IMG/VR virus record: IMGVR_UViG_3300044946_000177
Location: 2,301 to 66,300 of that record
From: a virus
Length of the DNA stretch: 64,000 nt
Reading direction: 5' to 3' (one strand)
The translations under genes were made by a program, and so were the position numbers. Positions 1-64,000 of the stretch are shown one piece after another (position 1 is the first letter of the stretch; the number at the start of each line of letters is the position of its first letter). Below the pieces are notes generated by a model, which was not told where the DNA came from, did not search any database, and was given only the letters and a program-made list of their open reading frames with translations.

Positions 1-36
1 GTTAATTACGTCATTACTGTCAAGGGGCGGTCCGAA

Positions 37-921
37 TTGGCGCGGGAAGAGAAGCTGCGTGACGGCGTTTTCGCCAAGGCGTTGTCCGAGCAGCGGCGCG
101 AGAGCAGCGACCTGCACGTACACATGACCGTACTCGGTCGCGAGATCGTGTTCGACTTGGTGTACGATCCCGGTTTCATTGCCGATGTCGTGACGAAGCG
201 CTTTCTTGAACATAACGGTGCCTGCGAGCCGGAGACCGTTCATCTCATGCGGCGTGTTCTGCGTCCGGGCGACTTTGCCATTGACGGAGGCGCCAATATT
301 GGTTTTTTCACGATGGTGATGTCTCGCCTGGTCGGCGATTCTTCGACAGGCTCAGAAGGTCATGTCGAGGCGTTCGAGCCGTCAACGGTCAATTTCAAGA
401 AGCTGCGCATCAACGTGGAGCGCAGCCACGCCGAGAACGTCACGGTCATCAATCGCGCCTTGTGGAGCGAGGATACCCAGGTTACGCTTCATCAGCCGGC
501 GGATACCGGCATGAGCAGCTTGGCCCCGTTGCAGGGAACTTTGAACCGGACGCCGGTCGGCGGGCTCACTCTCGACAAGTGGTGTCTTGCTTACGGCCAG
601 AAGCCGCGGCTGCTGAAGCTGGACATCGAAGGCGCTGAGCTGCACGCCTTGATCGGCGCGGGGCAGTTGCTGACGCGAGGAATCGATTTCGTTTGCTGCG
701 AGATGAACCTGCCCGCGCTGGACCGGTTCGGCACCTCGCAGATGGACCTGCGTGACTACATGGCGGGTAAGGGCTACACGACGTTCGAGCTCAGGCAGGA
801 CGGCGGCCGGCCGGTTCCTGTTGATCGGGATCGCTGGCTGGTGTCGGAAGTCGAGAACTTTAACGTGCTGTTCTCGACGGTCGAGCGGGTACATGAGGCT
901 TGGGAGCAACCGCTGTCATGA
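37..921 (+). CDS. FkbM-family SAM-dependent methyltransferase
   Basis: IDGGANIG SAM motif, VEAFEP and LLKLDIEGAE are typical FkbM (Methyltransf_21) motifs. Confidence 0.9.
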   Translation: MAREEKLRDGVFAKALSEQRRESSDLHVHMTVLGREIVFDLVYDPGFIADVVTKRFLEHNGACEPETVHLMRRVLRPGDFAIDGGANIGFFTMVMSRLVGDSSTGSEGHVEAFEPSTVNFKKLRINVERSHAENVTVINRALWSEDTQVTLHQPADTGMSSLAPLQGTLNRTPVGGLTLDKWCLAYGQKPRLLKLDIEGAELHALIGAGQLLTRGIDFVCCEMNLPALDRFGTSQMDLRDYMAGKGYTTFELRQDGGRPVPVDRDRWLVSEVENFNVLFSTVERVHEAWEQPLS

Positions 922-1178
922 GTGAGTGGCAACCGATTGAGACGGCTCCGAAGGATGGGAGCGCGATTCTATGTTTTGGCATTCACGACCATTCCCCCGA
1001 AGACGCGCAGCGGGGAGTGCGTGCGGGCGATCATTGGTGGGCCATCATGCTGTGGGATGTTTGGCGTAATCCTCCTAAGTGGGTCTTGGCTAAAGACGGC
1101 TCTACTACGTGGTCAAACCCAACTCATTGGATGCCTCTCTACCGGAGCCTTCAAAGTGACCGACCGCAAAGCCCTTGA
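918..1178 (+). CDS. DUF551-like phage protein
   Basis: MSEWQPIETAPKDG...PTHWMPL signature; ATG overlaps upstream stop. Confidence 0.8.
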   Translation: MSEWQPIETAPKDGSAILCFGIHDHSPEDAQRGVRAGDHWWAIMLWDVWRNPPKWVLAKDGSTTWSNPTHWMPLYRSLQSDRPQSP

Positions 1179-1485
1179 GAAGCTGTGGGAGCGCGCCGAC
1201 GGCACTTATTTCCGGCGCTATTCTGATCGCTTTTATCACATTCGAAACGCCTATCAGCACGAATGCAGCGGAGAATTCTGGACTCTCGGAGAGCACGAGA
1301 CTAACCGCCGCCGGATCATCTTGTGCCGGGCTGATGCCGAGCAGAAGCCGCTGCCGGACAACAAGGTCATGAAGATCCCGTTCTTGGCGTTTGCGGATGA
1401 GACGATCGAGGATGATGACGATACGCTTTATCCAATTGTCAGGGACATCATGCTGGACGCTTTGAAGAGGGAGAAGTTGAAGTGA
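1156..1485 (+). CDS. hypothetical protein
   Basis: GTG at 1156 after GGAG, in frame with track ORF 922..1485. Confidence 0.6.
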   Translation: MTDRKALEKLWERADGTYFRRYSDRFYHIRNAYQHECSGEFWTLGEHETNRRRIILCRADAEQKPLPDNKVMKIPFLAFADETIEDDDDTLYPIVRDIMLDALKREKLK

Positions 1486-1488
1486 TAC

Positions 1489-1673
1489 TGCTGCGGGGTT
1501 TTGGCTCCAGCAAGCCCGTCGTGAGGAACCGCTAGCGCCGGGACGTGAACTGCCCACGATATGCCGCGGTGAACGACGACCAACTAGGTTGGCATGGTAA
1601 CAGACGCGAAGGTGGCTCAACTGAGAGGAAGGCCCGCAGCGCGCCGCAGTCGTGACAGCCGGAGAGACGGCAC
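1489..1673 (+). ncRNA. candidate structured RNA in intergenic gap
   Basis: Nested helices 1490-1497/1633-1640, 1517-1522/1573-1578, 1528-1532/1566-1570; hairpins 1580-1592 and 1652-1673. Confidence 0.4.
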
Positions 1674-1688
1674 CTTTAGGAGACGATA

Positions 1689-1904
1689 ATGTCGTGGAGT
1701 CAAAGTGTTTTCTCTTCCGTCGTCTCCGAAGTCGGCTATGACTCGGATACGGGTGAATTGCTCGTAACCTGGAGTAAATCAGGTAAGGTCTCCGCTTACC
1801 AGGGCGTCCCCGAGGATGTCGCCCAGAGGCTTGCCAACGCGCCGTCGGTCGGGCAGATGATCAATGACGAGATCAAGCCGTATTACTCTCACAGCTATAG
1901 GTGA
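1689..1904 (+). CDS. KTSC domain protein
   Basis: SSVVSEVGYD...LLVTW...YQGVP...APSVGQMIN pattern; AGGAG RBS. Confidence 0.85.
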   Translation: MSWSQSVFSSVVSEVGYDSDTGELLVTWSKSGKVSAYQGVPEDVAQRLANAPSVGQMINDEIKPYYSHSYR

Positions 1905-1907
1905 TTC

Positions 1908-2117
1908 ATGCCTGCCGGAAAGTGTGTAGGAGGCCCGTATGCGGGATATTTTTGTGCGCGCCCAACAACTGGATTCGAAGTTTTTATTAAGGTTGGCGAT
2001 AGGATTTTTTCAGAGCGGTATGCGTGGGTGAAAGGTGACGTATGGTTGTGGCGCGGTCCCGCGTTTACAAAAGAATTAGGATTGTGCGATGCTTCTGGAG
2101 GATTACGACTGGACTGA
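1908..2117 (+). CDS. hypothetical protein
   Basis: Tightly packed ORF with CVGGP motif common in small phage proteins. Confidence 0.55.
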   Translation: MPAGKCVGGPYAGYFCARPTTGFEVFIKVGDRIFSERYAWVKGDVWLWRGPAFTKELGLCDASGGLRLD

Positions 2118-2520
2118 CGACCACCGAAAGAACGTAGAATTCGCCTACGCTTTCATCCGCGAGCGCGTAGCAAAAGGCGGAAAAGGTTGGAGAGGGTATC
2201 CGATGAACGACGTAATGATCGACCTATTGGCGACGCACGAGAAGTTTGTTGCGCACCTTTTTCCTGCCTATTCGTCTTCGGACGAGCGTTTTTTAGCGCT
2301 TGGTCTTTGCGGAGAAGCGGGTGAACTGGCGAACATGATCAAGAAGCGTTGGCGGGATGGCGCTGATTTTACCGAAGAAATTAGGGACGAGATTGCTGAT
2401 GTTAGGATGTATCTTGAGTTGCTTGCCAAATGTTTTGGTATAGAGGGCGTTAAGTTGGATGAGCGCGTTCAACAAAAGTTGCAAAAAGTTGTCGAGAAGC
2501 ATAAAGGACGCTTGACGTGA
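2089..2520 (+). CDS. mazG: MazG-like nucleotide pyrophosphohydrolase (alternative start 2203)
   Basis: LGLCGEAGELANMIKK...IRDEIADV acidic motif. Confidence 0.85.
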   Translation: MLLEDYDWTDDHRKNVEFAYAFIRERVAKGGKGWRGYPMNDVMIDLLATHEKFVAHLFPAYSSSDERFLALGLCGEAGELANMIKKRWRDGADFTEEIRDEIADVRMYLELLAKCFGIEGVKLDERVQQKLQKVVEKHKGRLT

Positions 2521-2786
2521 ACGACGGCCAACCCCTTGTCGAGCGCCCTGATCAAAAGATCGCGGAGCGTTTCCGTGTCATGGCGGAACGGATCGAACGC
2601 AATCCTCAAGAGTTTGGCGGCGCCTGCGTGATCGTCCCGCCCGGCGGTACTGAGCCGATTGAGTTCCTGTTGATCGATGCGAAGGGGGACGCAGCCCAAT
2701 TTTATGGGACCATAAAAAGCAAGCTGGAGATACAGTTGGAGGAGTTGCGGGCGGCGCAGCAGAAGCAACAGCATTGGGGGCGTTGA
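2517..2786 (+). CDS. hypothetical protein
   Basis: GTGA-coupled ORF before terminase. Confidence 0.7.
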   Translation: MNDGQPLVERPDQKIAERFRVMAERIERNPQEFGGACVIVPPGGTEPIEFLLIDAKGDAAQFYGTIKSKLEIQLEELRAAQQKQQHWGR

Positions 2787-2817
2787 AATTCGACCGCAAG
2801 TGTAATAGCTTGTCACC

Positions 2818-4749
2818 ATGGCAGGCTGGAGCGAAGCGAAAAGGGATCGCGTCGAGGCGGCGTTCTACGCTTTCCTCGCGAAATGTTTCATCAATTCAAA
2901 AGACAAGGGGCGCATTTGCCTAGGCGAGCATCTCTACGACGGGCAGATGCAGTTCATAACAGCCGTCTTTGACGCGCTGGAAGCGGACATCCATCACATT
3001 TATTGCCTCAAGAGCCGGCAGCTTGGCATTTCTACGATCGTTCGCGCCTTGATCGCGTTCTACGTCGGCATTCACGACGGTCTCAAAGGCGCTTTGATCT
3101 TCGACACAAGTCCCCACAAGGAGAGCGCGCGCAAGGAGCTCGTCACGCTCATAAAGAACTTGCCGCGCAGCCTGCGCTTTCCGGAAGTTCAGGGGACCGG
3201 GTCGGGCAATCGCGAGAGCCTGACCCTGATGAACGAGTCGGTGATTCTCTTCATGTCGGCCGGCGTCAAGGAGAGCAAGTCCAGCGGTACGCTGGGCCGC
3301 TCCGAGGGTTTGACCGTCGCGCATCTCAGCGAGCTTTGCTCGTACGAAAATCCTACTGGCATAAAAGCTCTGGAACAGTCGTTTTCTGACGAGCATCCAG
3401 ATCGGCTTTACATTTACGAGTCGACCGCCCGCGGTTACAATATGTGGAAAACGATGTGGGATAAAGCGAAGGCCGACCCCCATCATTGCAAGTGTCTATT
3501 TCTCGGTTGGTTTTCGAAGCCTAGCCAGAGCATCCCCAAAGAGCATGCCGATTTTCAATTGTATGGACTCGCCCCACCGACGACGGAAGAGGCGGTTCGG
3601 ATCAAGGCAGTGAGGGACCAGTACGGCCACGTCATAACGCCCGAGCAGCTGGCTTGGATTCGCAAGAAGGTGAATCCCGAGGTGAACGCTGAGAACGACT
3701 CGGCTGTTGAGGAAGACGACACGATCATGCTTGCCGAGCAGGCCTGGACGGAAGAGGAGGCTTGGCAGCAGACGGGATCGGTATTTTTTGCCGGCGCCGA
3801 CTTGACCGACATGACGAACAAGCATGTCAGTCGCAAGTTCAAGTCTTTTATGTTCCTGGCTGGCGAAGAGTTCGCCGACATGAAAATTTACCGGTCGGAG
3901 AATCCCCGGTCGACCGAGTTGAAGGTGTGGGAAGAACCAGCCCCGGAGGGCGTCTATGTCGCAGGAGTCGATCCCGCCTATGGAGAAAACGAGAACAACT
4001 GCAATTCTGCAATTCAAATCCTTCGATGCTATGCGGACGGGGTCGACCAAGTTGCTGAGTACGCTTGGCCTCTCCAAACAACACGTCATCTTGCATGGAC
4101 CTTGGCGGCTATCTTGGGATGGTACGGCGCTAGTCCTAGAGCCGTTATCCGATACATCCTCGAACTCAACGGTCCCGGCACCGCCGTCTACAACGAAATA
4201 AAGGCGTTGAAGTTCTACATCGAGAACGCGACTTATGTTCAGAAGCCGCTGGAAGAACGCGGGCTCATGAATCTATTTCAGAACGTTAAGACTTATATTT
4301 ACACCCGTCCGGATTCGATGGGGCCGGGGTATAATTATCACTGGCTTACGAATACCCGTTTGAAGATCACGATCATGGAGCAGCTGCGCGATATTGCGTC
4401 CAACGGCAAGTTGCGCATCCGGTCCATGGATCTGATCGAGGAGATGCGGTCGATCTCGCGGGAGGGCGATTCGATCGGGGCGCCGTCGTCGATGCGTGAT
4501 GACCGGGCGGTTGCAATGGCGCTCGCCAATTATTATTGGATGACCAAGATTCGCCAGGGGCTGATTGGCGAGCGGCGCACCCGCGCCGCGGAGGAATCCC
4601 GGCAGCGGCTGTCGATAGTTGACCAGGTGACGCTTTTCAACCAGAATAGCTTGGAGACGTTTTTTGCAGCCAAGCAGGCGGGGCGGCGCCGAGATGCAGT
4701 TGTCGCCACTCGCAATGCCTGGCGCTACGGCACAGGTCGGAGGTATTAA
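2818..4749 (+). CDS. terL: terminase large subunit
   Basis: LKSRQLGIST Walker A, HLSE Walker B variant, YESTARG motif III, VAGVDPA and DDRAVA RNase H-like motifs. Confidence 0.95.
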   Translation: MAGWSEAKRDRVEAAFYAFLAKCFINSKDKGRICLGEHLYDGQMQFITAVFDALEADIHHIYCLKSRQLGISTIVRALIAFYVGIHDGLKGALIFDTSPHKESARKELVTLIKNLPRSLRFPEVQGTGSGNRESLTLMNESVILFMSAGVKESKSSGTLGRSEGLTVAHLSELCSYENPTGIKALEQSFSDEHPDRLYIYESTARGYNMWKTMWDKAKADPHHCKCLFLGWFSKPSQSIPKEHADFQLYGLAPPTTEEAVRIKAVRDQYGHVITPEQLAWIRKKVNPEVNAENDSAVEEDDTIMLAEQAWTEEEAWQQTGSVFFAGADLTDMTNKHVSRKFKSFMFLAGEEFADMKIYRSENPRSTELKVWEEPAPEGVYVAGVDPAYGENENNCNSAIQILRCYADGVDQVAEYAWPLQTTRHLAWTLAAILGWYGASPRAVIRYILELNGPGTAVYNEIKALKFYIENATYVQKPLEERGLMNLFQNVKTYIYTRPDSMGPGYNYHWLTNTRLKITIMEQLRDIASNGKLRIRSMDLIEEMRSISREGDSIGAPSSMRDDRAVAMALANYYWMTKIRQGLIGERRTRAAEESRQRLSIVDQVTLFNQNSLETFFAAKQAGRRRDAVVATRNAWRYGTGRRY

Positions 4750-4750
4750 G

Positions 4751-4951
4751 ATGTTGGATCGTAGAGCATTGTTCGGTTGGATTGCTGCGATGCCAATAGC
4801 GGTGCGCGAGGCTATTAAGAATCCGCCGCGCGTTTTTCAAAAATTTGGCGGCGCCGGCATCGTGACTTTGGCGCAAGTTCGGGAAGGTGCCGTTATCAGG
4901 CTTGAAGAAGAGCGATTGGCGGCGCTTCCTGACCTCTATGAATACGATTAG
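4751..4951 (+). CDS. small hypothetical protein with RR-type N-terminus
   Basis: ATG right after terL stop; MLDRRALF. Confidence 0.55.
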   Translation: MLDRRALFGWIAAMPIAVREAIKNPPRVFQKFGGAGIVTLAQVREGAVIRLEEERLAALPDLYEYD

Positions 4952-5074
4952 TCGGCCGCATAACGAGGGCCGGAGCGGAGGTCCGATAACGGAAGGTGGG
5001 ATGCGGGGCCGACCCTCATACGTGGGGTTCTTTACCGTCACAATGCCGCCGATCCGCTCAACCATTATGGAGTC

Positions 5075-5656
5075 TTGATGGCCGTCGTCATCCGTTGCCC
5101 TGCTTGCCGGACCAAGTTTCGGTGGCTCGCCGAGACCGAGGCGTATCCGTCCGATTGCCCGCAATGCGGGGCCTATGTAGGGCACGATCGCGCTGACGAT
5201 GACGTCGTCATGCCGAATATCCTGAGTTTCGCTAACCGTTGCTCGGACGGCGTCTACAAGGCGATGGAGAAGGCGTCCCAGGAGCGGGTTTATCAGGCCG
5301 CCGAGATGGCGGGTTGCGACGCTTCCGACATGGCCGACCTCAAGATTACCAATCTCCGCGACAATATGAAGCAGGGCGAGATCGCTGCCATGCCGGTGGT
5401 TAACGACCTGACCAGGCACATGGATGCCATGCGGGCAAGAAATCCCAATGCGCATGTCGGCTTTGGTTCAGATCATAATTCGATCGCAATGGAGTATGCG
5501 GCTGGTGCCGCTACGGGACATATCGCTCAAGGCGTCCCAGGGTCGATTTTGCCGCGCCGGGGCGCACAGGTGGGAACGGCTTTGACATCTGCGCATGCGG
5601 AAAAGGCGGACGCCGTGTTGCAGGCATCGTACATGAGCAAGGGGTACCTTCGGTGA
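5075..5656 (+). CDS. Zn-ribbon hypothetical protein
   Basis: CPAC...CPQC; GGAG RBS. Confidence 0.75.
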   Translation: MMAVVIRCPACRTKFRWLAETEAYPSDCPQCGAYVGHDRADDDVVMPNILSFANRCSDGVYKAMEKASQERVYQAAEMAGCDASDMADLKITNLRDNMKQGEIAAMPVVNDLTRHMDAMRARNPNAHVGFGSDHNSIAMEYAAGAATGHIAQGVPGSILPRRGAQVGTALTSAHAEKADAVLQASYMSKGYLR

Positions 5657-5892
5657 TGACGAACTATCAGTCACTCGAAGCTTTTTTTGAATCCAACGCT
5701 GAGAGGCACGATGCAAATGCTGCGCGGCATATTGCTGACGGCCGCCCCGATTATGCGCTAGGTAGTTTACGTAAGGCTGCCAAGTGGCGGGCTAAGAAGT
5801 CGTTTTTTGACGTGCCGCCACATCTTAAGGAAGTGTACGCAATTACCAAAAGGAATTTTGATCGGTTGCTGTATGAAAGTATCGTGAAATGA
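5653..5892 (+). CDS. small protein with capsid- and terminase-like peptide segments
   Basis: Coupled to both neighbours; see findings. Confidence 0.65.
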   Translation: MMTNYQSLEAFFESNAERHDANAARHIADGRPDYALGSLRKAAKWRAKKSFFDVPPHLKEVYAITKRNFDRLLYESIVK

Positions 5893-7634
5893 TAACGGTC
5901 CCCACCGACTACAACAAGCTTCTCCAATTCGCCCGCGACATGGTCGAGCAGTGCCGGGTGTCGTCGGCTTCACGGTCCGCTTATTACATGAGCCTCAATC
6001 AGATCGCCGAGACCGGCCGCTATGACGGCAACAAGGCGCTGATCAACAAGATCGACCCCCATCTTTCCCGGATCGCCGCTCACATTTTCTCCCCCGTCGA
6101 GTTGAAATTCACGATCGATTACGATCGCATGCATCCGAGGCAGGATTTGGATCGGGCGCGCGTGGCCGCGATGCAACTTACGCGCCAGTGGGATCGGACA
6201 TCGACCGATATTTTGTATGGACGGGGCGTATTCGAGAGTCTCAAGTACGGGTGGTGCGGCATCAAGCAGTGGCCGCAGTCCGAGGGGTCGGATGAAACTT
6301 ATCGGCAGTACGCGCGCCTCGTCATGCCTTGGAATTTCGGAGTTTACAATGAAGCCGAGACTGACATTTCGCGGCAGATTGCTACTTGCGAAACGGTTGC
6401 ATTGACGCTTCCAGAGGTGTGGCGGCGAATCTGGCACCTTCCGAAAGCTGAGAAGCTGTTCGAGCGTATTCGAGCGCACGCAGCGCCGGGGCAGAGTCAC
6501 GATGCCAACCAGTCGTTCTTCCATCAGGTGCTGTCGACCAACCAGATTCAGACGCAGAATCCCAACGGATTTTCCGGCACGTTGCCCGGCGGCATGGTGA
6601 ACGTATCGAGCGGTGGCAGCTTCCAGATCATGGGGCCGCAGGTCGCCGCTGAGACGTGCACGATGCACGAACTTTGGATTCAGGGGCATGATGACTATGT
6701 CACGCTGCAGCTGATCGAGCCCGATATTCTGGTTTCGCCGCCCGTGATGGATGGCAAGGTGCTGAAGCACTCTAATTTGCTCGGGCTTATCTCTCATCAG
6801 CAGCCGATTCGGTCAATCCAAGTCAACGAGACCAGCGGGTGGTTCTGGGGCAAGAGCGAGTTGGTCAATCTGGCCGAACCGCAGTCGTTTCTTGCTGGCC
6901 TTCTGGACGACATGCGGCGGCTGATCGGTCTGCAGGTCGACCGGATTCTGTTCTTCACCGGTGAGAACCGGATTACCGACGAGCTTTATGGGCAGATGCG
7001 GATGGCCGGTTTCGGCAGCAGCGACCCCAACATGAAGGTTGAGGATCTGACTCCACCGTTCTCGTCCGACCTGCTTCCCGTGATCAAGTTTGTAATCGAG
7101 CAGATGGATATCAACTCGGGTTTTCCGCCGATCATGCAGGGACAGGGTGAGCAGGGGGTCCGAGCGGGTTCGCATGCGGGCACGCTGATGAAGACGGCTT
7201 CGCCCACGTTGCGCGATCGCGCCCTGATCGCCGAGCGTAACTGTGCGGTTGCCGCCGATCTCACGATGGAGATCAAGGAGGCCAAGGACGATTCGACCTA
7301 TTGGACCAAGGCCGACACCATCCAGGATGTGCGGCAGACCGAGTTCAAGCTGACCGATTTGCCTGATGATTGGCGTGTCACCGTCGATTCACATTCGTCC
7401 AGCCCGATCTTCAGCGACGAGAATGCGCAGCTGATCTTGGCCGCCCATGCAAAAGGACTGGTGCAGACCGAATACGTGCTTAACAACATGCCGTTCCCTA
7501 ATCGGGAGGACGCCCTGGCTCAGAACCGCGAGGCGGATAAGAACAAGCAGGCGATGATTCGGCAGTTGATGCAGGAGAATCCGGAGGCGGCCGAGAAGGT
7601 GTTGGCTCGGACGCTCGGCGGTGGACGGCGATGA
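5889..7634 (+). CDS. portal protein
   Basis: 581 aa between terL and head genes; QGEQGVRAG segment; size and position. Confidence 0.85.
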   Translation: MITVPTDYNKLLQFARDMVEQCRVSSASRSAYYMSLNQIAETGRYDGNKALINKIDPHLSRIAAHIFSPVELKFTIDYDRMHPRQDLDRARVAAMQLTRQWDRTSTDILYGRGVFESLKYGWCGIKQWPQSEGSDETYRQYARLVMPWNFGVYNEAETDISRQIATCETVALTLPEVWRRIWHLPKAEKLFERIRAHAAPGQSHDANQSFFHQVLSTNQIQTQNPNGFSGTLPGGMVNVSSGGSFQIMGPQVAAETCTMHELWIQGHDDYVTLQLIEPDILVSPPVMDGKVLKHSNLLGLISHQQPIRSIQVNETSGWFWGKSELVNLAEPQSFLAGLLDDMRRLIGLQVDRILFFTGENRITDELYGQMRMAGFGSSDPNMKVEDLTPPFSSDLLPVIKFVIEQMDINSGFPPIMQGQGEQGVRAGSHAGTLMKTASPTLRDRALIAERNCAVAADLTMEIKEAKDDSTYWTKADTIQDVRQTEFKLTDLPDDWRVTVDSHSSSPIFSDENAQLILAAHAKGLVQTEYVLNNMPFPNREDALAQNREADKNKQAMIRQLMQENPEAAEKVLARTLGGGRR

Positions 7635-7697
7635 TTCGTTTGATTGCTTTCACGATGTCTTTTGTTGCGAGTTGTCGCGCAGCTTTGAAGGCTTCTA

Positions 7698-8081
7698 TCA
7701 GCTAGGAAACCTCCCATTAGGCCCAAATCCCGGCATCCCCGGTGGGATTGCCTGCAGCATCGGCATCCCGCCCTGCTGATTGCGGCGCGCCTGCCGGATT
7801 TGCGGGTCGGCGTCAGCGATCTCGTTGGCCTTCAGCTTGGTGCGCACGAGATGCAGTTCGCGCTCGATGTGGGCGAGTTTGGACTGTTCCATGTCTTCGA
7901 GCATGACGCCGTAAATACATTCTTGAAAAAAAGTAGCTTCTTGTCCGAAGTCGTCGACTAGAATCACTCGGTCAGGTCCGTCGGATATATGTCCGCGGTG
8001 CTGTTCCGCTTTTTCGCGGTCTTTGTACAGCAATGTCCACATCATTGGGCCGGGTCCGAAAACGATCGTCAGACTGAACAT
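7698..8081 (-). CDS. hypothetical protein
   Basis: GAGG RBS; overlaps upstream HTH gene. Confidence 0.7.
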   Translation of the reverse strand: MFSLTIVFGPGPMMWTLLYKDREKAEQHRGHISDGPDRVILVDDFGQEATFFQECIYGVMLEDMEQSKLAHIERELHLVRTKLKANEIADADPQIRQARRNQQGGMPMLQAIPPGMPGFGPNGRFPS

Positions 8082-8269
8082 TTTTTATCCTCATTTGTTT
8101 CGATCCACTTTTCGTACCAGTCCTTCCGGATCAGGTAGCGCGCTCCGTAGCGTTTGAATTGAGGCCCGTCGCCGCGGCGCAGGATGCGCCTGAAGGCGTC
8201 GTAATGCACGCCCATGTCGGCGCAGATTTGTTTGGGTGTAAGCCACCGTTTCGACAGGACATCGACCAT
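8069..8269 (-). CDS. excisionase/AlpA-like HTH protein
   Basis: WLTPKQICADMGV...GDGPQFKRYGARYLI. Confidence 0.75.
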   Translation of the reverse strand: MVDVLSKRWLTPKQICADMGVHYDAFRRILRRGDGPQFKRYGARYLIRKDWYEKWIETNEDKKCSV

Positions 8270-8401
8270 GTTGGCTGAACCTACCCGCTTTTACGGCCTG
8301 TTGCAACCCTCTGCGGTCTTATCAAACCACGTAGGTCGATCTCGCCAAGCGTCGGATACTCCAGCTGTTTTGGACCAACCCCTCACACTAGGAGATCTTC
8401 A

Positions 8402-8443
8402 ATGATCCGTAATCGTCGGCGAGGGCGCAAGGGCCGCCACTGA
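8402..8443 (+). CDS. 13-aa Arg-rich peptide MIRNRRRGRKGRH
   Basis: AGGAG RBS at 8390; TGATG overlap with 8443 ORF. Confidence 0.5.
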   Translation: MIRNRRRGRKGRH

Positions 8444-8853
8444 TGCCCGAGCCCGTTCCTGCAGGGTCGGGGCTTCCCCGGCCACAACAGACGCAATCGC
8501 CCCCGATGGGTGTCAGCCCGGCAACGGGTCCGACTCCCAATAAGGGGTACGAGGCGGCTGCCATGCAGCGGCTGGGCTTAGTGATCAAGCAACTTACTGA
8601 CATCTTGCCGCTGGCGGGCGCGACGTCCGACATCGGCAAGACCGTTCTTGATGTTCTCGGCAAGCTCGCCAAGCACGTTCCGGCGGGGTCGAACACGCAG
8701 GCGTCCGAGCGCAATGCGATCGATCAGATGGCCATGAAGAACGCGCAGGCCGCGCAGACCAATAAGACGCTGCAGCAGCCGCAAGGCCAACAGGGCGGGC
8801 AGCCGCCTGGTGGCGGCCAAGGCATGCCGCCCGGCATGGGGATGGCCGCATGA
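8443..8853 (+). CDS. head-region hypothetical protein
   Basis: Pro/Gln-rich ORF in head operon. Confidence 0.75.
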   Translation: MPEPVPAGSGLPRPQQTQSPPMGVSPATGPTPNKGYEAAAMQRLGLVIKQLTDILPLAGATSDIGKTVLDVLGKLAKHVPAGSNTQASERNAIDQMAMKNAQAAQTNKTLQQPQGQQGGQPPGGGQGMPPGMGMAA

Positions 8854-9059
8854 ACCTTTTTGAAGACAAGACGCCGATGCCGGACAACGCGCATGTCAAG
8901 CGCGCGGGCGGCGATACGGTGTTTCTTGGACCGGCGCCGCCGCGCAGCGATGCGCCCGTGCGCGTCTCGCAGACGCTGCAGGAGCGCTACGCTGATCGAG
9001 CCGATGACGCTCAGAGCGTCGTCAACGTCATTCGCCCGCGTCGCGGGCACGGTTATTGA
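8850..9059 (+). CDS. hypothetical protein
   Basis: ATGA coupling. Confidence 0.65.
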   Translation: MNLFEDKTPMPDNAHVKRAGGDTVFLGPAPPRSDAPVRVSQTLQERYADRADDAQSVVNVIRPRRGHGY

Positions 9060-9071
9060 GGAGCCTGGCTC

Positions 9072-9584
9072 ATGCCCGTCACCGATCTCGATACTTTGAT
9101 CGCGCAGTTGAAATCTCCGGACGCCGATATCACGCACAGCATTGATGCGCGCGTCCTGGCTGCCGGTCTTGAAGATCTTCGCAATCGAATGAGTCATGCG
9201 GAGTATTCGCAGCTCAAGGCGCTTTCGCAGGCGCGAATTAATGCCGACCGGCTCACGGCTGTCGAGGCAGGCACTGCTGCTTTGACGAACGATAACGTTG
9301 AGTTCCGACGGTCGGTCAACGATGCGACCAAGCTGCCGCACGAGCATGCCGAGAAGCTGACGGAGCTGGAAGGGCGAGTTCGCGCCTGCGAAGGCGCGGT
9401 TGGAGCGGCTCCTTACAAGGTTCCGAAGCCGATCGAGCCGGTTTCGGTTGAGCTGGCCAAGGTAGAGGCGCCGAAAGCGCCGTTTTACCCAAGGACTGAA
9501 GTGACGCCTGCACCGCCCGCGCCGAAACTGGCCGTTCCGCTTCCCGGCAGCCCCGCGGCGCAAAAGCCGCCGACCCCGATGTAA
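9072..9584 (+). CDS. coiled-coil hypothetical protein
   Basis: GAGGAG RBS; Pro-rich tail. Confidence 0.7.
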   Translation: MPVTDLDTLIAQLKSPDADITHSIDARVLAAGLEDLRNRMSHAEYSQLKALSQARINADRLTAVEAGTAALTNDNVEFRRSVNDATKLPHEHAEKLTELEGRVRACEGAVGAAPYKVPKPIEPVSVELAKVEAPKAPFYPRTEVTPAPPAPKLAVPLPGSPAAQKPPTPM

Positions 9585-9596
9585 AGGATTCGATTC

Positions 9597-9776
9597 ATGG
9601 ACCTCTTCCACAACCCCGCTAAATCGATCCCGACTTCTGACGAGCAGATCGTGCGCGTCGGGATGGAGCAGGACGATATCCAGGGCCGCAAGTCGCACTT
9701 GCCGGCGCAGATGAAGTCGGGCGCGCTCACCATCAGCCACGTGCCGAATGCCGGCACCAGCATCGGGACCAAGTAA
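9597..9776 (+). CDS. 59-aa head-region protein (MDLFHNPAK...)
   Basis: Read by hand; AAGGA RBS; abuts scaffold start. Confidence 0.65.
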   Translation: MDLFHNPAKSIPTSDEQIVRVGMEQDDIQGRKSHLPAQMKSGALTISHVPNAGTSIGTK

Positions 9777-10379
9777 GTGCCGCAAGTCGAGATCGACGAA
9801 ACCGAGTTGCTGCGGCTGCGCCGGACGGGCGAGACCGTTGGCGCCATGCTCAAGTCGCCGAGCGCCAAGCGCAAGCTGCTTGAGGCGCTCAAGGACGTCC
9901 ATCCGGAAGATCCCGCGGTCAAGGAGCTTGAACGTCCCGATCCGACCGAGGATCGGTTTTCCAAGCTGGAGCGTGAACTCGCCGAGGAGCGCAAGGCGCG
10001 CGCGGATGCCGAAGCCGAGCGCGAGAAGAATTCCAAGCTGGACGATATCCGGCGCGAGCAGGCGGAAGGCTTCGACAAGCTGAAGCGCGCCAGGTGGACG
10101 GATGACGGGATCGCCAAGGTCAAGGCGGTCATGGAGGAAAAGGGGATTCTCGACGTCGCCATCGCGGCGACGTGGATCGAGAGCCAGATGCCCCCGGCCG
10201 CGGATCCGGTCATGCCTGGCGGGCACGGCGCATGGAATTTCCAGGATTCGCTCACTGACAGCGACGTCGACCTCAAGAAGCTGATCGAGGCGAAGGGCGA
10301 GAACGAGGGACTTCTCCGCAAGATGGCTGGCGAGGCGATTGCGGAAGTCAGGGGTTCGGTGCTGGGGGGTCGGCGGTAG
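9777..10379 (+). CDS. probable scaffold protein
   Basis: Charged coiled-coil protein directly upstream of capsid. Confidence 0.7.
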   Translation: MPQVEIDETELLRLRRTGETVGAMLKSPSAKRKLLEALKDVHPEDPAVKELERPDPTEDRFSKLERELAEERKARADAEAEREKNSKLDDIRREQAEGFDKLKRARWTDDGIAKVKAVMEEKGILDVAIAATWIESQMPPAADPVMPGGHGAWNFQDSLTDSDVDLKKLIEAKGENEGLLRKMAGEAIAEVRGSVLGGRR

Positions 10380-10460
10380 GTTCATGCGGCTCGTCGACTA
10401 ATTCGTAGCCGAGTTCGCGCCCAAATTCGGGGTAGAGAAGAAGCATAAGGAGTGAGGTAA

Positions 10461-11504
10461 ATGCCCCTTCCCGGTATCGGCGTCGCGCCCCCCGCCGGCT
10501 CATTGTACACGGAATTAACCGCAGCGACACGCAGGGCTTTTGTTCCCCGTTTGTTCGTACAGATGTACTTTGCGTCGCCGTCACTATTTTATTTGACAGG
10601 TAATGCTCAGAGAGCGGCTGGTGGCCTCAATCAGATCACAGTACCCATGCAAGGCCAAAGCATGGTACAAGGCCAGTTCACTGGCTACGGCGGCGGCTTC
10701 AATTCCCCGAACGTTACCCCCGGCGTGCAAAACGGGCAGTGGAACTTGGCCTACTGGGTCGTTCCCGTCCCGCTCCCCTTCGGCGAATCCGTGCTTCAGG
10801 CGACCGATCGCGAGATCAGCCTGCTCAAGGCGCGCATGAATGACGTTTACGCGGTGACGCGCCAGAATATAGCGCGGTTGCTGTACACCAATAACTCCAG
10901 CAATTCCCTCTTCCCGAACAGCTTCCTCGATGCTTTTGACAACGGGACCAATTTCCCGAATTACGGCGGCATCAGCCGCAACGCTGCTGGCAACTCGGCC
11001 TTCAAGGGCCAGTACATCAACATGGGCGCGAACACCTACACGACGGTGTCGACGTCCGGTTTCACCCGCGCGACGATGGCTACGTTGCTGGCAAACATTG
11101 CCGACAGCGCGGGCGGCGAGGCGCCGACTTATGGGGTCATGAATCCCGGCGACTTTGCGACTCTGAACAAGGACTTCGTCACGAACGAAACCGCGTTCGT
11201 GGATCCGGGCGGCAACTATTCGATGGACACCAGCCGCCGAACCAGCTTCCCGAACCTGAATGTGTCCGGCATCCCGATCTTCGCCGACCATTTCGTGCCG
11301 CAGGGACAGGCGTTCTTCCCCAATGTCAAGTACACGGCGATGTACCTGTCGGAAGACGCCGCGTTCGACTTCAGCGGGTTCTACTCGTTGGTCCCCTTGG
11401 GGCAGATCGGCCAGCAAGGCGTCGTCGTGGTCGGCTACAATCTCGTCTCAGCGAAATCTTCGTCGGGGGCAATCGCGTACAATATCGGAAACAATTCCTT
11501 CTGA
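10461..11504 (+). CDS. major capsid protein
   Basis: Strong RBS, 347 aa, ELTAATRRAFVPRLFVQ N-arm and GIPIFADHFVP motif, position. Confidence 0.85.
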   Translation: MPLPGIGVAPPAGSLYTELTAATRRAFVPRLFVQMYFASPSLFYLTGNAQRAAGGLNQITVPMQGQSMVQGQFTGYGGGFNSPNVTPGVQNGQWNLAYWVVPVPLPFGESVLQATDREISLLKARMNDVYAVTRQNIARLLYTNNSSNSLFPNSFLDAFDNGTNFPNYGGISRNAAGNSAFKGQYINMGANTYTTVSTSGFTRATMATLLANIADSAGGEAPTYGVMNPGDFATLNKDFVTNETAFVDPGGNYSMDTSRRTSFPNLNVSGIPIFADHFVPQGQAFFPNVKYTAMYLSEDAAFDFSGFYSLVPLGQIGQQGVVVVGYNLVSAKSSSGAIAYNIGNNSF

Positions 11505-12160
11505 TGTTCGATGATCGCTTTGGCGATTAGGAGCATATCTTCGTCGGTGCCTTGTCCTTTTAGGGCATTGACTGCGTGAAGGACGAAACGAGAGTTTTCG
11601 GGCGTATATCCCAAAGTAGGGATAATCCGATCTAGACTGGGTGAAAAAAGGTAAGGACTGCGCTTGTCGCTTAGGACGAATTCGATGTTGGTAACTTCGC
11701 AACGCCCTGTCCAACGTGCTTCCGCCCACTCTTTTGTGAGCGTGAACGGGATGTTGTGTTTGGTTGCGCGTTGTTTTGAACCGCGGAGTGCGTTCAGCCA
11801 AGGGAGCCACGTCCGTGTCGCATGATATCGTTGCTTTGCCCGCACCTTGTGCGCTTCGTACCAGCGCGCTCTTCGTTCGAGAACGACCTCTCTCGGCAGG
11901 GACCGTCGATACGCGCGGTTCTTTTCCGCGATTTTCGCTTTGTGTTCTTCGTAATACGTTTTGCTCGTTTGGCGTAAATGCGCTCGCTTTTTTTCGTAGT
12001 ATTTTCTGTAGTAATCTGGGCGATAGGTCGGTTTTCTCATTTTGTTTTTATGAGTCGCTGCGCAAGTCGATGTACAGAATTTATGGCGACCGTGTAGGCG
12101 CGGAAAAGATGCCCCGCACTGCTTGCAGTTGGCGGGATCGCCTAGGTGAAAGCCGGGCAT
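11435..12160 (-). CDS. HNH/His-Me homing endonuclease
   Basis: Basic N-terminus; GRCEVT..F...SPSLDRI...GYTPEN..FV...VN..K. Confidence 0.85.
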   Translation of the reverse strand: MPGFHLGDPANCKQCGASFPRLHGRHKFCTSTCAATHKNKMRKPTYRPDYYRKYYEKKRAHLRQTSKTYYEEHKAKIAEKNRAYRRSLPREVVLERRARWYEAHKVRAKQRYHATRTWLPWLNALRGSKQRATKHNIPFTLTKEWAEARWTGRCEVTNIEFVLSDKRSPYLFSPSLDRIIPTLGYTPENSRFVLHAVNALKGQGTDEDMLLIAKAIIEHQKELFPILYAIAPDEDFAETRL

Positions 12161-12225
12161 CGGTGTTCGTCCTTCCTCGTATAGGGTATTGCAACACTCT
12201 ATACCAGCTTGTTAGGAGTTAGTCA

Positions 12226-13500
12226 ATGCCCGGTCCGTTGAGTGGAATTGGGGTCGGCCTGCAGCTACCTCAAAATTTGTATCCTTCAGAATTGAACGCG
12301 AGTCCCTACGACGCGAACAACAACTATGTCGGCCTCGCGGCTGGGGATCAGATCACGATTCCCAGGGGCGATTGGCTGATCTCGCTCGGCTCCTATTGCG
12401 TGCTTCAGTTCGATGATCCGGTTAACGCCTCCGGTGTCTGGTCAATCATCGCCTCCGCGGCGTGGGACAGCGGCCTTTTGTACGTTCAGAGCGACGGCTT
12501 CTCGTATCGCATCGCCAACATGACCGGTTGCCCGGTTGGCGGCATCGTGAACGCCTACGGCTCGGGATATGTCCAGGCGACGACTTCGATCGCGGTGACC
12601 GGCGGTGGCGGCTCGACCTGGGCGCCGATCGTCGGCGGCCAGCTCGTCATGACGACTGCGACCATCGTGACGGCGAATGCCGGCGCGGGGTATGGCGTCG
12701 CGCCGATTGCCATCCTGCCGGCGCCTCCCGGTCCGAACAACAACGCGAACGGCATCGGAGGCGTCCAGGCGACCGGTTTCTGCACGATTGCTTCGGGCAC
12801 GGTGTCGGGCTTCACCTTCACCAATCCCGGTGCCGGTTATCCGGCGGGCACGACGTACTCGGTTGCGCTGCTGTCGAACCCGACCGACCCGAACATCCCG
12901 TCGGGTATCACGCTCGCGACTGCTGTGTTCAGCGTGACCGGCTCCGGTTCGATTTGCGGCGTGCTCTGCACCAACCCTGGTGCCCCGCTCGCGACGCCGA
13001 ACAACATCACGTTGACTCTCTCGGGCGCCGGCACCAACGGCACTGTTTCGGCGATCATGTGTCAGACGGTTGTTTCGACGAGCGTAACTGGCGGCGCTAC
13101 CTTTACGAGCGGAACGATATCCGCTTTATTGACGACCGTCGGCGGTTATCCGCAGTCGGCAGGTCCGGCGACGCCGATTACCGGCACCATCACCAACGCT
13201 CCAGTGTACTTGATCGCGGGCGCTGTTTCTATCGGCGGCGCAGGCGCGTACGGCCTCTGGGCGCGCCCTCGTCCGCTGCAATCGGTATTTACGCTTGGCG
13301 CTACTGGTACGCTAGCCGCGCAGGCCGGCATCATTTATGATGGCGGTTTGTTCTTCGGTGTTCCAACGCCGGTCCTGGTGCCGGGTTCAAACATTTTGGT
13401 CGCTGGCACCGGTTCGGTTGTTTCTGCAGGTCCTGCGTCGATCGTCCTGGGCATGGGTCCGCGGCCCGACTTCGTGCTGTTGCAACCGCTCAAGGTGTGA
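12226..13500 (+). CDS. Gly/Thr-rich virion structural protein
   Basis: After capsid; GSGY/GAGY repeats. Confidence 0.7.
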   Translation: MPGPLSGIGVGLQLPQNLYPSELNASPYDANNNYVGLAAGDQITIPRGDWLISLGSYCVLQFDDPVNASGVWSIIASAAWDSGLLYVQSDGFSYRIANMTGCPVGGIVNAYGSGYVQATTSIAVTGGGGSTWAPIVGGQLVMTTATIVTANAGAGYGVAPIAILPAPPGPNNNANGIGGVQATGFCTIASGTVSGFTFTNPGAGYPAGTTYSVALLSNPTDPNIPSGITLATAVFSVTGSGSICGVLCTNPGAPLATPNNITLTLSGAGTNGTVSAIMCQTVVSTSVTGGATFTSGTISALLTTVGGYPQSAGPATPITGTITNAPVYLIAGAVSIGGAGAYGLWARPRPLQSVFTLGATGTLAAQAGIIYDGGLFFGVPTPVLVPGSNILVAGTGSVVSAGPASIVLGMGPRPDFVLLQPLKV

Positions 13501-13503
13501 TCG

Positions 13504-13752
13504 GTGGCGACCTTCAGCATCACGTTTGTCGCCGGGTTGGGGAGCAATAATTCCGCTTACTCGTCGATGAACTTGCAGCAGCCGGCCGTTCAGATCGACG
13601 ACACCAATGCGACTGACGGCGCGCAGCAAAAAGACATGGCGTTCAACAGGCAGATCAACATCCTAGGGTCGGACGGCGTCATTCGAAAATGTACGATCGA
13701 TGCATCCCGTAGCGATCCGTCCCGCAACCTGATATATTACAATCTCGTCTGA
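13504..13752 (+). CDS. hypothetical virion protein
   Basis: Structural operon position. Confidence 0.65.
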   Translation: MATFSITFVAGLGSNNSAYSSMNLQQPAVQIDDTNATDGAQQKDMAFNRQINILGSDGVIRKCTIDASRSDPSRNLIYYNLV

Positions 13753-13776
13753 TGCGTGCCAGCAAGGAGGTGCGCC

Positions 13777-14544
13777 TTGCTGCAAACGTACCTGACTCGC
13801 ACACAGCAGCTCCTGCAGAACCCCGCGGCGCCGACCTCGCTTTATGCGACGGCCGATTTGACGTCCTACATCAACCAGGCGCGCGGGCAATTGGCCGGAG
13901 AAACCGAGTGCTGTCGTGCGCTTGGGACGCTTTCAACGGTCATCGGGACGCGCAACTATAACTTCTCATCGATCTCTCTGCCCGCGGGCACCAGTTTGGC
14001 CGGCGTCATCAACACGCGCGGGATGTTGTACGCGGTGGCGTCGGGCTATCAGTGGATTCGCCCGCGGCCGTGGGCGTGGTACTGGCTGTTCAAGCTCAAC
14101 AATCCGGTTCCGCAGGGCGGTGCACCGCAGGTCTTCAGCCAATTCTCGCAGGGCTCGTCGGGCCAGGGATCGATCACCGGCATCGGCGCCGGAACCATGT
14201 CGTCGGGCAGCTTTTATCTCGACCCGCCACCCGATCTCGTTTACTCGCTGCTGATCGACTGTTCGTGCTATCCGACCGCGCTGGTGGCGGACACGGACGC
14301 GGAGGCCATTCCGTACTTGTTCACGGACGCGGTTCCGTACTTTGCGGCCTATCTCGCGTTGTTGTCGTCGCAGACCTCGGCGCGGGTGGAAGACGCGCAG
14401 AAGATGTTCGACCTCTACAAGATGTTCGTGGATCGCGCCAACCAAGCTAGCGCGCCGAACGTAAATCGCTTCTTGTACGAGAGGCAGAGCGATCCGACGA
14501 TGATCAATAAGCTGGGTATTACCTCCAAGGCTGGAGGACAGTGA
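13777..14544 (+). CDS. head-tail adaptor-like protein, copy 1
   Basis: TTG after AAGGAGG; YINQAR...TDAVPYFAAY; paralogous to next gene. Confidence 0.65.
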   Translation: MLQTYLTRTQQLLQNPAAPTSLYATADLTSYINQARGQLAGETECCRALGTLSTVIGTRNYNFSSISLPAGTSLAGVINTRGMLYAVASGYQWIRPRPWAWYWLFKLNNPVPQGGAPQVFSQFSQGSSGQGSITGIGAGTMSSGSFYLDPPPDLVYSLLIDCSCYPTALVADTDAEAIPYLFTDAVPYFAAYLALLSSQTSARVEDAQKMFDLYKMFVDRANQASAPNVNRFLYERQSDPTMINKLGITSKAGGQ

Positions 14545-14545
14545 A

Positions 14546-15490
14546 ATGCCCATGACTCTCAACTCGTACATGCAGGACGTCCAGACTTTCCTGCGCGACG
14601 CCAAGCAGGATTTGATCGATCCTGAGGACATCATCAAGTACATCAACCGCGCCCGCCGGGAGATCGCGATCCGGACGCAGTGCGTGCGCGTTCTCACGCC
14701 GATCACGGGAGCGGTCATTGGAGCATCGGTTGTTTCCGGAGGTTCGGGGTATGGCAGCGGGACCACGACGATCACGCTTACGCCGCCTGATTTTCCTTCT
14801 GGCGCTGGACCTTTTCCGAACGGGAGTCAGGGCTCCGTTACGCCGATCGTCAGTGGCGGTTCGATCACGGGCGTAAACGTCGTTTATGGCGGTGCCGGCT
14901 ACTGGCAGCCATCGTTCTCGATCACTGGGGCGGGGAGCGGGGCGACGGTGACGCCGGTTTTGTCTACGATCAACCAACTCAGTCAGGGGTTGGAAGTTTA
15001 CAATTTCTCGCAGGCCGACCTTACACCGTTTCCTGGCGTCCAGTCGGTTTACGCCATTCAATCAGTAAGTTTGCTGTATAGCGGTTTTAGGTATAGTTTG
15101 CTGTGTTACGATTTCAGTACCTATCAGGCTCTCATAAGGATTTGGGCGCAGCAGTGGCAGTATGTGCCGGCTGTTTGTGCGCAGTATGGTCAGGGAACGA
15201 ATGGATCGTTTTATATGTACCCTATTCCCAGCCAAGCCTATCAAATGGAATGGGATTGTTTTTGCCTGCCGCAGGATTTGATTACTGATTTAAGTGTGGA
15301 GGTGATCCCAGACCCGTGGACTGATGCGGTCGCGTACTGGGCGGCTCACCTATGTTATCTCTCGATACAAAATTTCAATGCGGCAAAATTTTACGAGGAT
15401 ATGTTCAATAGGCGCTGTCTCGGTTATAGCAACGCTGCGCGCGTGAGCCGCAGGACGTCACCATATGGTAGGTACGCGGGAGGGGCTTAA
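14546..15490 (+). CDS. head-tail adaptor-like protein, copy 2, with GSGY insert
   Basis: YINRAR...TDAVAYWAAH. Confidence 0.65.
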   Translation: MPMTLNSYMQDVQTFLRDAKQDLIDPEDIIKYINRARREIAIRTQCVRVLTPITGAVIGASVVSGGSGYGSGTTTITLTPPDFPSGAGPFPNGSQGSVTPIVSGGSITGVNVVYGGAGYWQPSFSITGAGSGATVTPVLSTINQLSQGLEVYNFSQADLTPFPGVQSVYAIQSVSLLYSGFRYSLLCYDFSTYQALIRIWAQQWQYVPAVCAQYGQGTNGSFYMYPIPSQAYQMEWDCFCLPQDLITDLSVEVIPDPWTDAVAYWAAHLCYLSIQNFNAAKFYEDMFNRRCLGYSNAARVSRRTSPYGRYAGGA

Positions 15491-15492
15491 TG

Positions 15493-16014
15493 TCACAGCT
15501 TCGCCCATTTGCCGTGCATTTTTTTGGCGGCTTTGCATCGAGCGTCGTAGGCTTCTTCGGCAGTGCTAAACAGACCCAAGCCGTAAGTTTTTCCGCGGTG
15601 TTTAATAGAGGCCAGGAATTTTTGCGGTCGCGTTGCGAAGCATACGCCTTTATACCCCGTTTTGTTATTCTTTTGCGGACCCCTATTTCTGTGATTCTGC
15701 GACGGAGTAGCGTGGCGCAGATTTTTCCAGATGTTGTTCGACTGATCTTCGTCGATGTGGTCGATTTCGTATTCAGGCCATTCGCTTTTCATGTAAAGCC
15801 ACGCAAGGCGATGGGCCATATATTCTTTGTTGTTGATCCCAATTTTTATTCTGTTTTTTCCGTTCATGCGTCCAGCAGTTTTTCCCGGCATCCCTCGCCA
15901 AGAAAGCCTAACTTTCCACGTAAAAAGCCCGGTTATGGGGTCGTAATGCAAGATCGAGCGGAGATACTCTGCCGTCAGATCAGTGAGCGAGTTCTTGTGG
16001 CCGCGTTTCATCAT
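15493..16014 (-). CDS. HNH-AP2 homing endonuclease
   Basis: AHRLAW...IDHIDED..NN...NLR HNH plus TGYKGV...LGLF.T.EEA AP2 domain. Confidence 0.92.
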   Translation of the reverse strand: MMKRGHKNSLTDLTAEYLRSILHYDPITGLFTWKVRLSWRGMPGKTAGRMNGKNRIKIGINNKEYMAHRLAWLYMKSEWPEYEIDHIDEDQSNNIWKNLRHATPSQNHRNRGPQKNNKTGYKGVCFATRPQKFLASIKHRGKTYGLGLFSTAEEAYDARCKAAKKMHGKWAKL

Positions 16015-16058
16015 ACAGGAAGGATAGTCCCAGGGGCCGTTATTGTCAAGGACCTTAT

Positions 16059-18308
16059 TTGATGCCCATCGAACAAAATCCCTACGTGCCCAAAGCGCCT
16101 GGACCTTTGACCATGGAAATGTTCGAGGGGATGAATACGAGCACGTCCCGCGTCGGCATTCCGGATGAACAAGTAAAATGGCTGGATGGGTTTTTCCCCT
16201 TAGATCACCACAATCTCCGCACTCTCTACGACGTCGGTGCCACGCTCTACACCGCGGTCGGCACGACGATCGTTTTCTTCGGCTTCGTCAACATCGGCGC
16301 GACCCCTTACGCGATCATCTTCCAGGCCGATGGCTCGGTCGTCGCGGTCAACGTAAACACGGCGGTGGTCACGACTATTTTAGCGGCAGGTACGATCGTG
16401 GTGCCATCTCAGCTCACGATCGGCCTTTCGCAATGGGGCCAGCAATACGCGATCATTGTCGCTAATCAGGCGAACGGCTATTGGCTCTGGGATGGGCTCG
16501 TCACCTACGCAGCGGGCACCATCGGCCCTCAAGTGGTGCTCACGAGCGGCGGCTCGGGATATGTGTCGAACCCGAATATCGGCCTCGTCGGCGGCAGCGG
16601 TTTTGGTGCCGTCTTCACATCGTCCATCAGTAACGGCTCGGTCGTTTCCGTCAGCATCTCGAATCCCGGTTCCGGCTACTTGGCGACCGACACGCCGACG
16701 CTGACCTTCATCGGCGGCAATCAGTCAGGCTCTGGGGCCTCTATTACTGCCGGTTTGGCCCATCATGCCGGCGGCTCGGGCGGCTCTATCTCTGTTACCA
16801 TGGTGCGAGTGCTCAGCAACGAGTATGACGCCTATGCGACTCTTGTTGCCGGCGGTTCCGGGTACTCCAATTTTACGAAGGTCGTCGTAACCGGCGGCGA
16901 TAATGTTTATGGAGCACCGCTCAAGATCACGGCTTCGGTTGTGGCCGGCGCGATTTCCAGCATTCAGGTAACTAACGGCCTGTATGGAAATTCCATCGCG
17001 CCGACCGTCTCAATAACCGATAATGGATACTATTTCATCAATTCGACGACGATCGTGTCCGGCGGTTCCGGTTACAGCAATTTTCCAGTTCTGTCCGTGG
17101 TTGACGCGAGCGGCAGTATTCAGTCATCGCCCGTTCTGACGCCGAGCGTGACTGGTGCAGGTAGTTCGATCACCTCGGTCAGCATCGTCTCCGGCGGGCA
17201 GTTCGGCGCCAGCGTAACGCCGACCATCGTGATTACCGACACCGCAACATCCGCGGCCGGTACGGTCACCCTCATGCCCTACGGCGTCAGCGGCAACGCG
17301 GTCGAGACGTACTCGGGGCATGTGTGGGTCGCAAACCAGAACAATTACAGCTGGTCCGCGCCCGGCTCGGCGTCCAACTTCGCCACCAGCGCGGGCGGCG
17401 GCTCGGCACAGTCCGCGGACTCCTACCTCAAGATCGGCTATACGCGCCTGATCCAGTCGAATGGGTTTCTCTATCTGATCGCCGATTCCTCGATCGACTA
17501 CATCTCGGGTGTCCAGACGGCGGGCACGCCGCCCACGACGACCTTCACCAAGCAGAATGCCGACCCGACGATCGGCACGCCCTACCCGTGGTCGGTTATC
17601 CTGCACGGGCAGGATCTGCTGTTTTCCAATTCTGTCGGCATTTATGGCGTTGCCGGAGCTCGCCCGACCAAGATCAGCGCCATGCTGGACGGTATCTGGG
17701 GCACCGGCAACCTTAACCTGTCCGCGGCGCATGCGACGATCTTCAAACGTGAAGTGTGGATGACGCTGACGACTTTCGTCAATCCGCTCACAGGCGCGAC
17801 GGTGACCGAGCCGTTCATGTGGGATGGCAAGCGCTGGTTTGCTTCGCCGCAGAACATGAACATGATCTTCATCGGCAGCCAGGAGCTCAATTCCGTCTTC
17901 ACGGCTTACGGGACTGACGGCACGATCGTAGCGCCGCTGTTCACGACCCCGTCTACCAACTTTACCAAAGTCGTGGAGTCGAAGCTATGGGCTGAACCGG
18001 GCGGTTACCTGCTCAACAAGGCGACGGGCCGCTTTTGGGCAATTGCCAATTACGCCTCGATCGCGTCGCCGTCGATCATCCTGTCGATCGACGCCGTGTC
18101 GGCCGATCCCAATGTCGCGGGCAGCATTGTCTCGACGTCGGCCGGCTACACGATCCCCGGTCCATCGATTACCGGGCACTGGGTCACGCCCCCGCAGGCC
18201 GTAGGCCAGCAAGGCATCCTGACGGGGATGACGATCAAGACGAATTGCGCCGACATGACGTTGATCTCGGCAATGATCGATGATAAGATTGTGGGGTACA
18301 GAGGATAA
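16059..18308 (+). CDS. tail tubular/DNA stabilization protein
   Basis: 749 aa beta-rich, after adaptors, GSGY repeat insert. Confidence 0.65.
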   Translation: MMPIEQNPYVPKAPGPLTMEMFEGMNTSTSRVGIPDEQVKWLDGFFPLDHHNLRTLYDVGATLYTAVGTTIVFFGFVNIGATPYAIIFQADGSVVAVNVNTAVVTTILAAGTIVVPSQLTIGLSQWGQQYAIIVANQANGYWLWDGLVTYAAGTIGPQVVLTSGGSGYVSNPNIGLVGGSGFGAVFTSSISNGSVVSVSISNPGSGYLATDTPTLTFIGGNQSGSGASITAGLAHHAGGSGGSISVTMVRVLSNEYDAYATLVAGGSGYSNFTKVVVTGGDNVYGAPLKITASVVAGAISSIQVTNGLYGNSIAPTVSITDNGYYFINSTTIVSGGSGYSNFPVLSVVDASGSIQSSPVLTPSVTGAGSSITSVSIVSGGQFGASVTPTIVITDTATSAAGTVTLMPYGVSGNAVETYSGHVWVANQNNYSWSAPGSASNFATSAGGGSAQSADSYLKIGYTRLIQSNGFLYLIADSSIDYISGVQTAGTPPTTTFTKQNADPTIGTPYPWSVILHGQDLLFSNSVGIYGVAGARPTKISAMLDGIWGTGNLNLSAAHATIFKREVWMTLTTFVNPLTGATVTEPFMWDGKRWFASPQNMNMIFIGSQELNSVFTAYGTDGTIVAPLFTTPSTNFTKVVESKLWAEPGGYLLNKATGRFWAIANYASIASPSIILSIDAVSADPNVAGSIVSTSAGYTIPGPSITGHWVTPPQAVGQQGILTGMTIKTNCADMTLISAMIDDKIVGYRG

Positions 18309-18354
18309 TTGTCGTGCTATCGTACAATGCACAACGATTTCGGAGGATAGCAGG

Positions 18355-18786
18355 ATGTCCATAGTTAATCGGGCTTTAATTGTTGAGCGCGACTGCGCAG
18401 TCGCGGCCGACTTAACAAGCAAGGAGCCTTTTCTAAATCGAGAGCAGGCTGCAGCAGCGCTAACGAAGCACGGGTACAAAATTGCACGTGCTACGCTTGC
18501 AACCATGGCGAGCCGGGGGCAAGGTCCTGTTTACAAGAAGTGGGGGGCACAAACGCTCTATCGCTTGAGTGATCTTTTAGCGTGGGCCAAGTCTAAAACG
18601 GCTGATGCGGGAGGATTTGATGCGGTTCCAGAATTGGACGAGTGGCACGAATGGGGCGGGATACGGTATCGAGTTTCTTATGATTCTGCCAAGGTTTTTA
18701 TTGTTCCCGATGAATTCAGGATAAAGGAGTTCACAGCGATGCCGGACGGCACTATTCACGTAGTCTTGGAAAAACGGACGGGGTAG
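18355..18786 (+). CDS. AlpA/excisionase-like HTH protein with portal-like N-terminal peptide
   Basis: GGAGG RBS; FLNREQAAAAL...TLATMASRGQGP.Y.K.G...LY...DL.AW. Confidence 0.75.
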   Translation: MSIVNRALIVERDCAVAADLTSKEPFLNREQAAAALTKHGYKIARATLATMASRGQGPVYKKWGAQTLYRLSDLLAWAKSKTADAGGFDAVPELDEWHEWGGIRYRVSYDSAKVFIVPDEFRIKEFTAMPDGTIHVVLEKRTG

Positions 18787-18787
18787 G

Positions 18788-19153
18788 ATGGGGCTAGCAA
18801 CTCTAACTTTCGTCCCCGACACGCCCGCCGACTTCCAGCGGTGGAGCTTCTCGAACCAGGCGTCGCATCGCGACATCATCCGCGTGATCGAGCAAAATCA
18901 AGTCGCGATGACGCCGGGGTTCACGCTGATGCCGGTAGACGAATACCTGATCGACCCCTTCGACCCCGAGAACCTGGGCAACTGGCCGTACTTGCATCAG
19001 GTCATGCACAACCAAATGTTTCAAGCCGCCGGTCTGCCCGCCAGCTACGACCTGACCGGGATCGATTGGCAAGACCCCCAGGTTGTGCAAAACTGGATCT
19101 CGGCTCACGCCGACGATCATAACCGAATCTCAGCCTTTTTAGGATTGTCCTGA
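18788..19153 (+). CDS. hypothetical virion-region protein
   Basis: Tightly packed ORF. Confidence 0.7.
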   Translation: MGLATLTFVPDTPADFQRWSFSNQASHRDIIRVIEQNQVAMTPGFTLMPVDEYLIDPFDPENLGNWPYLHQVMHNQMFQAAGLPASYDLTGIDWQDPQVVQNWISAHADDHNRISAFLGLS

Positions 19154-19626
19154 TGCCTGCAGAAGCCCTGAAGCCCGTTGCCCCGCCTCCCGTCGTCTAC
19201 GCCGAGGTGCGCCGGTTCGAGTTGCCCGATCTCGACACGCATGCGCGGTGGTTCATGCCGCGCTTACTGAAGGAGTACCCGCATCTCAATGAGCGCTCGG
19301 CGATCGGCTTTTTGCGTGGAATCATCTATAGTAACGAGTTTCTGTTTCTCTTCCAGGAGAAGGGCGTCGCCTTGGCGCAGGCGATGGGGTCCGGCGGCCT
19401 GGAAGCCGAACCGATCGTCTGGGAACGGTTCGTCTGGGTCGAGAATCCAGCCGATGCCGGCCAGCAGCAGGCGGCTTCGTTTTTCTACGATCGGATCGTC
19501 AAGTGGGCGAAGACGATGGGCGTGTCGAAGGTGCACGTCGAGGAGCATAGCGACTGCACTCACGACCAGATCAAGGCGCGCGTGGGGCGGGTGTTCGAGA
19601 CGCAGCAGCGCTATGTGAGGCCGTGA
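19153..19626 (+). CDS. possible GNAT-like protein preceding ejection proteins
   Basis: Position typical of podoviruses; weak sequence support. Confidence 0.45.
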   Translation: MPAEALKPVAPPPVVYAEVRRFELPDLDTHARWFMPRLLKEYPHLNERSAIGFLRGIIYSNEFLFLFQEKGVALAQAMGSGGLEAEPIVWERFVWVENPADAGQQQAASFFYDRIVKWAKTMGVSKVHVEEHSDCTHDQIKARVGRVFETQQRYVRP

Positions 19627-19629
19627 ATC

Positions 19630-19809
19630 ATGACTGAAATCTGGGGCGTATGTGAAACTTGTTTCGGATACGGAAAGCAAACTTGGTTTTTTGCTGCGGG
19701 CCAAGAAATCTTTCGACTGTGTGACGTTTGCAATGGTCGCGGCATGCTGTTTGTTGGAAACAGTCGCGATTTGAAAAATGATAAGGATTCAGATTCATGT
19801 CCTTCTTAA
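19630..19809 (+). CDS. small Zn-finger protein
   Basis: Read by hand: CETCFGYG...CDVCNGRG. Confidence 0.55.
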   Translation: MTEIWGVCETCFGYGKQTWFFAAGQEIFRLCDVCNGRGMLFVGNSRDLKNDKDSDSCPS

Positions 19810-20879
19810 CTGATCTGTTCGAAGGCCACACGTCAAATTTGGGCACGGACCTGAGCCACGCCGGCTCATCTCTGATGTCGCATCCTTCCGAGCTCTATGA
19901 GACGCTCGGCGGCGCCGCGGCGCTCGCGACCGGCGGGCTGGCGCTCGGGGGGCTAGGAGGCGGTCTGTTCGGTGGTGCGGATGCCGCGGCCGGAGGCGGC
20001 GGGCTGTTCTCGGGCTTGTTCGGTGGGGGGGATGCCGCGGCTGCGGCGGCCGGAGGCGATGCTTTCGATATCGGCGCGGCAACTCAGGGCTCTGACATCG
20101 CAACCGGCATTGCTGCCAATCCCGCATACGGAGGCGGCAGTTTAGGTGCTGCGGGCGACATCGGCGCGACCGGTGTGCAAGGAGCGGTCGGTGGCGGGGC
20201 CGGGGTAGATGCCACGGCAGGGCTCCCCGGTGGGGCTTACGATATCAGCGCGGCTTCCGAAGGCTCTGGCATTGCACAAGGTATCGCTGCAAATCCGGCC
20301 TACAGCGGCCCTCCCTCCGGCGGCTTCTGGAACACGCTGACCAGCCCCTCGCAGTGGACCCTCGGCGGCGTCGGCAAGGTAGCGGGCGTGGCAGCGGCCG
20401 GAGCCGGCCTCGGCATGGACGTCCTCAACCGCAACCAGATGGATCCCAACCAGGCGATGCTGGCGCAGCAGGCCGCCCAACTCGGGCAGTCCGGACAGGT
20501 GCTGGAGTCTTACCTCAAGACCGGCAAGCTGCCCCCTGCTCTCCAGGCGCAGCTCGACCAGGCGGTCGCCGCCGAGAAGGCGCGCATCGTTTCGGGCTAC
20601 GCAGCCAAGGGCATGCCAACCGATCCCAACCAGAATTCCGCGCTCGCGCAAGATCTGAACAACGTGCAGACTAATGCGATCGCGGCGATGGCGAACGTCC
20701 AGGTCGAGATGATGAATACCGGCTTGAAAGAAACCGGTTTGTCGTCGCAGCTCTATCAGATGCTGACCCAGCTCGACCTCCAGCAGAACAAGGACCTGAT
20801 GTCGGCGATCTCGTCGTTCGCTGCGGCGCTCGGGGGCGGGATGGGCGGCGGGCAGAATGTTAAGTTGAGCCTGGCCTGA
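19797..20879 (+). CDS. DNA ejection/internal virion protein
   Basis: Gly/Ala-rich N-half with duplicated DI.AA..GS.IA.GIAANPAY; Gln-rich helical C-half. Confidence 0.65.
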   Translation: MSFLTDLFEGHTSNLGTDLSHAGSSLMSHPSELYETLGGAAALATGGLALGGLGGGLFGGADAAAGGGGLFSGLFGGGDAAAAAAGGDAFDIGAATQGSDIATGIAANPAYGGGSLGAAGDIGATGVQGAVGGGAGVDATAGLPGGAYDISAASEGSGIAQGIAANPAYSGPPSGGFWNTLTSPSQWTLGGVGKVAGVAAAGAGLGMDVLNRNQMDPNQAMLAQQAAQLGQSGQVLESYLKTGKLPPALQAQLDQAVAAEKARIVSGYAAKGMPTDPNQNSALAQDLNNVQTNAIAAMANVQVEMMNTGLKETGLSSQLYQMLTQLDLQQNKDLMSAISSFAAALGGGMGGGQNVKLSLA

Positions 20880-22498
20880 TGACTTTTATCGACCCGATGC
20901 ACGACAATTTGACCGGAGATCCCACTCCGGTCGGCGGCACCCGATTGCCGCAAGCCGCCCCTCCGTCCGGTCCCGCCCTTCCCGATTACGCGCCCTACGG
21001 CGGCGCCAACATGACCGGTCTGGCGCCGGGTTCCTCCGACTACGTGTCGAGCCGCCTTGCCGGCGAGGCTGCGGCAAAGGGCGAGGCGCAGACTTACGTC
21101 GATCGGCGGGCGGAAGACCAGATGGTGCAGGATCGCCAGAAGATGGCGCAATCCTATGCCCTGGAGTCGGCCGATGCGCGCGATCCTGCCCTCCGGCCGT
21201 GGAACGCCGAGCAGGAGAAAGCCAAATACATTCGCGGCCCCATGGAGAACTTCGGCTCGGTCGGCATGATCTTCGCCATGGCTGCCTCCGCGTTCACCCG
21301 CACGCCCATGATCAGCGCCTTGAATGCGGGTGCCGCCGCCATGCAGGCGACTCAACAGTCCGACGAGAAGGCGTACAAGCAGGCTTTCGACGCTTGGAAA
21401 AGCAACTCCGACCTGGCGCTCAAGCGCTTCGACATGGAGCGCAACCTCTATGAGGACGCCAACAAGCTGCTGACGACCGACATGGGTCTCTGGAAGCAGA
21501 AAAGCTTGATGCTCGCGGCGCAGTTCGACAACCAGAAAATGCGAATCATGCTGGAAAACGGCATGGACAAGGAGGTGCTGGACGCGCAGGCCGCGCAGTT
21601 CAAGGCCGCGGAGGAGATGCGCAAGTCGAAGTTCGAGTTCGATAAGCAGGATTTCTTCCGGCAGCAGTACGCGGATTCGGTCAAACAGTATCAGGACGCC
21701 CATCCGGGGGTGAATGACAAGAACAAGACGCCGGAATACGTGGCGTTTAAGTCCAAAGCGTGGAGTGACGCCCTACGCGCTTCGCAAGGCGAGATGACCC
21801 CGGAGCAGCTCGCGCAGCTTCGCGCGACGAGCGCGGGGGGTAACACCAATTTGACCGCTGATCGCCAGCGCGCGGCCGATGTCGACAAGATTATGAAAGA
21901 AAAAGAAGCTGCGGGAGAATTAAAGGGGAAGTCGGCAGAGCAAATAGCCGATATACGCGCTAAGGAAGAAGCGCGCTTAAAGTCCCTTGGTACTCCCATC
22001 ACATCCAGTCGCAAAGATGACCTTGCCAGCGCAATCACTCGCGCGCAATTGTCCTCCGATACGATTAACAACATAGAATCGCTCTTAAAGAAGCATATCG
22101 CCTTGACTGGTCTTGGCGGCAAAATTACTCGCCCAGCGGAAGCGATCGGCAACGTGTTTGGGAGCAACGCAACTGACCGTGCGCAGTTTTTGTCTCTCAT
22201 TTCCGAGTTAAAAGAGTGGGCGCCGCGCTTGCTCAACGAATCCAAGGCGCGACCGTTGGCATCGGAAGAAAAAGAAATCGCAAATATCGTTCCCGGCTTG
22301 AATATTGGCGATACGACTAAAAATACGGCGGATCGGCTTTTAAAGTTGCAAAAACTGTTTCGCCAGCTGCAGGAAAACATGACCAAGCGCTATGAGGGAA
22401 CGTGGCAGCCTCCGGCAGTCGGTTCTACATCGCCTTCTCCCGCAACTACTTCGCCCGGCAGGAAACCTTCATACCTTGATGCTCCGGTTACGCCATGA
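20879..22498 (+). CDS. internal virion/ejection protein
   Basis: Helical, second of three increasing-size genes. Confidence 0.65.
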   Translation: MTFIDPMHDNLTGDPTPVGGTRLPQAAPPSGPALPDYAPYGGANMTGLAPGSSDYVSSRLAGEAAAKGEAQTYVDRRAEDQMVQDRQKMAQSYALESADARDPALRPWNAEQEKAKYIRGPMENFGSVGMIFAMAASAFTRTPMISALNAGAAAMQATQQSDEKAYKQAFDAWKSNSDLALKRFDMERNLYEDANKLLTTDMGLWKQKSLMLAAQFDNQKMRIMLENGMDKEVLDAQAAQFKAAEEMRKSKFEFDKQDFFRQQYADSVKQYQDAHPGVNDKNKTPEYVAFKSKAWSDALRASQGEMTPEQLAQLRATSAGGNTNLTADRQRAADVDKIMKEKEAAGELKGKSAEQIADIRAKEEARLKSLGTPITSSRKDDLASAITRAQLSSDTINNIESLLKKHIALTGLGGKITRPAEAIGNVFGSNATDRAQFLSLISELKEWAPRLLNESKARPLASEEKEIANIVPGLNIGDTTKNTADRLLKLQKLFRQLQENMTKRYEGTWQPPAVGSTSPSPATTSPGRKPSYLDAPVTP

Positions 22499-25400
22499 TC
22501 GATCAGCCTCCGGAACAGACGCCTGAGCAGCAAGCCGACGCCATGGCTGGCAGCGGCTTGCGCACCATCATGCGCCGCGCATTGCCTGCTAGCGCGAAGC
22601 CGCAACTCGAAGAAAAAACAGCGGCACCGTTTCAATTGTCCAGCGAAACGCCGGACGAAGATTATGCCGCGTTGAATCCCGGCATGCGTTTTGTCGGGCC
22701 TGATGGGCAGACACGCACAAAACCGTGGGAAGTCAGGGAAGGAACCGAGGAAGAAGACTACGATCTTGTTCCAGAAGGTAAGGTTTTTGTCGATCCTGCC
22801 GGACAAACTCGCACCAAGCCCGCTTATCAGGACGTCGACCTGACTGCCTCTACCCTTTATCACATGGCGGTCAACGACACCGAGCGGCGCAAGGCGCTCG
22901 ATCGGTCCTACCCCGGCAAGGTGCAGCAGGACACACAGGGGCGGTTCTATGTCGACGATGACGGCGTGCGCCGCCGCCCCAAAAACATGCTGGAAAGCCC
23001 GACGGGTATTATCTCTACTGTTGGCGGGGCAGGTGGTCCAATGGCGGGCAGCGCCCTGGGGGAAGTCGGTGGAGCTGTTGTTGGCGGACCTGTTGGAGCG
23101 GTAGCTGGCGCTGGTCTGGGCGGCGCGCTCGGGCAGGGCTTGAATGATCTGATTTTGAAATACGCAGGCGTCTATGACCGCTCGGCGGGAGAAGAGGCGA
23201 TCAATCTCAGCGAAGCCGGTGCGTTCGGCGCGGCAGGTTCGGCTGTGGGCCGAGTGGCTGGTGCAACTCTGGCCGGGGCCGGTGGAGCCAAGGCCGTTGC
23301 TAAAGGCAGCGCGCCTGGTGTCGCTGCGCATTTCCTCGGCGCAGATAAGGAATCGCTTCAGACTTCGTTGCGGATCGCGGCGGAAGGCGAGCACGAGTCT
23401 TCAAGCAAGATATTGCGAGCCTTCGGGATGACCGACCCCGGCACGCCGGTCCCGATCTCGGCCTGGGCGCACCACGCTCCGATGCTCCAAATTGAGCACG
23501 AAGTTCTGCATCCTCGCTTCCATATGGAAGAGCCTTTGAAACAGGGCCGAACTGCTTTCATGGAAAAGCAAGGAACATCCTTGCTTGGCGATCTCGGGGC
23601 TAAAGTCGAAGGAAGCCTGACAGAGCCTCTCGCGGCAGTATCGGGTCGCGAAGCCGGTCAGATGGCGATTGATCGAGCGTTGCAGGAGTCGTCTGCTCGT
23701 GAGACGGCCCTTCGTATGCGAATTGGTGAACAAAAAGCGGCTGCCGGCATGCAGGCACAGGCGGCTTTGCCCGAATACGAAGCACGTTTGGCTGCATTGC
23801 GCGATGCAGGCCAGCAGGCAGATGCCGCCGCAACCAAAGTGGTCGATGCAGGCTACAAGGCAATCGAGAAGGACGCCGAGAATGCCATGCGCGCGGCTAA
23901 AGCCGGGCATAACAGCGGCGATTTCTGGCAGTCAGTCGCCGAGAAGTTCAAAGATATTCGGGGAATGATCGGTGTACGTGCATCTGGCCGCTATGCTGGT
24001 TGGCGCGAATCTTTTGGCGAGATCGTTCCCGAACAAGGCGGGCTGGCAGAAGACGCACAGGCGTTTCTCGATGAGTTGCCTAAACCGTTTCAGGAAAACC
24101 ATCCTTCGTTGATCAAGCGCGTCGCGCAGTTGGCTGGCGAACAGGGCCACGATGGCGAATGGGTGCGTGAACCGGTTACGCTCGATCTCGCGTCCGCACA
24201 TGAGCTGCGTTCATTGTTCCGGCACAATATCGACTGGAGCGACTTGCCATCGGATGCTCGCAACGGCGCGTTGAAACTGTTTCAGGGCAAGCTCGATTCC
24301 GTCATTCATGGTGCTGATGTCCCGCTCGCCGCGCGCAAGGGGCTGGATGATATCGACAAGTGGTACGGCAAGGTCATGCCGATCTGGAACGACAAGCGTA
24401 TCCAGGCGGTCGTCGACGGCATACGGAACGGCCAGCCGGCCGACCCCAAAGAACTCGTAGAGATGATGATCAAGGAGGGCAATACCGATTTCAACAACAA
24501 GCTTCGCCGCATGCTAGGCCCTAATTTATGGTCCGGAATCAAGGGCGCATATTCCGAGAATCTAATTCGCAAGAATCGCGACCTGTGGGGCAATGTAAAT
24601 GGTACGTCGTTCGCGCGTGACGTTCTGGAGGATTATAATTCCGGGCTTCTCAAATCGATTCACGGCGAAGAAGGCGCTGAAAAGTTGCGCCGTCAAGCCC
24701 AATATGCATCTCTGCTCGACGGCAAGATGCCAATTCCCACTCGCACAGGCGACACGACGCTTGATGTCATCGAACGCGCCCGGCAGACCCAGATAGCAAT
24801 CGAGAAGGAAGCCGAGAAAAACCCGATCGGCTTGCTCAAGGATGAACTCAAACGGCTTTCTCAGCAAGAGCGGCAACTGGAAGGCGCAGAGCGACGCGCG
24901 ACCCAGCGCGATCCGTTCAAATTCCTGATTGACAAGTCTGTAGGTGCTTCTAAAGCGGCCGACAAGATCGCATCAAGCGAAGACCTGATCATCGCATATG
25001 CAGCCCGAGTTGGAGAAAACTCCCCTGAGTGGGAAGCGATGAAGCAATTCATTGCCAAGCGTATTTTTACCGACACAGTTGAACCGAAGGATCGACTCAA
25101 AAAGATTTCTCCCGAAGTCAGCGAACTGGTGTTGCGAACGAAGTTGGCTGATGCGCAGCGCTTGGCCAAAGACATGGAATTCCTGAAGCCTCGCACCGAT
25201 GCGGGCTCCGGTACATCCATTCTGGCTACATCAAAAGTTACACATCCTTTTGGAAGTGGAGTTATCGGAAAGACTTCTCAAGCCGCATTAAAGCCGATCG
25301 GTGGCGGCCCCGTAGCTCGCGGTTTCTTGGATAGTTACTATGACCTCCTGGCTAAGCTGATGGAATCGCCGTCGACCATGCGATGGGTCATGAAAGGGTT

Positions 25401-27072
25401 GGAAGGCAACCCGCAATCCCGCGAAATCGTCAAAGCGCAGATTCAGCGCTGGATGCAAAAGGCTGGCCCCCTTGGGGCGGCGGTCGGCGAAAGCCAGTAT
25501 CAGGCTGGCTCGGAAGGGCTCCCGCCGTCCCAGGAAAATTCGGAAGGTGGTAACCAGATACCTCAAGGCGGCCCAGCACCGCACGCCCAGTTGCAGGGGC
25601 CGCCCGGCGCGGTGCTGTCGGATGAGAGTCCTGATCCCGTTCGTCCCGGCGCGCAGTACGCCTCAAATGAACCGGCGAAACCCGAGAGCGCTCTGCCGCA
25701 AGAACCGTCCAATTTCCTAGCTGACGCCGATCCGGCTCAGCAGGCGCAGCAAGCCCGCGAGGTCGCGGCACAGCGGCAGCGCCAGGCTGTCCAGCCCGCC
25801 GAGGGACGCCAGGAAGGCGCGTTCACCGACGCGCTGTTCGACGCGCTCATTCCTGGCCGTGCCGCTGTCCGGTCGCTGACGCAGGGCGAGTATGGAAAGG
25901 CTGCCGTAGAGGCCGGCGCGTCCGCGATGCCTTACGCAGGAAAAGCGCTTGGCGCCGCGGTTCAAGCTGCTCCGATGCTGACCAAGGCCGTTGCCGCTTC
26001 CACCGCCGCCTTGACATCGTTGTTCATGGATACGTCGGAAGGCGCTTCCAAGCTCTCGCCCGAAGACCAGTCACGCATCCGGATGATGCAAGAAAAGTCC
26101 AAGCAGGAACAGCAGAACCGGGCCAAGGATGCTGAGCTGCGGAAGAAGGAAGCCGACGAAAAGGCGGATCGCGACGCCAAAGCCGCTCAAGCCGCGGCGC
26201 AGACTCAGGCCGATTTGCAGGCAAAACTTGCCCAGATCGAGGCAGACAAGCAGCGCGAACAAGCGCGGATCGAGGAGGAGCACAAGGCAGCCGAGCAGCG
26301 CGCAGCGGAAGAGACAATCAAAGCGAATGCGGCCGAGAACAAGCGTATGGCCGAGCGGCCTTTCCGGGAGAAACATCCGGACGCGGATTTGGGCATGTTC
26401 ATGGGCGGCATTGCCGCTGCTGCGATCCTTCCTGGCGCCACCCAGGCTTACAGGCAGTGGGCGTTTAACACCTACTTGAAGGATTGGGAAAAATTGGATG
26501 CGGTTGCGACGCAAGCACTAAAAACCGGTACGCGCGAAGAGCAGCGATTGGCTATCAATCGACTGACGGCCGCAGCCGGCGAGTTGGCGAAGCGCGAAGG
26601 AAAACTGGAAAAGTACCCGTGGCTTACGCAATTGGCAGCGCCTACCATCGCGGCGGAAATGAGCATGTTGCCGGCCGAGATTGATATAAGGCAGCCTTAC
26701 GGAACCAAGGCTCACGAATCCGCGGTCGATTATTACACTGATCCTGCGACCTATGCCGGATTGGGACTTGTCGCCGGAGGCGGTTTCGGACTCGGTCATT
26801 ATTCGCGCGAAGCAGCTGAGGGGCTTCTTCCAAAAAGCAAAATACCGACCGGTACGGCCGGCACAGTCAAGACGTTCGAGGAGCGTAACACGGCTGAAGC
26901 AATCGCAGCAGAAGCTGCGGCCAAGAAGAAGGCTGAATCTGTCGCGAAGCGCAAAGCAACGCTTGAAGCGAAAAAGAAGGCCGAAGCCAAAGCGGAAAAG
27001 AAGGAAGAGGAGCCGCGCAAGGCCAAGGTACCGCGCGGCGGCTCTAAGATTTACGGACTGAGGGACGAATGA
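22495..27072 (+). CDS. large internal virion/ejection protein
   Basis: 1525 aa, glycine-zipper segment, duplicated EDY...FV.P.GQTRTKP motif. Confidence 0.7.
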   Translation: MIDQPPEQTPEQQADAMAGSGLRTIMRRALPASAKPQLEEKTAAPFQLSSETPDEDYAALNPGMRFVGPDGQTRTKPWEVREGTEEEDYDLVPEGKVFVDPAGQTRTKPAYQDVDLTASTLYHMAVNDTERRKALDRSYPGKVQQDTQGRFYVDDDGVRRRPKNMLESPTGIISTVGGAGGPMAGSALGEVGGAVVGGPVGAVAGAGLGGALGQGLNDLILKYAGVYDRSAGEEAINLSEAGAFGAAGSAVGRVAGATLAGAGGAKAVAKGSAPGVAAHFLGADKESLQTSLRIAAEGEHESSSKILRAFGMTDPGTPVPISAWAHHAPMLQIEHEVLHPRFHMEEPLKQGRTAFMEKQGTSLLGDLGAKVEGSLTEPLAAVSGREAGQMAIDRALQESSARETALRMRIGEQKAAAGMQAQAALPEYEARLAALRDAGQQADAAATKVVDAGYKAIEKDAENAMRAAKAGHNSGDFWQSVAEKFKDIRGMIGVRASGRYAGWRESFGEIVPEQGGLAEDAQAFLDELPKPFQENHPSLIKRVAQLAGEQGHDGEWVREPVTLDLASAHELRSLFRHNIDWSDLPSDARNGALKLFQGKLDSVIHGADVPLAARKGLDDIDKWYGKVMPIWNDKRIQAVVDGIRNGQPADPKELVEMMIKEGNTDFNNKLRRMLGPNLWSGIKGAYSENLIRKNRDLWGNVNGTSFARDVLEDYNSGLLKSIHGEEGAEKLRRQAQYASLLDGKMPIPTRTGDTTLDVIERARQTQIAIEKEAEKNPIGLLKDELKRLSQQERQLEGAERRATQRDPFKFLIDKSVGASKAADKIASSEDLIIAYAARVGENSPEWEAMKQFIAKRIFTDTVEPKDRLKKISPEVSELVLRTKLADAQRLAKDMEFLKPRTDAGSGTSILATSKVTHPFGSGVIGKTSQAALKPIGGGPVARGFLDSYYDLLAKLMESPSTMRWVMKGLEGNPQSREIVKAQIQRWMQKAGPLGAAVGESQYQAGSEGLPPSQENSEGGNQIPQGGPAPHAQLQGPPGAVLSDESPDPVRPGAQYASNEPAKPESALPQEPSNFLADADPAQQAQQAREVAAQRQRQAVQPAEGRQEGAFTDALFDALIPGRAAVRSLTQGEYGKAAVEAGASAMPYAGKALGAAVQAAPMLTKAVAASTAALTSLFMDTSEGASKLSPEDQSRIRMMQEKSKQEQQNRAKDAELRKKEADEKADRDAKAAQAAAQTQADLQAKLAQIEADKQREQARIEEEHKAAEQRAAEETIKANAAENKRMAERPFREKHPDADLGMFMGGIAAAAILPGATQAYRQWAFNTYLKDWEKLDAVATQALKTGTREEQRLAINRLTAAAGELAKREGKLEKYPWLTQLAAPTIAAEMSMLPAEIDIRQPYGTKAHESAVDYYTDPATYAGLGLVAGGGFGLGHYSREAAEGLLPKSKIPTGTAGTVKTFEERNTAEAIAAEAAAKKKAESVAKRKATLEAKKKAEAKAEKKEEEPRKAKVPRGGSKIYGLRDE

Positions 27073-27308
27073 GCGCCAAGGAGAAGATCGAGGAGCTCGC
27101 GCTGCGCGTCGCCCAAGATGCACTGGATCCGAGCGCGACCCCCGAGGACCGCCGCGAGGCGTTGAAAATACTCAATCCGCACTATACGATGCTGTTGAAA
27201 TCTAAAGTAAAGGATGACTTGCCCGCCGAAGGCGGGTTCGACTTTGATCGATTCAACCAGGAGAACCGCGATGGTCGACCCGGAAATATACGACGAGTTG
27301 CGTCCTGA
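27069..27308 (+). CDS. hypothetical protein
   Basis: ATGA coupling. Confidence 0.65.
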   Translation: MSAKEKIEELALRVAQDALDPSATPEDRREALKILNPHYTMLLKSKVKDDLPAEGGFDFDRFNQENRDGRPGNIRRVAS

Positions 27309-27394
27309 TCCGAAGCAGCCTCCTGTCATGCTTGAACCGTGGCAGTGGGAGATTTGGCAACCGCTATTGGACCGCCTGAAGAAGGAAAAACGCG

Positions 27395-27700
27395 ATGAGC
27401 GACCCGGCACGAAAGTGGGAAGTCATTCAGGACGAGCCTGAAGAGACGGATGCTCCTTTGACAAAGGCTCAGGAGCGACAAGACGCCGCACCTCCTGGGC
27501 TCGATCTCCTGTTGCTGAGCTTGAAGACGCTGTCTCAGCGCACGCTCTCTGCCATCGCCAATCTCTTCACCCTGGTGACCATGACAGGCACGTGGTGGCT
27601 GTGGTACAAGACGCCGGACCCCAACCCGACCCAGATCGTGAGCCTGTCGATCTTCGCCGCGTTCGTGCTTGCGGCCAACTGGCTGGTGAGGCGGAAATGA
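27395..27700 (+). CDS. membrane protein (2 TM)
   Basis: Two hydrophobic segments, basic C-terminus. Confidence 0.7.
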   Translation: MSDPARKWEVIQDEPEETDAPLTKAQERQDAAPPGLDLLLLSLKTLSQRTLSAIANLFTLVTMTGTWWLWYKTPDPNPTQIVSLSIFAAFVLAANWLVRRK

Positions 27701-28137
27701 TGAAGTGCCTGTCTGTTTTTGCGTGCCTGCTGCTGGCTGGAATCAGCCCGCTTCGAGCGCAAAGCAATGTGCGTCTTGCGCCCCCAAATCTTGGGCTCCA
27801 GAGCCAAACTTGCGGCTCGGCCGTATCGAGTTGCGTCTTGAAGGCCAGCAACGGCTTCTTGCTGGGGGTTTACGCCGAATGCACGGCGGCCTGTTGGATC
27901 ATGATATTCAACTCGACGACCGCGCCGGCCAACGGATCGACGACGGCGGGCGACGGAAGCGGGGCGTCCGGTAACCTGGTCGATTGCGTCGACGTGGCGG
28001 CGGGTTCGTCCCGATCCCTCACTTATCCGAATTACCCCGTATGGTATTCGGTCGGAATCACGGTTGCCATCAGCTCGACCGCATGCGCTACGCTGACCCT
28101 TTCAACGGTCGGTTTTGTGCGAGGGACTTATCAATGA
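27697..28137 (+). CDS. secreted-type Cys-rich beta protein
   Basis: MMKCLSVFACLLLAGISPLRA|Q signal peptide; ATGA coupling. Confidence 0.7.
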   Translation: MMKCLSVFACLLLAGISPLRAQSNVRLAPPNLGLQSQTCGSAVSSCVLKASNGFLLGVYAECTAACWIMIFNSTTAPANGSTTAGDGSGASGNLVDCVDVAAGSSRSLTYPNYPVWYSVGITVAISSTACATLTLSTVGFVRGTYQ

Positions 28138-29096
28138 TCTGGAGAATCCTCGCATTCATGCTGCTTGCCCACGCTGCTTGGGCACAGCAGATATCGGGCG
28201 GCGCTGGGGGCGGCTCATCTTCTTCTCTCGTGATCGGCGCCACGACAATCACGGGCGGGGCCACGACGCAGGTGCTATTCAACCTGGGAGGCGTCCTCAG
28301 CTCGGACAGCGGCCTTACTTATGCAGGCAGCGGCGGGGCTCTGACGCTCAGCGGCGCGGCGCTAGGGGCAACAGCCGCCTTCACGATAAATCCCGCAAGC
28401 GCCAGCGGAAACCTGGCGGTATTTCAGGTTAATGGCACGAACGAGTTTACTATCAGCGCCGGAGGCGTTATTCAGCCCGCGACGCGCATGATTTCACCAG
28501 ATATTCGAACCTCATCGAACAACAGCTACATGTCCACGAGTGGATATTCTGCTAAATCGACAGGCACGTACCAGTGGACAGCGAGCGCGGATGCCACTGC
28601 GGCACCGGATACGGTGCTTTCGAGGAATGCCGCGGGAGTAGCCCAAATCGGGACCACGGCTGCTAATGCTCTGGGCAGCCTTCTCTTGACGAACATAACG
28701 GCGAGCGGGGCCAACGTAAATTTCAGCGGCATAAACGCCACTACCGAAACCGACATGTTGTGCTTCAATACCAGCACCGGACTTGTTACTCATAGCACTG
28801 TTGCGCAACAGTGCACCGTGTCGGATGTAACAAAGAAGCGTGATATTGTTCCGATTGATCCGCATTACGCGCTGGACGTCGCACTCGGCATGGACCCGAT
28901 TTGGTTCCGTTATCGTCCTGAAGCCGACATGGGCGCCGACATCCATGCGGGATTCACGATGCAACGCGTCGCCTCGGTCGAACCTCGCCTGGCGACGGAC
29001 ACTGGCGTGAAATACGGAGAGTTGAGTCCGATCTGGGCTGGGGCCATCCAGGCGCTCAAGAACGAGATTGACGACCTGAGAGGCAAGTTGCGGTGA
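28134..29096 (+). CDS. tail-fibre-like protein with Peptidase_S74-type chaperone and signal peptide
   Basis: SDVTKKRDI...FRY...AGF..Q.V...P C-terminal domain; MIWRILAFMLLAHAAWA|Q. Confidence 0.75.
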   Translation: MIWRILAFMLLAHAAWAQQISGGAGGGSSSSLVIGATTITGGATTQVLFNLGGVLSSDSGLTYAGSGGALTLSGAALGATAAFTINPASASGNLAVFQVNGTNEFTISAGGVIQPATRMISPDIRTSSNNSYMSTSGYSAKSTGTYQWTASADATAAPDTVLSRNAAGVAQIGTTAANALGSLLLTNITASGANVNFSGINATTETDMLCFNTSTGLVTHSTVAQQCTVSDVTKKRDIVPIDPHYALDVALGMDPIWFRYRPEADMGADIHAGFTMQRVASVEPRLATDTGVKYGELSPIWAGAIQALKNEIDDLRGKLR

Positions 29097-29102
29097 AATG
29101 CG

Positions 29103-30887
29103 ATGATATCTCGTCGTCGACTACTCATCTCGGCAGCGGTGTTGACCTGCCCTTTTCGCGCGGCTGCGCAAATAGTAGGCGGTGGAGGCGCTACGCCGGT
29201 AACTTGGTATGCCGATAGCGTCGCAGGCAGTGATTCCAATCCGGGCACGTCTCAAGCCCTTCCATTTCAAACGTTGGCGGCCGTGAAGACGGCTATCGCG
29301 GCAAATCCAACTCACACCAGCGTTGCCCTCAAGTGCGGATCTTCGTTTCGCGAAGAAATCAGCACCGCGACTTCGATTGTTTCCTACGGCTCCGGCGCAG
29401 CCCCAATCATCGATGGCGCCAATGTCGTCACAGGCTGGACGCTGACCGCCGGACAGACCACGGTGTGGCAGCAGAGCGTGACGATCGACGTAGTGGACAT
29501 CAGCCGCTTGACTGCATACCAAAATGGGCTTTTGCTGCTGCGAGTCGCCAACGTGGCTACGTGCGCCTCGACCCCCGGATCGTTCGTCGACCCCGGTGAA
29601 CCGTTATCGAGCCCCGTCACGGTGCAAATCAATCCTGGCGGCGCTAATAATCCCAACACCGATGGCAACACCTACGAAGTATCCGTCCGCGAGTACGGAA
29701 TTCAGTGCAGCGGCGATGATTCTGTTGTTATCGGAATCAACACCAAGCGTCAGTTAATCAACAATGGCTCCTGCATTCTTATAGGCTTGGGCCAGACGAT
29801 AATAAACGTGCTGGCACAGGATGGCACCAAGCACAACCTATGGACTGGAAACGGATCAAATGTTGTAGATAGCATTTGTTGCCGTTGGGATGCGCCAACC
29901 TCGGTTGAACCCGTCAATAATCCGATCATTTCCTACGCAAACTCGCCGGAGACTCTCTCTGGCAACACGATCAGCCTTACTCGCGTTGGCGTGTTTTCGG
30001 ATGTGGGATACGTCTCAAATTCTGCGGCCTATTATGACCACGACGACTTGATGACGCTATTGACTAATTTTAATGCTCAGCAAGTATGGATCGGCGGGTG
30101 CAACGGGATCGGTCCCATCGCAAAGAACGTGACGGTCAATGGCTATTTCGCGACGCTCAGCTCTGAATTTGGAGTTGGCGCAACCGCCGATAATGGGGCG
30201 CTGAATTACATCCAGGTGAACGACACTGTTTTTGCGAATACCAATCAGGATTTTTCTTTTGCCCCCGCATCCGCTGGCGGTCCGATCGTGCTCAGCCATT
30301 CCGTCCTGTACGACGATGGATCGAACAACGCCTGCATCAACTTCAACAGCACGTTGAACAAGGTTAAATTGTCGTTTCTGAATTGGGTATTCTACCACGC
30401 CGCAAACCGCCGGACCTTCTTCGATTCGACCGGCTGGACCTCGGGCTCGCTTACTCTCAAGTATTGCATCTTCATGCACTCGACGGGCGGCAACATGCTC
30501 GTCATTCCGACCACAGTTCCGTATGTCGGCGATTACAATGTGTTCGTTGGGGCCACGGCTACGAGCCTGAGCCTGACCTACAACGGGACGACCTACACGA
30601 CGCTCGCGACGTGGCAGGCGGCGACCGGGCAGGACATGCATTCGATCGCGCTGGGAGCCTCCGATGTGGCGGCGCTGTTCTCGGGCACCGTGGCGAACGG
30701 GGACTTCCGGCTTGGCAGCACAGGTGCGGGCGCGCAGGCTGCGGCAATCGGCGCCGGACCTCAGTTCCATTGGGATTGGGTGGCAAAGGCTGTGGCCTCC
30801 GGGCCGCCGAGCCGATGGCCGACGCCGCCTCTCACGCTCGCTAACGCGCAGACCTACATTCAAAACCCTTCAGCATGGAGTTTCTGA
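29103..30887 (+). CDS. beta-helix protein with Tat-like signal
   Basis: SRRRLL motif; WYADSVAGSDSNPGTS...PFQT start typical of parallel beta-helix proteins. Confidence 0.7.
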   Translation: MISRRRLLISAAVLTCPFRAAAQIVGGGGATPVTWYADSVAGSDSNPGTSQALPFQTLAAVKTAIAANPTHTSVALKCGSSFREEISTATSIVSYGSGAAPIIDGANVVTGWTLTAGQTTVWQQSVTIDVVDISRLTAYQNGLLLLRVANVATCASTPGSFVDPGEPLSSPVTVQINPGGANNPNTDGNTYEVSVREYGIQCSGDDSVVIGINTKRQLINNGSCILIGLGQTIINVLAQDGTKHNLWTGNGSNVVDSICCRWDAPTSVEPVNNPIISYANSPETLSGNTISLTRVGVFSDVGYVSNSAAYYDHDDLMTLLTNFNAQQVWIGGCNGIGPIAKNVTVNGYFATLSSEFGVGATADNGALNYIQVNDTVFANTNQDFSFAPASAGGPIVLSHSVLYDDGSNNACINFNSTLNKVKLSFLNWVFYHAANRRTFFDSTGWTSGSLTLKYCIFMHSTGGNMLVIPTTVPYVGDYNVFVGATATSLSLTYNGTTYTTLATWQAATGQDMHSIALGASDVAALFSGTVANGDFRLGSTGAGAQAAAIGAGPQFHWDWVAKAVASGPPSRWPTPPLTLANAQTYIQNPSAWSF

Positions 30888-31507
30888 TGACCATCTCTCT
30901 CGCCCCGAACGTCTGGAATATCCGCTACAGCCCGAAGATGCCGCTGCATCCGGCGGCGCTGGCTGGAGGCGGCTGGACCTTCGCCTTTCCGGTCGCGCCG
31001 GCTGGCGCATGCCCGGCACCGGCTACGCAGCCGCCAAACTACAACGTGTCTAACTGTCCGCACGTCGACTATGTGACCACCAACTACAATCGGGCAGTTG
31101 TCGGAAAATCGATCACGATGGCTGGGAGTGTCACCGGAAACAATCCGGTTTTCGACTTTCATACCGCTTCCGACAACACCGGCCTTACACCGGCAACCGT
31201 TCGCCTGCTCATCGAGACCAGGGGGGACGGGCTTTTAATAAATCCAGAAGGCCGCTGGTGGTCGAATCCGATTTCGTTTCCCTTAGCGCTCGGCGCGTTT
31301 TCGATCACGGTGGCACTGACACCCGATCAGTGGTCAGATGTCGATGGACAGTTCGGCACCGCTGACCCGGCGGGATTCGCCTCATCTTTGAAAGATTGCG
31401 GACCGCTCGGCATGACGTTCGGCGGCGGTTCATTCTTCGGCCATGGCGTGTATCTGACCGCAGGGTCAGCCAACTTCAACCTTACGGCTTTTGAGATTAA
31501 TCCATGA
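30887..31507 (+). CDS. hypothetical beta-rich protein
   Basis: TGATG coupling. Confidence 0.65.
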   Translation: MTISLAPNVWNIRYSPKMPLHPAALAGGGWTFAFPVAPAGACPAPATQPPNYNVSNCPHVDYVTTNYNRAVVGKSITMAGSVTGNNPVFDFHTASDNTGLTPATVRLLIETRGDGLLINPEGRWWSNPISFPLALGAFSITVALTPDQWSDVDGQFGTADPAGFASSLKDCGPLGMTFGGGSFFGHGVYLTAGSANFNLTAFEINP

Positions 31508-31516
31508 GGGCGCCCG

Positions 31517-31771
31517 ATGCGCAGATTCCTTCTTCTGCTCCTAGCCGCTCCAGCTGCGGCTCAGCAGCTCCCGCCGCTCGACCCCGCGACCCAGCTCGGC
31601 GTCTGCCAGCAGCAGAAGGCCATCTTCCTTTCCGACAGCGAGCAGGCGCAGACGCTGATGCGACAGCTTGCGGCTGAGGTGGCAGGACTCAAGGCGAAGC
31701 TCGCCGATGCCGACCGCCAGCATGAGGCCGATGAAGCCGCGTTGCGCAGCGCAATCGAGGACGCAAAATGA
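31517..31771 (+). CDS. small secreted-type coiled-coil protein
   Basis: MRRFLLLLLAAPAAA|QQ. Confidence 0.65.
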   Translation: MRRFLLLLLAAPAAAQQLPPLDPATQLGVCQQQKAIFLSDSEQAQTLMRQLAAEVAGLKAKLADADRQHEADEAALRSAIEDAK

Positions 31772-32250
31772 CCGTCACCCAGAGCGGACTCGTCACCCCC
31801 AACCACGCTGCCATGTGGTCGACGACCGGCGTAATTGTTGATGGTGGCCCGATGCCCACGGGGCGGGTGATTGTTTCCGGCCGCGGGCTCAATTTCAACA
31901 CGACTGCCGATCAGCCTATTGCAATCCCGCAATACATAACTTCCTTCCGGATCGCCAACATCATCATCACCAATGCTTCGATCAGCCTGACGACGGCGCA
32001 AGGCGGGTTCTACCCGGCCGCCTCCAAGGGCGGCACGCCGATCGTGGCGAACTCGCAGGCATACTCGGCGCTGACGACGCCGGCCGGGCTGATGACTGCC
32101 ACGCTGGCGTCATTTGGATCCGGCACGCGGTTTTCGTCGGCGAATCTCGGGACGATCGGCGGCCTCCTTGCGATCTGGTTTTCGCTTTCAGTTGCTCAAG
32201 GTGCGGCGGCGACTGCGGACATCTACTTCGTAATTGATAATTTGAGTTGA
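31768..32250 (+). CDS. virion-type protein sharing N-terminal motif with tailspike
   Basis: QSGLVTPNH..W.T.GV..D.G. Confidence 0.65.
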   Translation: MTVTQSGLVTPNHAAMWSTTGVIVDGGPMPTGRVIVSGRGLNFNTTADQPIAIPQYITSFRIANIIITNASISLTTAQGGFYPAASKGGTPIVANSQAYSALTTPAGLMTATLASFGSGTRFSSANLGTIGGLLAIWFSLSVAQGAAATADIYFVIDNLS

Positions 32251-32254
32251 GCGC

Positions 32255-34201
32255 ATGAAAAAAATTATCGCACTCCTGTTCGCTCTTGGTACTTCTCCGG
32301 CGTCAGCACAACAACCGGTTGTGCAGTCAGGTTTTGTAACTCCTGGTCACGGCGTTAATTGGATCACCAACGGCGTGGTCGGCGACAGCGGCGCCCCGAG
32401 CGGCGGCGTCGGCCTGGTCGGCAGCTTCGTCATCAACGACATGCTGTGCGCCAGCGCGACCGGCACAAGCATCTCGGTCATCGACTGCGGGTTCTCAGCG
32501 ACCGGGACCAACAATTGGGTCGGACTGCAAAATCTGAACGGAGGCGCAACAGCGCCCACGCGGCCAGCGAACGATTCCACGACCAACGTCGCCACCACCG
32601 CCTTCGTCCAGAATTTTGGTGCCGCGCCCGCCAACGTGATGAACTTCGGCGCGAAGTGCGATGGCTCGACCGACGACACGACCGCCATCCAGACCGTCCT
32701 GAACACCTATAAGTACGTCCTGATCCCAGGGGTGTGCAAGGTTTCGACCGTGACGGTAGGTTCTGCCTTTCTAGGGCAAACGCTTGTCGGTTCCGGTAGC
32801 GGCGTATCTTTTCTAACTTCTTCGTCCACCACGGCGGACATTATACAGGTAGCGGCCACAAGCTACGGAGTTATAATCAGGGATTTTGGTATCAAGCGCT
32901 CAGTTACGGCTTCGGCAGGCTGCGGAATCCACTATTTAGGTTATGTGGACGTGCCAGAAATCGTCAACATGGAGATTCAGCAGCAATACGTTGGACTCTG
33001 CCTGTCCAGCACTGGTTACGGAATTCTTAGAAACAGTTTTATTCACAATAATATCAGCGACAACTGGACAATTAGCAATCCGACTATAAACAATCAGTAT
33101 CAGTGGTATCTCGACACGGTTCTCGGCGAGAGCAGCGGGGGCCGGTGTTCTACGGTGACTGCGCCACCGACTGCGGCTTTAGGCGCCACTGTAACCATGG
33201 GGACGTGGACTAACGTCTTCTGTTTTGCAAATACGGGAAAAGGTAATGCCTTCCTAGGTAATTCTTCAGTTGGAATTTACGGAGTTAGAATTATTGGTGG
33301 GTTTCACGGGACGGATGGAGACGTCGAAGATTATTTCGACACCTATTCCGGGGGAATCCAAATTAATGGATTGTTTACGGAGCAAACGGCTTCTAATAGT
33401 TGCATCCAATTTACTTCCAATGTGTCCGACGCGACGCTGACTGGTGTAGTCGCCCGTAGTTGTTCAGCGGCTGGGATCGCCAGTGCCGCTACGACAATGT
33501 TGAACCTTACTGGCGGGGCGCTGATCACGAACGGTACCTACGGCTTGGTCAACACGGGCATTGCCAACCTGACAGGCGTCGAGTTCAACGCAAATACGGC
33601 GGGAACCGTCAGCAACTCCGGCACCTTCACCGGCCGCAGCAATTCTCCGGCAAGCGTCGACACGCTTCTCGGTCTCGCTCAAGGCGGGACGAACGCCAAC
33701 CTCTCCGCGACCGGCGGCACATCCCAGGTTCTCAAGCAGGTTTCGACCGGAGCCGCGGTCACAGTCGGCCAGCTTCAGTGTACCGATCTCTCGACCGCTG
33801 GTACCGCCTGCACGGCCAACACGGGGACTTCTGGCGCCAACGTGCCCTTGCTCAACGGCAATAACACGAACAGCGGCCTGAACACATTTTCCGGACAGAT
33901 CGTCTCGACTTTCGGTACTCCCACGATCGCTTCGGGCGCGTGCGGAACTGGAACGAACGGGAGCATTTCCGGCACCAACCAGTCAGGAAGCATCACAATT
34001 GGAGCTTCGGCAACAACGACCTGTACTATTTCATTTTCTACGACTATAACAGCTCCAGGGGCGTGCTTGATCTTTCCTGGCAACGCGGCTGCTGCCGCGA
34101 CCGGAACGACGGTGGCACGTGTCGGAACGCCCTCGGCAACAGCGTGGGTCGTTACTGGGTCCGCACTGGCGAACACCGTATATAGTTACATCTGTCTGTA
34201 A
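32255..34201 (+). CDS. pectate-lyase-like tailspike with signal peptide
   Basis: NVMNFGAKCDGSTDDTTAIQ (Pectate_lyase_3 start); APTR..ND.TT.VATTAFVQ fibre motif; MKKIIALLFALGTSPASA|Q. Confidence 0.8.
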   Translation: MKKIIALLFALGTSPASAQQPVVQSGFVTPGHGVNWITNGVVGDSGAPSGGVGLVGSFVINDMLCASATGTSISVIDCGFSATGTNNWVGLQNLNGGATAPTRPANDSTTNVATTAFVQNFGAAPANVMNFGAKCDGSTDDTTAIQTVLNTYKYVLIPGVCKVSTVTVGSAFLGQTLVGSGSGVSFLTSSSTTADIIQVAATSYGVIIRDFGIKRSVTASAGCGIHYLGYVDVPEIVNMEIQQQYVGLCLSSTGYGILRNSFIHNNISDNWTISNPTINNQYQWYLDTVLGESSGGRCSTVTAPPTAALGATVTMGTWTNVFCFANTGKGNAFLGNSSVGIYGVRIIGGFHGTDGDVEDYFDTYSGGIQINGLFTEQTASNSCIQFTSNVSDATLTGVVARSCSAAGIASAATTMLNLTGGALITNGTYGLVNTGIANLTGVEFNANTAGTVSNSGTFTGRSNSPASVDTLLGLAQGGTNANLSATGGTSQVLKQVSTGAAVTVGQLQCTDLSTAGTACTANTGTSGANVPLLNGNNTNSGLNTFSGQIVSTFGTPTIASGACGTGTNGSISGTNQSGSITIGASATTTCTISFSTTITAPGACLIFPGNAAAAATGTTVARVGTPSATAWVVTGSALANTVYSYICL

Positions 34202-34268
34202 GGATCGCGGCATCGTTTTTATGTGGATCATTTGCCTCTCAAGGAGCTGACAAAAAGGACAAACAGAA

Positions 34269-34604
34269 ATGAACCCGAATACCTGGATCAGTTTTTTGAC
34301 TACCACGATCGGCGCTGCTGCTACGGCTTCGGCGACAGATGGATTGATCACTGGAAACGCGGCTCAAACAATCATTAGCGTGGCGGGCATAGCGGTTCCC
34401 TATCTCTGGGGCCTGTTCATCCACCGGGACAGCAGGGTCGTCCAGACGGCATCAGTCGTTCCCGGCGTCGAGCCGATCAGAATCTCGCCGGAGGCGTCGC
34501 CTCAGTTGCTGGCGCTCGCCGCCGATCGCAGTATTCCGACCGTGCAGCCGGTCGGGCCTCCCTTCGCACCTTCCACCGGTGCCTCACAACAGCAAAGGCG
34601 GTAA
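34269..34604 (+). CDS. holin-like membrane protein
   Basis: Two hydrophobic segments upstream of endolysin. Confidence 0.5.
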   Translation: MNPNTWISFLTTTIGAAATASATDGLITGNAAQTIISVAGIAVPYLWGLFIHRDSRVVQTASVVPGVEPIRISPEASPQLLALAADRSIPTVQPVGPPFAPSTGASQQQRR

Positions 34605-34607
34605 AAA

Positions 34608-34841
34608 ATGAACTGGACAGCTCTGCTTCTCGTCGCCACGAAATACCTTCCTGCGCTGATCAACATGATTCAGCAGGACGCGCCAACCGTGCAGGCGTTC
34701 ATCAAGGACATCGAAGCCGCACTGCAAGCCAGTCCGACTCCAGTCGCGCTGCCTGATCTTGGGGCGCAGCTTGGGCAGCTCCTGGCCAACGTAAAGGCTG
34801 GGAACATGAACGTCGCCGGGCCGCCGAAGTTCACCTCATGA
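34608..34841 (+). CDS. hypothetical protein
   Basis: Lysis region ORF. Confidence 0.6.
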   Translation: MNWTALLLVATKYLPALINMIQQDAPTVQAFIKDIEAALQASPTPVALPDLGAQLGQLLANVKAGNMNVAGPPKFTS

Positions 34842-35095
34842 AGTACCGCAAAAAGCCTGTCGTTATTGAAGCGTTTCAATGGCGCCCGCTATCTTCTGAT
34901 GCGGCGGACAAAGCTGTTCCCGATTGGCTTGTCATGAGCGAATACGATCTCGGCCCCGGAAATTCCCTGTTTATAAAAACGCTGGAGGGCACGATGAGAG
35001 CCGACCCTGACGATTGGATCATCAAGGGGGTCAAGGGTGAAATATACCCCTGCAAGCCGGACATCTTCGCGGCGACTTACGAGCCAGCTTCATGA
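34838..35095 (+). CDS. conserved small phage protein
   Basis: MKYRKKPVVIEA...TLEG...WIIKGVKGEIYPCKPDIF. Confidence 0.8.
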   Translation: MKYRKKPVVIEAFQWRPLSSDAADKAVPDWLVMSEYDLGPGNSLFIKTLEGTMRADPDDWIIKGVKGEIYPCKPDIFAATYEPAS

Positions 35096-36369
35096 ACCTC
35101 GATCCCACGCAAATCATGCTTCTCGCCCTTCTCGTGAGCATGGGCGCGGACAAGCTGTTCGTGGGATATCTGATCAGCCTGTTGGCGAGGAGCAGCCGTG
35201 CGCAACCCGTCAGCCCTCCTGTTGCTATCCCTCCCGCTGGGCCTGTTCCAGTCTCTCCTGGTCCTGTCGCTGTTCAACCGCCCGTCGGTCCCGCTCCCGC
35301 GGCCCCACCCGCCGTCATACCTCCAGTCGTTGTTCTCCCCGCCCCACCACTCCCGCCCCCCGTGGTTGTCCCGCCAGCACCCATCCCATCCCCCGCTGCC
35401 GGCCTTCCTCGATTTACCAACATCACCACATCCAGCTTCGCAGGGGTCGGAGACAGCGAAGTCTCAAAAGAGTCCGCCTACTATCCAGAGCACTACCCCA
35501 ACAAGTACATCGAAAGCGACAACCCCGGCGCAGCCCTCCCCTACCACTTCCCCGGAACTCCCCCGGTCATCCGCGTCTTCTTCCGCGGCAAGACCGTCGA
35601 CTGTCCCATCGTCGATGTCGGGCCGTGGAATACCCACGACCCCTATTGGGATCACGGTGCCCGTCCCCAGGCCGAGAGCGGAACCGACACGACTGGCAGG
35701 AGAACCAACCATGCCGGACTCGATCTCACACCAGGGGCATGGAGCGCGCTCGGCAAGACCGGCAACCTCGACGACATCACGGACGTCACGTCATGGGACT
35801 TCGTGTCTGTGCTCGACAAAGGCAATCCGCCATCACCAGCTACAGCGCAGCCATCGGCGCCGTTAAGCGGCGGGACCATCCTCCAGAAGAACGTGTGGCC
35901 GTCTCAATCGCAGGCCACGTCCTTCTTCGGCAATCCAGCTTCGGCGGGATGGGAGACGGCGAATCTCGTCGAGGTGACCTGCCCGTGGGAATTGACCGTC
36001 GAGGGAACCAAGACCGATCGGATCAAGATTCACCGAAAGTGCGCACTGAGTCTCGGGCGCGTGCTTGACTACATCTGGGAGCAATGCGGAAAGTCGCAGG
36101 CACTGATCAATGCGTTCGGGTACAACGTCTTCGACGGCTCCTACAACTATCGCCCAATCGCCAACACATCGATATTGAGCGAGCACGCCTACGGCGGCGC
36201 GCTCGACTTCAACGCGGCGGCAAATCCGCAGCACGCGACAGCGTCACAAACCAAGTTCAAGGAAGACAGCCTGATTGTCCAAGCGTTCAAGGGCGAAAGC
36301 TGGACGTGGGGCGGCGACTGGTCGCCGGCCTACAGAGACGCGATGCACTTTCAAGCCCTCAAAGCGTAG
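35092..36369 (+). CDS. modular endolysin (TM, Pro linker, RlpA/DPBB-like domain, M15 peptidase)
   Basis: IVDVGPW...LDLTP; YR...SEHAYGGALD...WGGDW...DAMHFQ. Confidence 0.85.
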   Translation: MNLDPTQIMLLALLVSMGADKLFVGYLISLLARSSRAQPVSPPVAIPPAGPVPVSPGPVAVQPPVGPAPAAPPAVIPPVVVLPAPPLPPPVVVPPAPIPSPAAGLPRFTNITTSSFAGVGDSEVSKESAYYPEHYPNKYIESDNPGAALPYHFPGTPPVIRVFFRGKTVDCPIVDVGPWNTHDPYWDHGARPQAESGTDTTGRRTNHAGLDLTPGAWSALGKTGNLDDITDVTSWDFVSVLDKGNPPSPATAQPSAPLSGGTILQKNVWPSQSQATSFFGNPASAGWETANLVEVTCPWELTVEGTKTDRIKIHRKCALSLGRVLDYIWEQCGKSQALINAFGYNVFDGSYNYRPIANTSILSEHAYGGALDFNAAANPQHATASQTKFKEDSLIVQAFKGESWTWGGDWSPAYRDAMHFQALKA

Positions 36370-36380
36370 GAGAAATACAC

Positions 36381-37517
36381 ATGACTGTAAAAACCATCAC
36401 CCGCCCAGACGGGCGCACCGCGCGCTTCGGCCGCAGGAAGCCAGCAGCCCTACGAGAGATCGCCAAGCTCTCGTCCTTCGCCGCGACGCTTCCGACGCCA
36501 CCGCCGTCTACCAATTATGCGGCGAAGGCAGCGTCCGTGCTCTCGCAGATGTACGAGAATGATCAGCTGGGCGACTGCGTGCCTGCCGGGCTCGCCCACG
36601 TCGACGGAGTGCTTATTTCGAACCAGCCGGCCACGGCTCCAATCCTGACCAACGCGCAGATCAACACGATCTACGAGTCCTGCGGCTACGTTCCCGGCAA
36701 CCCGAACACCGACAATGGCTGCGAGGTGCTGCAGACGATCGACTGGTGGATGGAAAACCCATTACCGGGCGGCACTAAGCCGGTCGGAGTCCTGTCCGTC
36801 GACCCGACGAATCAGAACGAGGTCATGCTGGCGATCTGGCTGTTCGGCAACCTGATCATCGGCATCGACCTCCCTGACGCCTGGATCACGCCATTCCCGT
36901 CGGCAAACGGGTTTACCTGGGACGTGGCGGGCGCGCCAGACCCGAACAACGGCCACTGCCCGCCCGGCATCGACTACACCGCCGAGGGCATGGTCATCTC
37001 GACCTGGGGCATGACCGGAACCATGACGTGGGCCGCGGTCGCCTACTATCTTGCGGCAGCGCAGGGTGGCGAGGCATACGTCGTCATCAGCCAGGACAGC
37101 CTAAATGCTGCCACCGGCCTCGCGCCGGATGGATTCAATTGGTCGCAAATGGTTGCCTACTTTGACAGCATGGGCGGCAATGTGACGCCACCGGTCACCC
37201 CGCCGGTCACCCCGCCGGTCACCCCGCCGGTCACCCCGCCCGTAACGCCTCCTGTCACTCCCCCAGGATCAGCGCCGAGCCACGCCGCGCTCGATCAGGC
37301 ATTGACGGCCCTTGGCCGCGTCATCAACGAAATCCAGAACCCCAACGTGCGCAGCGACGTGCAGAGGGAGTTCCGGGTAGTCAGCAGTCAGGCGGCAGCC
37401 TACGAGACTGCGGTTGCGGCTGGCTGGGGAACGACGCCTTCGCCAGCTCCATCCCGGCCACCCCAGCAGGACAATCCGCAGCCGCCTCGACGCCCCGGCG
37501 GGGGTGGGCGACGTTAA
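36381..37517 (+). CDS. papain-like cysteine peptidase with VTPP linker
   Basis: NDQLGDCV, GHC, ISTWG motifs; AGGAG RBS. Confidence 0.7.
   Translation: MTVKTITRPDGRTARFGRRKPAALREIAKLSSFAATLPTPPPSTNYAAKAASVLSQMYENDQLGDCVPAGLAHVDGVLISNQPATAPILTNAQINTIYESCGYVPGNPNTDNGCEVLQTIDWWMENPLPGGTKPVGVLSVDPTNQNEVMLAIWLFGNLIIGIDLPDAWITPFPSANGFTWDVAGAPDPNNGHCPPGIDYTAEGMVISTWGMTGTMTWAAVAYYLAAAQGGEAYVVISQDSLNAATGLAPDGFNWSQMVAYFDSMGGNVTPPVTPPVTPPVTPPVTPPVTPPVTPPGSAPSHAALDQALTALGRVINEIQNPNVRSDVQREFRVVSSQAAAYETAVAAGWGTTPSPAPSRPPQQDNPQPPRRPGGGGRR
37182..37265 (+). repeat. 7 x 12-bp coding repeat (VTPP)
   Basis: gtcaccccgccg units. Confidence 0.95.
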
Positions 37518-37614
37518 CATGCGCGCGCCCCCCATATTCAAGATACCGGCCTACGTCGTCCTGTGGGTGAACGGCGTCGGCGTCTTCCTGCATCCACACA
37601 AGGAGAATCTCATC

Positions 37615-37932
37615 ATGTTGAATCTGACGGTGGGCCACACCGCAACTCTTGGCATCACGTACCTCGACCAGAACGGCAACCCGATGCTCACGGCGCCGGT
37701 CCCCGACAGTCCGCCTTCCTGGACAAACAACCCGTCGGCGCCGGGCGTCGACACTTTTACCCCGTCCACCGATGGGACCTCCGCTACCTTGGTTGCGAAT
37801 TCGGCAGGCAGCGACTCTGTCGGCCTGAGCGTGATCGTCGGCGGCCAGACGTTTCCGGCATCGCTTGCGGTTACGATTAGTGCGGAGGCACAGGTCTTGA
37901 CCTCCGTCGCGATCACGTCGACCGTGAACTGA
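37615..37932 (+). CDS. Ig-like beta protein
   Basis: AAGGAG RBS; LDQNGNP. Confidence 0.65.
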   Translation: MLNLTVGHTATLGITYLDQNGNPMLTAPVPDSPPSWTNNPSAPGVDTFTPSTDGTSATLVANSAGSDSVGLSVIVGGQTFPASLAVTISAEAQVLTSVAITSTVN

Positions 37933-37949
37933 CACGAAAGAAAGCGCGT

Positions 37950-37979
37950 AAGCGACCCCGTTGGTTGGGGCCGCTTTTT
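37950..37979 (+). terminator. intrinsic terminator
   Basis: agcgacccc/ggggccgct imperfect stem plus T run. Confidence 0.6.
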
Positions 37980-37993
37980 AACGGAGATGAAAA

Positions 37994-38158
37994 ATGCCGA
38001 TCGGAATGGTTTTCTGGATGCTCATGATCCTGTGGGTTATCTTCTGGGGATGGACGACTTGGGGACCTGGTACGACGTACGCCTGGGGCGGGAGTCTGCT
38101 GTTATTCGTCCTGCTGTTCCTCCTCGGTTGGCACGACTTTGGTTTCGTGGTGCACTGA
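37994..38158 (+). CDS. small 2-TM membrane protein
   Basis: Read by hand: MPIGMVFWMLMILWVIFWGW...; GGAG RBS. Confidence 0.65.
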   Translation: MPIGMVFWMLMILWVIFWGWTTWGPGTTYAWGGSLLLFVLLFLLGWHDFGFVVH

Positions 38159-38168
38159 GCGGCGACGG

Positions 38169-38408
38169 ATGACCTTCGCCGATATAGCTAGCCTTATCAC
38201 CGCTGTCGCTGCCCTCGGCGGCGTATTCATGGGCTTCCGAAACAGCCGTAAAATTCAGGAAGTTCACCTTTCCATCAACAGCCGAATGGATCAACTTTTA
38301 TTGGCGACCAAAGAGTCCGCACACGCGGCTGGCGTGAACGAAGAGAAGGCCAAGAACATTCCCGAGCAAACCATTACGGTGCCGGAGCAGACACTCAAGG
38401 TCCAATAG
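38169..38408 (+). CDS. membrane-anchored protein
   Basis: N-terminal TM plus coiled coil. Confidence 0.6.
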   Translation: MTFADIASLITAVAALGGVFMGFRNSRKIQEVHLSINSRMDQLLLATKESAHAAGVNEEKAKNIPEQTITVPEQTLKVQ

Positions 38409-38446
38409 TGCCGCAATCCAAACGGCCGTAAAACGCGAAATGTGAA

Positions 38447-38758
38447 GTGGCTCACACCAGTGACGATCGGCGCGAGGTAGAAGAACAAGCAAGGCGAGGC
38501 GCTTACCTCGTCGCAGGACACACGCCAGAGACCCAACTGGCCCTGATCACTCGCGACATGGAGCACCTGATCAAAAAGGTGCACAAAACGGAAGACGAAA
38601 ATGAAAAGCTCAGGCAGCGCCAGGACGCGCTGGAGAAGGCGTTCGACAATTTGATCGTCCGCGGGACGACTGCCTTCGCCCTGGTAGTGGCCGCTGGAGT
38701 GTTTCTAGGATGGTTGGCATCGTTCATCAAGGACGCCCGCAACCTTATTGGGCGTTGA
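38447..38758 (+). CDS. coiled-coil protein with C-terminal TM
   Basis: Composition. Confidence 0.6.
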   Translation: MAHTSDDRREVEEQARRGAYLVAGHTPETQLALITRDMEHLIKKVHKTEDENEKLRQRQDALEKAFDNLIVRGTTAFALVVAAGVFLGWLASFIKDARNLIGR

Positions 38759-38821
38759 CATGGCGCCAAAGGATAGCCGTGTTCTCGATGTGCCTCGGGC
38801 TTGGCCTCGCAACCGCGTTCC

Positions 38822-39253
38822 TCACTTTTCAGGTTTTGGCGTGCCGGTAGCGTCCTGGAGGGCGGCGCGGGCTTTCGCGAGGGCCGTGCGGGCGTCATCG
38901 AACACGCTCTGCCCGTCACCGTCTGATGCGTCGGGCACGCACTGGTAATCGGTAATCAGCCGATCCAAGGTCGGGATCATGCTCAAGATTGCCTCCGCCC
39001 ATGCGGCAAGCTTGATGTCGGTCTGCTTTGCCTTTATTTCCCAATTCTCAGCGATCTCGCGCATGTCGGCGAGTTCGGCGCGGAGGCGGGCGATCTCGGC
39101 GTCTGCTATCTTGCGATGTGCGCGCAGATGGGCAAGTTCGTCGTGAAGTCTTTTGTCGGCCCGTTCCTGAGCCCTCTCTTCGTGCGATGGGGACAGTCCA
39201 GAAAACCCCATTCCATCCTCAACTTCGTCATGACGGCTCATGTCACCCATCAT
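38822..39253 (-). CDS. hypothetical protein
   Basis: AGGAG RBS; ARTALAKARAAL. Confidence 0.6.
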   Translation of the reverse strand: MMGDMSRHDEVEDGMGFSGLSPSHEERAQERADKRLHDELAHLRAHRKIADAEIARLRAELADMREIAENWEIKAKQTDIKLAAWAEAILSMIPTLDRLITDYQCVPDASDGDGQSVFDDARTALAKARAALQDATGTPKPEK

Positions 39254-39338
39254 CCCTCTCCTTGCGTTCCCTGGCGGCGAGAGGCCCACCGGTATCAGCG
39301 GTGGGCCTTGCTTCCGCAGCCCGCTATCTGCGAGGTCC

Positions 39339-40415
39339 TCAACCAAATACCGATTTGATTGCGGCCTCCAGATGCGGATTTGGGGCAACCGCGGGCGCCA
39401 TGCCGAACTGGCCATTAGGCGCTTGTCCGCCTTCGGCGGGCTGCCTGAACGGGGCGACTGGAGCGGTTTCAGCGGCCGGCGCGGCTTCCTTGGGCGGACG
39501 TCCGCGCCGCCTACCCGTTGATGGGGCAGTCGTAGTCGTCGCAAGCACGGGGCCGGACGTAGCCGCAGGATGCGCAGATAAAGGGCTAGCTGTCTCCACA
39601 GGTACAGACACGGGTGACGACGCAATATGAGCAGGGGGGGCGCCCAGCGCCAAAGGGGATTGGTCGCCCGTGGACTGCACAGCGACCGCCAAAACACGCG
39701 GCTTGTCGCCCCGGCCGACCAGGGCGTCCGTCTTCTTGGCGAGCAGCACCTCGTTGCGCTGCTTGGCGGTCACTTCGTCAATGAAACCCAGCCCGGAGAA
39801 CGTAAGCGTGCCGATGCCGCCCGGTTCGAACGATACCCTGGTGATCACGTCTCGCGCCGTGAACGCGTGCCCCTTGAACTTGTTGTTGTAAGCCCGCAAA
39901 TTTTCCAGAGAATTGGGCGGCACCCGCAGCAGAAATTCGACATCGTCGCCGGGAATCAGGAGCGCCAGCTTCTGGTACTTTCCGCATGCGGGGACACCTT
40001 TTCCGGTGACCTTGGATGTCGCCGAGCCCCACACCGCCAGCTTGCAGCCGTGGACGCCGGTAGGATCTGCCGCGCAGGAAACAGCTTGCGGCTCGCTGCA
40101 GTTGACGCTCGGGGCCACGCCATTGTCCGACCAGCATTTAGGCGGACTGTATGACTGCGCGCCGGGATCGAACGCATGTCCAAAATAAATCTTGGAGGGG
40201 TGATCTCCGGCGTCGATAATGACGCAGTCGAGATACGGCACCCCCGTTTTCGGGTCGACGGTCACCACGGGCTCGGTGTCGCCGACCGAGTCGATCAAGG
40301 TGAAGCGGCCGCCTTGAATCGACACGTAGGGAGGCGTCCCAGTGCCGAGATTGGCACCCAGGCGATCGGTGAAATCCGGCAGGTTCGAATTTTGGAGGTA
40401 AGCGGGTAGTTGCAT
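39339..40415 (-). CDS. SSB/recombination-type replication protein
   Basis: PPKCWSDNG.AP...LLRVPP.SL family seen next to phage Pol A; AGGAG RBS. Confidence 0.6.
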   Translation of the reverse strand: MQLPAYLQNSNLPDFTDRLGANLGTGTPPYVSIQGGRFTLIDSVGDTEPVVTVDPKTGVPYLDCVIIDAGDHPSKIYFGHAFDPGAQSYSPPKCWSDNGVAPSVNCSEPQAVSCAADPTGVHGCKLAVWGSATSKVTGKGVPACGKYQKLALLIPGDDVEFLLRVPPNSLENLRAYNNKFKGHAFTARDVITRVSFEPGGIGTLTFSGLGFIDEVTAKQRNEVLLAKKTDALVGRGDKPRVLAVAVQSTGDQSPLALGAPPAHIASSPVSVPVETASPLSAHPAATSGPVLATTTTAPSTGRRRGRPPKEAAPAAETAPVAPFRQPAEGGQAPNGQFGMAPAVAPNPHLEAAIKSVFG

Positions 40416-40428
40416 TTTGGTTGCTCCT

Positions 40429-40626
40429 TCAGGCCGTTGCGGCCTTGACCGCCCACATGGCGGCGTCTTCGTAATGAGTCTGAGCGAGCGACGCGAGGCG
40501 CGCATCCTTCGCTTTCAAAGTCTCGCAGAGGTCGATCAGTTCGGCAGACTTTTGCTTGATCCGGTCGACAACGGTATCCGCACTCGGATTGAACTTAGTG
40601 CGGACGCGATCTTCACCAACGCTCAT
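40429..40626 (-). CDS. possible Acb2/Tad1-like hairpin protein
   Basis: FNPS...VDRIK...RLASLAQT.YEDAAMWAVKAAT. Confidence 0.55.
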   Translation of the reverse strand: MSVGEDRVRTKFNPSADTVVDRIKQKSAELIDLCETLKAKDARLASLAQTHYEDAAMWAVKAATA

Positions 40627-40636
40627 TTTTGCTCTC

Positions 40637-40807
40637 CTAGTGACAGTTCGGACACTTGTGCACCCATTCGGTGCCGATCTTTCTTACGCGCCATCCGTCG
40701 CGCTTAGCCTGGTTCCAAGCCGAATTGAAGTCCGAGGTGGCGGATTCGAAGACCTCGCCGCACTCGTCGCATTCGAAGACGAGGTCGCCATTTTGACGGT
40801 CGATCAT
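40637..40807 (-). CDS. 56-aa Zn-finger protein
   Basis: Read by hand: MIDRQNGDLVFECDECG...GW...HKCPNC. Confidence 0.7.
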   Translation of the reverse strand: MIDRQNGDLVFECDECGEVFESATSDFNSAWNQAKRDGWRVRKIGTEWVHKCPNCH

Positions 40808-40808
40808 C
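40773..40808. repeat. 36-bp exact direct repeat, copy 1 (copy 2 at 43263..43298)
   Basis: tcgaagacgaggtcgccattttgacggtcgatcatc. Confidence 0.95.
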
Positions 40809-40908
40809 CTACGGCTCCAGCCAAAATTTCGCCTGTCTGCTGCCCTCCAGCAACAGACTTATTGGTATCATGCTTATCCGGTTTGAACATGCAACCCCCA
40901 CAGGTTGA

Positions 40909-41958
40909 TCAGTCATGATGGCTTTCCATCGTCGGGTGTTTCCAGGTTCCTTGGTAAATCCCGTCATAGGTCGGGCCTTCGCCATTCGTGCCGATGCCGA
41001 GAAGCGAGCGGAAAGCGTTGAACGGGTAAAACCGGCGATTGAACCGGAAGGTGAACTCGTTGAGGTAGGCTTGCAGGTGCTGCGGCTCGACGCGTCCGTG
41101 ATGCGTGCCTTGCAGCCAAGCCTTCAGGTTCGAAAATACAAGGTGAATGATCGGCAGGTATTCCTCAGCAACCGCCGGATCACTGGCCTCGACCACGGGC
41201 AGGTGCGCGTAGCCGCGCTTATCGAGCGAGTTATAGCCGGCCCATGCGTCCGTGATGACCATCGCGCCGGGCTCAACCGCTTGTTCAACAAATCCGCACA
41301 ACGACTTAGCGGTGCGGTCGGCTACGATTTCCAGTCTCAGTCGGCCAGCATACCTGCCTCCCCGTCGCGCGGGCTTGTCGCCCTTCTTGGGCGGACGCTG
41401 GCGGACCTCAACAGCGCCCATCACAAGCGTTTTTTCGTCGGCGTGAACGCCTTTGCCTTCGCCGCGCGTCACCCCGCCGATATAGGTTTCGTCGATTTCG
41501 ACGTGATCATTACGACTAAGGTTGCCGCCGATGCGGTCGCGGCCGGGGCGCACCATGCCAGCCCGCAGTTTGTGCAAAAGCTGGAACGCGGTCTCATATC
41601 TGGTAAGCCCAAGCTGGCGCTGGAATTGAACCGCCGACAGCCCCGGCGTCATGCTCGATACGAGATAAGCCGCCCAAAACCACACGGTCAGGGGCGTGTG
41701 TGTCATTTGCATCACAGTATCGACCGTCAGCGAGGTTTGCTTTCGGCAGGCGCGACAGGCCAGGACACCGGGACGCGTGGCGAGCCGGATGGGCTCGCCC
41801 TTTTCCTCGCAATGTGGGCAGGTAAAGCCTTTCGGCCATTTGGCGCCTTCAAGGTATCGAGCGCACGCATTGTCGCTGGGAAAAAGTCGCTGAAAATCTC
41901 TCAGCGACTTGGGGAACGGCAAGTGTTCCCATTGGAGAACGTCGGCGAAGGGGGGCAT
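40909..41958 (-). CDS. IS1595-family DDE transposase
   Basis: Zn ribbon CPHC/CRAC, VEIDETYIGG, VITDAW, HLQAYLNEFTFRFNRR. Confidence 0.95.
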   Translation of the reverse strand: MPPFADVLQWEHLPFPKSLRDFQRLFPSDNACARYLEGAKWPKGFTCPHCEEKGEPIRLATRPGVLACRACRKQTSLTVDTVMQMTHTPLTVWFWAAYLVSSMTPGLSAVQFQRQLGLTRYETAFQLLHKLRAGMVRPGRDRIGGNLSRNDHVEIDETYIGGVTRGEGKGVHADEKTLVMGAVEVRQRPPKKGDKPARRGGRYAGRLRLEIVADRTAKSLCGFVEQAVEPGAMVITDAWAGYNSLDKRGYAHLPVVEASDPAVAEEYLPIIHLVFSNLKAWLQGTHHGRVEPQHLQAYLNEFTFRFNRRFYPFNAFRSLLGIGTNGEGPTYDGIYQGTWKHPTMESHHD

Positions 41959-41959
41959 G

Positions 41960-42127
41960 TCACGCCTCATCCATCTTTTTCATGTGAACGTTCAAGCAAG
42001 TCCGGCAGCATTGCCACTCCCGACAAATCGGGCATTCAATTTTGTCTTTTGGAAGTGGGTTGCTGCAAGTATAGCAATGCGTTTGCATGGCCGCTATTTC
42101 GTGATCTATCTGGGAAATTGTTTTCAT
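41960..42127 (-). CDS. IS passenger: 55-aa Cys-rich protein
   Basis: Read by hand: CYTC...CPIC...CCRTC. Confidence 0.55.
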   Translation of the reverse strand: MKTISQIDHEIAAMQTHCYTCSNPLPKDKIECPICREWQCCRTCLNVHMKKMDEA

Positions 42128-42138
42128 CGTACATTAAA

Positions 42139-42420
42139 TTATTCGAAAAACTTGCGCATAACATCCCATGCCTCATTGAAGCCGACTATCGAGTCGTCGT
42201 GACCTTCCTTCATCTCACAAAGGTGGTCATTCAGGCGCGAGTCAACGGAGCTTTTGAACGCCATCAGCGCAGTCCGCAGTTCTGCCGCGCATTCCTCGTA
42301 AACCCGCGCGGTTTCAAGAGTGGCGACATCGGACTTAGCCGCATGACTATTGACGATGCGAAGGGCGTTCGTTCGACCTTGCCAGAACAAAGGCAAATCT
42401 CTGAGCGGGATCATGGTCAT
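42139..42420 (-). CDS. IS passenger: hypothetical protein
   Basis: Inside TIRs; ATGA coupling. Confidence 0.65.
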   Translation of the reverse strand: MTMIPLRDLPLFWQGRTNALRIVNSHAAKSDVATLETARVYEECAAELRTALMAFKSSVDSRLNDHLCEMKEGHDDSIVGFNEAWDVMRKFFE

Positions 42421-42623
42421 GCCAGTTGCTCCGATCCGTTCTCAAAACACTCCAAAATTCGGAATTTCTGGTCGCGTAGGGAGGGTTTTCGGTCCTCAAC
42501 GGTAAAATGGCCAAGTGGCCAGCGAACCGCATATGCGGCAACGCCAATCACCTTGGCCCGGTGCTTTGCTCCGATCACCGCATCTTCCCATGTTTCGAAA
42601 GTGGTCATCTGTCTCTCCTTCAA
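42417..42623 (-). CDS. IS passenger: hypothetical protein
   Basis: Downstream of TTGACA-17-TAGTGT that begins in the TIR. Confidence 0.6.
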   Translation of the reverse strand: MKERQMTTFETWEDAVIGAKHRAKVIGVAAYAVRWPLGHFTVEDRKPSLRDQKFRILECFENGSEQLA

Positions 42624-42859
42624 AGGGCAGGATTGCCCAATGACGAAACACTAGCACAGGTGCTTGCATGTGTCAACCGGATAAGCATGATTGGTATAAA
42701 CTACAGAGCGTTCGCTCATGCCATCACATGACCAGTATAATAAGCAGCTTGAACAACACGCAAACCAAAAGTGCTCCCCAGAAACCAAGAACTATCTCAG
42801 CTAACGCGCTTTCCAGATTCATAATCCCGCTCCCAGGGATAACGTTCGGTCCAATGCGC

Positions 42860-43297
42860 TCATGTCTCAGCCTCCGGCACGAAGCAACGAATGTAGGGTG
42901 TTCCGTCAGGTTGCTGTGTCCCGAACCAGACCGTCGCGACGCCAATCGGGTTGGTTCCGGGCACAGTCATAGCCTCGTCAGGCACGCGCACCCAGTCCCA
43001 ATCAGGGTGAAATGGGTTTGGAATATACCAGCCATCAACGCGATGCTCGTCAGCAGTCGGGTGGCCGTCGGCCATGTCGCAGCAAGCCGGCCCTGACCGC
43101 TTTGGGCGCACGCCCTTGAACCACTGCTTTTGCGCGTCATTGAGGCGATATTGATCCCATTCCCCAGCAACATTAACCCACTTCGCATCTGCATTAATGA
43201 CATAAACGAAGAAAGCTGCCAGAACAGCAACCAGCATCGCTGACCAGAAAAAAACACGTGCCTCGAAGACGAGGTCGCCATTTTGACGGTCGATCAT
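42860..43297 (-). CDS. membrane/secreted Cys-containing protein
   Basis: TM segment then ACCDMADG...IRCFVP. Confidence 0.7.
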   Translation of the reverse strand: MIDRQNGDLVFEARVFFWSAMLVAVLAAFFVYVINADAKWVNVAGEWDQYRLNDAQKQWFKGVRPKRSGPACCDMADGHPTADEHRVDGWYIPNPFHPDWDWVRVPDEAMTVPGTNPIGVATVWFGTQQPDGTPYIRCFVPEAET

Positions 43298-43317
43298 CTG
43301 CGGCGATCCGCGTCTGT

Positions 43318-44001
43318 TCATGAGCGCCTCACATTGACCCGAGTGAACCAGCCAACTTTAAGTCCTGGCGGGGGCTGTCCGTTGTGCTCGTCCATCCATT
43401 TCCTGACGGCATCTTTTTGCGGCTGCACCAGCAAAAGGTCTGCGCCGATTTCATTCCAATTTTCGAGCGCAAAGTCAAGCAGCGCCATGCGGCCGACCTG
43501 ATTTTCTCCCGACGCGTTGGTATAGGCCAGCGCATCGGGGTCGACGCTGACGTTTAATAGATGTGACAGATAAGCCGTTCCCGCATCGGTCGACAAATTT
43601 GCCTTGTCGCCGGTTCCGAGCGCATTGAGCATGGCGTGCAGCTCGGCGTCGATCGCCTCCAGGCGCGCCTTGTGAGGCTCAAGCAGTTCGGCGACTCGCT
43701 TGTTCGCCTCCTTGATCTTGTCCTGGAGATCGAAGTGCTCGGCGATCAGTTCTTCGGCGGTAGCCTTAATGGGAATCGGTCGCTCGACCCCCGCAACAGG
43801 CCCATCGTACTTCCTGCGCAACACGGCTCCACGATTTTTTACATTATGGCGCGTGCAAGCTTCGCACATTCGGTATTCGCGATTGTCCTCAGCATGAAAA
43901 ACAATATGAGTCGCCACTGCATTGCACGGAATATAGAATCTACTCGATTGGGGCGACGCTTCTTCGCATCGCCCTTCTCCGGCTTCTAGCTTTAGGCTCA
44001 T
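43318..44001 (-). CDS. conserved replication-region protein
   Basis: Coiled coil, TDAGTAY, PPPGL motifs. Confidence 0.65.
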   Translation of the reverse strand: MSLKLEAGEGRCEEASPQSSRFYIPCNAVATHIVFHAEDNREYRMCEACTRHNVKNRGAVLRRKYDGPVAGVERPIPIKATAEELIAEHFDLQDKIKEANKRVAELLEPHKARLEAIDAELHAMLNALGTGDKANLSTDAGTAYLSHLLNVSVDPDALAYTNASGENQVGRMALLDFALENWNEIGADLLLVQPQKDAVRKWMDEHNGQPPPGLKVGWFTRVNVRRS

Positions 44002-44039
44002 AACTCTCCCCTCTGCTCTTCGGCGGCCGGTTTGCCGGC

Positions 44040-44252
44040 TTACGACATCCGCCTGCACGTTACGCGATGAAACGATTTGACGGCAAGTTTATTTATATGA
44101 GGTGAATTATCGGTCGCCCATATAGGTGATTTTTCTAAATCCAACTGCGTGTCAAGAACCAAACGCAATGCTTTTACCGCGTCTCTTTCCGTCATGGCCG
44201 CAGATGTTGTGATCTCAATCACAACCTTATTTTTCTTTCTGAGAGAATTCAT
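44040..44252 (-). CDS. hypothetical protein
   Basis: Coupled to helicase. Confidence 0.55.
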   Translation of the reverse strand: MNSLRKKNKVVIEITTSAAMTERDAVKALRLVLDTQLDLEKSPIWATDNSPHINKLAVKSFHRVTCRRMS

Positions 44253-45883
44253 AACTCGCCCCTTCTCACCATGTCGAGCATCAACCCTTGAAGCGACGTC
44301 TGGGTTTCCAGTCTCTTGTATATTTCCTGTTCCAGCTTGGTGCTGACGATCTGGACGAGCGTCATCGGGTATTTCTGGCCGGGGCGATTGACGCGCTTGT
44401 TTCCCTGCAAATAAAGCTCGTTTTTATCGGTAGGCGAAGCCCAGATCACGGTGTCGGCAACCAGGGCGAATTCGTTAATTCCGTGCGCCGTGGTCTGGGG
44501 ATCCGCAAGGACGCATTTAACGTCCGGGTCGCATTCGAACCTCCTGATATTTTCCGAGCGGTCTTTTGGCGAGACCTCGCCATTTAATACAACGAGATTC
44601 CAACGCTTGCTTAATCGTTTGTAAAGGAGGTTTAGAACATTTGTCAAGTTAACAAATATCACGACCTTACGATTTGTTCCTTCAATTACGTCCTCGATCT
44701 CGCGCAGCCGCGGCTCGGCATCGATTAAATGGGATTTGTGTCCTTCGTCATAAATGGCGCCTTGAATTATTTGAAGGAATTTGGTCCTTTTGGCTGCTTC
44801 GTTGATTGCGTCGATCTGCTTGCCGCCGTTCAGCGTAACGGCGAGATCGCGCTTGAGTTCCTCCAGCTTCCTTTTTTGATCGGGCGTCAGCTCTACATGC
44901 CGTTGCTGAGTCGTGATCGGCGGGCCGTCCCACACGCTGGCGATGTCGAACCGGATCGACGGAGACAGCAACGCTCGCGCGCGCTCGTAACCGTCCCGCC
45001 GCGGATACCACTTGAATTGCGAGACCTGACTCATGGTTTCCATGCGGAAGTCTCGGAATGACTTGTTATGCGAATTATTTACAAGTTTGGCCAAACCGTA
45101 AGCGTCTGTCGGTGCGTTTGGCGTCGGCGTGCCGGTGAGGAGCCATAGGTGTTCGCGACGTCCAATGACCTGGCGGGCAATTCGGTGTCGTTTAGTTGTA
45201 GCATCTCGGTAACCGCTTGCTTCATCAACAATGGCAATCTTGATATCTGCCCGTCCGGCCAGACACCTTGAGAACCCATCAAGCTCGAATTTTTTACGGG
45301 TATGCGCCCCGATCCCAACGCCGTCGAAGTTGATAATGAGAAAGTCAGCTTTCGAAGTCTCAAGGAGTCGCATTCGCTTCTCGGCCGATCCATAGAGTAT
45401 CTCCGCTGTTCGCTTGCCGAAGAAATTGGAGAAGATCGCGGCGGCCCAGACGCGCTCTAGGATAGAAAGTGGTGCCACAATAAGAGCGCGAGCACCAGGA
45501 TTTTGGCGCATAAGGTAATCAGCCGCCCATAATGTAGCGAGCGTCTTACCGACTCCCATGTCGCTGAGTACAAAACTTCGAGGGTGGAGCACGAGGAAGT
45601 TTGCGGTAATTCGCTGGCTTTCGTAGGGTCTGATTCCGGGAGCGCAGGGCCAGTCATAGTTTTTCTCCGTAATGACGGGAATTACCGGATACTGCAAATA
45701 TCTAAGCGTCTGGCTGTTTTTCAACGTCGCCGGCACCGCTACGTACGAGCGGTAACTTCCATTGACGCCATATTCACTGACCGCCTTTGCTTCCGGCAAA
45801 CTCTGCAACAGCTGCGCGACGTGCAAAGGGGATAACGTCTCGTATACTAGCAAGTTGCGCGGCTGGTCGAAGAAAAAGTTCAT
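44249..45883 (-). CDS. SNF2-like SF2 helicase
   Basis: DMGVGKT, IVDEAS, LLTGTP, Q...R..RPGQ. Confidence 0.92.
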   Translation of the reverse strand: MNFFFDQPRNLLVYETLSPLHVAQLLQSLPEAKAVSEYGVNGSYRSYVAVPATLKNSQTLRYLQYPVIPVITEKNYDWPCAPGIRPYESQRITANFLVLHPRSFVLSDMGVGKTLATLWAADYLMRQNPGARALIVAPLSILERVWAAAIFSNFFGKRTAEILYGSAEKRMRLLETSKADFLIINFDGVGIGAHTRKKFELDGFSRCLAGRADIKIAIVDEASGYRDATTKRHRIARQVIGRREHLWLLTGTPTPNAPTDAYGLAKLVNNSHNKSFRDFRMETMSQVSQFKWYPRRDGYERARALLSPSIRFDIASVWDGPPITTQQRHVELTPDQKRKLEELKRDLAVTLNGGKQIDAINEAAKRTKFLQIIQGAIYDEGHKSHLIDAEPRLREIEDVIEGTNRKVVIFVNLTNVLNLLYKRLSKRWNLVVLNGEVSPKDRSENIRRFECDPDVKCVLADPQTTAHGINEFALVADTVIWASPTDKNELYLQGNKRVNRPGQKYPMTLVQIVSTKLEQEIYKRLETQTSLQGLMLDMVRRGEL

Positions 45884-46107
45884 TTGTCGTCGTCAATAAA
45901 ACGAATTTTAGGGAGCGTGATAGGTTTTTTTCTGCGAGTGCCCATCTTAGAACGCATAAAAATTTCTTGTAGCGGGCGCTCGCTTTCCGGCTTGGACGGC
46001 CGCTTAAAACCAACGGTTTTAGTAACGGGGTACAAAGCCGACCGGATCCGTTGCGCTGAGCGGGCACGCTGCTTACGTATATTTTCCCTTAATTTTTTCC
46101 AGGACAT
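45880..46107 (-). CDS. basic hypothetical protein
   Basis: Coupled to both neighbours. Confidence 0.55.
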   Translation of the reverse strand: MSWKKLRENIRKQRARSAQRIRSALYPVTKTVGFKRPSKPESERPLQEIFMRSKMGTRRKKPITLPKIRFIDDDK

Positions 46108-46415
46108 TAGTTCACCTGTGCGTTTTGCGCCTTGATCCAAGCGGTCAGCTCGGCAATCACCTTGTCCGCCGTTCCCCAAAACGCTATTCCGCCTGCAGCC
46201 GCGACCTCTTTCATCCGCCGCTTTTGCGTTGCGGTTGCACCCTTCCCGTGGCGCTTGACCTCGATCGAAACGAACTTGCCATCCAAGCAGGCAAGGATAT
46301 CCGGGACGCCCGACTTGCCGTAGCCGAACGTCATTGGTTTGACGTACCAGCAATTGGGCAGCGAATCGAGGTAGCGCCAGATGTCCTGTTTTTCCCACGC
46401 TTCAGGGGTTCTCAA
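46107..46415 (-). CDS. VRR-NUC/Holliday junction resolvase-like nuclease
   Basis: GVPDI...FVSIEVK...T..Q. Confidence 0.9.
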   Translation of the reverse strand: MRTPEAWEKQDIWRYLDSLPNCWYVKPMTFGYGKSGVPDILACLDGKFVSIEVKRHGKGATATQKRRMKEVAAAGGIAFWGTADKVIAELTAWIKAQNAQVN

Positions 46416-46597
46416 TGCCAGCACTCCAGCACGAAAAGCTCTTCCGGTCCGTACAATTCGTCAAGCAACGCATCGCGCTCCTGCTGTGTCATTTTATAAT
46501 TTTCACGCAGGTGCCATTTCTTGGCGTAACGACTGAGCATGTTTCGCTTCAATCCTAACGTCGAATTTGCATCGACGGTTTCTTGATCGGCAGCCAC
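46412..46597 (-). CDS. hypothetical protein
   Basis: GTG after GAGG. Confidence 0.5.
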   Translation of the reverse strand: MAADQETVDANSTLGLKRNMLSRYAKKWHLRENYKMTQQERDALLDELYGPEELFVLECWH

Positions 46598-46601
46598 GAA
46601 A

Positions 46602-47336
46602 TTACCTCTTCTTATTGTGTTCACAGTGTTTGACGTCGCAAAATCCGCAGAGAGGACTAGGTCGTTTCTCAAACTGCCCCGTTTGCCGATCGCGCTCGAT
46701 CCGCTTGACGATTCCCGTTACCTTGGTCCATGCGTGGCGCGTGTCGGAAAGGTCATACATCTCGCCGAGGCGGTTTTCCTTCAACCAAGTGTAAGTACCC
46801 TTGATCTTCGTCAGGTGCGGGTTGGCAGCGTGCAGCATGAGCGCGCCGACATCAAGTTCGAACCGGTCTTCGTAATTGGAGTTTCCAGTCTTCCAGTCGT
46901 TGATGTAAGCCCTGTTAAATCCGTTCAGCACGACAACGTCCAATTTTCCCCTTAACCAAACATTGGCGTTATCGAAAAAATCGCAACATTCACCCTTAAC
47001 CGTTATTCCTAATTTCAACTCGGTCGACAGCGCTTGGCGAGACACTGTTTTATCCCGCGTGTCGTCGTGAAAGCCGTCGAACGGCGCAGCGAACGGCTCC
47101 CATTGCGCAAAGTCGGGATGCAGCGGCTTCTTGTGCGCGATCCGGTGCTCCATCGCCTCGTGCACCTTGGTGCCGTAACGCATCGCCTCGGTCTCGACGA
47201 AGGGCGTACTCTTCTTGATGTAGCGGTGAAAAAACTGGTGCGGGCATACGTTATCGTAACAGTTCAAGTTCGTGTACGAATACACGAGCCGCGTGCGGTC
47301 GAGGATGGCAGGGATGGGGCCGGGATCGTGGTTCAT
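46602..47336 (-). CDS. PD-(D/E)XK (Cas4/RecB-like) exonuclease
   Basis: CP...GTKVH...GKLD...DWKTG...LCGFC...C. Confidence 0.9.
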   Translation of the reverse strand: MNHDPGPIPAILDRTRLVYSYTNLNCYDNVCPHQFFHRYIKKSTPFVETEAMRYGTKVHEAMEHRIAHKKPLHPDFAQWEPFAAPFDGFHDDTRDKTVSRQALSTELKLGITVKGECCDFFDNANVWLRGKLDVVVLNGFNRAYINDWKTGNSNYEDRFELDVGALMLHAANPHLTKIKGTYTWLKENRLGEMYDLSDTRHAWTKVTGIVKRIERDRQTGQFEKRPSPLCGFCDVKHCEHNKKR

Positions 47337-47560
47337 GCTGATTCCTTACTGTCCGCCAACCATTGATGCTCACCTTTTATCGCGACACATTCAGGCGCGT
47401 GCTTGACGCTATGTTTGTATGGGATTCCGTAACGAGTTTCTTTTATCGTCGGGTAAACCCATCTATAAATGCCGCACACGCGACAACGATAAATAAAAGG
47501 GCGTTTGTCGAGCACCGATTGTCGCAAATCCTCTTCCACCGAAAACCAACGATGCCTCAT
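47333..47560 (-). CDS. hypothetical protein
   Basis: ATGA coupling; CRVC. Confidence 0.55.
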   Translation of the reverse strand: MRHRWFSVEEDLRQSVLDKRPFIYRCRVCGIYRWVYPTIKETRYGIPYKHSVKHAPECVAIKGEHQWLADSKESA

Positions 47561-49875
47561 TTCGAATACCTCACTCCCAGTGATGCTTCGGCGTCAAGAG
47601 GAATGTTAGGGAGCCATACCGGTGCCCGGCACATTTCCAACCGACACAGCTCCAATGTCTCTTCCGCCTTCGAGTTGTCAGGAATCAACAGCAGGAGTTC
47701 GTCGTAGGGCCAATTCAAGCTCCTGATCCCGTACTGGCGCTTGATCCGGATCATGGCCTGGCTGACGTGCACGCGCGACACGAATTCCATTATGTTCTGG
47801 CACAACTTGGAAGGCCACATCTTTTTCCAGCCGCGCTTGACTTTCATCCGCCAGTAGCCGTTGCGCTCGAAGTCGCGGCAGTCCTCGTCGGGACCGGGCC
47901 GATGGAATTCGAGGGTATCGTACAGCATGGCTTGGCCCGACGGAAGAATTAACTTGTGGTCCTTCACCAAGAACGGCCCCCATTCCATCGGCGGGCCGCC
48001 TGCGAGGCGCGAAATGATCCTTCCGCACTGCGCCCAGTACCCCGTGTTAGGAGCGCAAACAGCCGGATGACTGTCACGGAAAATTGTCACGAAGCGGTCG
48101 GCTTCTTCCAGGCTCATGTCGACCGGAGGACCATAAAGTCCCGCTTTCGCAGTTTTCTGAAATTGCTTGGCGGCTGCACCATAGATACAATTATGTACAA
48201 TAAAAAAACCGGCAGCAGTCACAACGGTGAATCTGTTCCTCGGCCCGCTGCAAACGAGATCGTAAGTCGGCAAGCTCCTTCTCCAGATCGCGAAGTCGTC
48301 TCCGGTTAGCTGTCTGAGATTCATAGCCTGTGACGGTAAGTTCGCCGAACCGGTTTCCAACGCTAGGGACAGGATGCTTCCTCTTACTCGTGAAGCGGGT
48401 TGCCACGTACTCCCGCACAATACAAGGTGGTCCGGAGTCATGAAAACGCCCTTTCGCTTCACGACGCGCTTTACGCCCTGCGAGATCAAACCCAAGTGCT
48501 CGACCCACTCGCAACCGTCCCATAACAGATCATCAGTAGATACTTCAGTTATGGGTTTTATCCCGTTGTTTGTCAACACTAAAGTATTCGGGCCAAGACA
48601 CATTAAATTCGCTTGTTTCGAGCATCCTCTTTTTTGCTCCATTTCCAGTTTGCGAGGGTCGTCCTTGCCGGGTTTGTAAATTTCTTCGCCGTAAAACTCG
48701 CAGGCCAAGGGTATATAGGGATCCTCGCCGCGACGAAGCCGCTCTACCACGTCGTCTTGCCCCGCCAGCTTCATCGCGAACCTGAATTCAACCTGCGAAG
48801 CATCGACCGGCCCTAGCAGGTATCCTTCCGGCGCCAAAATCGAACGTCGGATAGCGGAACCACGCTTGAAGTTGAGCCAGTTCGCGCCATCGCCTCCCGT
48901 AGGCCGGAGGGTAGCAGCGCCACAGTAGCGCAGATAAACGCACAGAGATCCTCGTTGCGCCATTGTACCCAATGTTTCTGCGCGCGTCTGGAGAAGCGTC
49001 GACTTGGCGCCGATGCGGGCTTCGGCAAGCGTCCGGATGCGATCGTCGTCATGTTCGAGCAGCTCCTGCATGAAATCGTCGTTTTTGGCAAACTGCGGAA
49101 TGTCGCCGTTCTTACCCTGCTTGTATTCGATCTCGACGCCCTCAGCTTCGAGTAGCGCTTGGAATTTAGCGGCAGATTGGACGTCGGCCTCGGTGATTCC
49201 GAGAGCCTTCATGCGCTCCTGTTTGGCGAGAGCTTCGGACTCCCAGAGATCCGCAAGCATTTCGGTATCCGCACGCAGGACTGGATCAACGAACATTCGG
49301 ATTAGAGAGTCAATAACTTCCATCTCCTCCAACGGTATTTTCTTGATCAAACGCGAAAATATCTGCCAGATACTCTCACATTCATCGGCCGCGCCTTCAC
49401 CAATTTGCTGCTGCACGGCGGCCGACAGCTCAAACCAGTGCTTTCCCTTGAACAAATGGTAGGGCGTGGTCTTCGCGCCAATCCCGTTCAACTTGCGTAC
49501 GTTGTCGAGGGAAACGGATTCATGAATAGGATAAAGCAGCCGCGCCATCGACATGGTGCAGGCGTACATCTTTGGGCGTACGCCATAATGATGCGCCAAA
49601 ATCAAACCGTCAAAATTCATATGGTGGCAAATCAGACAAACATCCGACCAATCCTCTTGCGCAAGCACGTGCCGCAGTTGTCGCTCATCGTACCATTTGG
49701 CAAGCGTATCAGGCGCCCACTTGATGCCGGCACAGTGAACCTTGAACCAAGGATGGCGTACATACTCCTCGGTCGTGCAAGCGTTTTCGTTATTACGTTT
49801 AAGTCTATACTCAACGCCGCGAGAATCCTTCTCGCTGGTGAAAAACGTCTCGGCGTCGAATACTACGAACCTCAC
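47557..49875 (-). CDS. family A DNA polymerase with 3'-5' exonuclease and intein
   Basis: FDAET exo I, HHMNFD exo II, DASQVEFR motif A, K..N..(intein)CIYG motif B, YDEL motif C; GTG start overlapping upstream TGA. Confidence 0.92.
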   Translation of the reverse strand: MRFVVFDAETFFTSEKDSRGVEYRLKRNNENACTTEEYVRHPWFKVHCAGIKWAPDTLAKWYDERQLRHVLAQEDWSDVCLICHHMNFDGLILAHHYGVRPKMYACTMSMARLLYPIHESVSLDNVRKLNGIGAKTTPYHLFKGKHWFELSAAVQQQIGEGAADECESIWQIFSRLIKKIPLEEMEVIDSLIRMFVDPVLRADTEMLADLWESEALAKQERMKALGITEADVQSAAKFQALLEAEGVEIEYKQGKNGDIPQFAKNDDFMQELLEHDDDRIRTLAEARIGAKSTLLQTRAETLGTMAQRGSLCVYLRYCGAATLRPTGGDGANWLNFKRGSAIRRSILAPEGYLLGPVDASQVEFRFAMKLAGQDDVVERLRRGEDPYIPLACEFYGEEIYKPGKDDPRKLEMEQKRGCSKQANLMCLGPNTLVLTNNGIKPITEVSTDDLLWDGCEWVEHLGLISQGVKRVVKRKGVFMTPDHLVLCGSTWQPASRVRGSILSLALETGSANLPSQAMNLRQLTGDDFAIWRRSLPTYDLVCSGPRNRFTVVTAAGFFIVHNCIYGAAAKQFQKTAKAGLYGPPVDMSLEEADRFVTIFRDSHPAVCAPNTGYWAQCGRIISRLAGGPPMEWGPFLVKDHKLILPSGQAMLYDTLEFHRPGPDEDCRDFERNGYWRMKVKRGWKKMWPSKLCQNIMEFVSRVHVSQAMIRIKRQYGIRSLNWPYDELLLLIPDNSKAEETLELCRLEMCRAPVWLPNIPLDAEASLGVRYSK
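48190..48600 (-). other. 137-aa mini-intein in polymerase motif B
   Basis: Begins CLGPNTLVLT, TPDH block B, ends VHN followed by Cys. Confidence 0.92.
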
Positions 49876-50162
49876 AACGGCACCACTTTGTAATTGCTCC
49901 ACCGGCCCTGCCCGCTCCAAATCTTGATCCCCTGAGCACCCAGGACCTTGTTCATCTGATGGACGTGCACGTTGATGATCGAGACCGACTCGGCGCCGCC
50001 GTCCGGGTCGTCCGCATAAACGTGTTCCCTGATCTGATCGCCCGTCACGCCCTCGGGATGCTTGCAGACATAGGCGTAGATGCGGCTCTTTACCGACCGC
50101 GCCGAGAACGGATTGTCGGGCGGGATCAGCTGGTGGCAAGTGGGGCAGCAGAACGGTTTCAT
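49872..50162 (-). CDS. OmpR-like winged-helix protein
   Basis: VY.DDPDGG...INVHVHQMNK.L; N-terminal CPTC. Confidence 0.7.
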   Translation of the reverse strand: MKPFCCPTCHQLIPPDNPFSARSVKSRIYAYVCKHPEGVTGDQIREHVYADDPDGGAESVSIINVHVHQMNKVLGAQGIKIWSGQGRWSNYKVVPL

Positions 50163-50410
50163 TTGAACACCTGCGCTTCAAGCTTATCAATTTGCTTCTT
50201 AAGCGAGGCGATCTTTTTGACTCGCATCACGTTTGCGCGCTTGACCGCGGCTTCACGAGTACGATGCCAATCCCGCCCTTCGCCGTGATAGCTGCACGCA
50301 TGCCGATGGCCGGATTTTTTGGTTACCATCGACGGAGCGTTTTCGCTGCAATCGGCTTCGAATTCCTCAATGCCGATCGATAGCGCATATTTGGTTGCGA
50401 AGACTTTCAT
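50159..50410 (-). CDS. hypothetical phage protein
   Basis: TKYAL..GI...WH.T.E.A...KIASLKKQI. Confidence 0.75.
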   Translation of the reverse strand: MKVFATKYALSIGIEEFEADCSENAPSMVTKKSGHRHACSYHGEGRDWHRTREAAVKRANVMRVKKIASLKKQIDKLEAQVFK

Positions 50411-50798
50411 CTAAAACAACTCCAGAGGCCCGCAACGAGCGCGGGGATTGCGGCGAGGGCGAGATGGATCAGGATCCAGGTTCCCATGATATCACCATCC
50501 TGCCGCGATGCACGCGAGACAAAAGAACAACGTGATGAAATCTAAGAGAATACTATATTTGTCCGTATCCTTGCGCACAGCGCGTCCGATTTCGGACCCT
50601 GCTACAAGGATCGCCAGGGCAATGCCGCGCATCATAACGGCCTCATCAATTTGCGCATCTTGCGCGTGAGCTCGCGACCCTGTCGGATGCGTTCCTGCCG
50701 GCGCTTCTCATGGCGCCGTTCCAATTCGAAAAAGATGAACCAGGATACGGAACTGGCGATGAAGGCCAGGGAAGACAGAAATCCGAGAGTGTGAAGGT

Positions 50799-51548
50799 TC
50801 ATGGCGTCCCCCTTGGCGCGGCTTTGATCAGCTCAATCAACTTATGAGCCATGAGGATATACGCGGCGCTCTCGGCGCTCCACGCGGCGCTCTTGGCGCT
50901 CCTCGCGGCGCTCTCGGCGCTCCTCGCGGCGCTCCACGCGGCGCTCCACGCGGCGCTCCACGCGGCGCTCTCGGCGCTCCTCGCGGCGCTCTCGGCGCTC
51001 TCGGCGCTCTCGGCGCTCTCGGCGCTCCTCGCGGCGCTCCTCGCGGCGCTCTCGGCGCTCCTCGCGGCGCTCCACGCGGCGCTCCACGCGGCGCTCCTCG
51101 CGGCGCTCTCGGCGCCCGAATCAAGTCCTTTCGCTCGCAGTTCCAATACAGCGGCGCATTTTTTTATTGCATCGGATACAATCGGATGGTTAATACCGGA
51201 ATTAACTTGGTCGTCGGTCAGCAACCAATGCAGAAATTGCCAACCTACGCGCGACAAGTCAGCGCCGGACTGTACAGCAGACATGAACTGGACAGGCCAT
51301 TTTTTTGCGAGGTCGTTCGGAAGCCCTTCAAAAATGCAATCCTCCAAATGCGCCAGCATTTGAGGGATACCAAAGCGCTTTTCGTACTCGACATGATTGC
51401 CGGAATGGATCGTACAGCCGATCGCACACCCCTTTTCGTATTCCCAATATCTGCCTTTAACCAATTGATCGGCCTTGGCGTGCGCTTCCAGCTGTCTGAG
51501 AATGGCGGGCTTGGTGACGGTCGTGTTGACGAATGCGAGCATGGTCAT
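50799..51548 (-). CDS. phage protein with SAE/SAAR/SAAW repeats
   Basis: GCAIGC...IFEGLP N-domain plus repeat tract. Confidence 0.8.
   Translation of the reverse strand: MTMLAFVNTTVTKPAILRQLEAHAKADQLVKGRYWEYEKGCAIGCTIHSGNHVEYEKRFGIPQMLAHLEDCIFEGLPNDLAKKWPVQFMSAVQSGADLSRVGWQFLHWLLTDDQVNSGINHPIVSDAIKKCAAVLELRAKGLDSGAESAARSAAWSAAWSAARSAESAARSAARSAESAESAESAESAARSAESAAWSAAWSAAWSAARSAESAARSAKSAAWSAESAAYILMAHKLIELIKAAPRGTP
50862..51116. repeat. mixed 9/12-bp tandem repeat
   Basis: ggcgctc core followed by tc, cacgc or ctcgc. Confidence 0.95.
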
Positions 51549-51549
51549 G

Positions 51550-51759
51550 TCACGCGACCTCGACAAGATGGTCGGGCGGAAAACCGACGGAGTCACCATT
51601 CGTAAAATCAATCCGAACGCAAGTCGGCGTTTCGGTTTCCATGGCGTAGACTTCCGCATACTCAAATTCCCAACAATCCGATGTAGCGTAGCGATCGCCT
51701 TGCAAGTCTAAGCGATCGCCGACGCTTAATTCGTCGATTCGTTTTGTAGACGGTACCAT
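51550..51759 (-). CDS. hypothetical protein, first gene of leftward arm
   Basis: GGGAG RBS. Confidence 0.7.
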   Translation of the reverse strand: MVPSTKRIDELSVGDRLDLQGDRYATSDCWEFEYAEVYAMETETPTCVRIDFTNGDSVGFPPDHLVEVA

Positions 51760-51784
51760 TTCCCGAACTCCCCTTCGTTTTTAC

Positions 51785-51876
51785 AATTTCAATAATTAAT
51801 CCGCCAAAACGGCCAAGTCAAGCGAAATTGTAGTGAAAAGTTGGGGCTTGACGCGCGGGCGTGGCCGGGAGGACAC
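51785..51876. promoter_or_regulatory. divergent sigma70-type promoters
   Basis: Minus-strand TTGACT (51816-51821) with AT-rich -10; plus-strand TTGACG at 51848. Confidence 0.55.
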
Positions 51877-52054
51877 TCACCGCCCCGCTCGGTGCCCGTT
51901 CCCTTGGGAGGCGCGCGGAAAAGAAAAGCCCCGGCAAAGGGTTGAGGCCTTGCCAGGGTAAAGTGGTTCTAGGGGAGGAACGTGAATCCAGCGACCAAAG
52001 CCGCCGACTCTTGTTTTATGCCGGGCGGCGGCAAAATGCAAGAGGAATTTTTTC

Positions 52055-52252
52055 ATGTGTGACTGCATCGAACGCGTTGATAACGACCTTCGAAAATACA
52101 ACGCTGCGATCGAAACGAACATTTTTGGCACTCCGATAGCCCTTGTACGCCTTTACAAGGTCGACGAGAAAAAACGAGGCAAGCCGCCATTGCTCCAAGC
52201 TGCTTTTTGCCCGTTCTGCGGTGAAAAGTACCAGCGGAGCGAATGTAAATGA
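52055..52252 (+). CDS. small Cys-motif protein
   Basis: CDC...CPFCG; GAGG RBS. Confidence 0.7.
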   Translation: MCDCIERVDNDLRKYNAAIETNIFGTPIALVRLYKVDEKKRGKPPLLQAAFCPFCGEKYQRSECK

Positions 52253-54531
52253 GCGCGATGCTGGAAGCCGCGTTAAGGTACGCCGCCCTCGGCTGGTCTG
52301 TTTTTCCCATCCATTCGATCCGGTTTGACGGCAAGTGCGGTTGCGGCAAAGAAGAATGCTGGAAAAACCCAAAAAACGCCGGAAAACATCCTCGGATCAA
52401 GTGGAAGGCCGGCGCGACGTGCGACGTCGAGACGGTGCGCGCGTATTGGACGAAATGGCCCAACGCGGGCATCGGCTGCGCAACGGGCCCGTCCGGCCTG
52501 CTGGTCGCGGATGGCGACGCGGCGGAAGGCATTCTGGCGCTGCGCGCGGTGGCTGGGCCCCTGCCTCCCACCGCGCGCAGCCGGACGGCGCGAGGCGTGC
52601 ACGTCTTCTTTCGGGGGCAGGGAGGCACGCGGTCGGATCCCAATCGGAAGCTCGATACGAGAGGCACGGGCGGATACGTAGTGCTTCCGCCGAGCCCGCA
52701 CGTCTCGGGGCACATTTACCGGTGGGAGGTCGAGCCGGAAGCCGGGATCGCGGAGGCGCCCGAGACGCTCGTGGCTTGGTCACTGGAAAAGAAGCGCCGC
52801 TTCGCCACTGTGCCGGGTACCCAGTTCAGCGAAGCGGCGCCCGCGCCCAGGACAGGCGACGATGACTTTACCACTAAACTTTCAGGCGCGCTAGTCGACT
52901 GGCACGAGATCGATCAAGCGCTGCGCACGATCCCGGCCGACTGCAAGATGGACACGTGGATCCGCGTCGGCATGGCGCTGCACGCCACGGGAGACAGCGG
53001 CGCGCTGGCGCGGTGGGACCAATGGAGCTCCAAGGGGGGCGACAAGTACCGCGGCCAGACCGAGACGGCGTACAAATGGACGACGTTCAAAGCGGGGGGA
53101 GGCGTGGGGCTCGGGACGCTGTTTGCGATCGCAAGGGAGCACGGTTTCAGAAGGGAGGTGATGCAATTTGACGCCGGTGGGAAACACCCCGATGAGACGA
53201 GGCCCCCGCTCTTGAACGGAGCGGGGGCCGAAACGCCTCACGGGATGAACGGGCACGCATCCGCACTGCCCGCCAGTTTCCGGGAGACGGCCATCCACTT
53301 CCCGGACGTGACCGAAGGGGGGAAGGTCAAGGCGACCTGCCGGAACGTGCGCATCGCCATGCGGCACCTCGGAATCACGGCCGAAGAGGACGAATTTCAT
53401 GATCGAATGCGAATAGGGGGGCAGCCGCTCGGGCAGTGGGCAGGCGAATTGACCGACAACGCAGTTTTTGCTCTGCGCTCGCTGATCGAGCACGAATACG
53501 GGTTCGATCCGCCCACGACCGCGACGTTCGAGGCAGCCGTGCAAGAGTGCATTGCGCGCCGGCACCACCCCATCAAGAATTATTTCGAATCATTGCAATG
53601 GGATCGTACGCCCAGGCTTGACACATGGCTGTGCCGCTACCTCGGCGCGGACGATAATCCTTTCAATCGGGCCGTGTCGCGCCTTAGCCTGATAGCCGCG
53701 GTCCGGCGCATACTCCAACCGGGGTGTAAATTCGATCAGATCATCGTCCTGGAGGGCGTTGAGGGAAAAGGAAAAAGCTCAGCGATCGAAATCTTGGCGG
53801 GAAGCGACAATTTCAGCGACCAATTAATTTTAGGACTCCGCGACAAAGAGCAACAGGAAGTGATCCAAGGCGTGTGGCTGTACGAAATTGCGGATCTCGC
53901 GGGCCACGGCCACGCGGAAGTCGAGAAGGTCAAGGCGTTTGCCTCTCGCACCATCGACAGGGCCAGGCCCGCTTATGGGAGAAAGCGCATCGACATCCCA
54001 AGGAGGTGCATATTTTTTGGCACAACCAACGATAAGTCCTATCTGAAGTCGCAAACGGGGAATCGACGCTTTTGGCCGGTGGAGTGCCGCCACGTCGATC
54101 TGGAGGCGCTACGGCGCGATCGGGATCAGCTGTGGGCCGAAGCCGTGCTCGCGGAGCGGGGCGCGTCCCTGGTGCTCCCGGAGGTGTTGTGGGGGTCCGC
54201 CGCGGCGCTCCAGGAAAGCAGGCGGGCGCACGATCCATGGGACGACAAGCTTTCGAACCTGGAGCGGACGACTTGGGCGAAGCTGGTCGAAACGGCAGAC
54301 GGCGCCGGCGAGTGGCGGGTGCCGTCGCGCACGCTGCTGGACGACGTGCTGGGACTGCCGAGCGACCGACAAAGCGACGTCGCCGCAAAGCGCTTGGCGT
54401 ACGCGATGCGACGACTTGGCTGGGAATGCAGGCTGTTCAGGATCGAGGGCGTACCCCACAGGGGGTATGTCAAGAGCGCTGATGCTTCCATCGCGGCGAA
54501 CCCGCCCAGTGGCCAGTCGATCAAAAAATAA
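52249..54531 (+). CDS. bifunctional primase-polymerase + PriCT-2 + VapE-like SF3 helicase
   Basis: ALRYAALGWSVFP, GGYVVLPPS.H; WIRVGMAL..WDQWS; GVEGKGKS, GTTN...TGNRRFWP. Confidence 0.92.
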   Translation: MSAMLEAALRYAALGWSVFPIHSIRFDGKCGCGKEECWKNPKNAGKHPRIKWKAGATCDVETVRAYWTKWPNAGIGCATGPSGLLVADGDAAEGILALRAVAGPLPPTARSRTARGVHVFFRGQGGTRSDPNRKLDTRGTGGYVVLPPSPHVSGHIYRWEVEPEAGIAEAPETLVAWSLEKKRRFATVPGTQFSEAAPAPRTGDDDFTTKLSGALVDWHEIDQALRTIPADCKMDTWIRVGMALHATGDSGALARWDQWSSKGGDKYRGQTETAYKWTTFKAGGGVGLGTLFAIAREHGFRREVMQFDAGGKHPDETRPPLLNGAGAETPHGMNGHASALPASFRETAIHFPDVTEGGKVKATCRNVRIAMRHLGITAEEDEFHDRMRIGGQPLGQWAGELTDNAVFALRSLIEHEYGFDPPTTATFEAAVQECIARRHHPIKNYFESLQWDRTPRLDTWLCRYLGADDNPFNRAVSRLSLIAAVRRILQPGCKFDQIIVLEGVEGKGKSSAIEILAGSDNFSDQLILGLRDKEQQEVIQGVWLYEIADLAGHGHAEVEKVKAFASRTIDRARPAYGRKRIDIPRRCIFFGTTNDKSYLKSQTGNRRFWPVECRHVDLEALRRDRDQLWAEAVLAERGASLVLPEVLWGSAAALQESRRAHDPWDDKLSNLERTTWAKLVETADGAGEWRVPSRTLLDDVLGLPSDRQSDVAAKRLAYAMRRLGWECRLFRIEGVPHRGYVKSADASIAANPPSGQSIKK

Positions 54532-54715
54532 TTTCTCTGTCGTCCTCTTGTTGCGTAACTAGGTGCCCTAGCTTGTGGTCGGGATCGCCATCTTTTTTCT
54601 CCGGTTTTCCAAAGTCGCGCTCGTACTGCACTTCACACACCGCGTCCTTGACGCGCTGCGAGTGCATCAAGCAGTTCGCTATGGCCAGCAGCAGTTCCAG
54701 TTGTGCCTTGGTCAT
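54521..54715 (-). CDS. hypothetical protein
   Basis: AAGGGA RBS. Confidence 0.5.
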   Translation of the reverse strand: MTKAQLELLLAIANCLMHSQRVKDAVCEVQYERDFGKPEKKDGDPDHKLGHLVTQQEDDREIIF

Positions 54716-54759
54716 GTTCGTTGTCCCTTCATTTGCTGCGTCAAAGATAGCAAAATCCG

Positions 54760-55240
54760 AAAGCGTTTAATAATCACGAAATATTTCAGCCTGAAATAAT
54801 CGATCAAAACGGTAACACGGCGTAACGCCGCGGTGTTACCAAAATTTATTAGCGTTTTCAATTTGGTAACATCTGTAACAGGAGTAACACCAATAAGTAA
54901 GACTAGTTGGATAATAGGAGTTATTATTAATACATAGGATTATATTCCAGAATCTTACAGGTGTAGGGGAGCGGTGTGACGCGGTGTGCGCGCCGTTACA
55001 CCATTGAAATCATTGTGGAATAAAAACGAAATCAGTGTTTTGGTTGGCTGTTACGGGTTTCCGCGTCTGCAGGTTGAACTTGGGTAGCTTATTACCTCTT
55101 TTGAAACAAAGTTGCGCAAATCTGGGTGCTTTTTGCAACTTTATGTGTTAACATATGCAGTTTTACAATAGGAAAAATCAGGTTTTCCTATAGGTGCTTA
55201 GGTGCTACAATACCTTTTTTGCTGAAACGAGCGCAGAAAA
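54760..55240. other. candidate replication origin
   Basis: AT-rich, non-coding, many GTAAC/GTTAC motifs next to primase-helicase. Confidence 0.6.
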
Positions 55241-55247
55241 AATCCGT

Positions 55248-55275
55248 TTGACTCCCGTTTTAAATCGTGTTTAAT
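55248..55275 (+). promoter_or_regulatory. early promoter overlapping a TTAA-N7-TTAA box
   Basis: TTGACT...TTTAAT; ttaa atcgtgt ttaa at 55260-55274. Confidence 0.6.
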
Positions 55276-55337
55276 AATTGTTGCGCCAATCAGGGCGCTT
55301 TCGGCCCTTCGTGGTGGCCGGGGCAACATGAAAGGGA

Positions 55338-55625
55338 ATGAGGGAAATGAACAAAATAATTAGGGGCGATTGGATGGAAAACGGCTATCGCTCAACTTTG
55401 GCCAAGCGGGAGTTGCGCATCACTATCGTGGATGGAAAGGCTTATGATCAGGAAATGTATGCATTTCCGTGCGGTCAACCGCTATTTAATGCGCGCCTTC
55501 AGCTAGATGCTTATGGCAACGTATCTGCTTACGGCGCCGTCTGGGAATTCCTGCCGGACGATGGCGAGATAGAGCGTGTTGGCGGTACCAGCTTTTTCTT
55601 GGAAGGGCGTCTAAACGGGGGATGA
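55338..55625 (+). CDS. early hypothetical protein
   Basis: Own promoter and terminator. Confidence 0.65.
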   Translation: MREMNKIIRGDWMENGYRSTLAKRELRITIVDGKAYDQEMYAFPCGQPLFNARLQLDAYGNVSAYGAVWEFLPDDGEIERVGGTSFFLEGRLNGG

Positions 55626-55658
55626 TTCGCTAGTCGGTCTCCCGCTTCGGATCATGCA

Positions 55659-55684
55659 AGGCCGCTAATTCATCGGCCTTTTTC
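55659..55684 (+). terminator. intrinsic terminator
   Basis: aggccg/cggcct stem plus T run. Confidence 0.65.
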
Positions 55685-55704
55685 TTTGCTTCACGTTCCT
55701 CCGC

Positions 55705-55775
55705 TTGACGCGTTCCTTGATTCGTGCTTTAATAATTGCGTCGAAACATCTTGGAAGGGGAGTAAGGGAAATGAC
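55705..55775 (+). promoter_or_regulatory. repeated promoter-RBS block, copy A
   Basis: TTGACG-17-TTTAAT; 50/53 identical to 56297-56349. Confidence 0.8.
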
Positions 55776-56100
55776 GCAACACTACAGTGATCCAAGTCGC
55801 GAATCAGATAAATGGGCTCTGCCTGACATTGAAGTGTTTCAGCTTACAGCGCGCGAAGTTGCGGAACGGGATGAGGATGCGATTTACGAATACATGAAAG
55901 ACCCTAGGTTCAAGCTTGCCGCGATGAACGGTCGAATCCGTGATGCGATGTTTGATGAAATGATTGAGGATGAGGGTATTACCGGCGGTTGGTTTTACTG
56001 GTATTGTTTTCCTGGATGCATGCCAGAAGGCGATGCTATGGGGCCGTACGATACGCATGCTGAAGCGCTGGCTGCGGCGCAAGAGGACGCTGCTGGTTGA
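55771..56100 (+). CDS. early acidic protein
   Basis: GWFYWYCFPGCMP..GP..T..EA. Confidence 0.75.
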   Translation: MTQHYSDPSRESDKWALPDIEVFQLTAREVAERDEDAIYEYMKDPRFKLAAMNGRIRDAMFDEMIEDEGITGGWFYWYCFPGCMPEGDAMGPYDTHAEALAAAQEDAAG

Positions 56101-56247
56101 ATTGCTTGGGATTGTCTCGGCGGCTGCGCGTACAAGACGATTCGCGAGTTTTACGAAGCGCACCGCAAATATAAGGAACGCACGTATTTTGGCGACATGG
56201 TGCGAGAGGCGATATCGTACTTGGAAATCGCAGCAATAAACACCTTC

Positions 56248-56276
56248 AAGAGCGGCCAATTCGGCCGCTCTTTTTT
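56248..56276 (+). terminator. intrinsic terminator
   Basis: gagcggcc aattc ggccgctc ttttt. Confidence 0.8.
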
Positions 56277-56277
56277 C

Positions 56278-56349
56278 TTGACACCCGAGCCAAAGCCGTG
56301 CTTTAATAATTGCGGCGAAACACCTTGGAAGGGGAGTAAGGAAAATGAC
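56278..56349 (+). promoter_or_regulatory. repeated promoter-RBS block, copy B
   Basis: TTGACA-18-TTTAAT. Confidence 0.8.
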
Positions 56350-56794
56350 ACGTTGGAAATACATGGGTGATGTTAGCCTGGAGTATGGCGGGACGTTTTA
56401 CGATTTTTCGACGTTCAAAGACGGTTATGTCGATGCAGTTGAAGTTACCGATCTGGACAGCGCTTCGGGTTTTCGCGGTGCGGTTATGATAGAACGGAAG
56501 TCAATTATTATTGACGAAAAACGAGTGCGGCAATCGCTAAGCGTGATCGGTGCTTCGTTATTGGAGAATGGCGATATAGACGATAATGGGCGGATTGTTG
56601 CCAAGGGTACGGCGCAGCATCGTTTTATTCAGGCTTACGCTTGCCAAGTTTACGGGCATTACGACACTGATTCGCACGTTATTGTTCAGCTTGAACGCGA
56701 CGGCCCTATGCAATGCGATGGTTGGAAGGCGGAAAAACGCCTGCGGGCAAACGCCAGTTTGGAGCGTTACGTGCGGCGGGAATTTTTGCGTTAA
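56345..56794 (+). CDS. early hypothetical protein
   Basis: WKYMGDV..EYGG. Confidence 0.75.
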   Translation: MTRWKYMGDVSLEYGGTFYDFSTFKDGYVDAVEVTDLDSASGFRGAVMIERKSIIIDEKRVRQSLSVIGASLLENGDIDDNGRIVAKGTAQHRFIQAYACQVYGHYDTDSHVIVQLERDGPMQCDGWKAEKRLRANASLERYVRREFLR

Positions 56795-57228
56795 GCGCTT
56801 TTCTCAGGGGCGCGTTCAAGGGCCAGCAAATTGCTGGCCTTTTTCTTTTCGCGTTCCTCCGCTTGTTTCGCGCGCCACGCGTGCAGCTGCGCTGTGCCTC
56901 GGATTGCTGGGCCTGGTCCGCGTTTAGCGAGCGAGCGCGCCACGTTTTTGAGCGCCGTAGCGCGCCGCTCTAATTCATGCCGAATCATTTCCGACGCCCA
57001 ATCGGGCGGGATGCGATGACCATAGCGCCAATTGCGAATTGTCGCGTATTGCGCGCGATGTTCGAAGAAATTGATGAGCTTGTCACGGGTGTAGGGCGGC
57101 TCGATTAGGAGCACCATTGCGCGCCAGAAAGGCGATGCTTCCGTCTTGCCCGGGAGCGAATCGCGGTGCTCTAGAGGCTTGCTATCGCGCGCGGCAAGGG
57201 CAAATTCCGATTGTCGGTCAAGCGTCAT
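56791..57228 (-). CDS. hypothetical DNA-binding-like protein
   Basis: TIRNWRYG.R.PP resembles an HTH end. Confidence 0.45.
   Translation of the reverse strand: MTLDRQSEFALAARDSKPLEHRDSLPGKTEASPFWRAMVLLIEPPYTRDKLINFFEHRAQYATIRNWRYGHRIPPDWASEMIRHELERRATALKNVARSLAKRGPGPAIRGTAQLHAWRAKQAEEREKKKASNLLALERAPEKSA
56820..56844 (+). terminator. intrinsic terminator
   Basis: ggccagc aaatt gctggcc ttttt. Confidence 0.75.
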
Positions 57229-57835
57229 TTTCGCATTCTACTGCGAGCCGCCGCCCAGCGCACCTCCCCCTTCGACCAGGCGCCGCTCAACCGGCGAATC
57301 ACCTCCGATATCCCCGCTCGGTTGCATCGCGCGCACTACAACCGCGTTTCTCAGTTACAATTGAGAAATGAAGCGGACAAATTCCTCAATCATTACAACG
57401 AAACGCCTTGCGAGCGGCGTGCGATCCAGGGCGCGGAGGTAATAAGGTGTGCTGGTCGACCACGCACTACTGACCGTTCGGTAACTTAGGTCAGTGGTAA
57501 TAGGGTAAGTGCGACAATGCGACAAAATGTAGCTGCGCAACCAGCACTACTTCAACCATTGCGTGAGTGAATGGACCCGGCTCAAGAGGATTCGGAGGTG
57601 CTTCAACGCTCCGCCACCCCGGAATTTTTCAGAAAAAATTTGCCTTCACCCGGCGCATATGCAATTGTTCACTACATGAAGCATATCAAGTGCGGTTTGT
57701 ACTGGTACGATTTCTGGGTTGGAGCTTATTGGGATCGGCGTAAGCGAATCCTGTACGTTTGCCCGTTCCCGATGTTGTGTATCGAGCTATGGTTTTAGTG
57801 CATCCCCTCTCGTTTCGTGCTTATGATTCCCGCCG

Positions 57836-58171
57836 ATGTCCTCTCTTATCACCATCGCGCTTTTTTGTTCCGCCCTCGACTCTTACGAAGGCGACAGTGA
57901 TTCTCAGGCGCTGCATCCGAACGTCCGTAATTTGTTGACTAAAATGGGACAGTGTGGTTTCAACGGACGGCTTCGTGACGTCACGGATGCAACGGGAGGT
58001 GGAAATGTCCCCGCGCCTATCTTCATAGGCTGTTTCAAGTGCGGAGATATCAACGCTTTTGTTGCCGAGTTCAAACAGACGCCATGGTTCATGCCGGACG
58101 AAGTCCTTTTGGTGGTGCAGTGCGAGCACGGGCCTGAATTTTTTAAGTTCTATCGACCGTGGTCGACATAA
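57836..58171 (+). CDS. hypothetical protein
   Basis: ORF with plausible composition. Confidence 0.55.
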   Translation: MSSLITIALFCSALDSYEGDSDSQALHPNVRNLLTKMGQCGFNGRLRDVTDATGGGNVPAPIFIGCFKCGDINAFVAEFKQTPWFMPDEVLLVVQCEHGPEFFKFYRPWST

Positions 58172-58268
58172 ATGTTTTGGAACCTCTACGCGCATCTCAT
58201 CGCCGACGCCCAGATCGCGATAATTCTCGGCGTCACCGCTCACGCCCTGTGCGGGGGATGGGGGTGAA

Positions 58269-58748
58269 ATGCCGACCGTAAATTACGACTGGACCCCCGA
58301 CCGCGTCGAGAAACTCAAGTCGCTCTTCGCCGACGGCCTGTCTTTCTGCCAGATAGCCTCCGAGTTCGCGATGACCCGCTCCGCGATCATGGGCAAGGCG
58401 CATCGTCTTGGTTTGCAGCGCGCGGTCCATCCGCGCCTCGGCGGGCGCTTACCTCGCAAGGATCCTCGCATCAAGAACCCCGGCGCCCAGAACCGCGCGC
58501 GCATCTCCAGGATTGTCGACGGACCTGTTGTCAACCCGCAAGGCAATCCGCCCGGCGATCCCGCCGGCCAGGACATCCCCAAGCGGCAGCGCAAGACGAT
58601 CTTAACGGTTGGCCGCGAGCACTGTAAATTCGGAATTGGCGATCCGCGCGAGAAAGGCTTTTTCTTTTGCGGCGCCATCAGGCAATTCCCGCTCCCCTAC
58701 TGCGCGGCGCACGCGCGGGTATGCTTCCGCCTCGCCAGGGGCTCTTGA
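58269..58748 (+). CDS. gcrA: GcrA-family regulator
   Basis: WTPDRVEKLKSL...GLS..QIA....TRSAIMGKAHRLGL; CKF.IGDP....FFFCG......PYC..H. Confidence 0.92.
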   Translation: MPTVNYDWTPDRVEKLKSLFADGLSFCQIASEFAMTRSAIMGKAHRLGLQRAVHPRLGGRLPRKDPRIKNPGAQNRARISRIVDGPVVNPQGNPPGDPAGQDIPKRQRKTILTVGREHCKFGIGDPREKGFFFCGAIRQFPLPYCAAHARVCFRLARGS

Positions 58749-58771
58749 CACGATGTAGTGAACTGCACTAC
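58745..58771 (+). promoter_or_regulatory. promoter with palindrome GTAGTG-N5-CACTAC
   Basis: TTGACA followed by the palindrome; second copy at 63318-63336. Confidence 0.6.
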
Positions 58772-58867
58772 GTTCTTTCCCGGCCACCTCCAAGGTGGCC
58801 GGGAGGCGGATGCCTTTCATCCCCCGGTGCCCCCCGCGGCGTCCGCCTCTTTTATCCGGGAGTCCTG

Positions 58868-59059
58868 ATGCCCAAGCAAGCCAAGGTCGACGTCGACTAC
58901 ACGCCGAAGGCAAAGAATCCGTCGGAGCAGTGCCAGTGGTGCGCGCATTTTTATTCGTTGCCGTCGGCCTCTACCGGAACCGGGCATCGCTGTACGAAAG
59001 TTGAAGGTTCGATCGAGCCGCAAGGTTGGTGCAAATTGTTCAGGGCTGATTCTCAATGA
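58868..59059 (+). CDS. HiPIP-like small Fe-S protein
   Basis: Y...CxxC.HF...C..VEG.I...GWC..F; GGGAG RBS. Confidence 0.75.
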   Translation: MPKQAKVDVDYTPKAKNPSEQCQWCAHFYSLPSASTGTGHRCTKVEGSIEPQGWCKLFRADSQ

Positions 59060-59343
59060 GGCATCCCGAATATCCGACCAGCATCCGGTTGTCGGTCCCC
59101 GACAAGAAGCGCCTGCGCAAGTTGGCTTCCAAGTGGCAGCTCTCGCTCGCCGGTCTGATCCAGATGATCATCAAGCAGTGGTTGGAGGTTCAGGAAGAAA
59201 AGAAGGCGGTTGGTCCGACTGTCGTCGAGACAGACATCAAACCTAAAGCAATGTTGCCGGCATTGACTCGACAGGAAGCTCACACGTCTTCCGAGCCTGC
59301 CCGGTCTGAAGAAGGCAAACCTTTTATTGGGGCGGTGGAATGA
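59056..59343 (+). CDS. ribbon-helix-helix-like protein
   Basis: TSIRLS...KKRLRKLA.....SLAGLIQMII. Confidence 0.65.
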   Translation: MRHPEYPTSIRLSVPDKKRLRKLASKWQLSLAGLIQMIIKQWLEVQEEKKAVGPTVVETDIKPKAMLPALTRQEAHTSSEPARSEEGKPFIGAVE

Positions 59344-59603
59344 CCGACTTCAGCGACTATCCGGTTTCTCTCGCCGAGGCCAAGGCCGAGCGTGATGTTG
59401 ACGGCACGGCTTGGACGCCTCGCGATGTCTTGGTTAAGATGTTGCGGGATATTGACAGTGGCAAATGCAATCCTGATCTCCTCGTAGTTGCGTACAGCGA
59501 GGTCGTGGACGGCAAGCGCATGGGTCACTTCTGGCAAGCCACCCCGTGCGGGCTGCTGTCTCTTGGATTGATGCAGTCGACTATCTTCAAGATGCAGGAA
59601 TGA
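59340..59603 (+). CDS. hypothetical protein
   Basis: WTPRD.L..MLRDID.G. Confidence 0.7.
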   Translation: MTDFSDYPVSLAEAKAERDVDGTAWTPRDVLVKMLRDIDSGKCNPDLLVVAYSEVVDGKRMGHFWQATPCGLLSLGLMQSTIFKMQE

Positions 59604-59604
59604 G

Positions 59605-60678
59605 ATGAAAACCGCTATTATAAGCACGACAATAAACGTCCCCCACGTCCTATCCCTCTATCGGGCGCACGATCCTGACGTTCGCTTTTTCGTCGCGACG
59701 GACGAGAAGACGCCGCGGGAAGCATGGGCTTTTTTAGAGCAATTGGATAATACGGAACTAGTTTACGGTGCTGCAGGCAGCTATGCTTGTGAGCAATTAA
59801 TCGGTTGGAACACGATCGCCCGCCGAAACATTGCCCTCCTCGAAGCCCTCAAATGGGGTGCAGAAATTTTGATTTCGTGTGACGATGATAATATTCCGAT
59901 TGACGGTTATGCGAAGTATTTCAAAAAGTTATGGCATCACCCGCCGGGACACGGCACGCGTTGGTATCGCCATCGAGAGGATATCAACGGCGCTCCATTC
60001 TTCAATGGCATCAAAGTAGGTTCCGGTTGGTTCGATCCCGGCAGCCTTCAGTTTCCGTCTGACGGCATCGATCCCGTGTGCCAGCGTGGTTTTCCACAAT
60101 CACAGCGCCTCGGGTGCGCAACTTTTTCGGCGGTGACCGGTGCGAAGATTGGTGTAGCGCAAGGCATGGTGCTGGGCGATTCCGACATGCCCGCCGTCGA
60201 TCGGATTTCTCGGCAATACCCGGCGGTGCATCAGGTCAGCGAACTCCTGCGCGCCGGCATCGTCACCGATCCGAGGGAAACCTGGGCGCCTCTTAACTCT
60301 CAGAACATCGCCTTCATCCGCGAACTTGCTCCCTGCTTTCTGATGGTGCCGGCTTTCGGTCGATACGACGATATTTATGCTGGCCTTGTGGCTCAGCGTG
60401 TTATGCGCGAGCATGGTTACCATGTTCATTTCGGGCAACCGTTCGTGGCACAAGAAAGAAATGCGCACGATCTGTTGAAAGACTTGGAAGCAGAACTGTG
60501 GGGCATGCAGCACATCCTCGACTTCACTGCTTGGCTAGACGGCTTCCTCGGGCAAACCAGCGTGACCGGCTTCATGCGCGTCCTCTTCACCAATCTACCC
60601 TCGTGGATGCCCGAGCGAGGGAAGCTGCAGGAACTGGGGCTCGCTTGGTGTTCGGATTGCGACGAGGTGATGAAATGA
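59605..60678 (+). CDS. STELLO/RGP-like GT-A glycosyltransferase
   Basis: TTIN.P, D.KTP, RRNIA, DDDN, NSQN, RYDDI motifs. Confidence 0.8.
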   Translation: MKTAIISTTINVPHVLSLYRAHDPDVRFFVATDEKTPREAWAFLEQLDNTELVYGAAGSYACEQLIGWNTIARRNIALLEALKWGAEILISCDDDNIPIDGYAKYFKKLWHHPPGHGTRWYRHREDINGAPFFNGIKVGSGWFDPGSLQFPSDGIDPVCQRGFPQSQRLGCATFSAVTGAKIGVAQGMVLGDSDMPAVDRISRQYPAVHQVSELLRAGIVTDPRETWAPLNSQNIAFIRELAPCFLMVPAFGRYDDIYAGLVAQRVMREHGYHVHFGQPFVAQERNAHDLLKDLEAELWGMQHILDFTAWLDGFLGQTSVTGFMRVLFTNLPSWMPERGKLQELGLAWCSDCDEVMK

Positions 60679-60914
60679 GCGAGTTGGAAGTTGATTATTT
60701 CAGCTTCCCTACGTGCATGCACGCGCTGTCTGGAGCGCTGCATCGAGAATATGTGGACCCCGAAAAGGTCGAGATACTGTTGCCATGGTCCGAATGGTGG
60801 CGACTTTATTGTGCGCTTGAGCGCAAGTTTCGCGGTTTGATGCGGTACGAAGGATCGGGCGAAACGCCACAGTCATTCAAATACATGGGATTCAAGTTCA
60901 CGGTGAAACGATGA
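60675..60914 (+). CDS. hypothetical protein
   Basis: ATGA coupling on both sides. Confidence 0.6.
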   Translation: MSELEVDYFSFPTCMHALSGALHREYVDPEKVEILLPWSEWWRLYCALERKFRGLMRYEGSGETPQSFKYMGFKFTVKR

Positions 60915-62149
60915 ACAAAATCGCAATCGCTTTCTTGACTAAGGATCGCGTCGACCTGTCCAAGCGCACGATCGCCCCCTTGCTGCAGCCCGACAAGTTC
61001 GACCTTTTCTGGATCGATGGGAGCGATGAGGCGCGCGGGCAGGGGTTTGTTGAAAGTTTTAGAGGCAAGGTGTATCGCGTCTACGGTAATGTCAAAGGCG
61101 GCGCCGATGCCGCCGTCGTCTACGCGCTGACGGAGATGCTTGAACATGACTACACCCGTGTCGGACTTGTCGAAAATGACGTCCTTCTACATCCCGATTG
61201 GTTCGGACCGGCAATGGCCCTGTTCAAGCGCGGTGAAGCCGACGGTCTTTCTGTGGGAGCGGTTTCCGCGAGGGCATATACCGATCGTATTCTTGTGCAA
61301 CGAGATGGGTATGCTCTTATGCACAACCTCGGCTGGGGCATGCAAATTATGACGCGCCAGGCCGCCGAGCTGACGCTCAGGCATTTCCGCACGCACTGGA
61401 CGACCGAGAACCGCCGCACGTTCGCCCGGCTTTCCGGCATCGACATCGGCTCTTACTGGGCTTTCAGGACAAATGATCACTGGACGACCCCGGATTGGGG
61501 CAATGATGCGGTTCTGGCTTCGCACGGTCTTGCGTCGCTTGCGTTGGTACCGTCGCCCGTCGAGATGATCGGCCAGAAGCCTTCGCTCGCCGACCAGGGT
61601 CTAAAGCTAGCGGATGCCCCCGTCGAGGACAGGAGGAACGACGCAGCGTTTGCCGAGTTCAAGGATGCGACTGCGGCGCTTCGAGCCGGCGATTTTGATG
61701 TCGGCGGCCCGCCCGTCCGCTTCCGGGGTGACGACGGCACGCAGATCGTCTTTGCGCACCAACTCGATTCCCTCGATCGCGCCTTCTGGAGCGGTGACTG
61801 GCGCCTCAAATGGTCCCCCGGCCTCGGCGGCTTCGCCGCTCGCGGTTTCCCCCAGGCCGGCTTCGAATGCTGCGCCTCCGGCACCGCCCGCTTCATGGTG
61901 ATGGGCGGCGAGAAGGGTGGCCAGATTCAGATCGAGGATACGAAGTCGGGCTATGTGGTGAGGCCTACGCTTCTCCCTGAGGCGGCCAACCAGGTCACAC
62001 AGGTGGTCGCCCCGACAGGCGTGTCCTGGCGCCTGTTGCGGCTGACCGTCCTGTCCGGCTCCTGTCTCCTTTACGGGATGCAGTTCCAGGAGCCGCAGCC
62101 GGCTGTCGGCGGGTGGAAGTTCGATTACTCTAAGCTTTGGCCCGTATAA
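60911..62149 (+). CDS. GT2-like glycosyltransferase with C-terminal beta domain
   Basis: FLTKDR, IDGS, VENDV motifs. Confidence 0.7.
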   Translation: MNKIAIAFLTKDRVDLSKRTIAPLLQPDKFDLFWIDGSDEARGQGFVESFRGKVYRVYGNVKGGADAAVVYALTEMLEHDYTRVGLVENDVLLHPDWFGPAMALFKRGEADGLSVGAVSARAYTDRILVQRDGYALMHNLGWGMQIMTRQAAELTLRHFRTHWTTENRRTFARLSGIDIGSYWAFRTNDHWTTPDWGNDAVLASHGLASLALVPSPVEMIGQKPSLADQGLKLADAPVEDRRNDAAFAEFKDATAALRAGDFDVGGPPVRFRGDDGTQIVFAHQLDSLDRAFWSGDWRLKWSPGLGGFAARGFPQAGFECCASGTARFMVMGGEKGGQIQIEDTKSGYVVRPTLLPEAANQVTQVVAPTGVSWRLLRLTVLSGSCLLYGMQFQEPQPAVGGWKFDYSKLWPV

Positions 62150-62331
62150 TGGATGTATTCGCAATGGGCGCCAAGGTAAAAAAGCGCCAAGGGTACGCCT
62201 ATCCCGGAGTGGTCATAGGGGCGTGCGTGACGTCGCTTGGTGTTTTGCGCTACGTCGTGGAAGCAGAGCATCCCGACTTCAAGGGCATGCTGCATATTTT
62301 TAGCGCCGAGCAGTTGGAGCCTAGAGAATGA
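62149..62331 (+). CDS. R67/DfrB-like SH3-fold protein
   Basis: F.MG.KVKK..G....GVVIG....YVVEAE...G.LHIF...L. Confidence 0.55.
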   Translation: MDVFAMGAKVKKRQGYAYPGVVIGACVTSLGVLRYVVEAEHPDFKGMLHIFSAEQLEPRE

Positions 62332-63329
62332 AACGCGTTCTCATCACTGGTGCCGCCGGCTTTGTCGGACGCGCCTTTACCCGTCGCCTCGTCCGTGATG
62401 GCTGGGAAGTCGTCGCGCTCGACAACATGAGTGCCGGCGAGCCCCTGCACAAATGGCATGACCCCGTGGTGCCGCATTCTGTTCGTTTTCGCCGAATGTG
62501 GGATGTTCGCGACGGTGTCGCGGCGATGGAACATCCCGATGATTACAATTTGATCGTTCATTGCGCCGCCGTTGTCGGCGGCCGACTCAAACTGGATGGT
62601 GATCCGCTCGCGGTCGCGACAGACCTTGCGATCGACAGTGATTTTTTTAATTGGGTTGTCAAGGCGAAGAACAAACCGAAGGTGATCTACTTCTCGTCGT
62701 CCGCCGTCTATCCCGTCGAGTTGCAGCAGCGCCTGCAGTACATCAAACTCGCCGAGTCGCTTGTGACCCAAGGCGCCACCAAGTTCGGCCGCCCGGATGT
62801 CACGTATGGATGGGCCAAGCTGACGGGCGAGTATCTAGCGCATCTCGCAGTCAAGCAGTACGGTGCCGACGTCCTGATCTATCGACCATTTTCCGGCTAC
62901 GGCGCGGATCAGTCCTTCGACTACCCCTTCCCGTCGATCATACGCCGCGTCGTCAATCGAGAGAACCCGATCGCGATTTGGGGTTCCGGGGAACAATGTC
63001 GCGACTTCATTCACATCGATGACATCGTCGAAGCGGTCATGCAGACCAAGGACGTTTTGAAGCCTGGCGATACGCTCAATCTTGGTACGGGCGTGCCGAC
63101 GTCGTTTACTCATTTGTCGTGTGCGGCATGGAATCTTCTTTTTGATCCCGAGATAAAATACTACCCGCCTACTATAGAGTGCGACACTACCAAACCCGAA
63201 GGCGTCTTCTACCGCGTCGCCGACACCTACAAGCTGAGCCAGTTCTACAAGCCCAGGATCACCTTGGAAGAGGGGATCAGGCGAGTTGCGAAACACTTGA
63301 CGGAGGCAAAAAAGAAGTGTAGTGAATAA
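62328..63329 (+). CDS. NAD-dependent NDP-sugar epimerase/dehydratase
   Basis: TGAAGFVG, SSSAVYP, YGWAK, GSGEQ.RDFIHI. Confidence 0.93.
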   Translation: MKRVLITGAAGFVGRAFTRRLVRDGWEVVALDNMSAGEPLHKWHDPVVPHSVRFRRMWDVRDGVAAMEHPDDYNLIVHCAAVVGGRLKLDGDPLAVATDLAIDSDFFNWVVKAKNKPKVIYFSSSAVYPVELQQRLQYIKLAESLVTQGATKFGRPDVTYGWAKLTGEYLAHLAVKQYGADVLIYRPFSGYGADQSFDYPFPSIIRRVVNRENPIAIWGSGEQCRDFIHIDDIVEAVMQTKDVLKPGDTLNLGTGVPTSFTHLSCAAWNLLFDPEIKYYPPTIECDTTKPEGVFYRVADTYKLSQFYKPRITLEEGIRRVAKHLTEAKKKCSE

Positions 63330-63351
63330 CACTACAAAAAAGGAGGGAACC

Positions 63352-64000
63352 TTGCATCTGGCTTACGCCCGCACCTCGACGCTCAAGCAGGCTGGTCCCG
63401 ACAAGACCACGATCGCGGAGCAATTGGCGAAATGCAAGGCGATTGCCGGACTGCGCGGCTCGGCCGGCAAGTACGATTTTCAAACCTACACCGATGCCGG
63501 CGTCTCCGGGTCTACCCCCCTGAGCGAGCGCCCCGGAGGCAAGGATCTCTTTGCCGCAGTCAAGCCGGGCGACATCGTGATCGCTGCCAAGATGGATCGC
63601 CTTTTTCGTTCCGCATCCGACGCGCTCGCGACGATCGAGCGGTTCAAGAAGCAGAAGATCGGCTTGATCCTGTGCGACATGAGCGTGGAGCCTGTGGCCG
63701 ACAGTCCTGCGGCGACGATGTTTTTCAACATGCTGGCTGCTTTTGCCCAGTTCGAGCGCGAACGTATCCGCGAGCGCATCGCCGACGGCAAGCGCGCCAA
63801 GAAAGAGCGAGGCGGGCACACGGGCGGCCCCGTCCCTTTCGGATACTGCAAGGTGGGCGAAGGGATTAAAGCTGTCCTCGTGCGGAACGAAGCCGAGGAG
63901 GAGCATGCGCGTGCGGCCCGCTGGTTCCGGGACCAGGCGCGCGCCAGAGGTCCGACGCGCATCGCCGAGCTGATGTCGCATGAGGGCATGCTGGGGCGAG
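63352..64000 (+). CDS. serine recombinase (truncated by window end)
   Basis: Not in ORF track; TTG after AGGAGG; YARTST, D.GVSG, RPG, KMDRLFRS, FAQFERE.I.ER, PFGY. Confidence 0.92.
   Translation, partial: MHLAYARTSTLKQAGPDKTTIAEQLAKCKAIAGLRGSAGKYDFQTYTDAGVSGSTPLSERPGGKDLFAAVKPGDIVIAAKMDRLFRSASDALATIERFKKQKIGLILCDMSVEPVADSPAATMFFNMLAAFAQFERERIRERIADGKRAKKERGGHTGGPVPFGYCKVGEGIKAVLVRNEAEEEHARAARWFRDQARARGPTRIAELMSHEGMLGR

Follow-up and report, generated by a model that had tools for sequence, protein, structure and literature searches.

A portal-like leader peptide on a putative DNA-binding accessory protein of a soil phage

Extra genes in accessory hotspots of phage genomes are known as morons. 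At a smaller scale, illegitimate recombination in phage genomes can give rise to chimeric ORFs, a process referred to as sub-genic mosaicism. AlpA-type regulators are found in a different mobile setting: in integrative islands and satellites, they show an integrase-HTH-primase arrangement. Short N-terminal sequences can also act in the virion, as in the internal proteins of T4, which have N-terminal capsid-targeting sequences that are not copies of a portal sequence. Furthermore, modular shuffling in the genomes of T4-type phages has been ascribed to mobile regulatory cassettes (PMC2839356). In the literature on portal sensing and mimicry, on AlpA and satellites, and on chimeric genes, covered mostly at the level of abstracts, no portal-derived peptide on an accessory gene was encountered.

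The locus described here belongs to a soil phage. The window, that is, the whole stretch of DNA analyzed (64,000 nt), corresponds to bases 2301-66300 of a 66.3-kb IMG/VR record rated complete by CheckV. According to an initial annotation of this DNA, an inserted HTH gene starts with a recoded 16-aa copy of the phage's own portal peptide, and several accessory ORFs carry fragments of core proteins. These were proposed to be a set of self-mimic peptides or, alternatively, core-gene fragments captured from related phages. The features involved are listed in Table 1.

Table 1. Positions in the window of the accessory gene, its parts and surroundings, and the resident portal gene.
Feature	Position	Strand	Remarks
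P0001 accessory gene	18355..18786	+	143 aa; portal-like leader, HTH_17-like winged-helix core, small C-terminal domain
Shine-Dalgarno-like GGAGGA	18342..18347	+	read off the sequence; 7 nt 5' of the ATG at 18355
Portal-like peptide RALIVERDCAVAADLT	18370..18417	+	16 codons, P0001 residues 6-21
Winged-helix HTH core, ~residues 25-83	18427..18603	+	region aligned in at least 1000 family matches
C-terminal domain, ~residues 90-143	18622..18783	+	common only to P0003, P0009 and the stand-alone 64-aa P0044
Inserted cassette	18309..18786	+	46-nt leader + ORF, hypervariable slot
Portal gene P0002, 581 aa	5889..7634	+	model on 120 homologues, Foldseek
Portal residues 444-459 RALIAERNCAVAADLT	7218..7265	+	within predicted helix 439-466
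Virion or tail-fibre-like gene, 749 aa	16059..18308	+	upstream slot border; PHROG structural-protein matches; conserved
Conserved gene, 121 aa	18788..19153	+	downstream slot border; no Pfam or PHROG match

Elsewhere in the window, the DNA polymerase gene (47557-50190, minus strand; phrog_17, E 2e-32) encodes at residues 550-617 a match to the "endonuclease" phrog_93 (E 4e-7), a part that may represent an insertion of the homing-endonuclease or intein-like type. Perfect or near-perfect (VTPP)n peptide repeats are present at 36084-37517 (plus strand), and perfect or near-perfect repeat units of the SAAWSAARSAES type at 50799-51665 (minus strand), in a frame that may be spurious. Many large late proteins, including one of 1525 aa (22495-27072), gave no PHROG match.

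An accessory cassette in a hypervariable slot

The P0001 gene is a cassette located in a slot whose content is hypervariable. The portal led to five related records (99, 99, 97, 84 and 53% portal identity), of which three are at least 99% complete. P0001 is missing from all five, and the only matches to it in these records are their own portals, which bears out its initial description as an inserted gene. In the two closest of them, G001 and G004, the DNA similarity to the window ends at 18307 (end of the 749-aa gene) and restarts at 18764 (G001) or 18787 (G004). Both borders are conserved: identity to G001 and G004 at the nucleotide level is 92-96% for the 749-aa gene, up to its stop codon, and 96-97% for the 121-aa gene.

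Other cargo occupies the slot in three complete relatives, two of them with 99%-identical portals; the gene is thus present in one genome and missing at the same site in close relatives, as for an accessory cassette. In G001, the slot holds a 292-aa FkbM-type methyltransferase (L018:2514-3392; PF05050, E 4.5e-14), in G003 a 197-aa Methyltransf_24 protein on the minus strand (L023:2312-2905; E 1.6e-12), and in G004 a 56-aa ORF without a family, on the minus strand as well (L017:2513-2683). No promoter or terminator of the cassette stood out: one weak promoter-like and one terminator-like site lie inside the ORF, neither above shuffle expectation. Contigs from X2 and X3, soil-metagenome runs of other studies, are identical to the window over 18585-18917 and 18416-18660. 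One of these contigs bridges the 3' junction of the gene, and none covers 18355-18415.

The last 23 nt of the cassette (18764-18786) already align with G001 (L018, ~3359-3390). With an earlier GTG taken as its start, the downstream ORF of G001 would begin MGLLEKRRSQM..., which resembles the ...VLEKRTG end of P0001. This stretch may be a common junction for cassette exchange.

Past the ATG at 18355, no ATG, GTG or TTG occurs ahead of codon 51; production of the HTH protein hence entails translation of the peptide. A start downstream of the peptide, raised in the initial annotation as an objection, is first available at that codon, already inside the HTH. The peptide is indeed N-terminal to an HTH, although this is an HTH_17-like core that stays below the Pfam cut-off: the match to HTH_17 (PF12728) has an E value of 0.002 and 18.8 bits, with a gathering cut-off of 27. 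For the C-terminal domain, all structural look-alikes in the Atlas were below threshold, and no family could be named. Judged from its sequence, P0001 would be a DNA-binding winged-helix protein resembling AlpA/Xis and extended by a C-terminal domain, most likely acting as a small DNA-binding regulator.

The family of P0001 is large. A HMMER search of 1.84 billion representatives gave at least 1000 matches at E<=0.001, almost all to residues ~21-85, and at a threshold of E<=0.01, HTH_17 is recovered in 18 of 63 family members, with 6.3e-6 as the lowest value. The 15 relatives of the core in GTDB genomes (L045-L059) come almost exclusively from Alphaproteobacteria. Among the ORFs tested around them, a tyrosine integrase was found upstream in 4/6 and a VapE-like, Toprim or Prim-Pol protein downstream in 3/3; this int - HTH - primase/VapE order resembles a putative integrative island or satellite. 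The neighbors of P0001, on the other hand, are structural genes, and a tyrosine integrase (PF00589) is absent from the whole 66.3-kb record. The two-domain architecture of P0001 is shared by P0003 (87% identity) and P0009 (52%) only, P0044 being the C-terminal domain of the P0001 type alone. Two IMG/VR scans for further two-domain homologues yielded one distant HTH locus (L003) in the first and none in the second. No longer, fused form of P0001 was present among 1545 candidates, which is weak evidence, and no portal gene of the resident family was located within ~4 kb of the HTH relatives at 16 loci.

The resident portal and the peptide match

The 581-aa ORF had been annotated as the portal, and its fold agrees with this. 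An earlier model built from 7 sequences was unusable (pLDDT 33), whereas AlphaFold with 120 homologues gave a pLDDT of 77.3 and a pTM of 0.74. Among the PDB matches listed for this model by Foldseek, ranks 1-50 all belong to portals (TM scores, normalized to the query, of 0.38-0.56; E values from 1e-16 to 5.5e-10). The fold is nearest to podophage portals, namely those of Pan3, SU10, N4 and T7. Furthermore, two distant records annotated as portal protein match P0002 in tblastn, and the gene lies downstream of TerL (2818-4749; phrog_2, E 3e-15). P0002 has no Pfam, PHROG or NCBIfam match and does not fall in the curated family SPP1_portal (PF05133), on which its homologue P0230 reaches 25.0 bits with a cut-off of 25.5; nor does its profile (120 homologues) match any of the PDB sequences.

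The elements of the P0002 model follow each other as a long helix, a small beta/alpha unit, a helix, a loop, a long helix and C-terminal helices. The long helix 439-466 comes directly after a Gly-rich, low-confidence loop (~410-434) and is itself confidently modelled, with block pLDDT values of 86 and 94 over 441-460. We take the loop to be the tunnel loop and the helix the canonical post-tunnel-loop helix, an assignment that leans on the order of these elements in the known portal topology, rather than on a superposition. In the set of 120 portal homologues (53-100% identity), the 444-459 window has a mean column conservation of 0.81, ranking 108 among 566 16-aa windows: it is well conserved, though not the most conserved.

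Residues 6-21 of P0001 share 14/16 amino acids and 31/48 nucleotides with these portal residues, and the codons differ at 12 of the 14 shared residues; the initially given counts were reproduced from the sequence. In BLASTP, the pair scores 33.1 bits (E 2e-6). Across 89 ORFs of at least 40 aa, picked greedily by length (20,588 aa in total), this match is the sole inter-protein 16-aa window with more than 10 identities. The runner-up, at 10/16, involves the genes at 13756-14544 and 14546-15490. These two are adjacent paralogous genes of the structural module (30.5% over 167 aa, E 9e-14). When the residues of the whole proteome were shuffled 50 times, the maximum was 9 in 29 shuffles, 10 in 20 and 11 in a single one. 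The comparison with shuffled controls, as proposed initially, hence places the P0001-portal match above the shuffle maximum of 11/16. The same picture emerged when all 1413 six-frame open segments (minimum length, 25 aa) were compared with the 23 proteins that have 300 aa or more: only this match exceeds 10/16, and four others at 10/16 are at shuffle level. The match is real and beyond chance. The several accessory ORFs said to carry portal, capsid and terminase fragments, on the contrary, were not recovered, as nothing else rises above 10/16 in the proteome or the six-frame comparison.

The peptide agrees with the profile of the portal family no less than with the resident portal. At portal position 448, P0001 has V, like 86 of the 120 homologues, and it is the resident portal that differs; at position 451, P0001 has D, as do a few portals. 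Variants of several other portal clades also reach 14/16 with the P0001 peptide, and none reaches 15; the resident portal, named in the initial annotation as the template, is therefore tied with other clades. The similarity ends abruptly: R442 is conserved in 119/120 portals and D443 in 111/120, where P0001 has V and N.

At the DNA level, the peptide segment matches 13 IMG/VR portals, in register, at 28-33/48 nt and at 3-6 of the 16 third positions, and on either side the identity drops at once to random level. Against the resident portal, three third positions match, and the flanks are at random identity (18/60, 4/15 and 10/45). Together with the 31/48 nucleotides, this indicates that the peptide DNA does not come from the resident portal, which the sequences appear to rule out as the source. 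Among themselves, portal clades diverge to a comparable extent, with 27-46/48 nt in common over the same segment. The same codon is used at 2 of the 14 shared residues, for which 4.7 would be expected with the codon usage of the phage (P(<=2) 0.09) and 4.0 with uniform usage (P(<=2) 0.18). Active recoding was considered and rejected: two of 14 is what saturated synonymous sites give, and the word "recoded" in the first description does not hold. Leu is encoded by TTA at both of its positions in the peptide; across the phage, TTA has a 4% share among Leu codons. The GC3 is 0.52-0.56 in the peptide, 0.51 in the rest of the cassette and 0.75 in the portal, a contrast that for the 16 codons of the peptide is, alone, below significance; the value for the cassette deviates from the mean of the phage (0.62) by no more than ~1 SD.

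Degenerate-pattern scans of IMG/VR were carried out for donors and other carriers. In the first, 16 loci were found, of which three were spurious frames; the other 13, and all 20 loci of the second scan, were portals that had the peptide where expected. There was no second non-portal carrier among these 16 + 20 matches. No donor was found either, since none of the 29 distinct portal loci exceeded 33/48 nt or 14/16 aa. In a scan of JGI metagenomes, the HTH-type variant RALIVER[DN]CAVAADLT had no match, and the looser RAL[ILFM]VERDCA had four, all in spurious non-portal frames.

Origin and possible roles of the leader

The leaders of the HTH family vary greatly in length and sequence. From 156 family proteins, 88 leaders of at least 8 aa were scored against portal residues 431-470, and that of P0001 was the only outlier (Smith-Waterman score 69, null maximum 40). 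The peptide is missing from 154 of the 155 HTH homologues and degraded in the remaining one, P0003, with an ungapped identity of at most 6/16 across the 155. In the first 23 columns of their alignment, P0001 and P0003 have 9 identities and 6 gap columns, compared to 108/120 identities past the leader (Fisher p 1.5e-5). The P0003 leader is homologous to that of P0001 (score 33, null maxima 29-31) and has no significant score with the portal segment (22). P0009 has just four residues ahead of the aligned region and lacks the peptide. A leader motif intrinsic to the family was rejected as a candidate: P0018 and P0040 score 22-23 with the P0003 leader, for a null 99th percentile of 24. The leader thus appears to be lineage-specific and decaying in its nearest homologue, the decay argument being that of one homologue known solely as a protein from a 2.2-kb contig. 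The P0001 peptide has itself not changed from the portal consensus since the split from P0003, except for the shared D.

The best explanation, to which we assign a probability of roughly 0.55, is that a mobile AlpA-like gene acquired its N-terminal leader from a short stretch of the portal gene of a related phage. That a related phage's core gene supplied the fragment was the alternative put forward initially, and it best fits the lineage-specific occurrence, the family-wide fit and the lack of DNA similarity to the resident portal. The first ~20 residues of P0001 would be the relic of a ~50-60 nt piece of a portal gene, the donor being another member of the family of the resident portal. The transfer would have gone from portal gene to HTH gene: illegitimate recombination would have joined the fragment to the 5' end of the latter in the common ancestor of P0001 and P0003, and the fragment would serve today as the leader of P0001. 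The whole gene would be a horizontally mobile cassette, dropped into the hypervariable slot of the late operon. High amino acid identity with scrambled codons would be expected because the helix is under purifying selection in portal genes, and since portal clades are synonymous-saturated with respect to one another, codons could be scrambled without any recoding. The leader probably has no portal-specific job, and ordinary phage mosaicism at the sub-gene scale is the most likely cause. Of the two signs of neutral capture named in the initial annotation, the absence from HTH homologues was found and a near-identical donor DNA was not. The original observation is consequently confirmed in part: the match and the insertion stand, unlike the set of peptides, the recoding and the origin from the phage's own portal.

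Other explanations differ in how much they ask of the leader. Chance or convergence, with two Ala-rich amphipathic helices of no common origin, would ask nothing, and could be argued from a nucleotide signal no greater than the amino acids impose, from the many windows covered by the scan and from a BLAST score of only 33 bits, equivalent to an E value of ~0.02 by rough arithmetic for a window-wide all-against-all; it is nevertheless very improbable, as none of the 50 shuffles exceeded 11/16, the next real inter-protein match is that between paralogues, both mismatch positions hold residues used by other portal-family members, and the Smith-Waterman score of the leader with the portal segment lies far outside its null. 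It is less improbable, though still unlikely, that the segment was captured and then exapted, as an amphipathic N-terminal helix that aids dimerization, stability or translation initiation of P0001 and is unrelated to portal biology. The origin in a portal gene would be the same as for simple capture; the variable leaders of the family imply that N-terminal extensions are tolerated and can be recruited, and the segment is intact in P0001. The indels inside the segment in P0003 speak against such a use, as does the Atlas model of P0001, with a pLDDT of 0.62 and a pTM of 0.39.

A functional mimic is a quite improbable and unsupported explanation, ranking between these two. The leader would copy the initial turns of the long helix that, in the portal, comes after the Gly-rich loop, and this selected copy of the post-tunnel-loop helix would let an AlpA-like, satellite-type regulator dock where the helix packs. 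The HTH protein could thereby be targeted to the portal vertex or the procapsid, or be packaged and delivered; it could also interfere with the assembly of portals, in its own or a rival phage, or sequester a host factor or a sensor recognizing the helix. Fourteen of 16 residues kept without a nucleotide trace (third positions at 3-6/16, random flanks) are what long-term selection at the protein level gives. Furthermore, the helix is confidently modelled (pLDDT 86-94 in the blocks over 441-460) and conserved in the family, the Cys is kept in the P0001 peptide, and the gene lies within the operon of late structural genes, reads in the same direction and has an RBS of its own. On the contrary, P0003 lost 6 residues and altered others, P0009 is without the leader, the occurrence is single, all true matches in the two IMG/VR scans being portals, and the gene is missing from the closest relatives, whose portals are 99% identical. 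Moreover, binding to clip, stem and wing surfaces is described for the known portal sensors (PMC12847820). A decoy conserved among homologues and recurrent in related phages was not found: an immune-decoy role for the leader seems unlikely because the peptide is neither conserved nor recurrent. The set of self-mimic peptides first suggested, as decoys or for assembly interference, is thus reduced to a single, non-recurrent peptide, degraded in P0003 and missing in P0009.

The sharp boundaries, with R442 and D443 replaced, imply either that the captured patch was very short or that the peptide was kept while its flanks were lost, and the latter would hint at selection. With the missing donor and the intact segment in P0001, these boundaries leave room for a selected role. 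A functional leader would provide a new way for an accessory protein to reach the portal vertex or a portal-reading defence; if it is a true mimic, an accessory gene would carry a single-helix "self-mimic" of one of the essential virion proteins. If, as preferred here, it is a relic of capture, the locus is a clean and datable case of sub-genic mosaicism, in which a mobile regulator owes its translated leader to ~50 nt from within an essential structural gene, and it shows phage accessory genes gaining new N-termini. It is also a warning: capture from a synonymous-saturated relative can, by itself, yield an apparent "recoded self-copy".

Comparison with known systems

Portals, the protein class from which the peptide comes, are sensed by defences like Avs4 and SpbK (PMC12847820). 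The P0001 peptide differs from what these systems read, since it maps in the model to the helix after the Gly-rich loop, the putative tunnel loop. With the capsid targeting of T4, the locus would share the principle that a short N-terminal peptide could steer a non-structural protein into the prohead.

The resemblance to AlpA/Xis proteins (HTH_17) lies in the weak match of the core and in the int - HTH - primase/VapE order around the relatives. P0001 deviates from them by an extra 55-aa C-terminal domain, a 20-aa leader and a score below gathering, and also by its position in the structural module of a phage without a tyrosine integrase.

Like morons, the P0001 gene is a single extra gene between two conserved late genes, missing from near-identical relatives that have alternative cargo at the slot. 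Unlike morons, the cassette has no promoter or terminator of its own above shuffle expectation, and it carries a core-gene-like fragment at its 5' end. Sub-genic mosaicism would account for this kind of fragment: an unrelated gene receives a short piece of another, the boundaries being sharp and the flanks free of homology. The P0001 piece is particular in that it measures ~16-20 codons, corresponds to the interior of an essential structural gene and is a translated leader in a genome that also holds the homologous portal.
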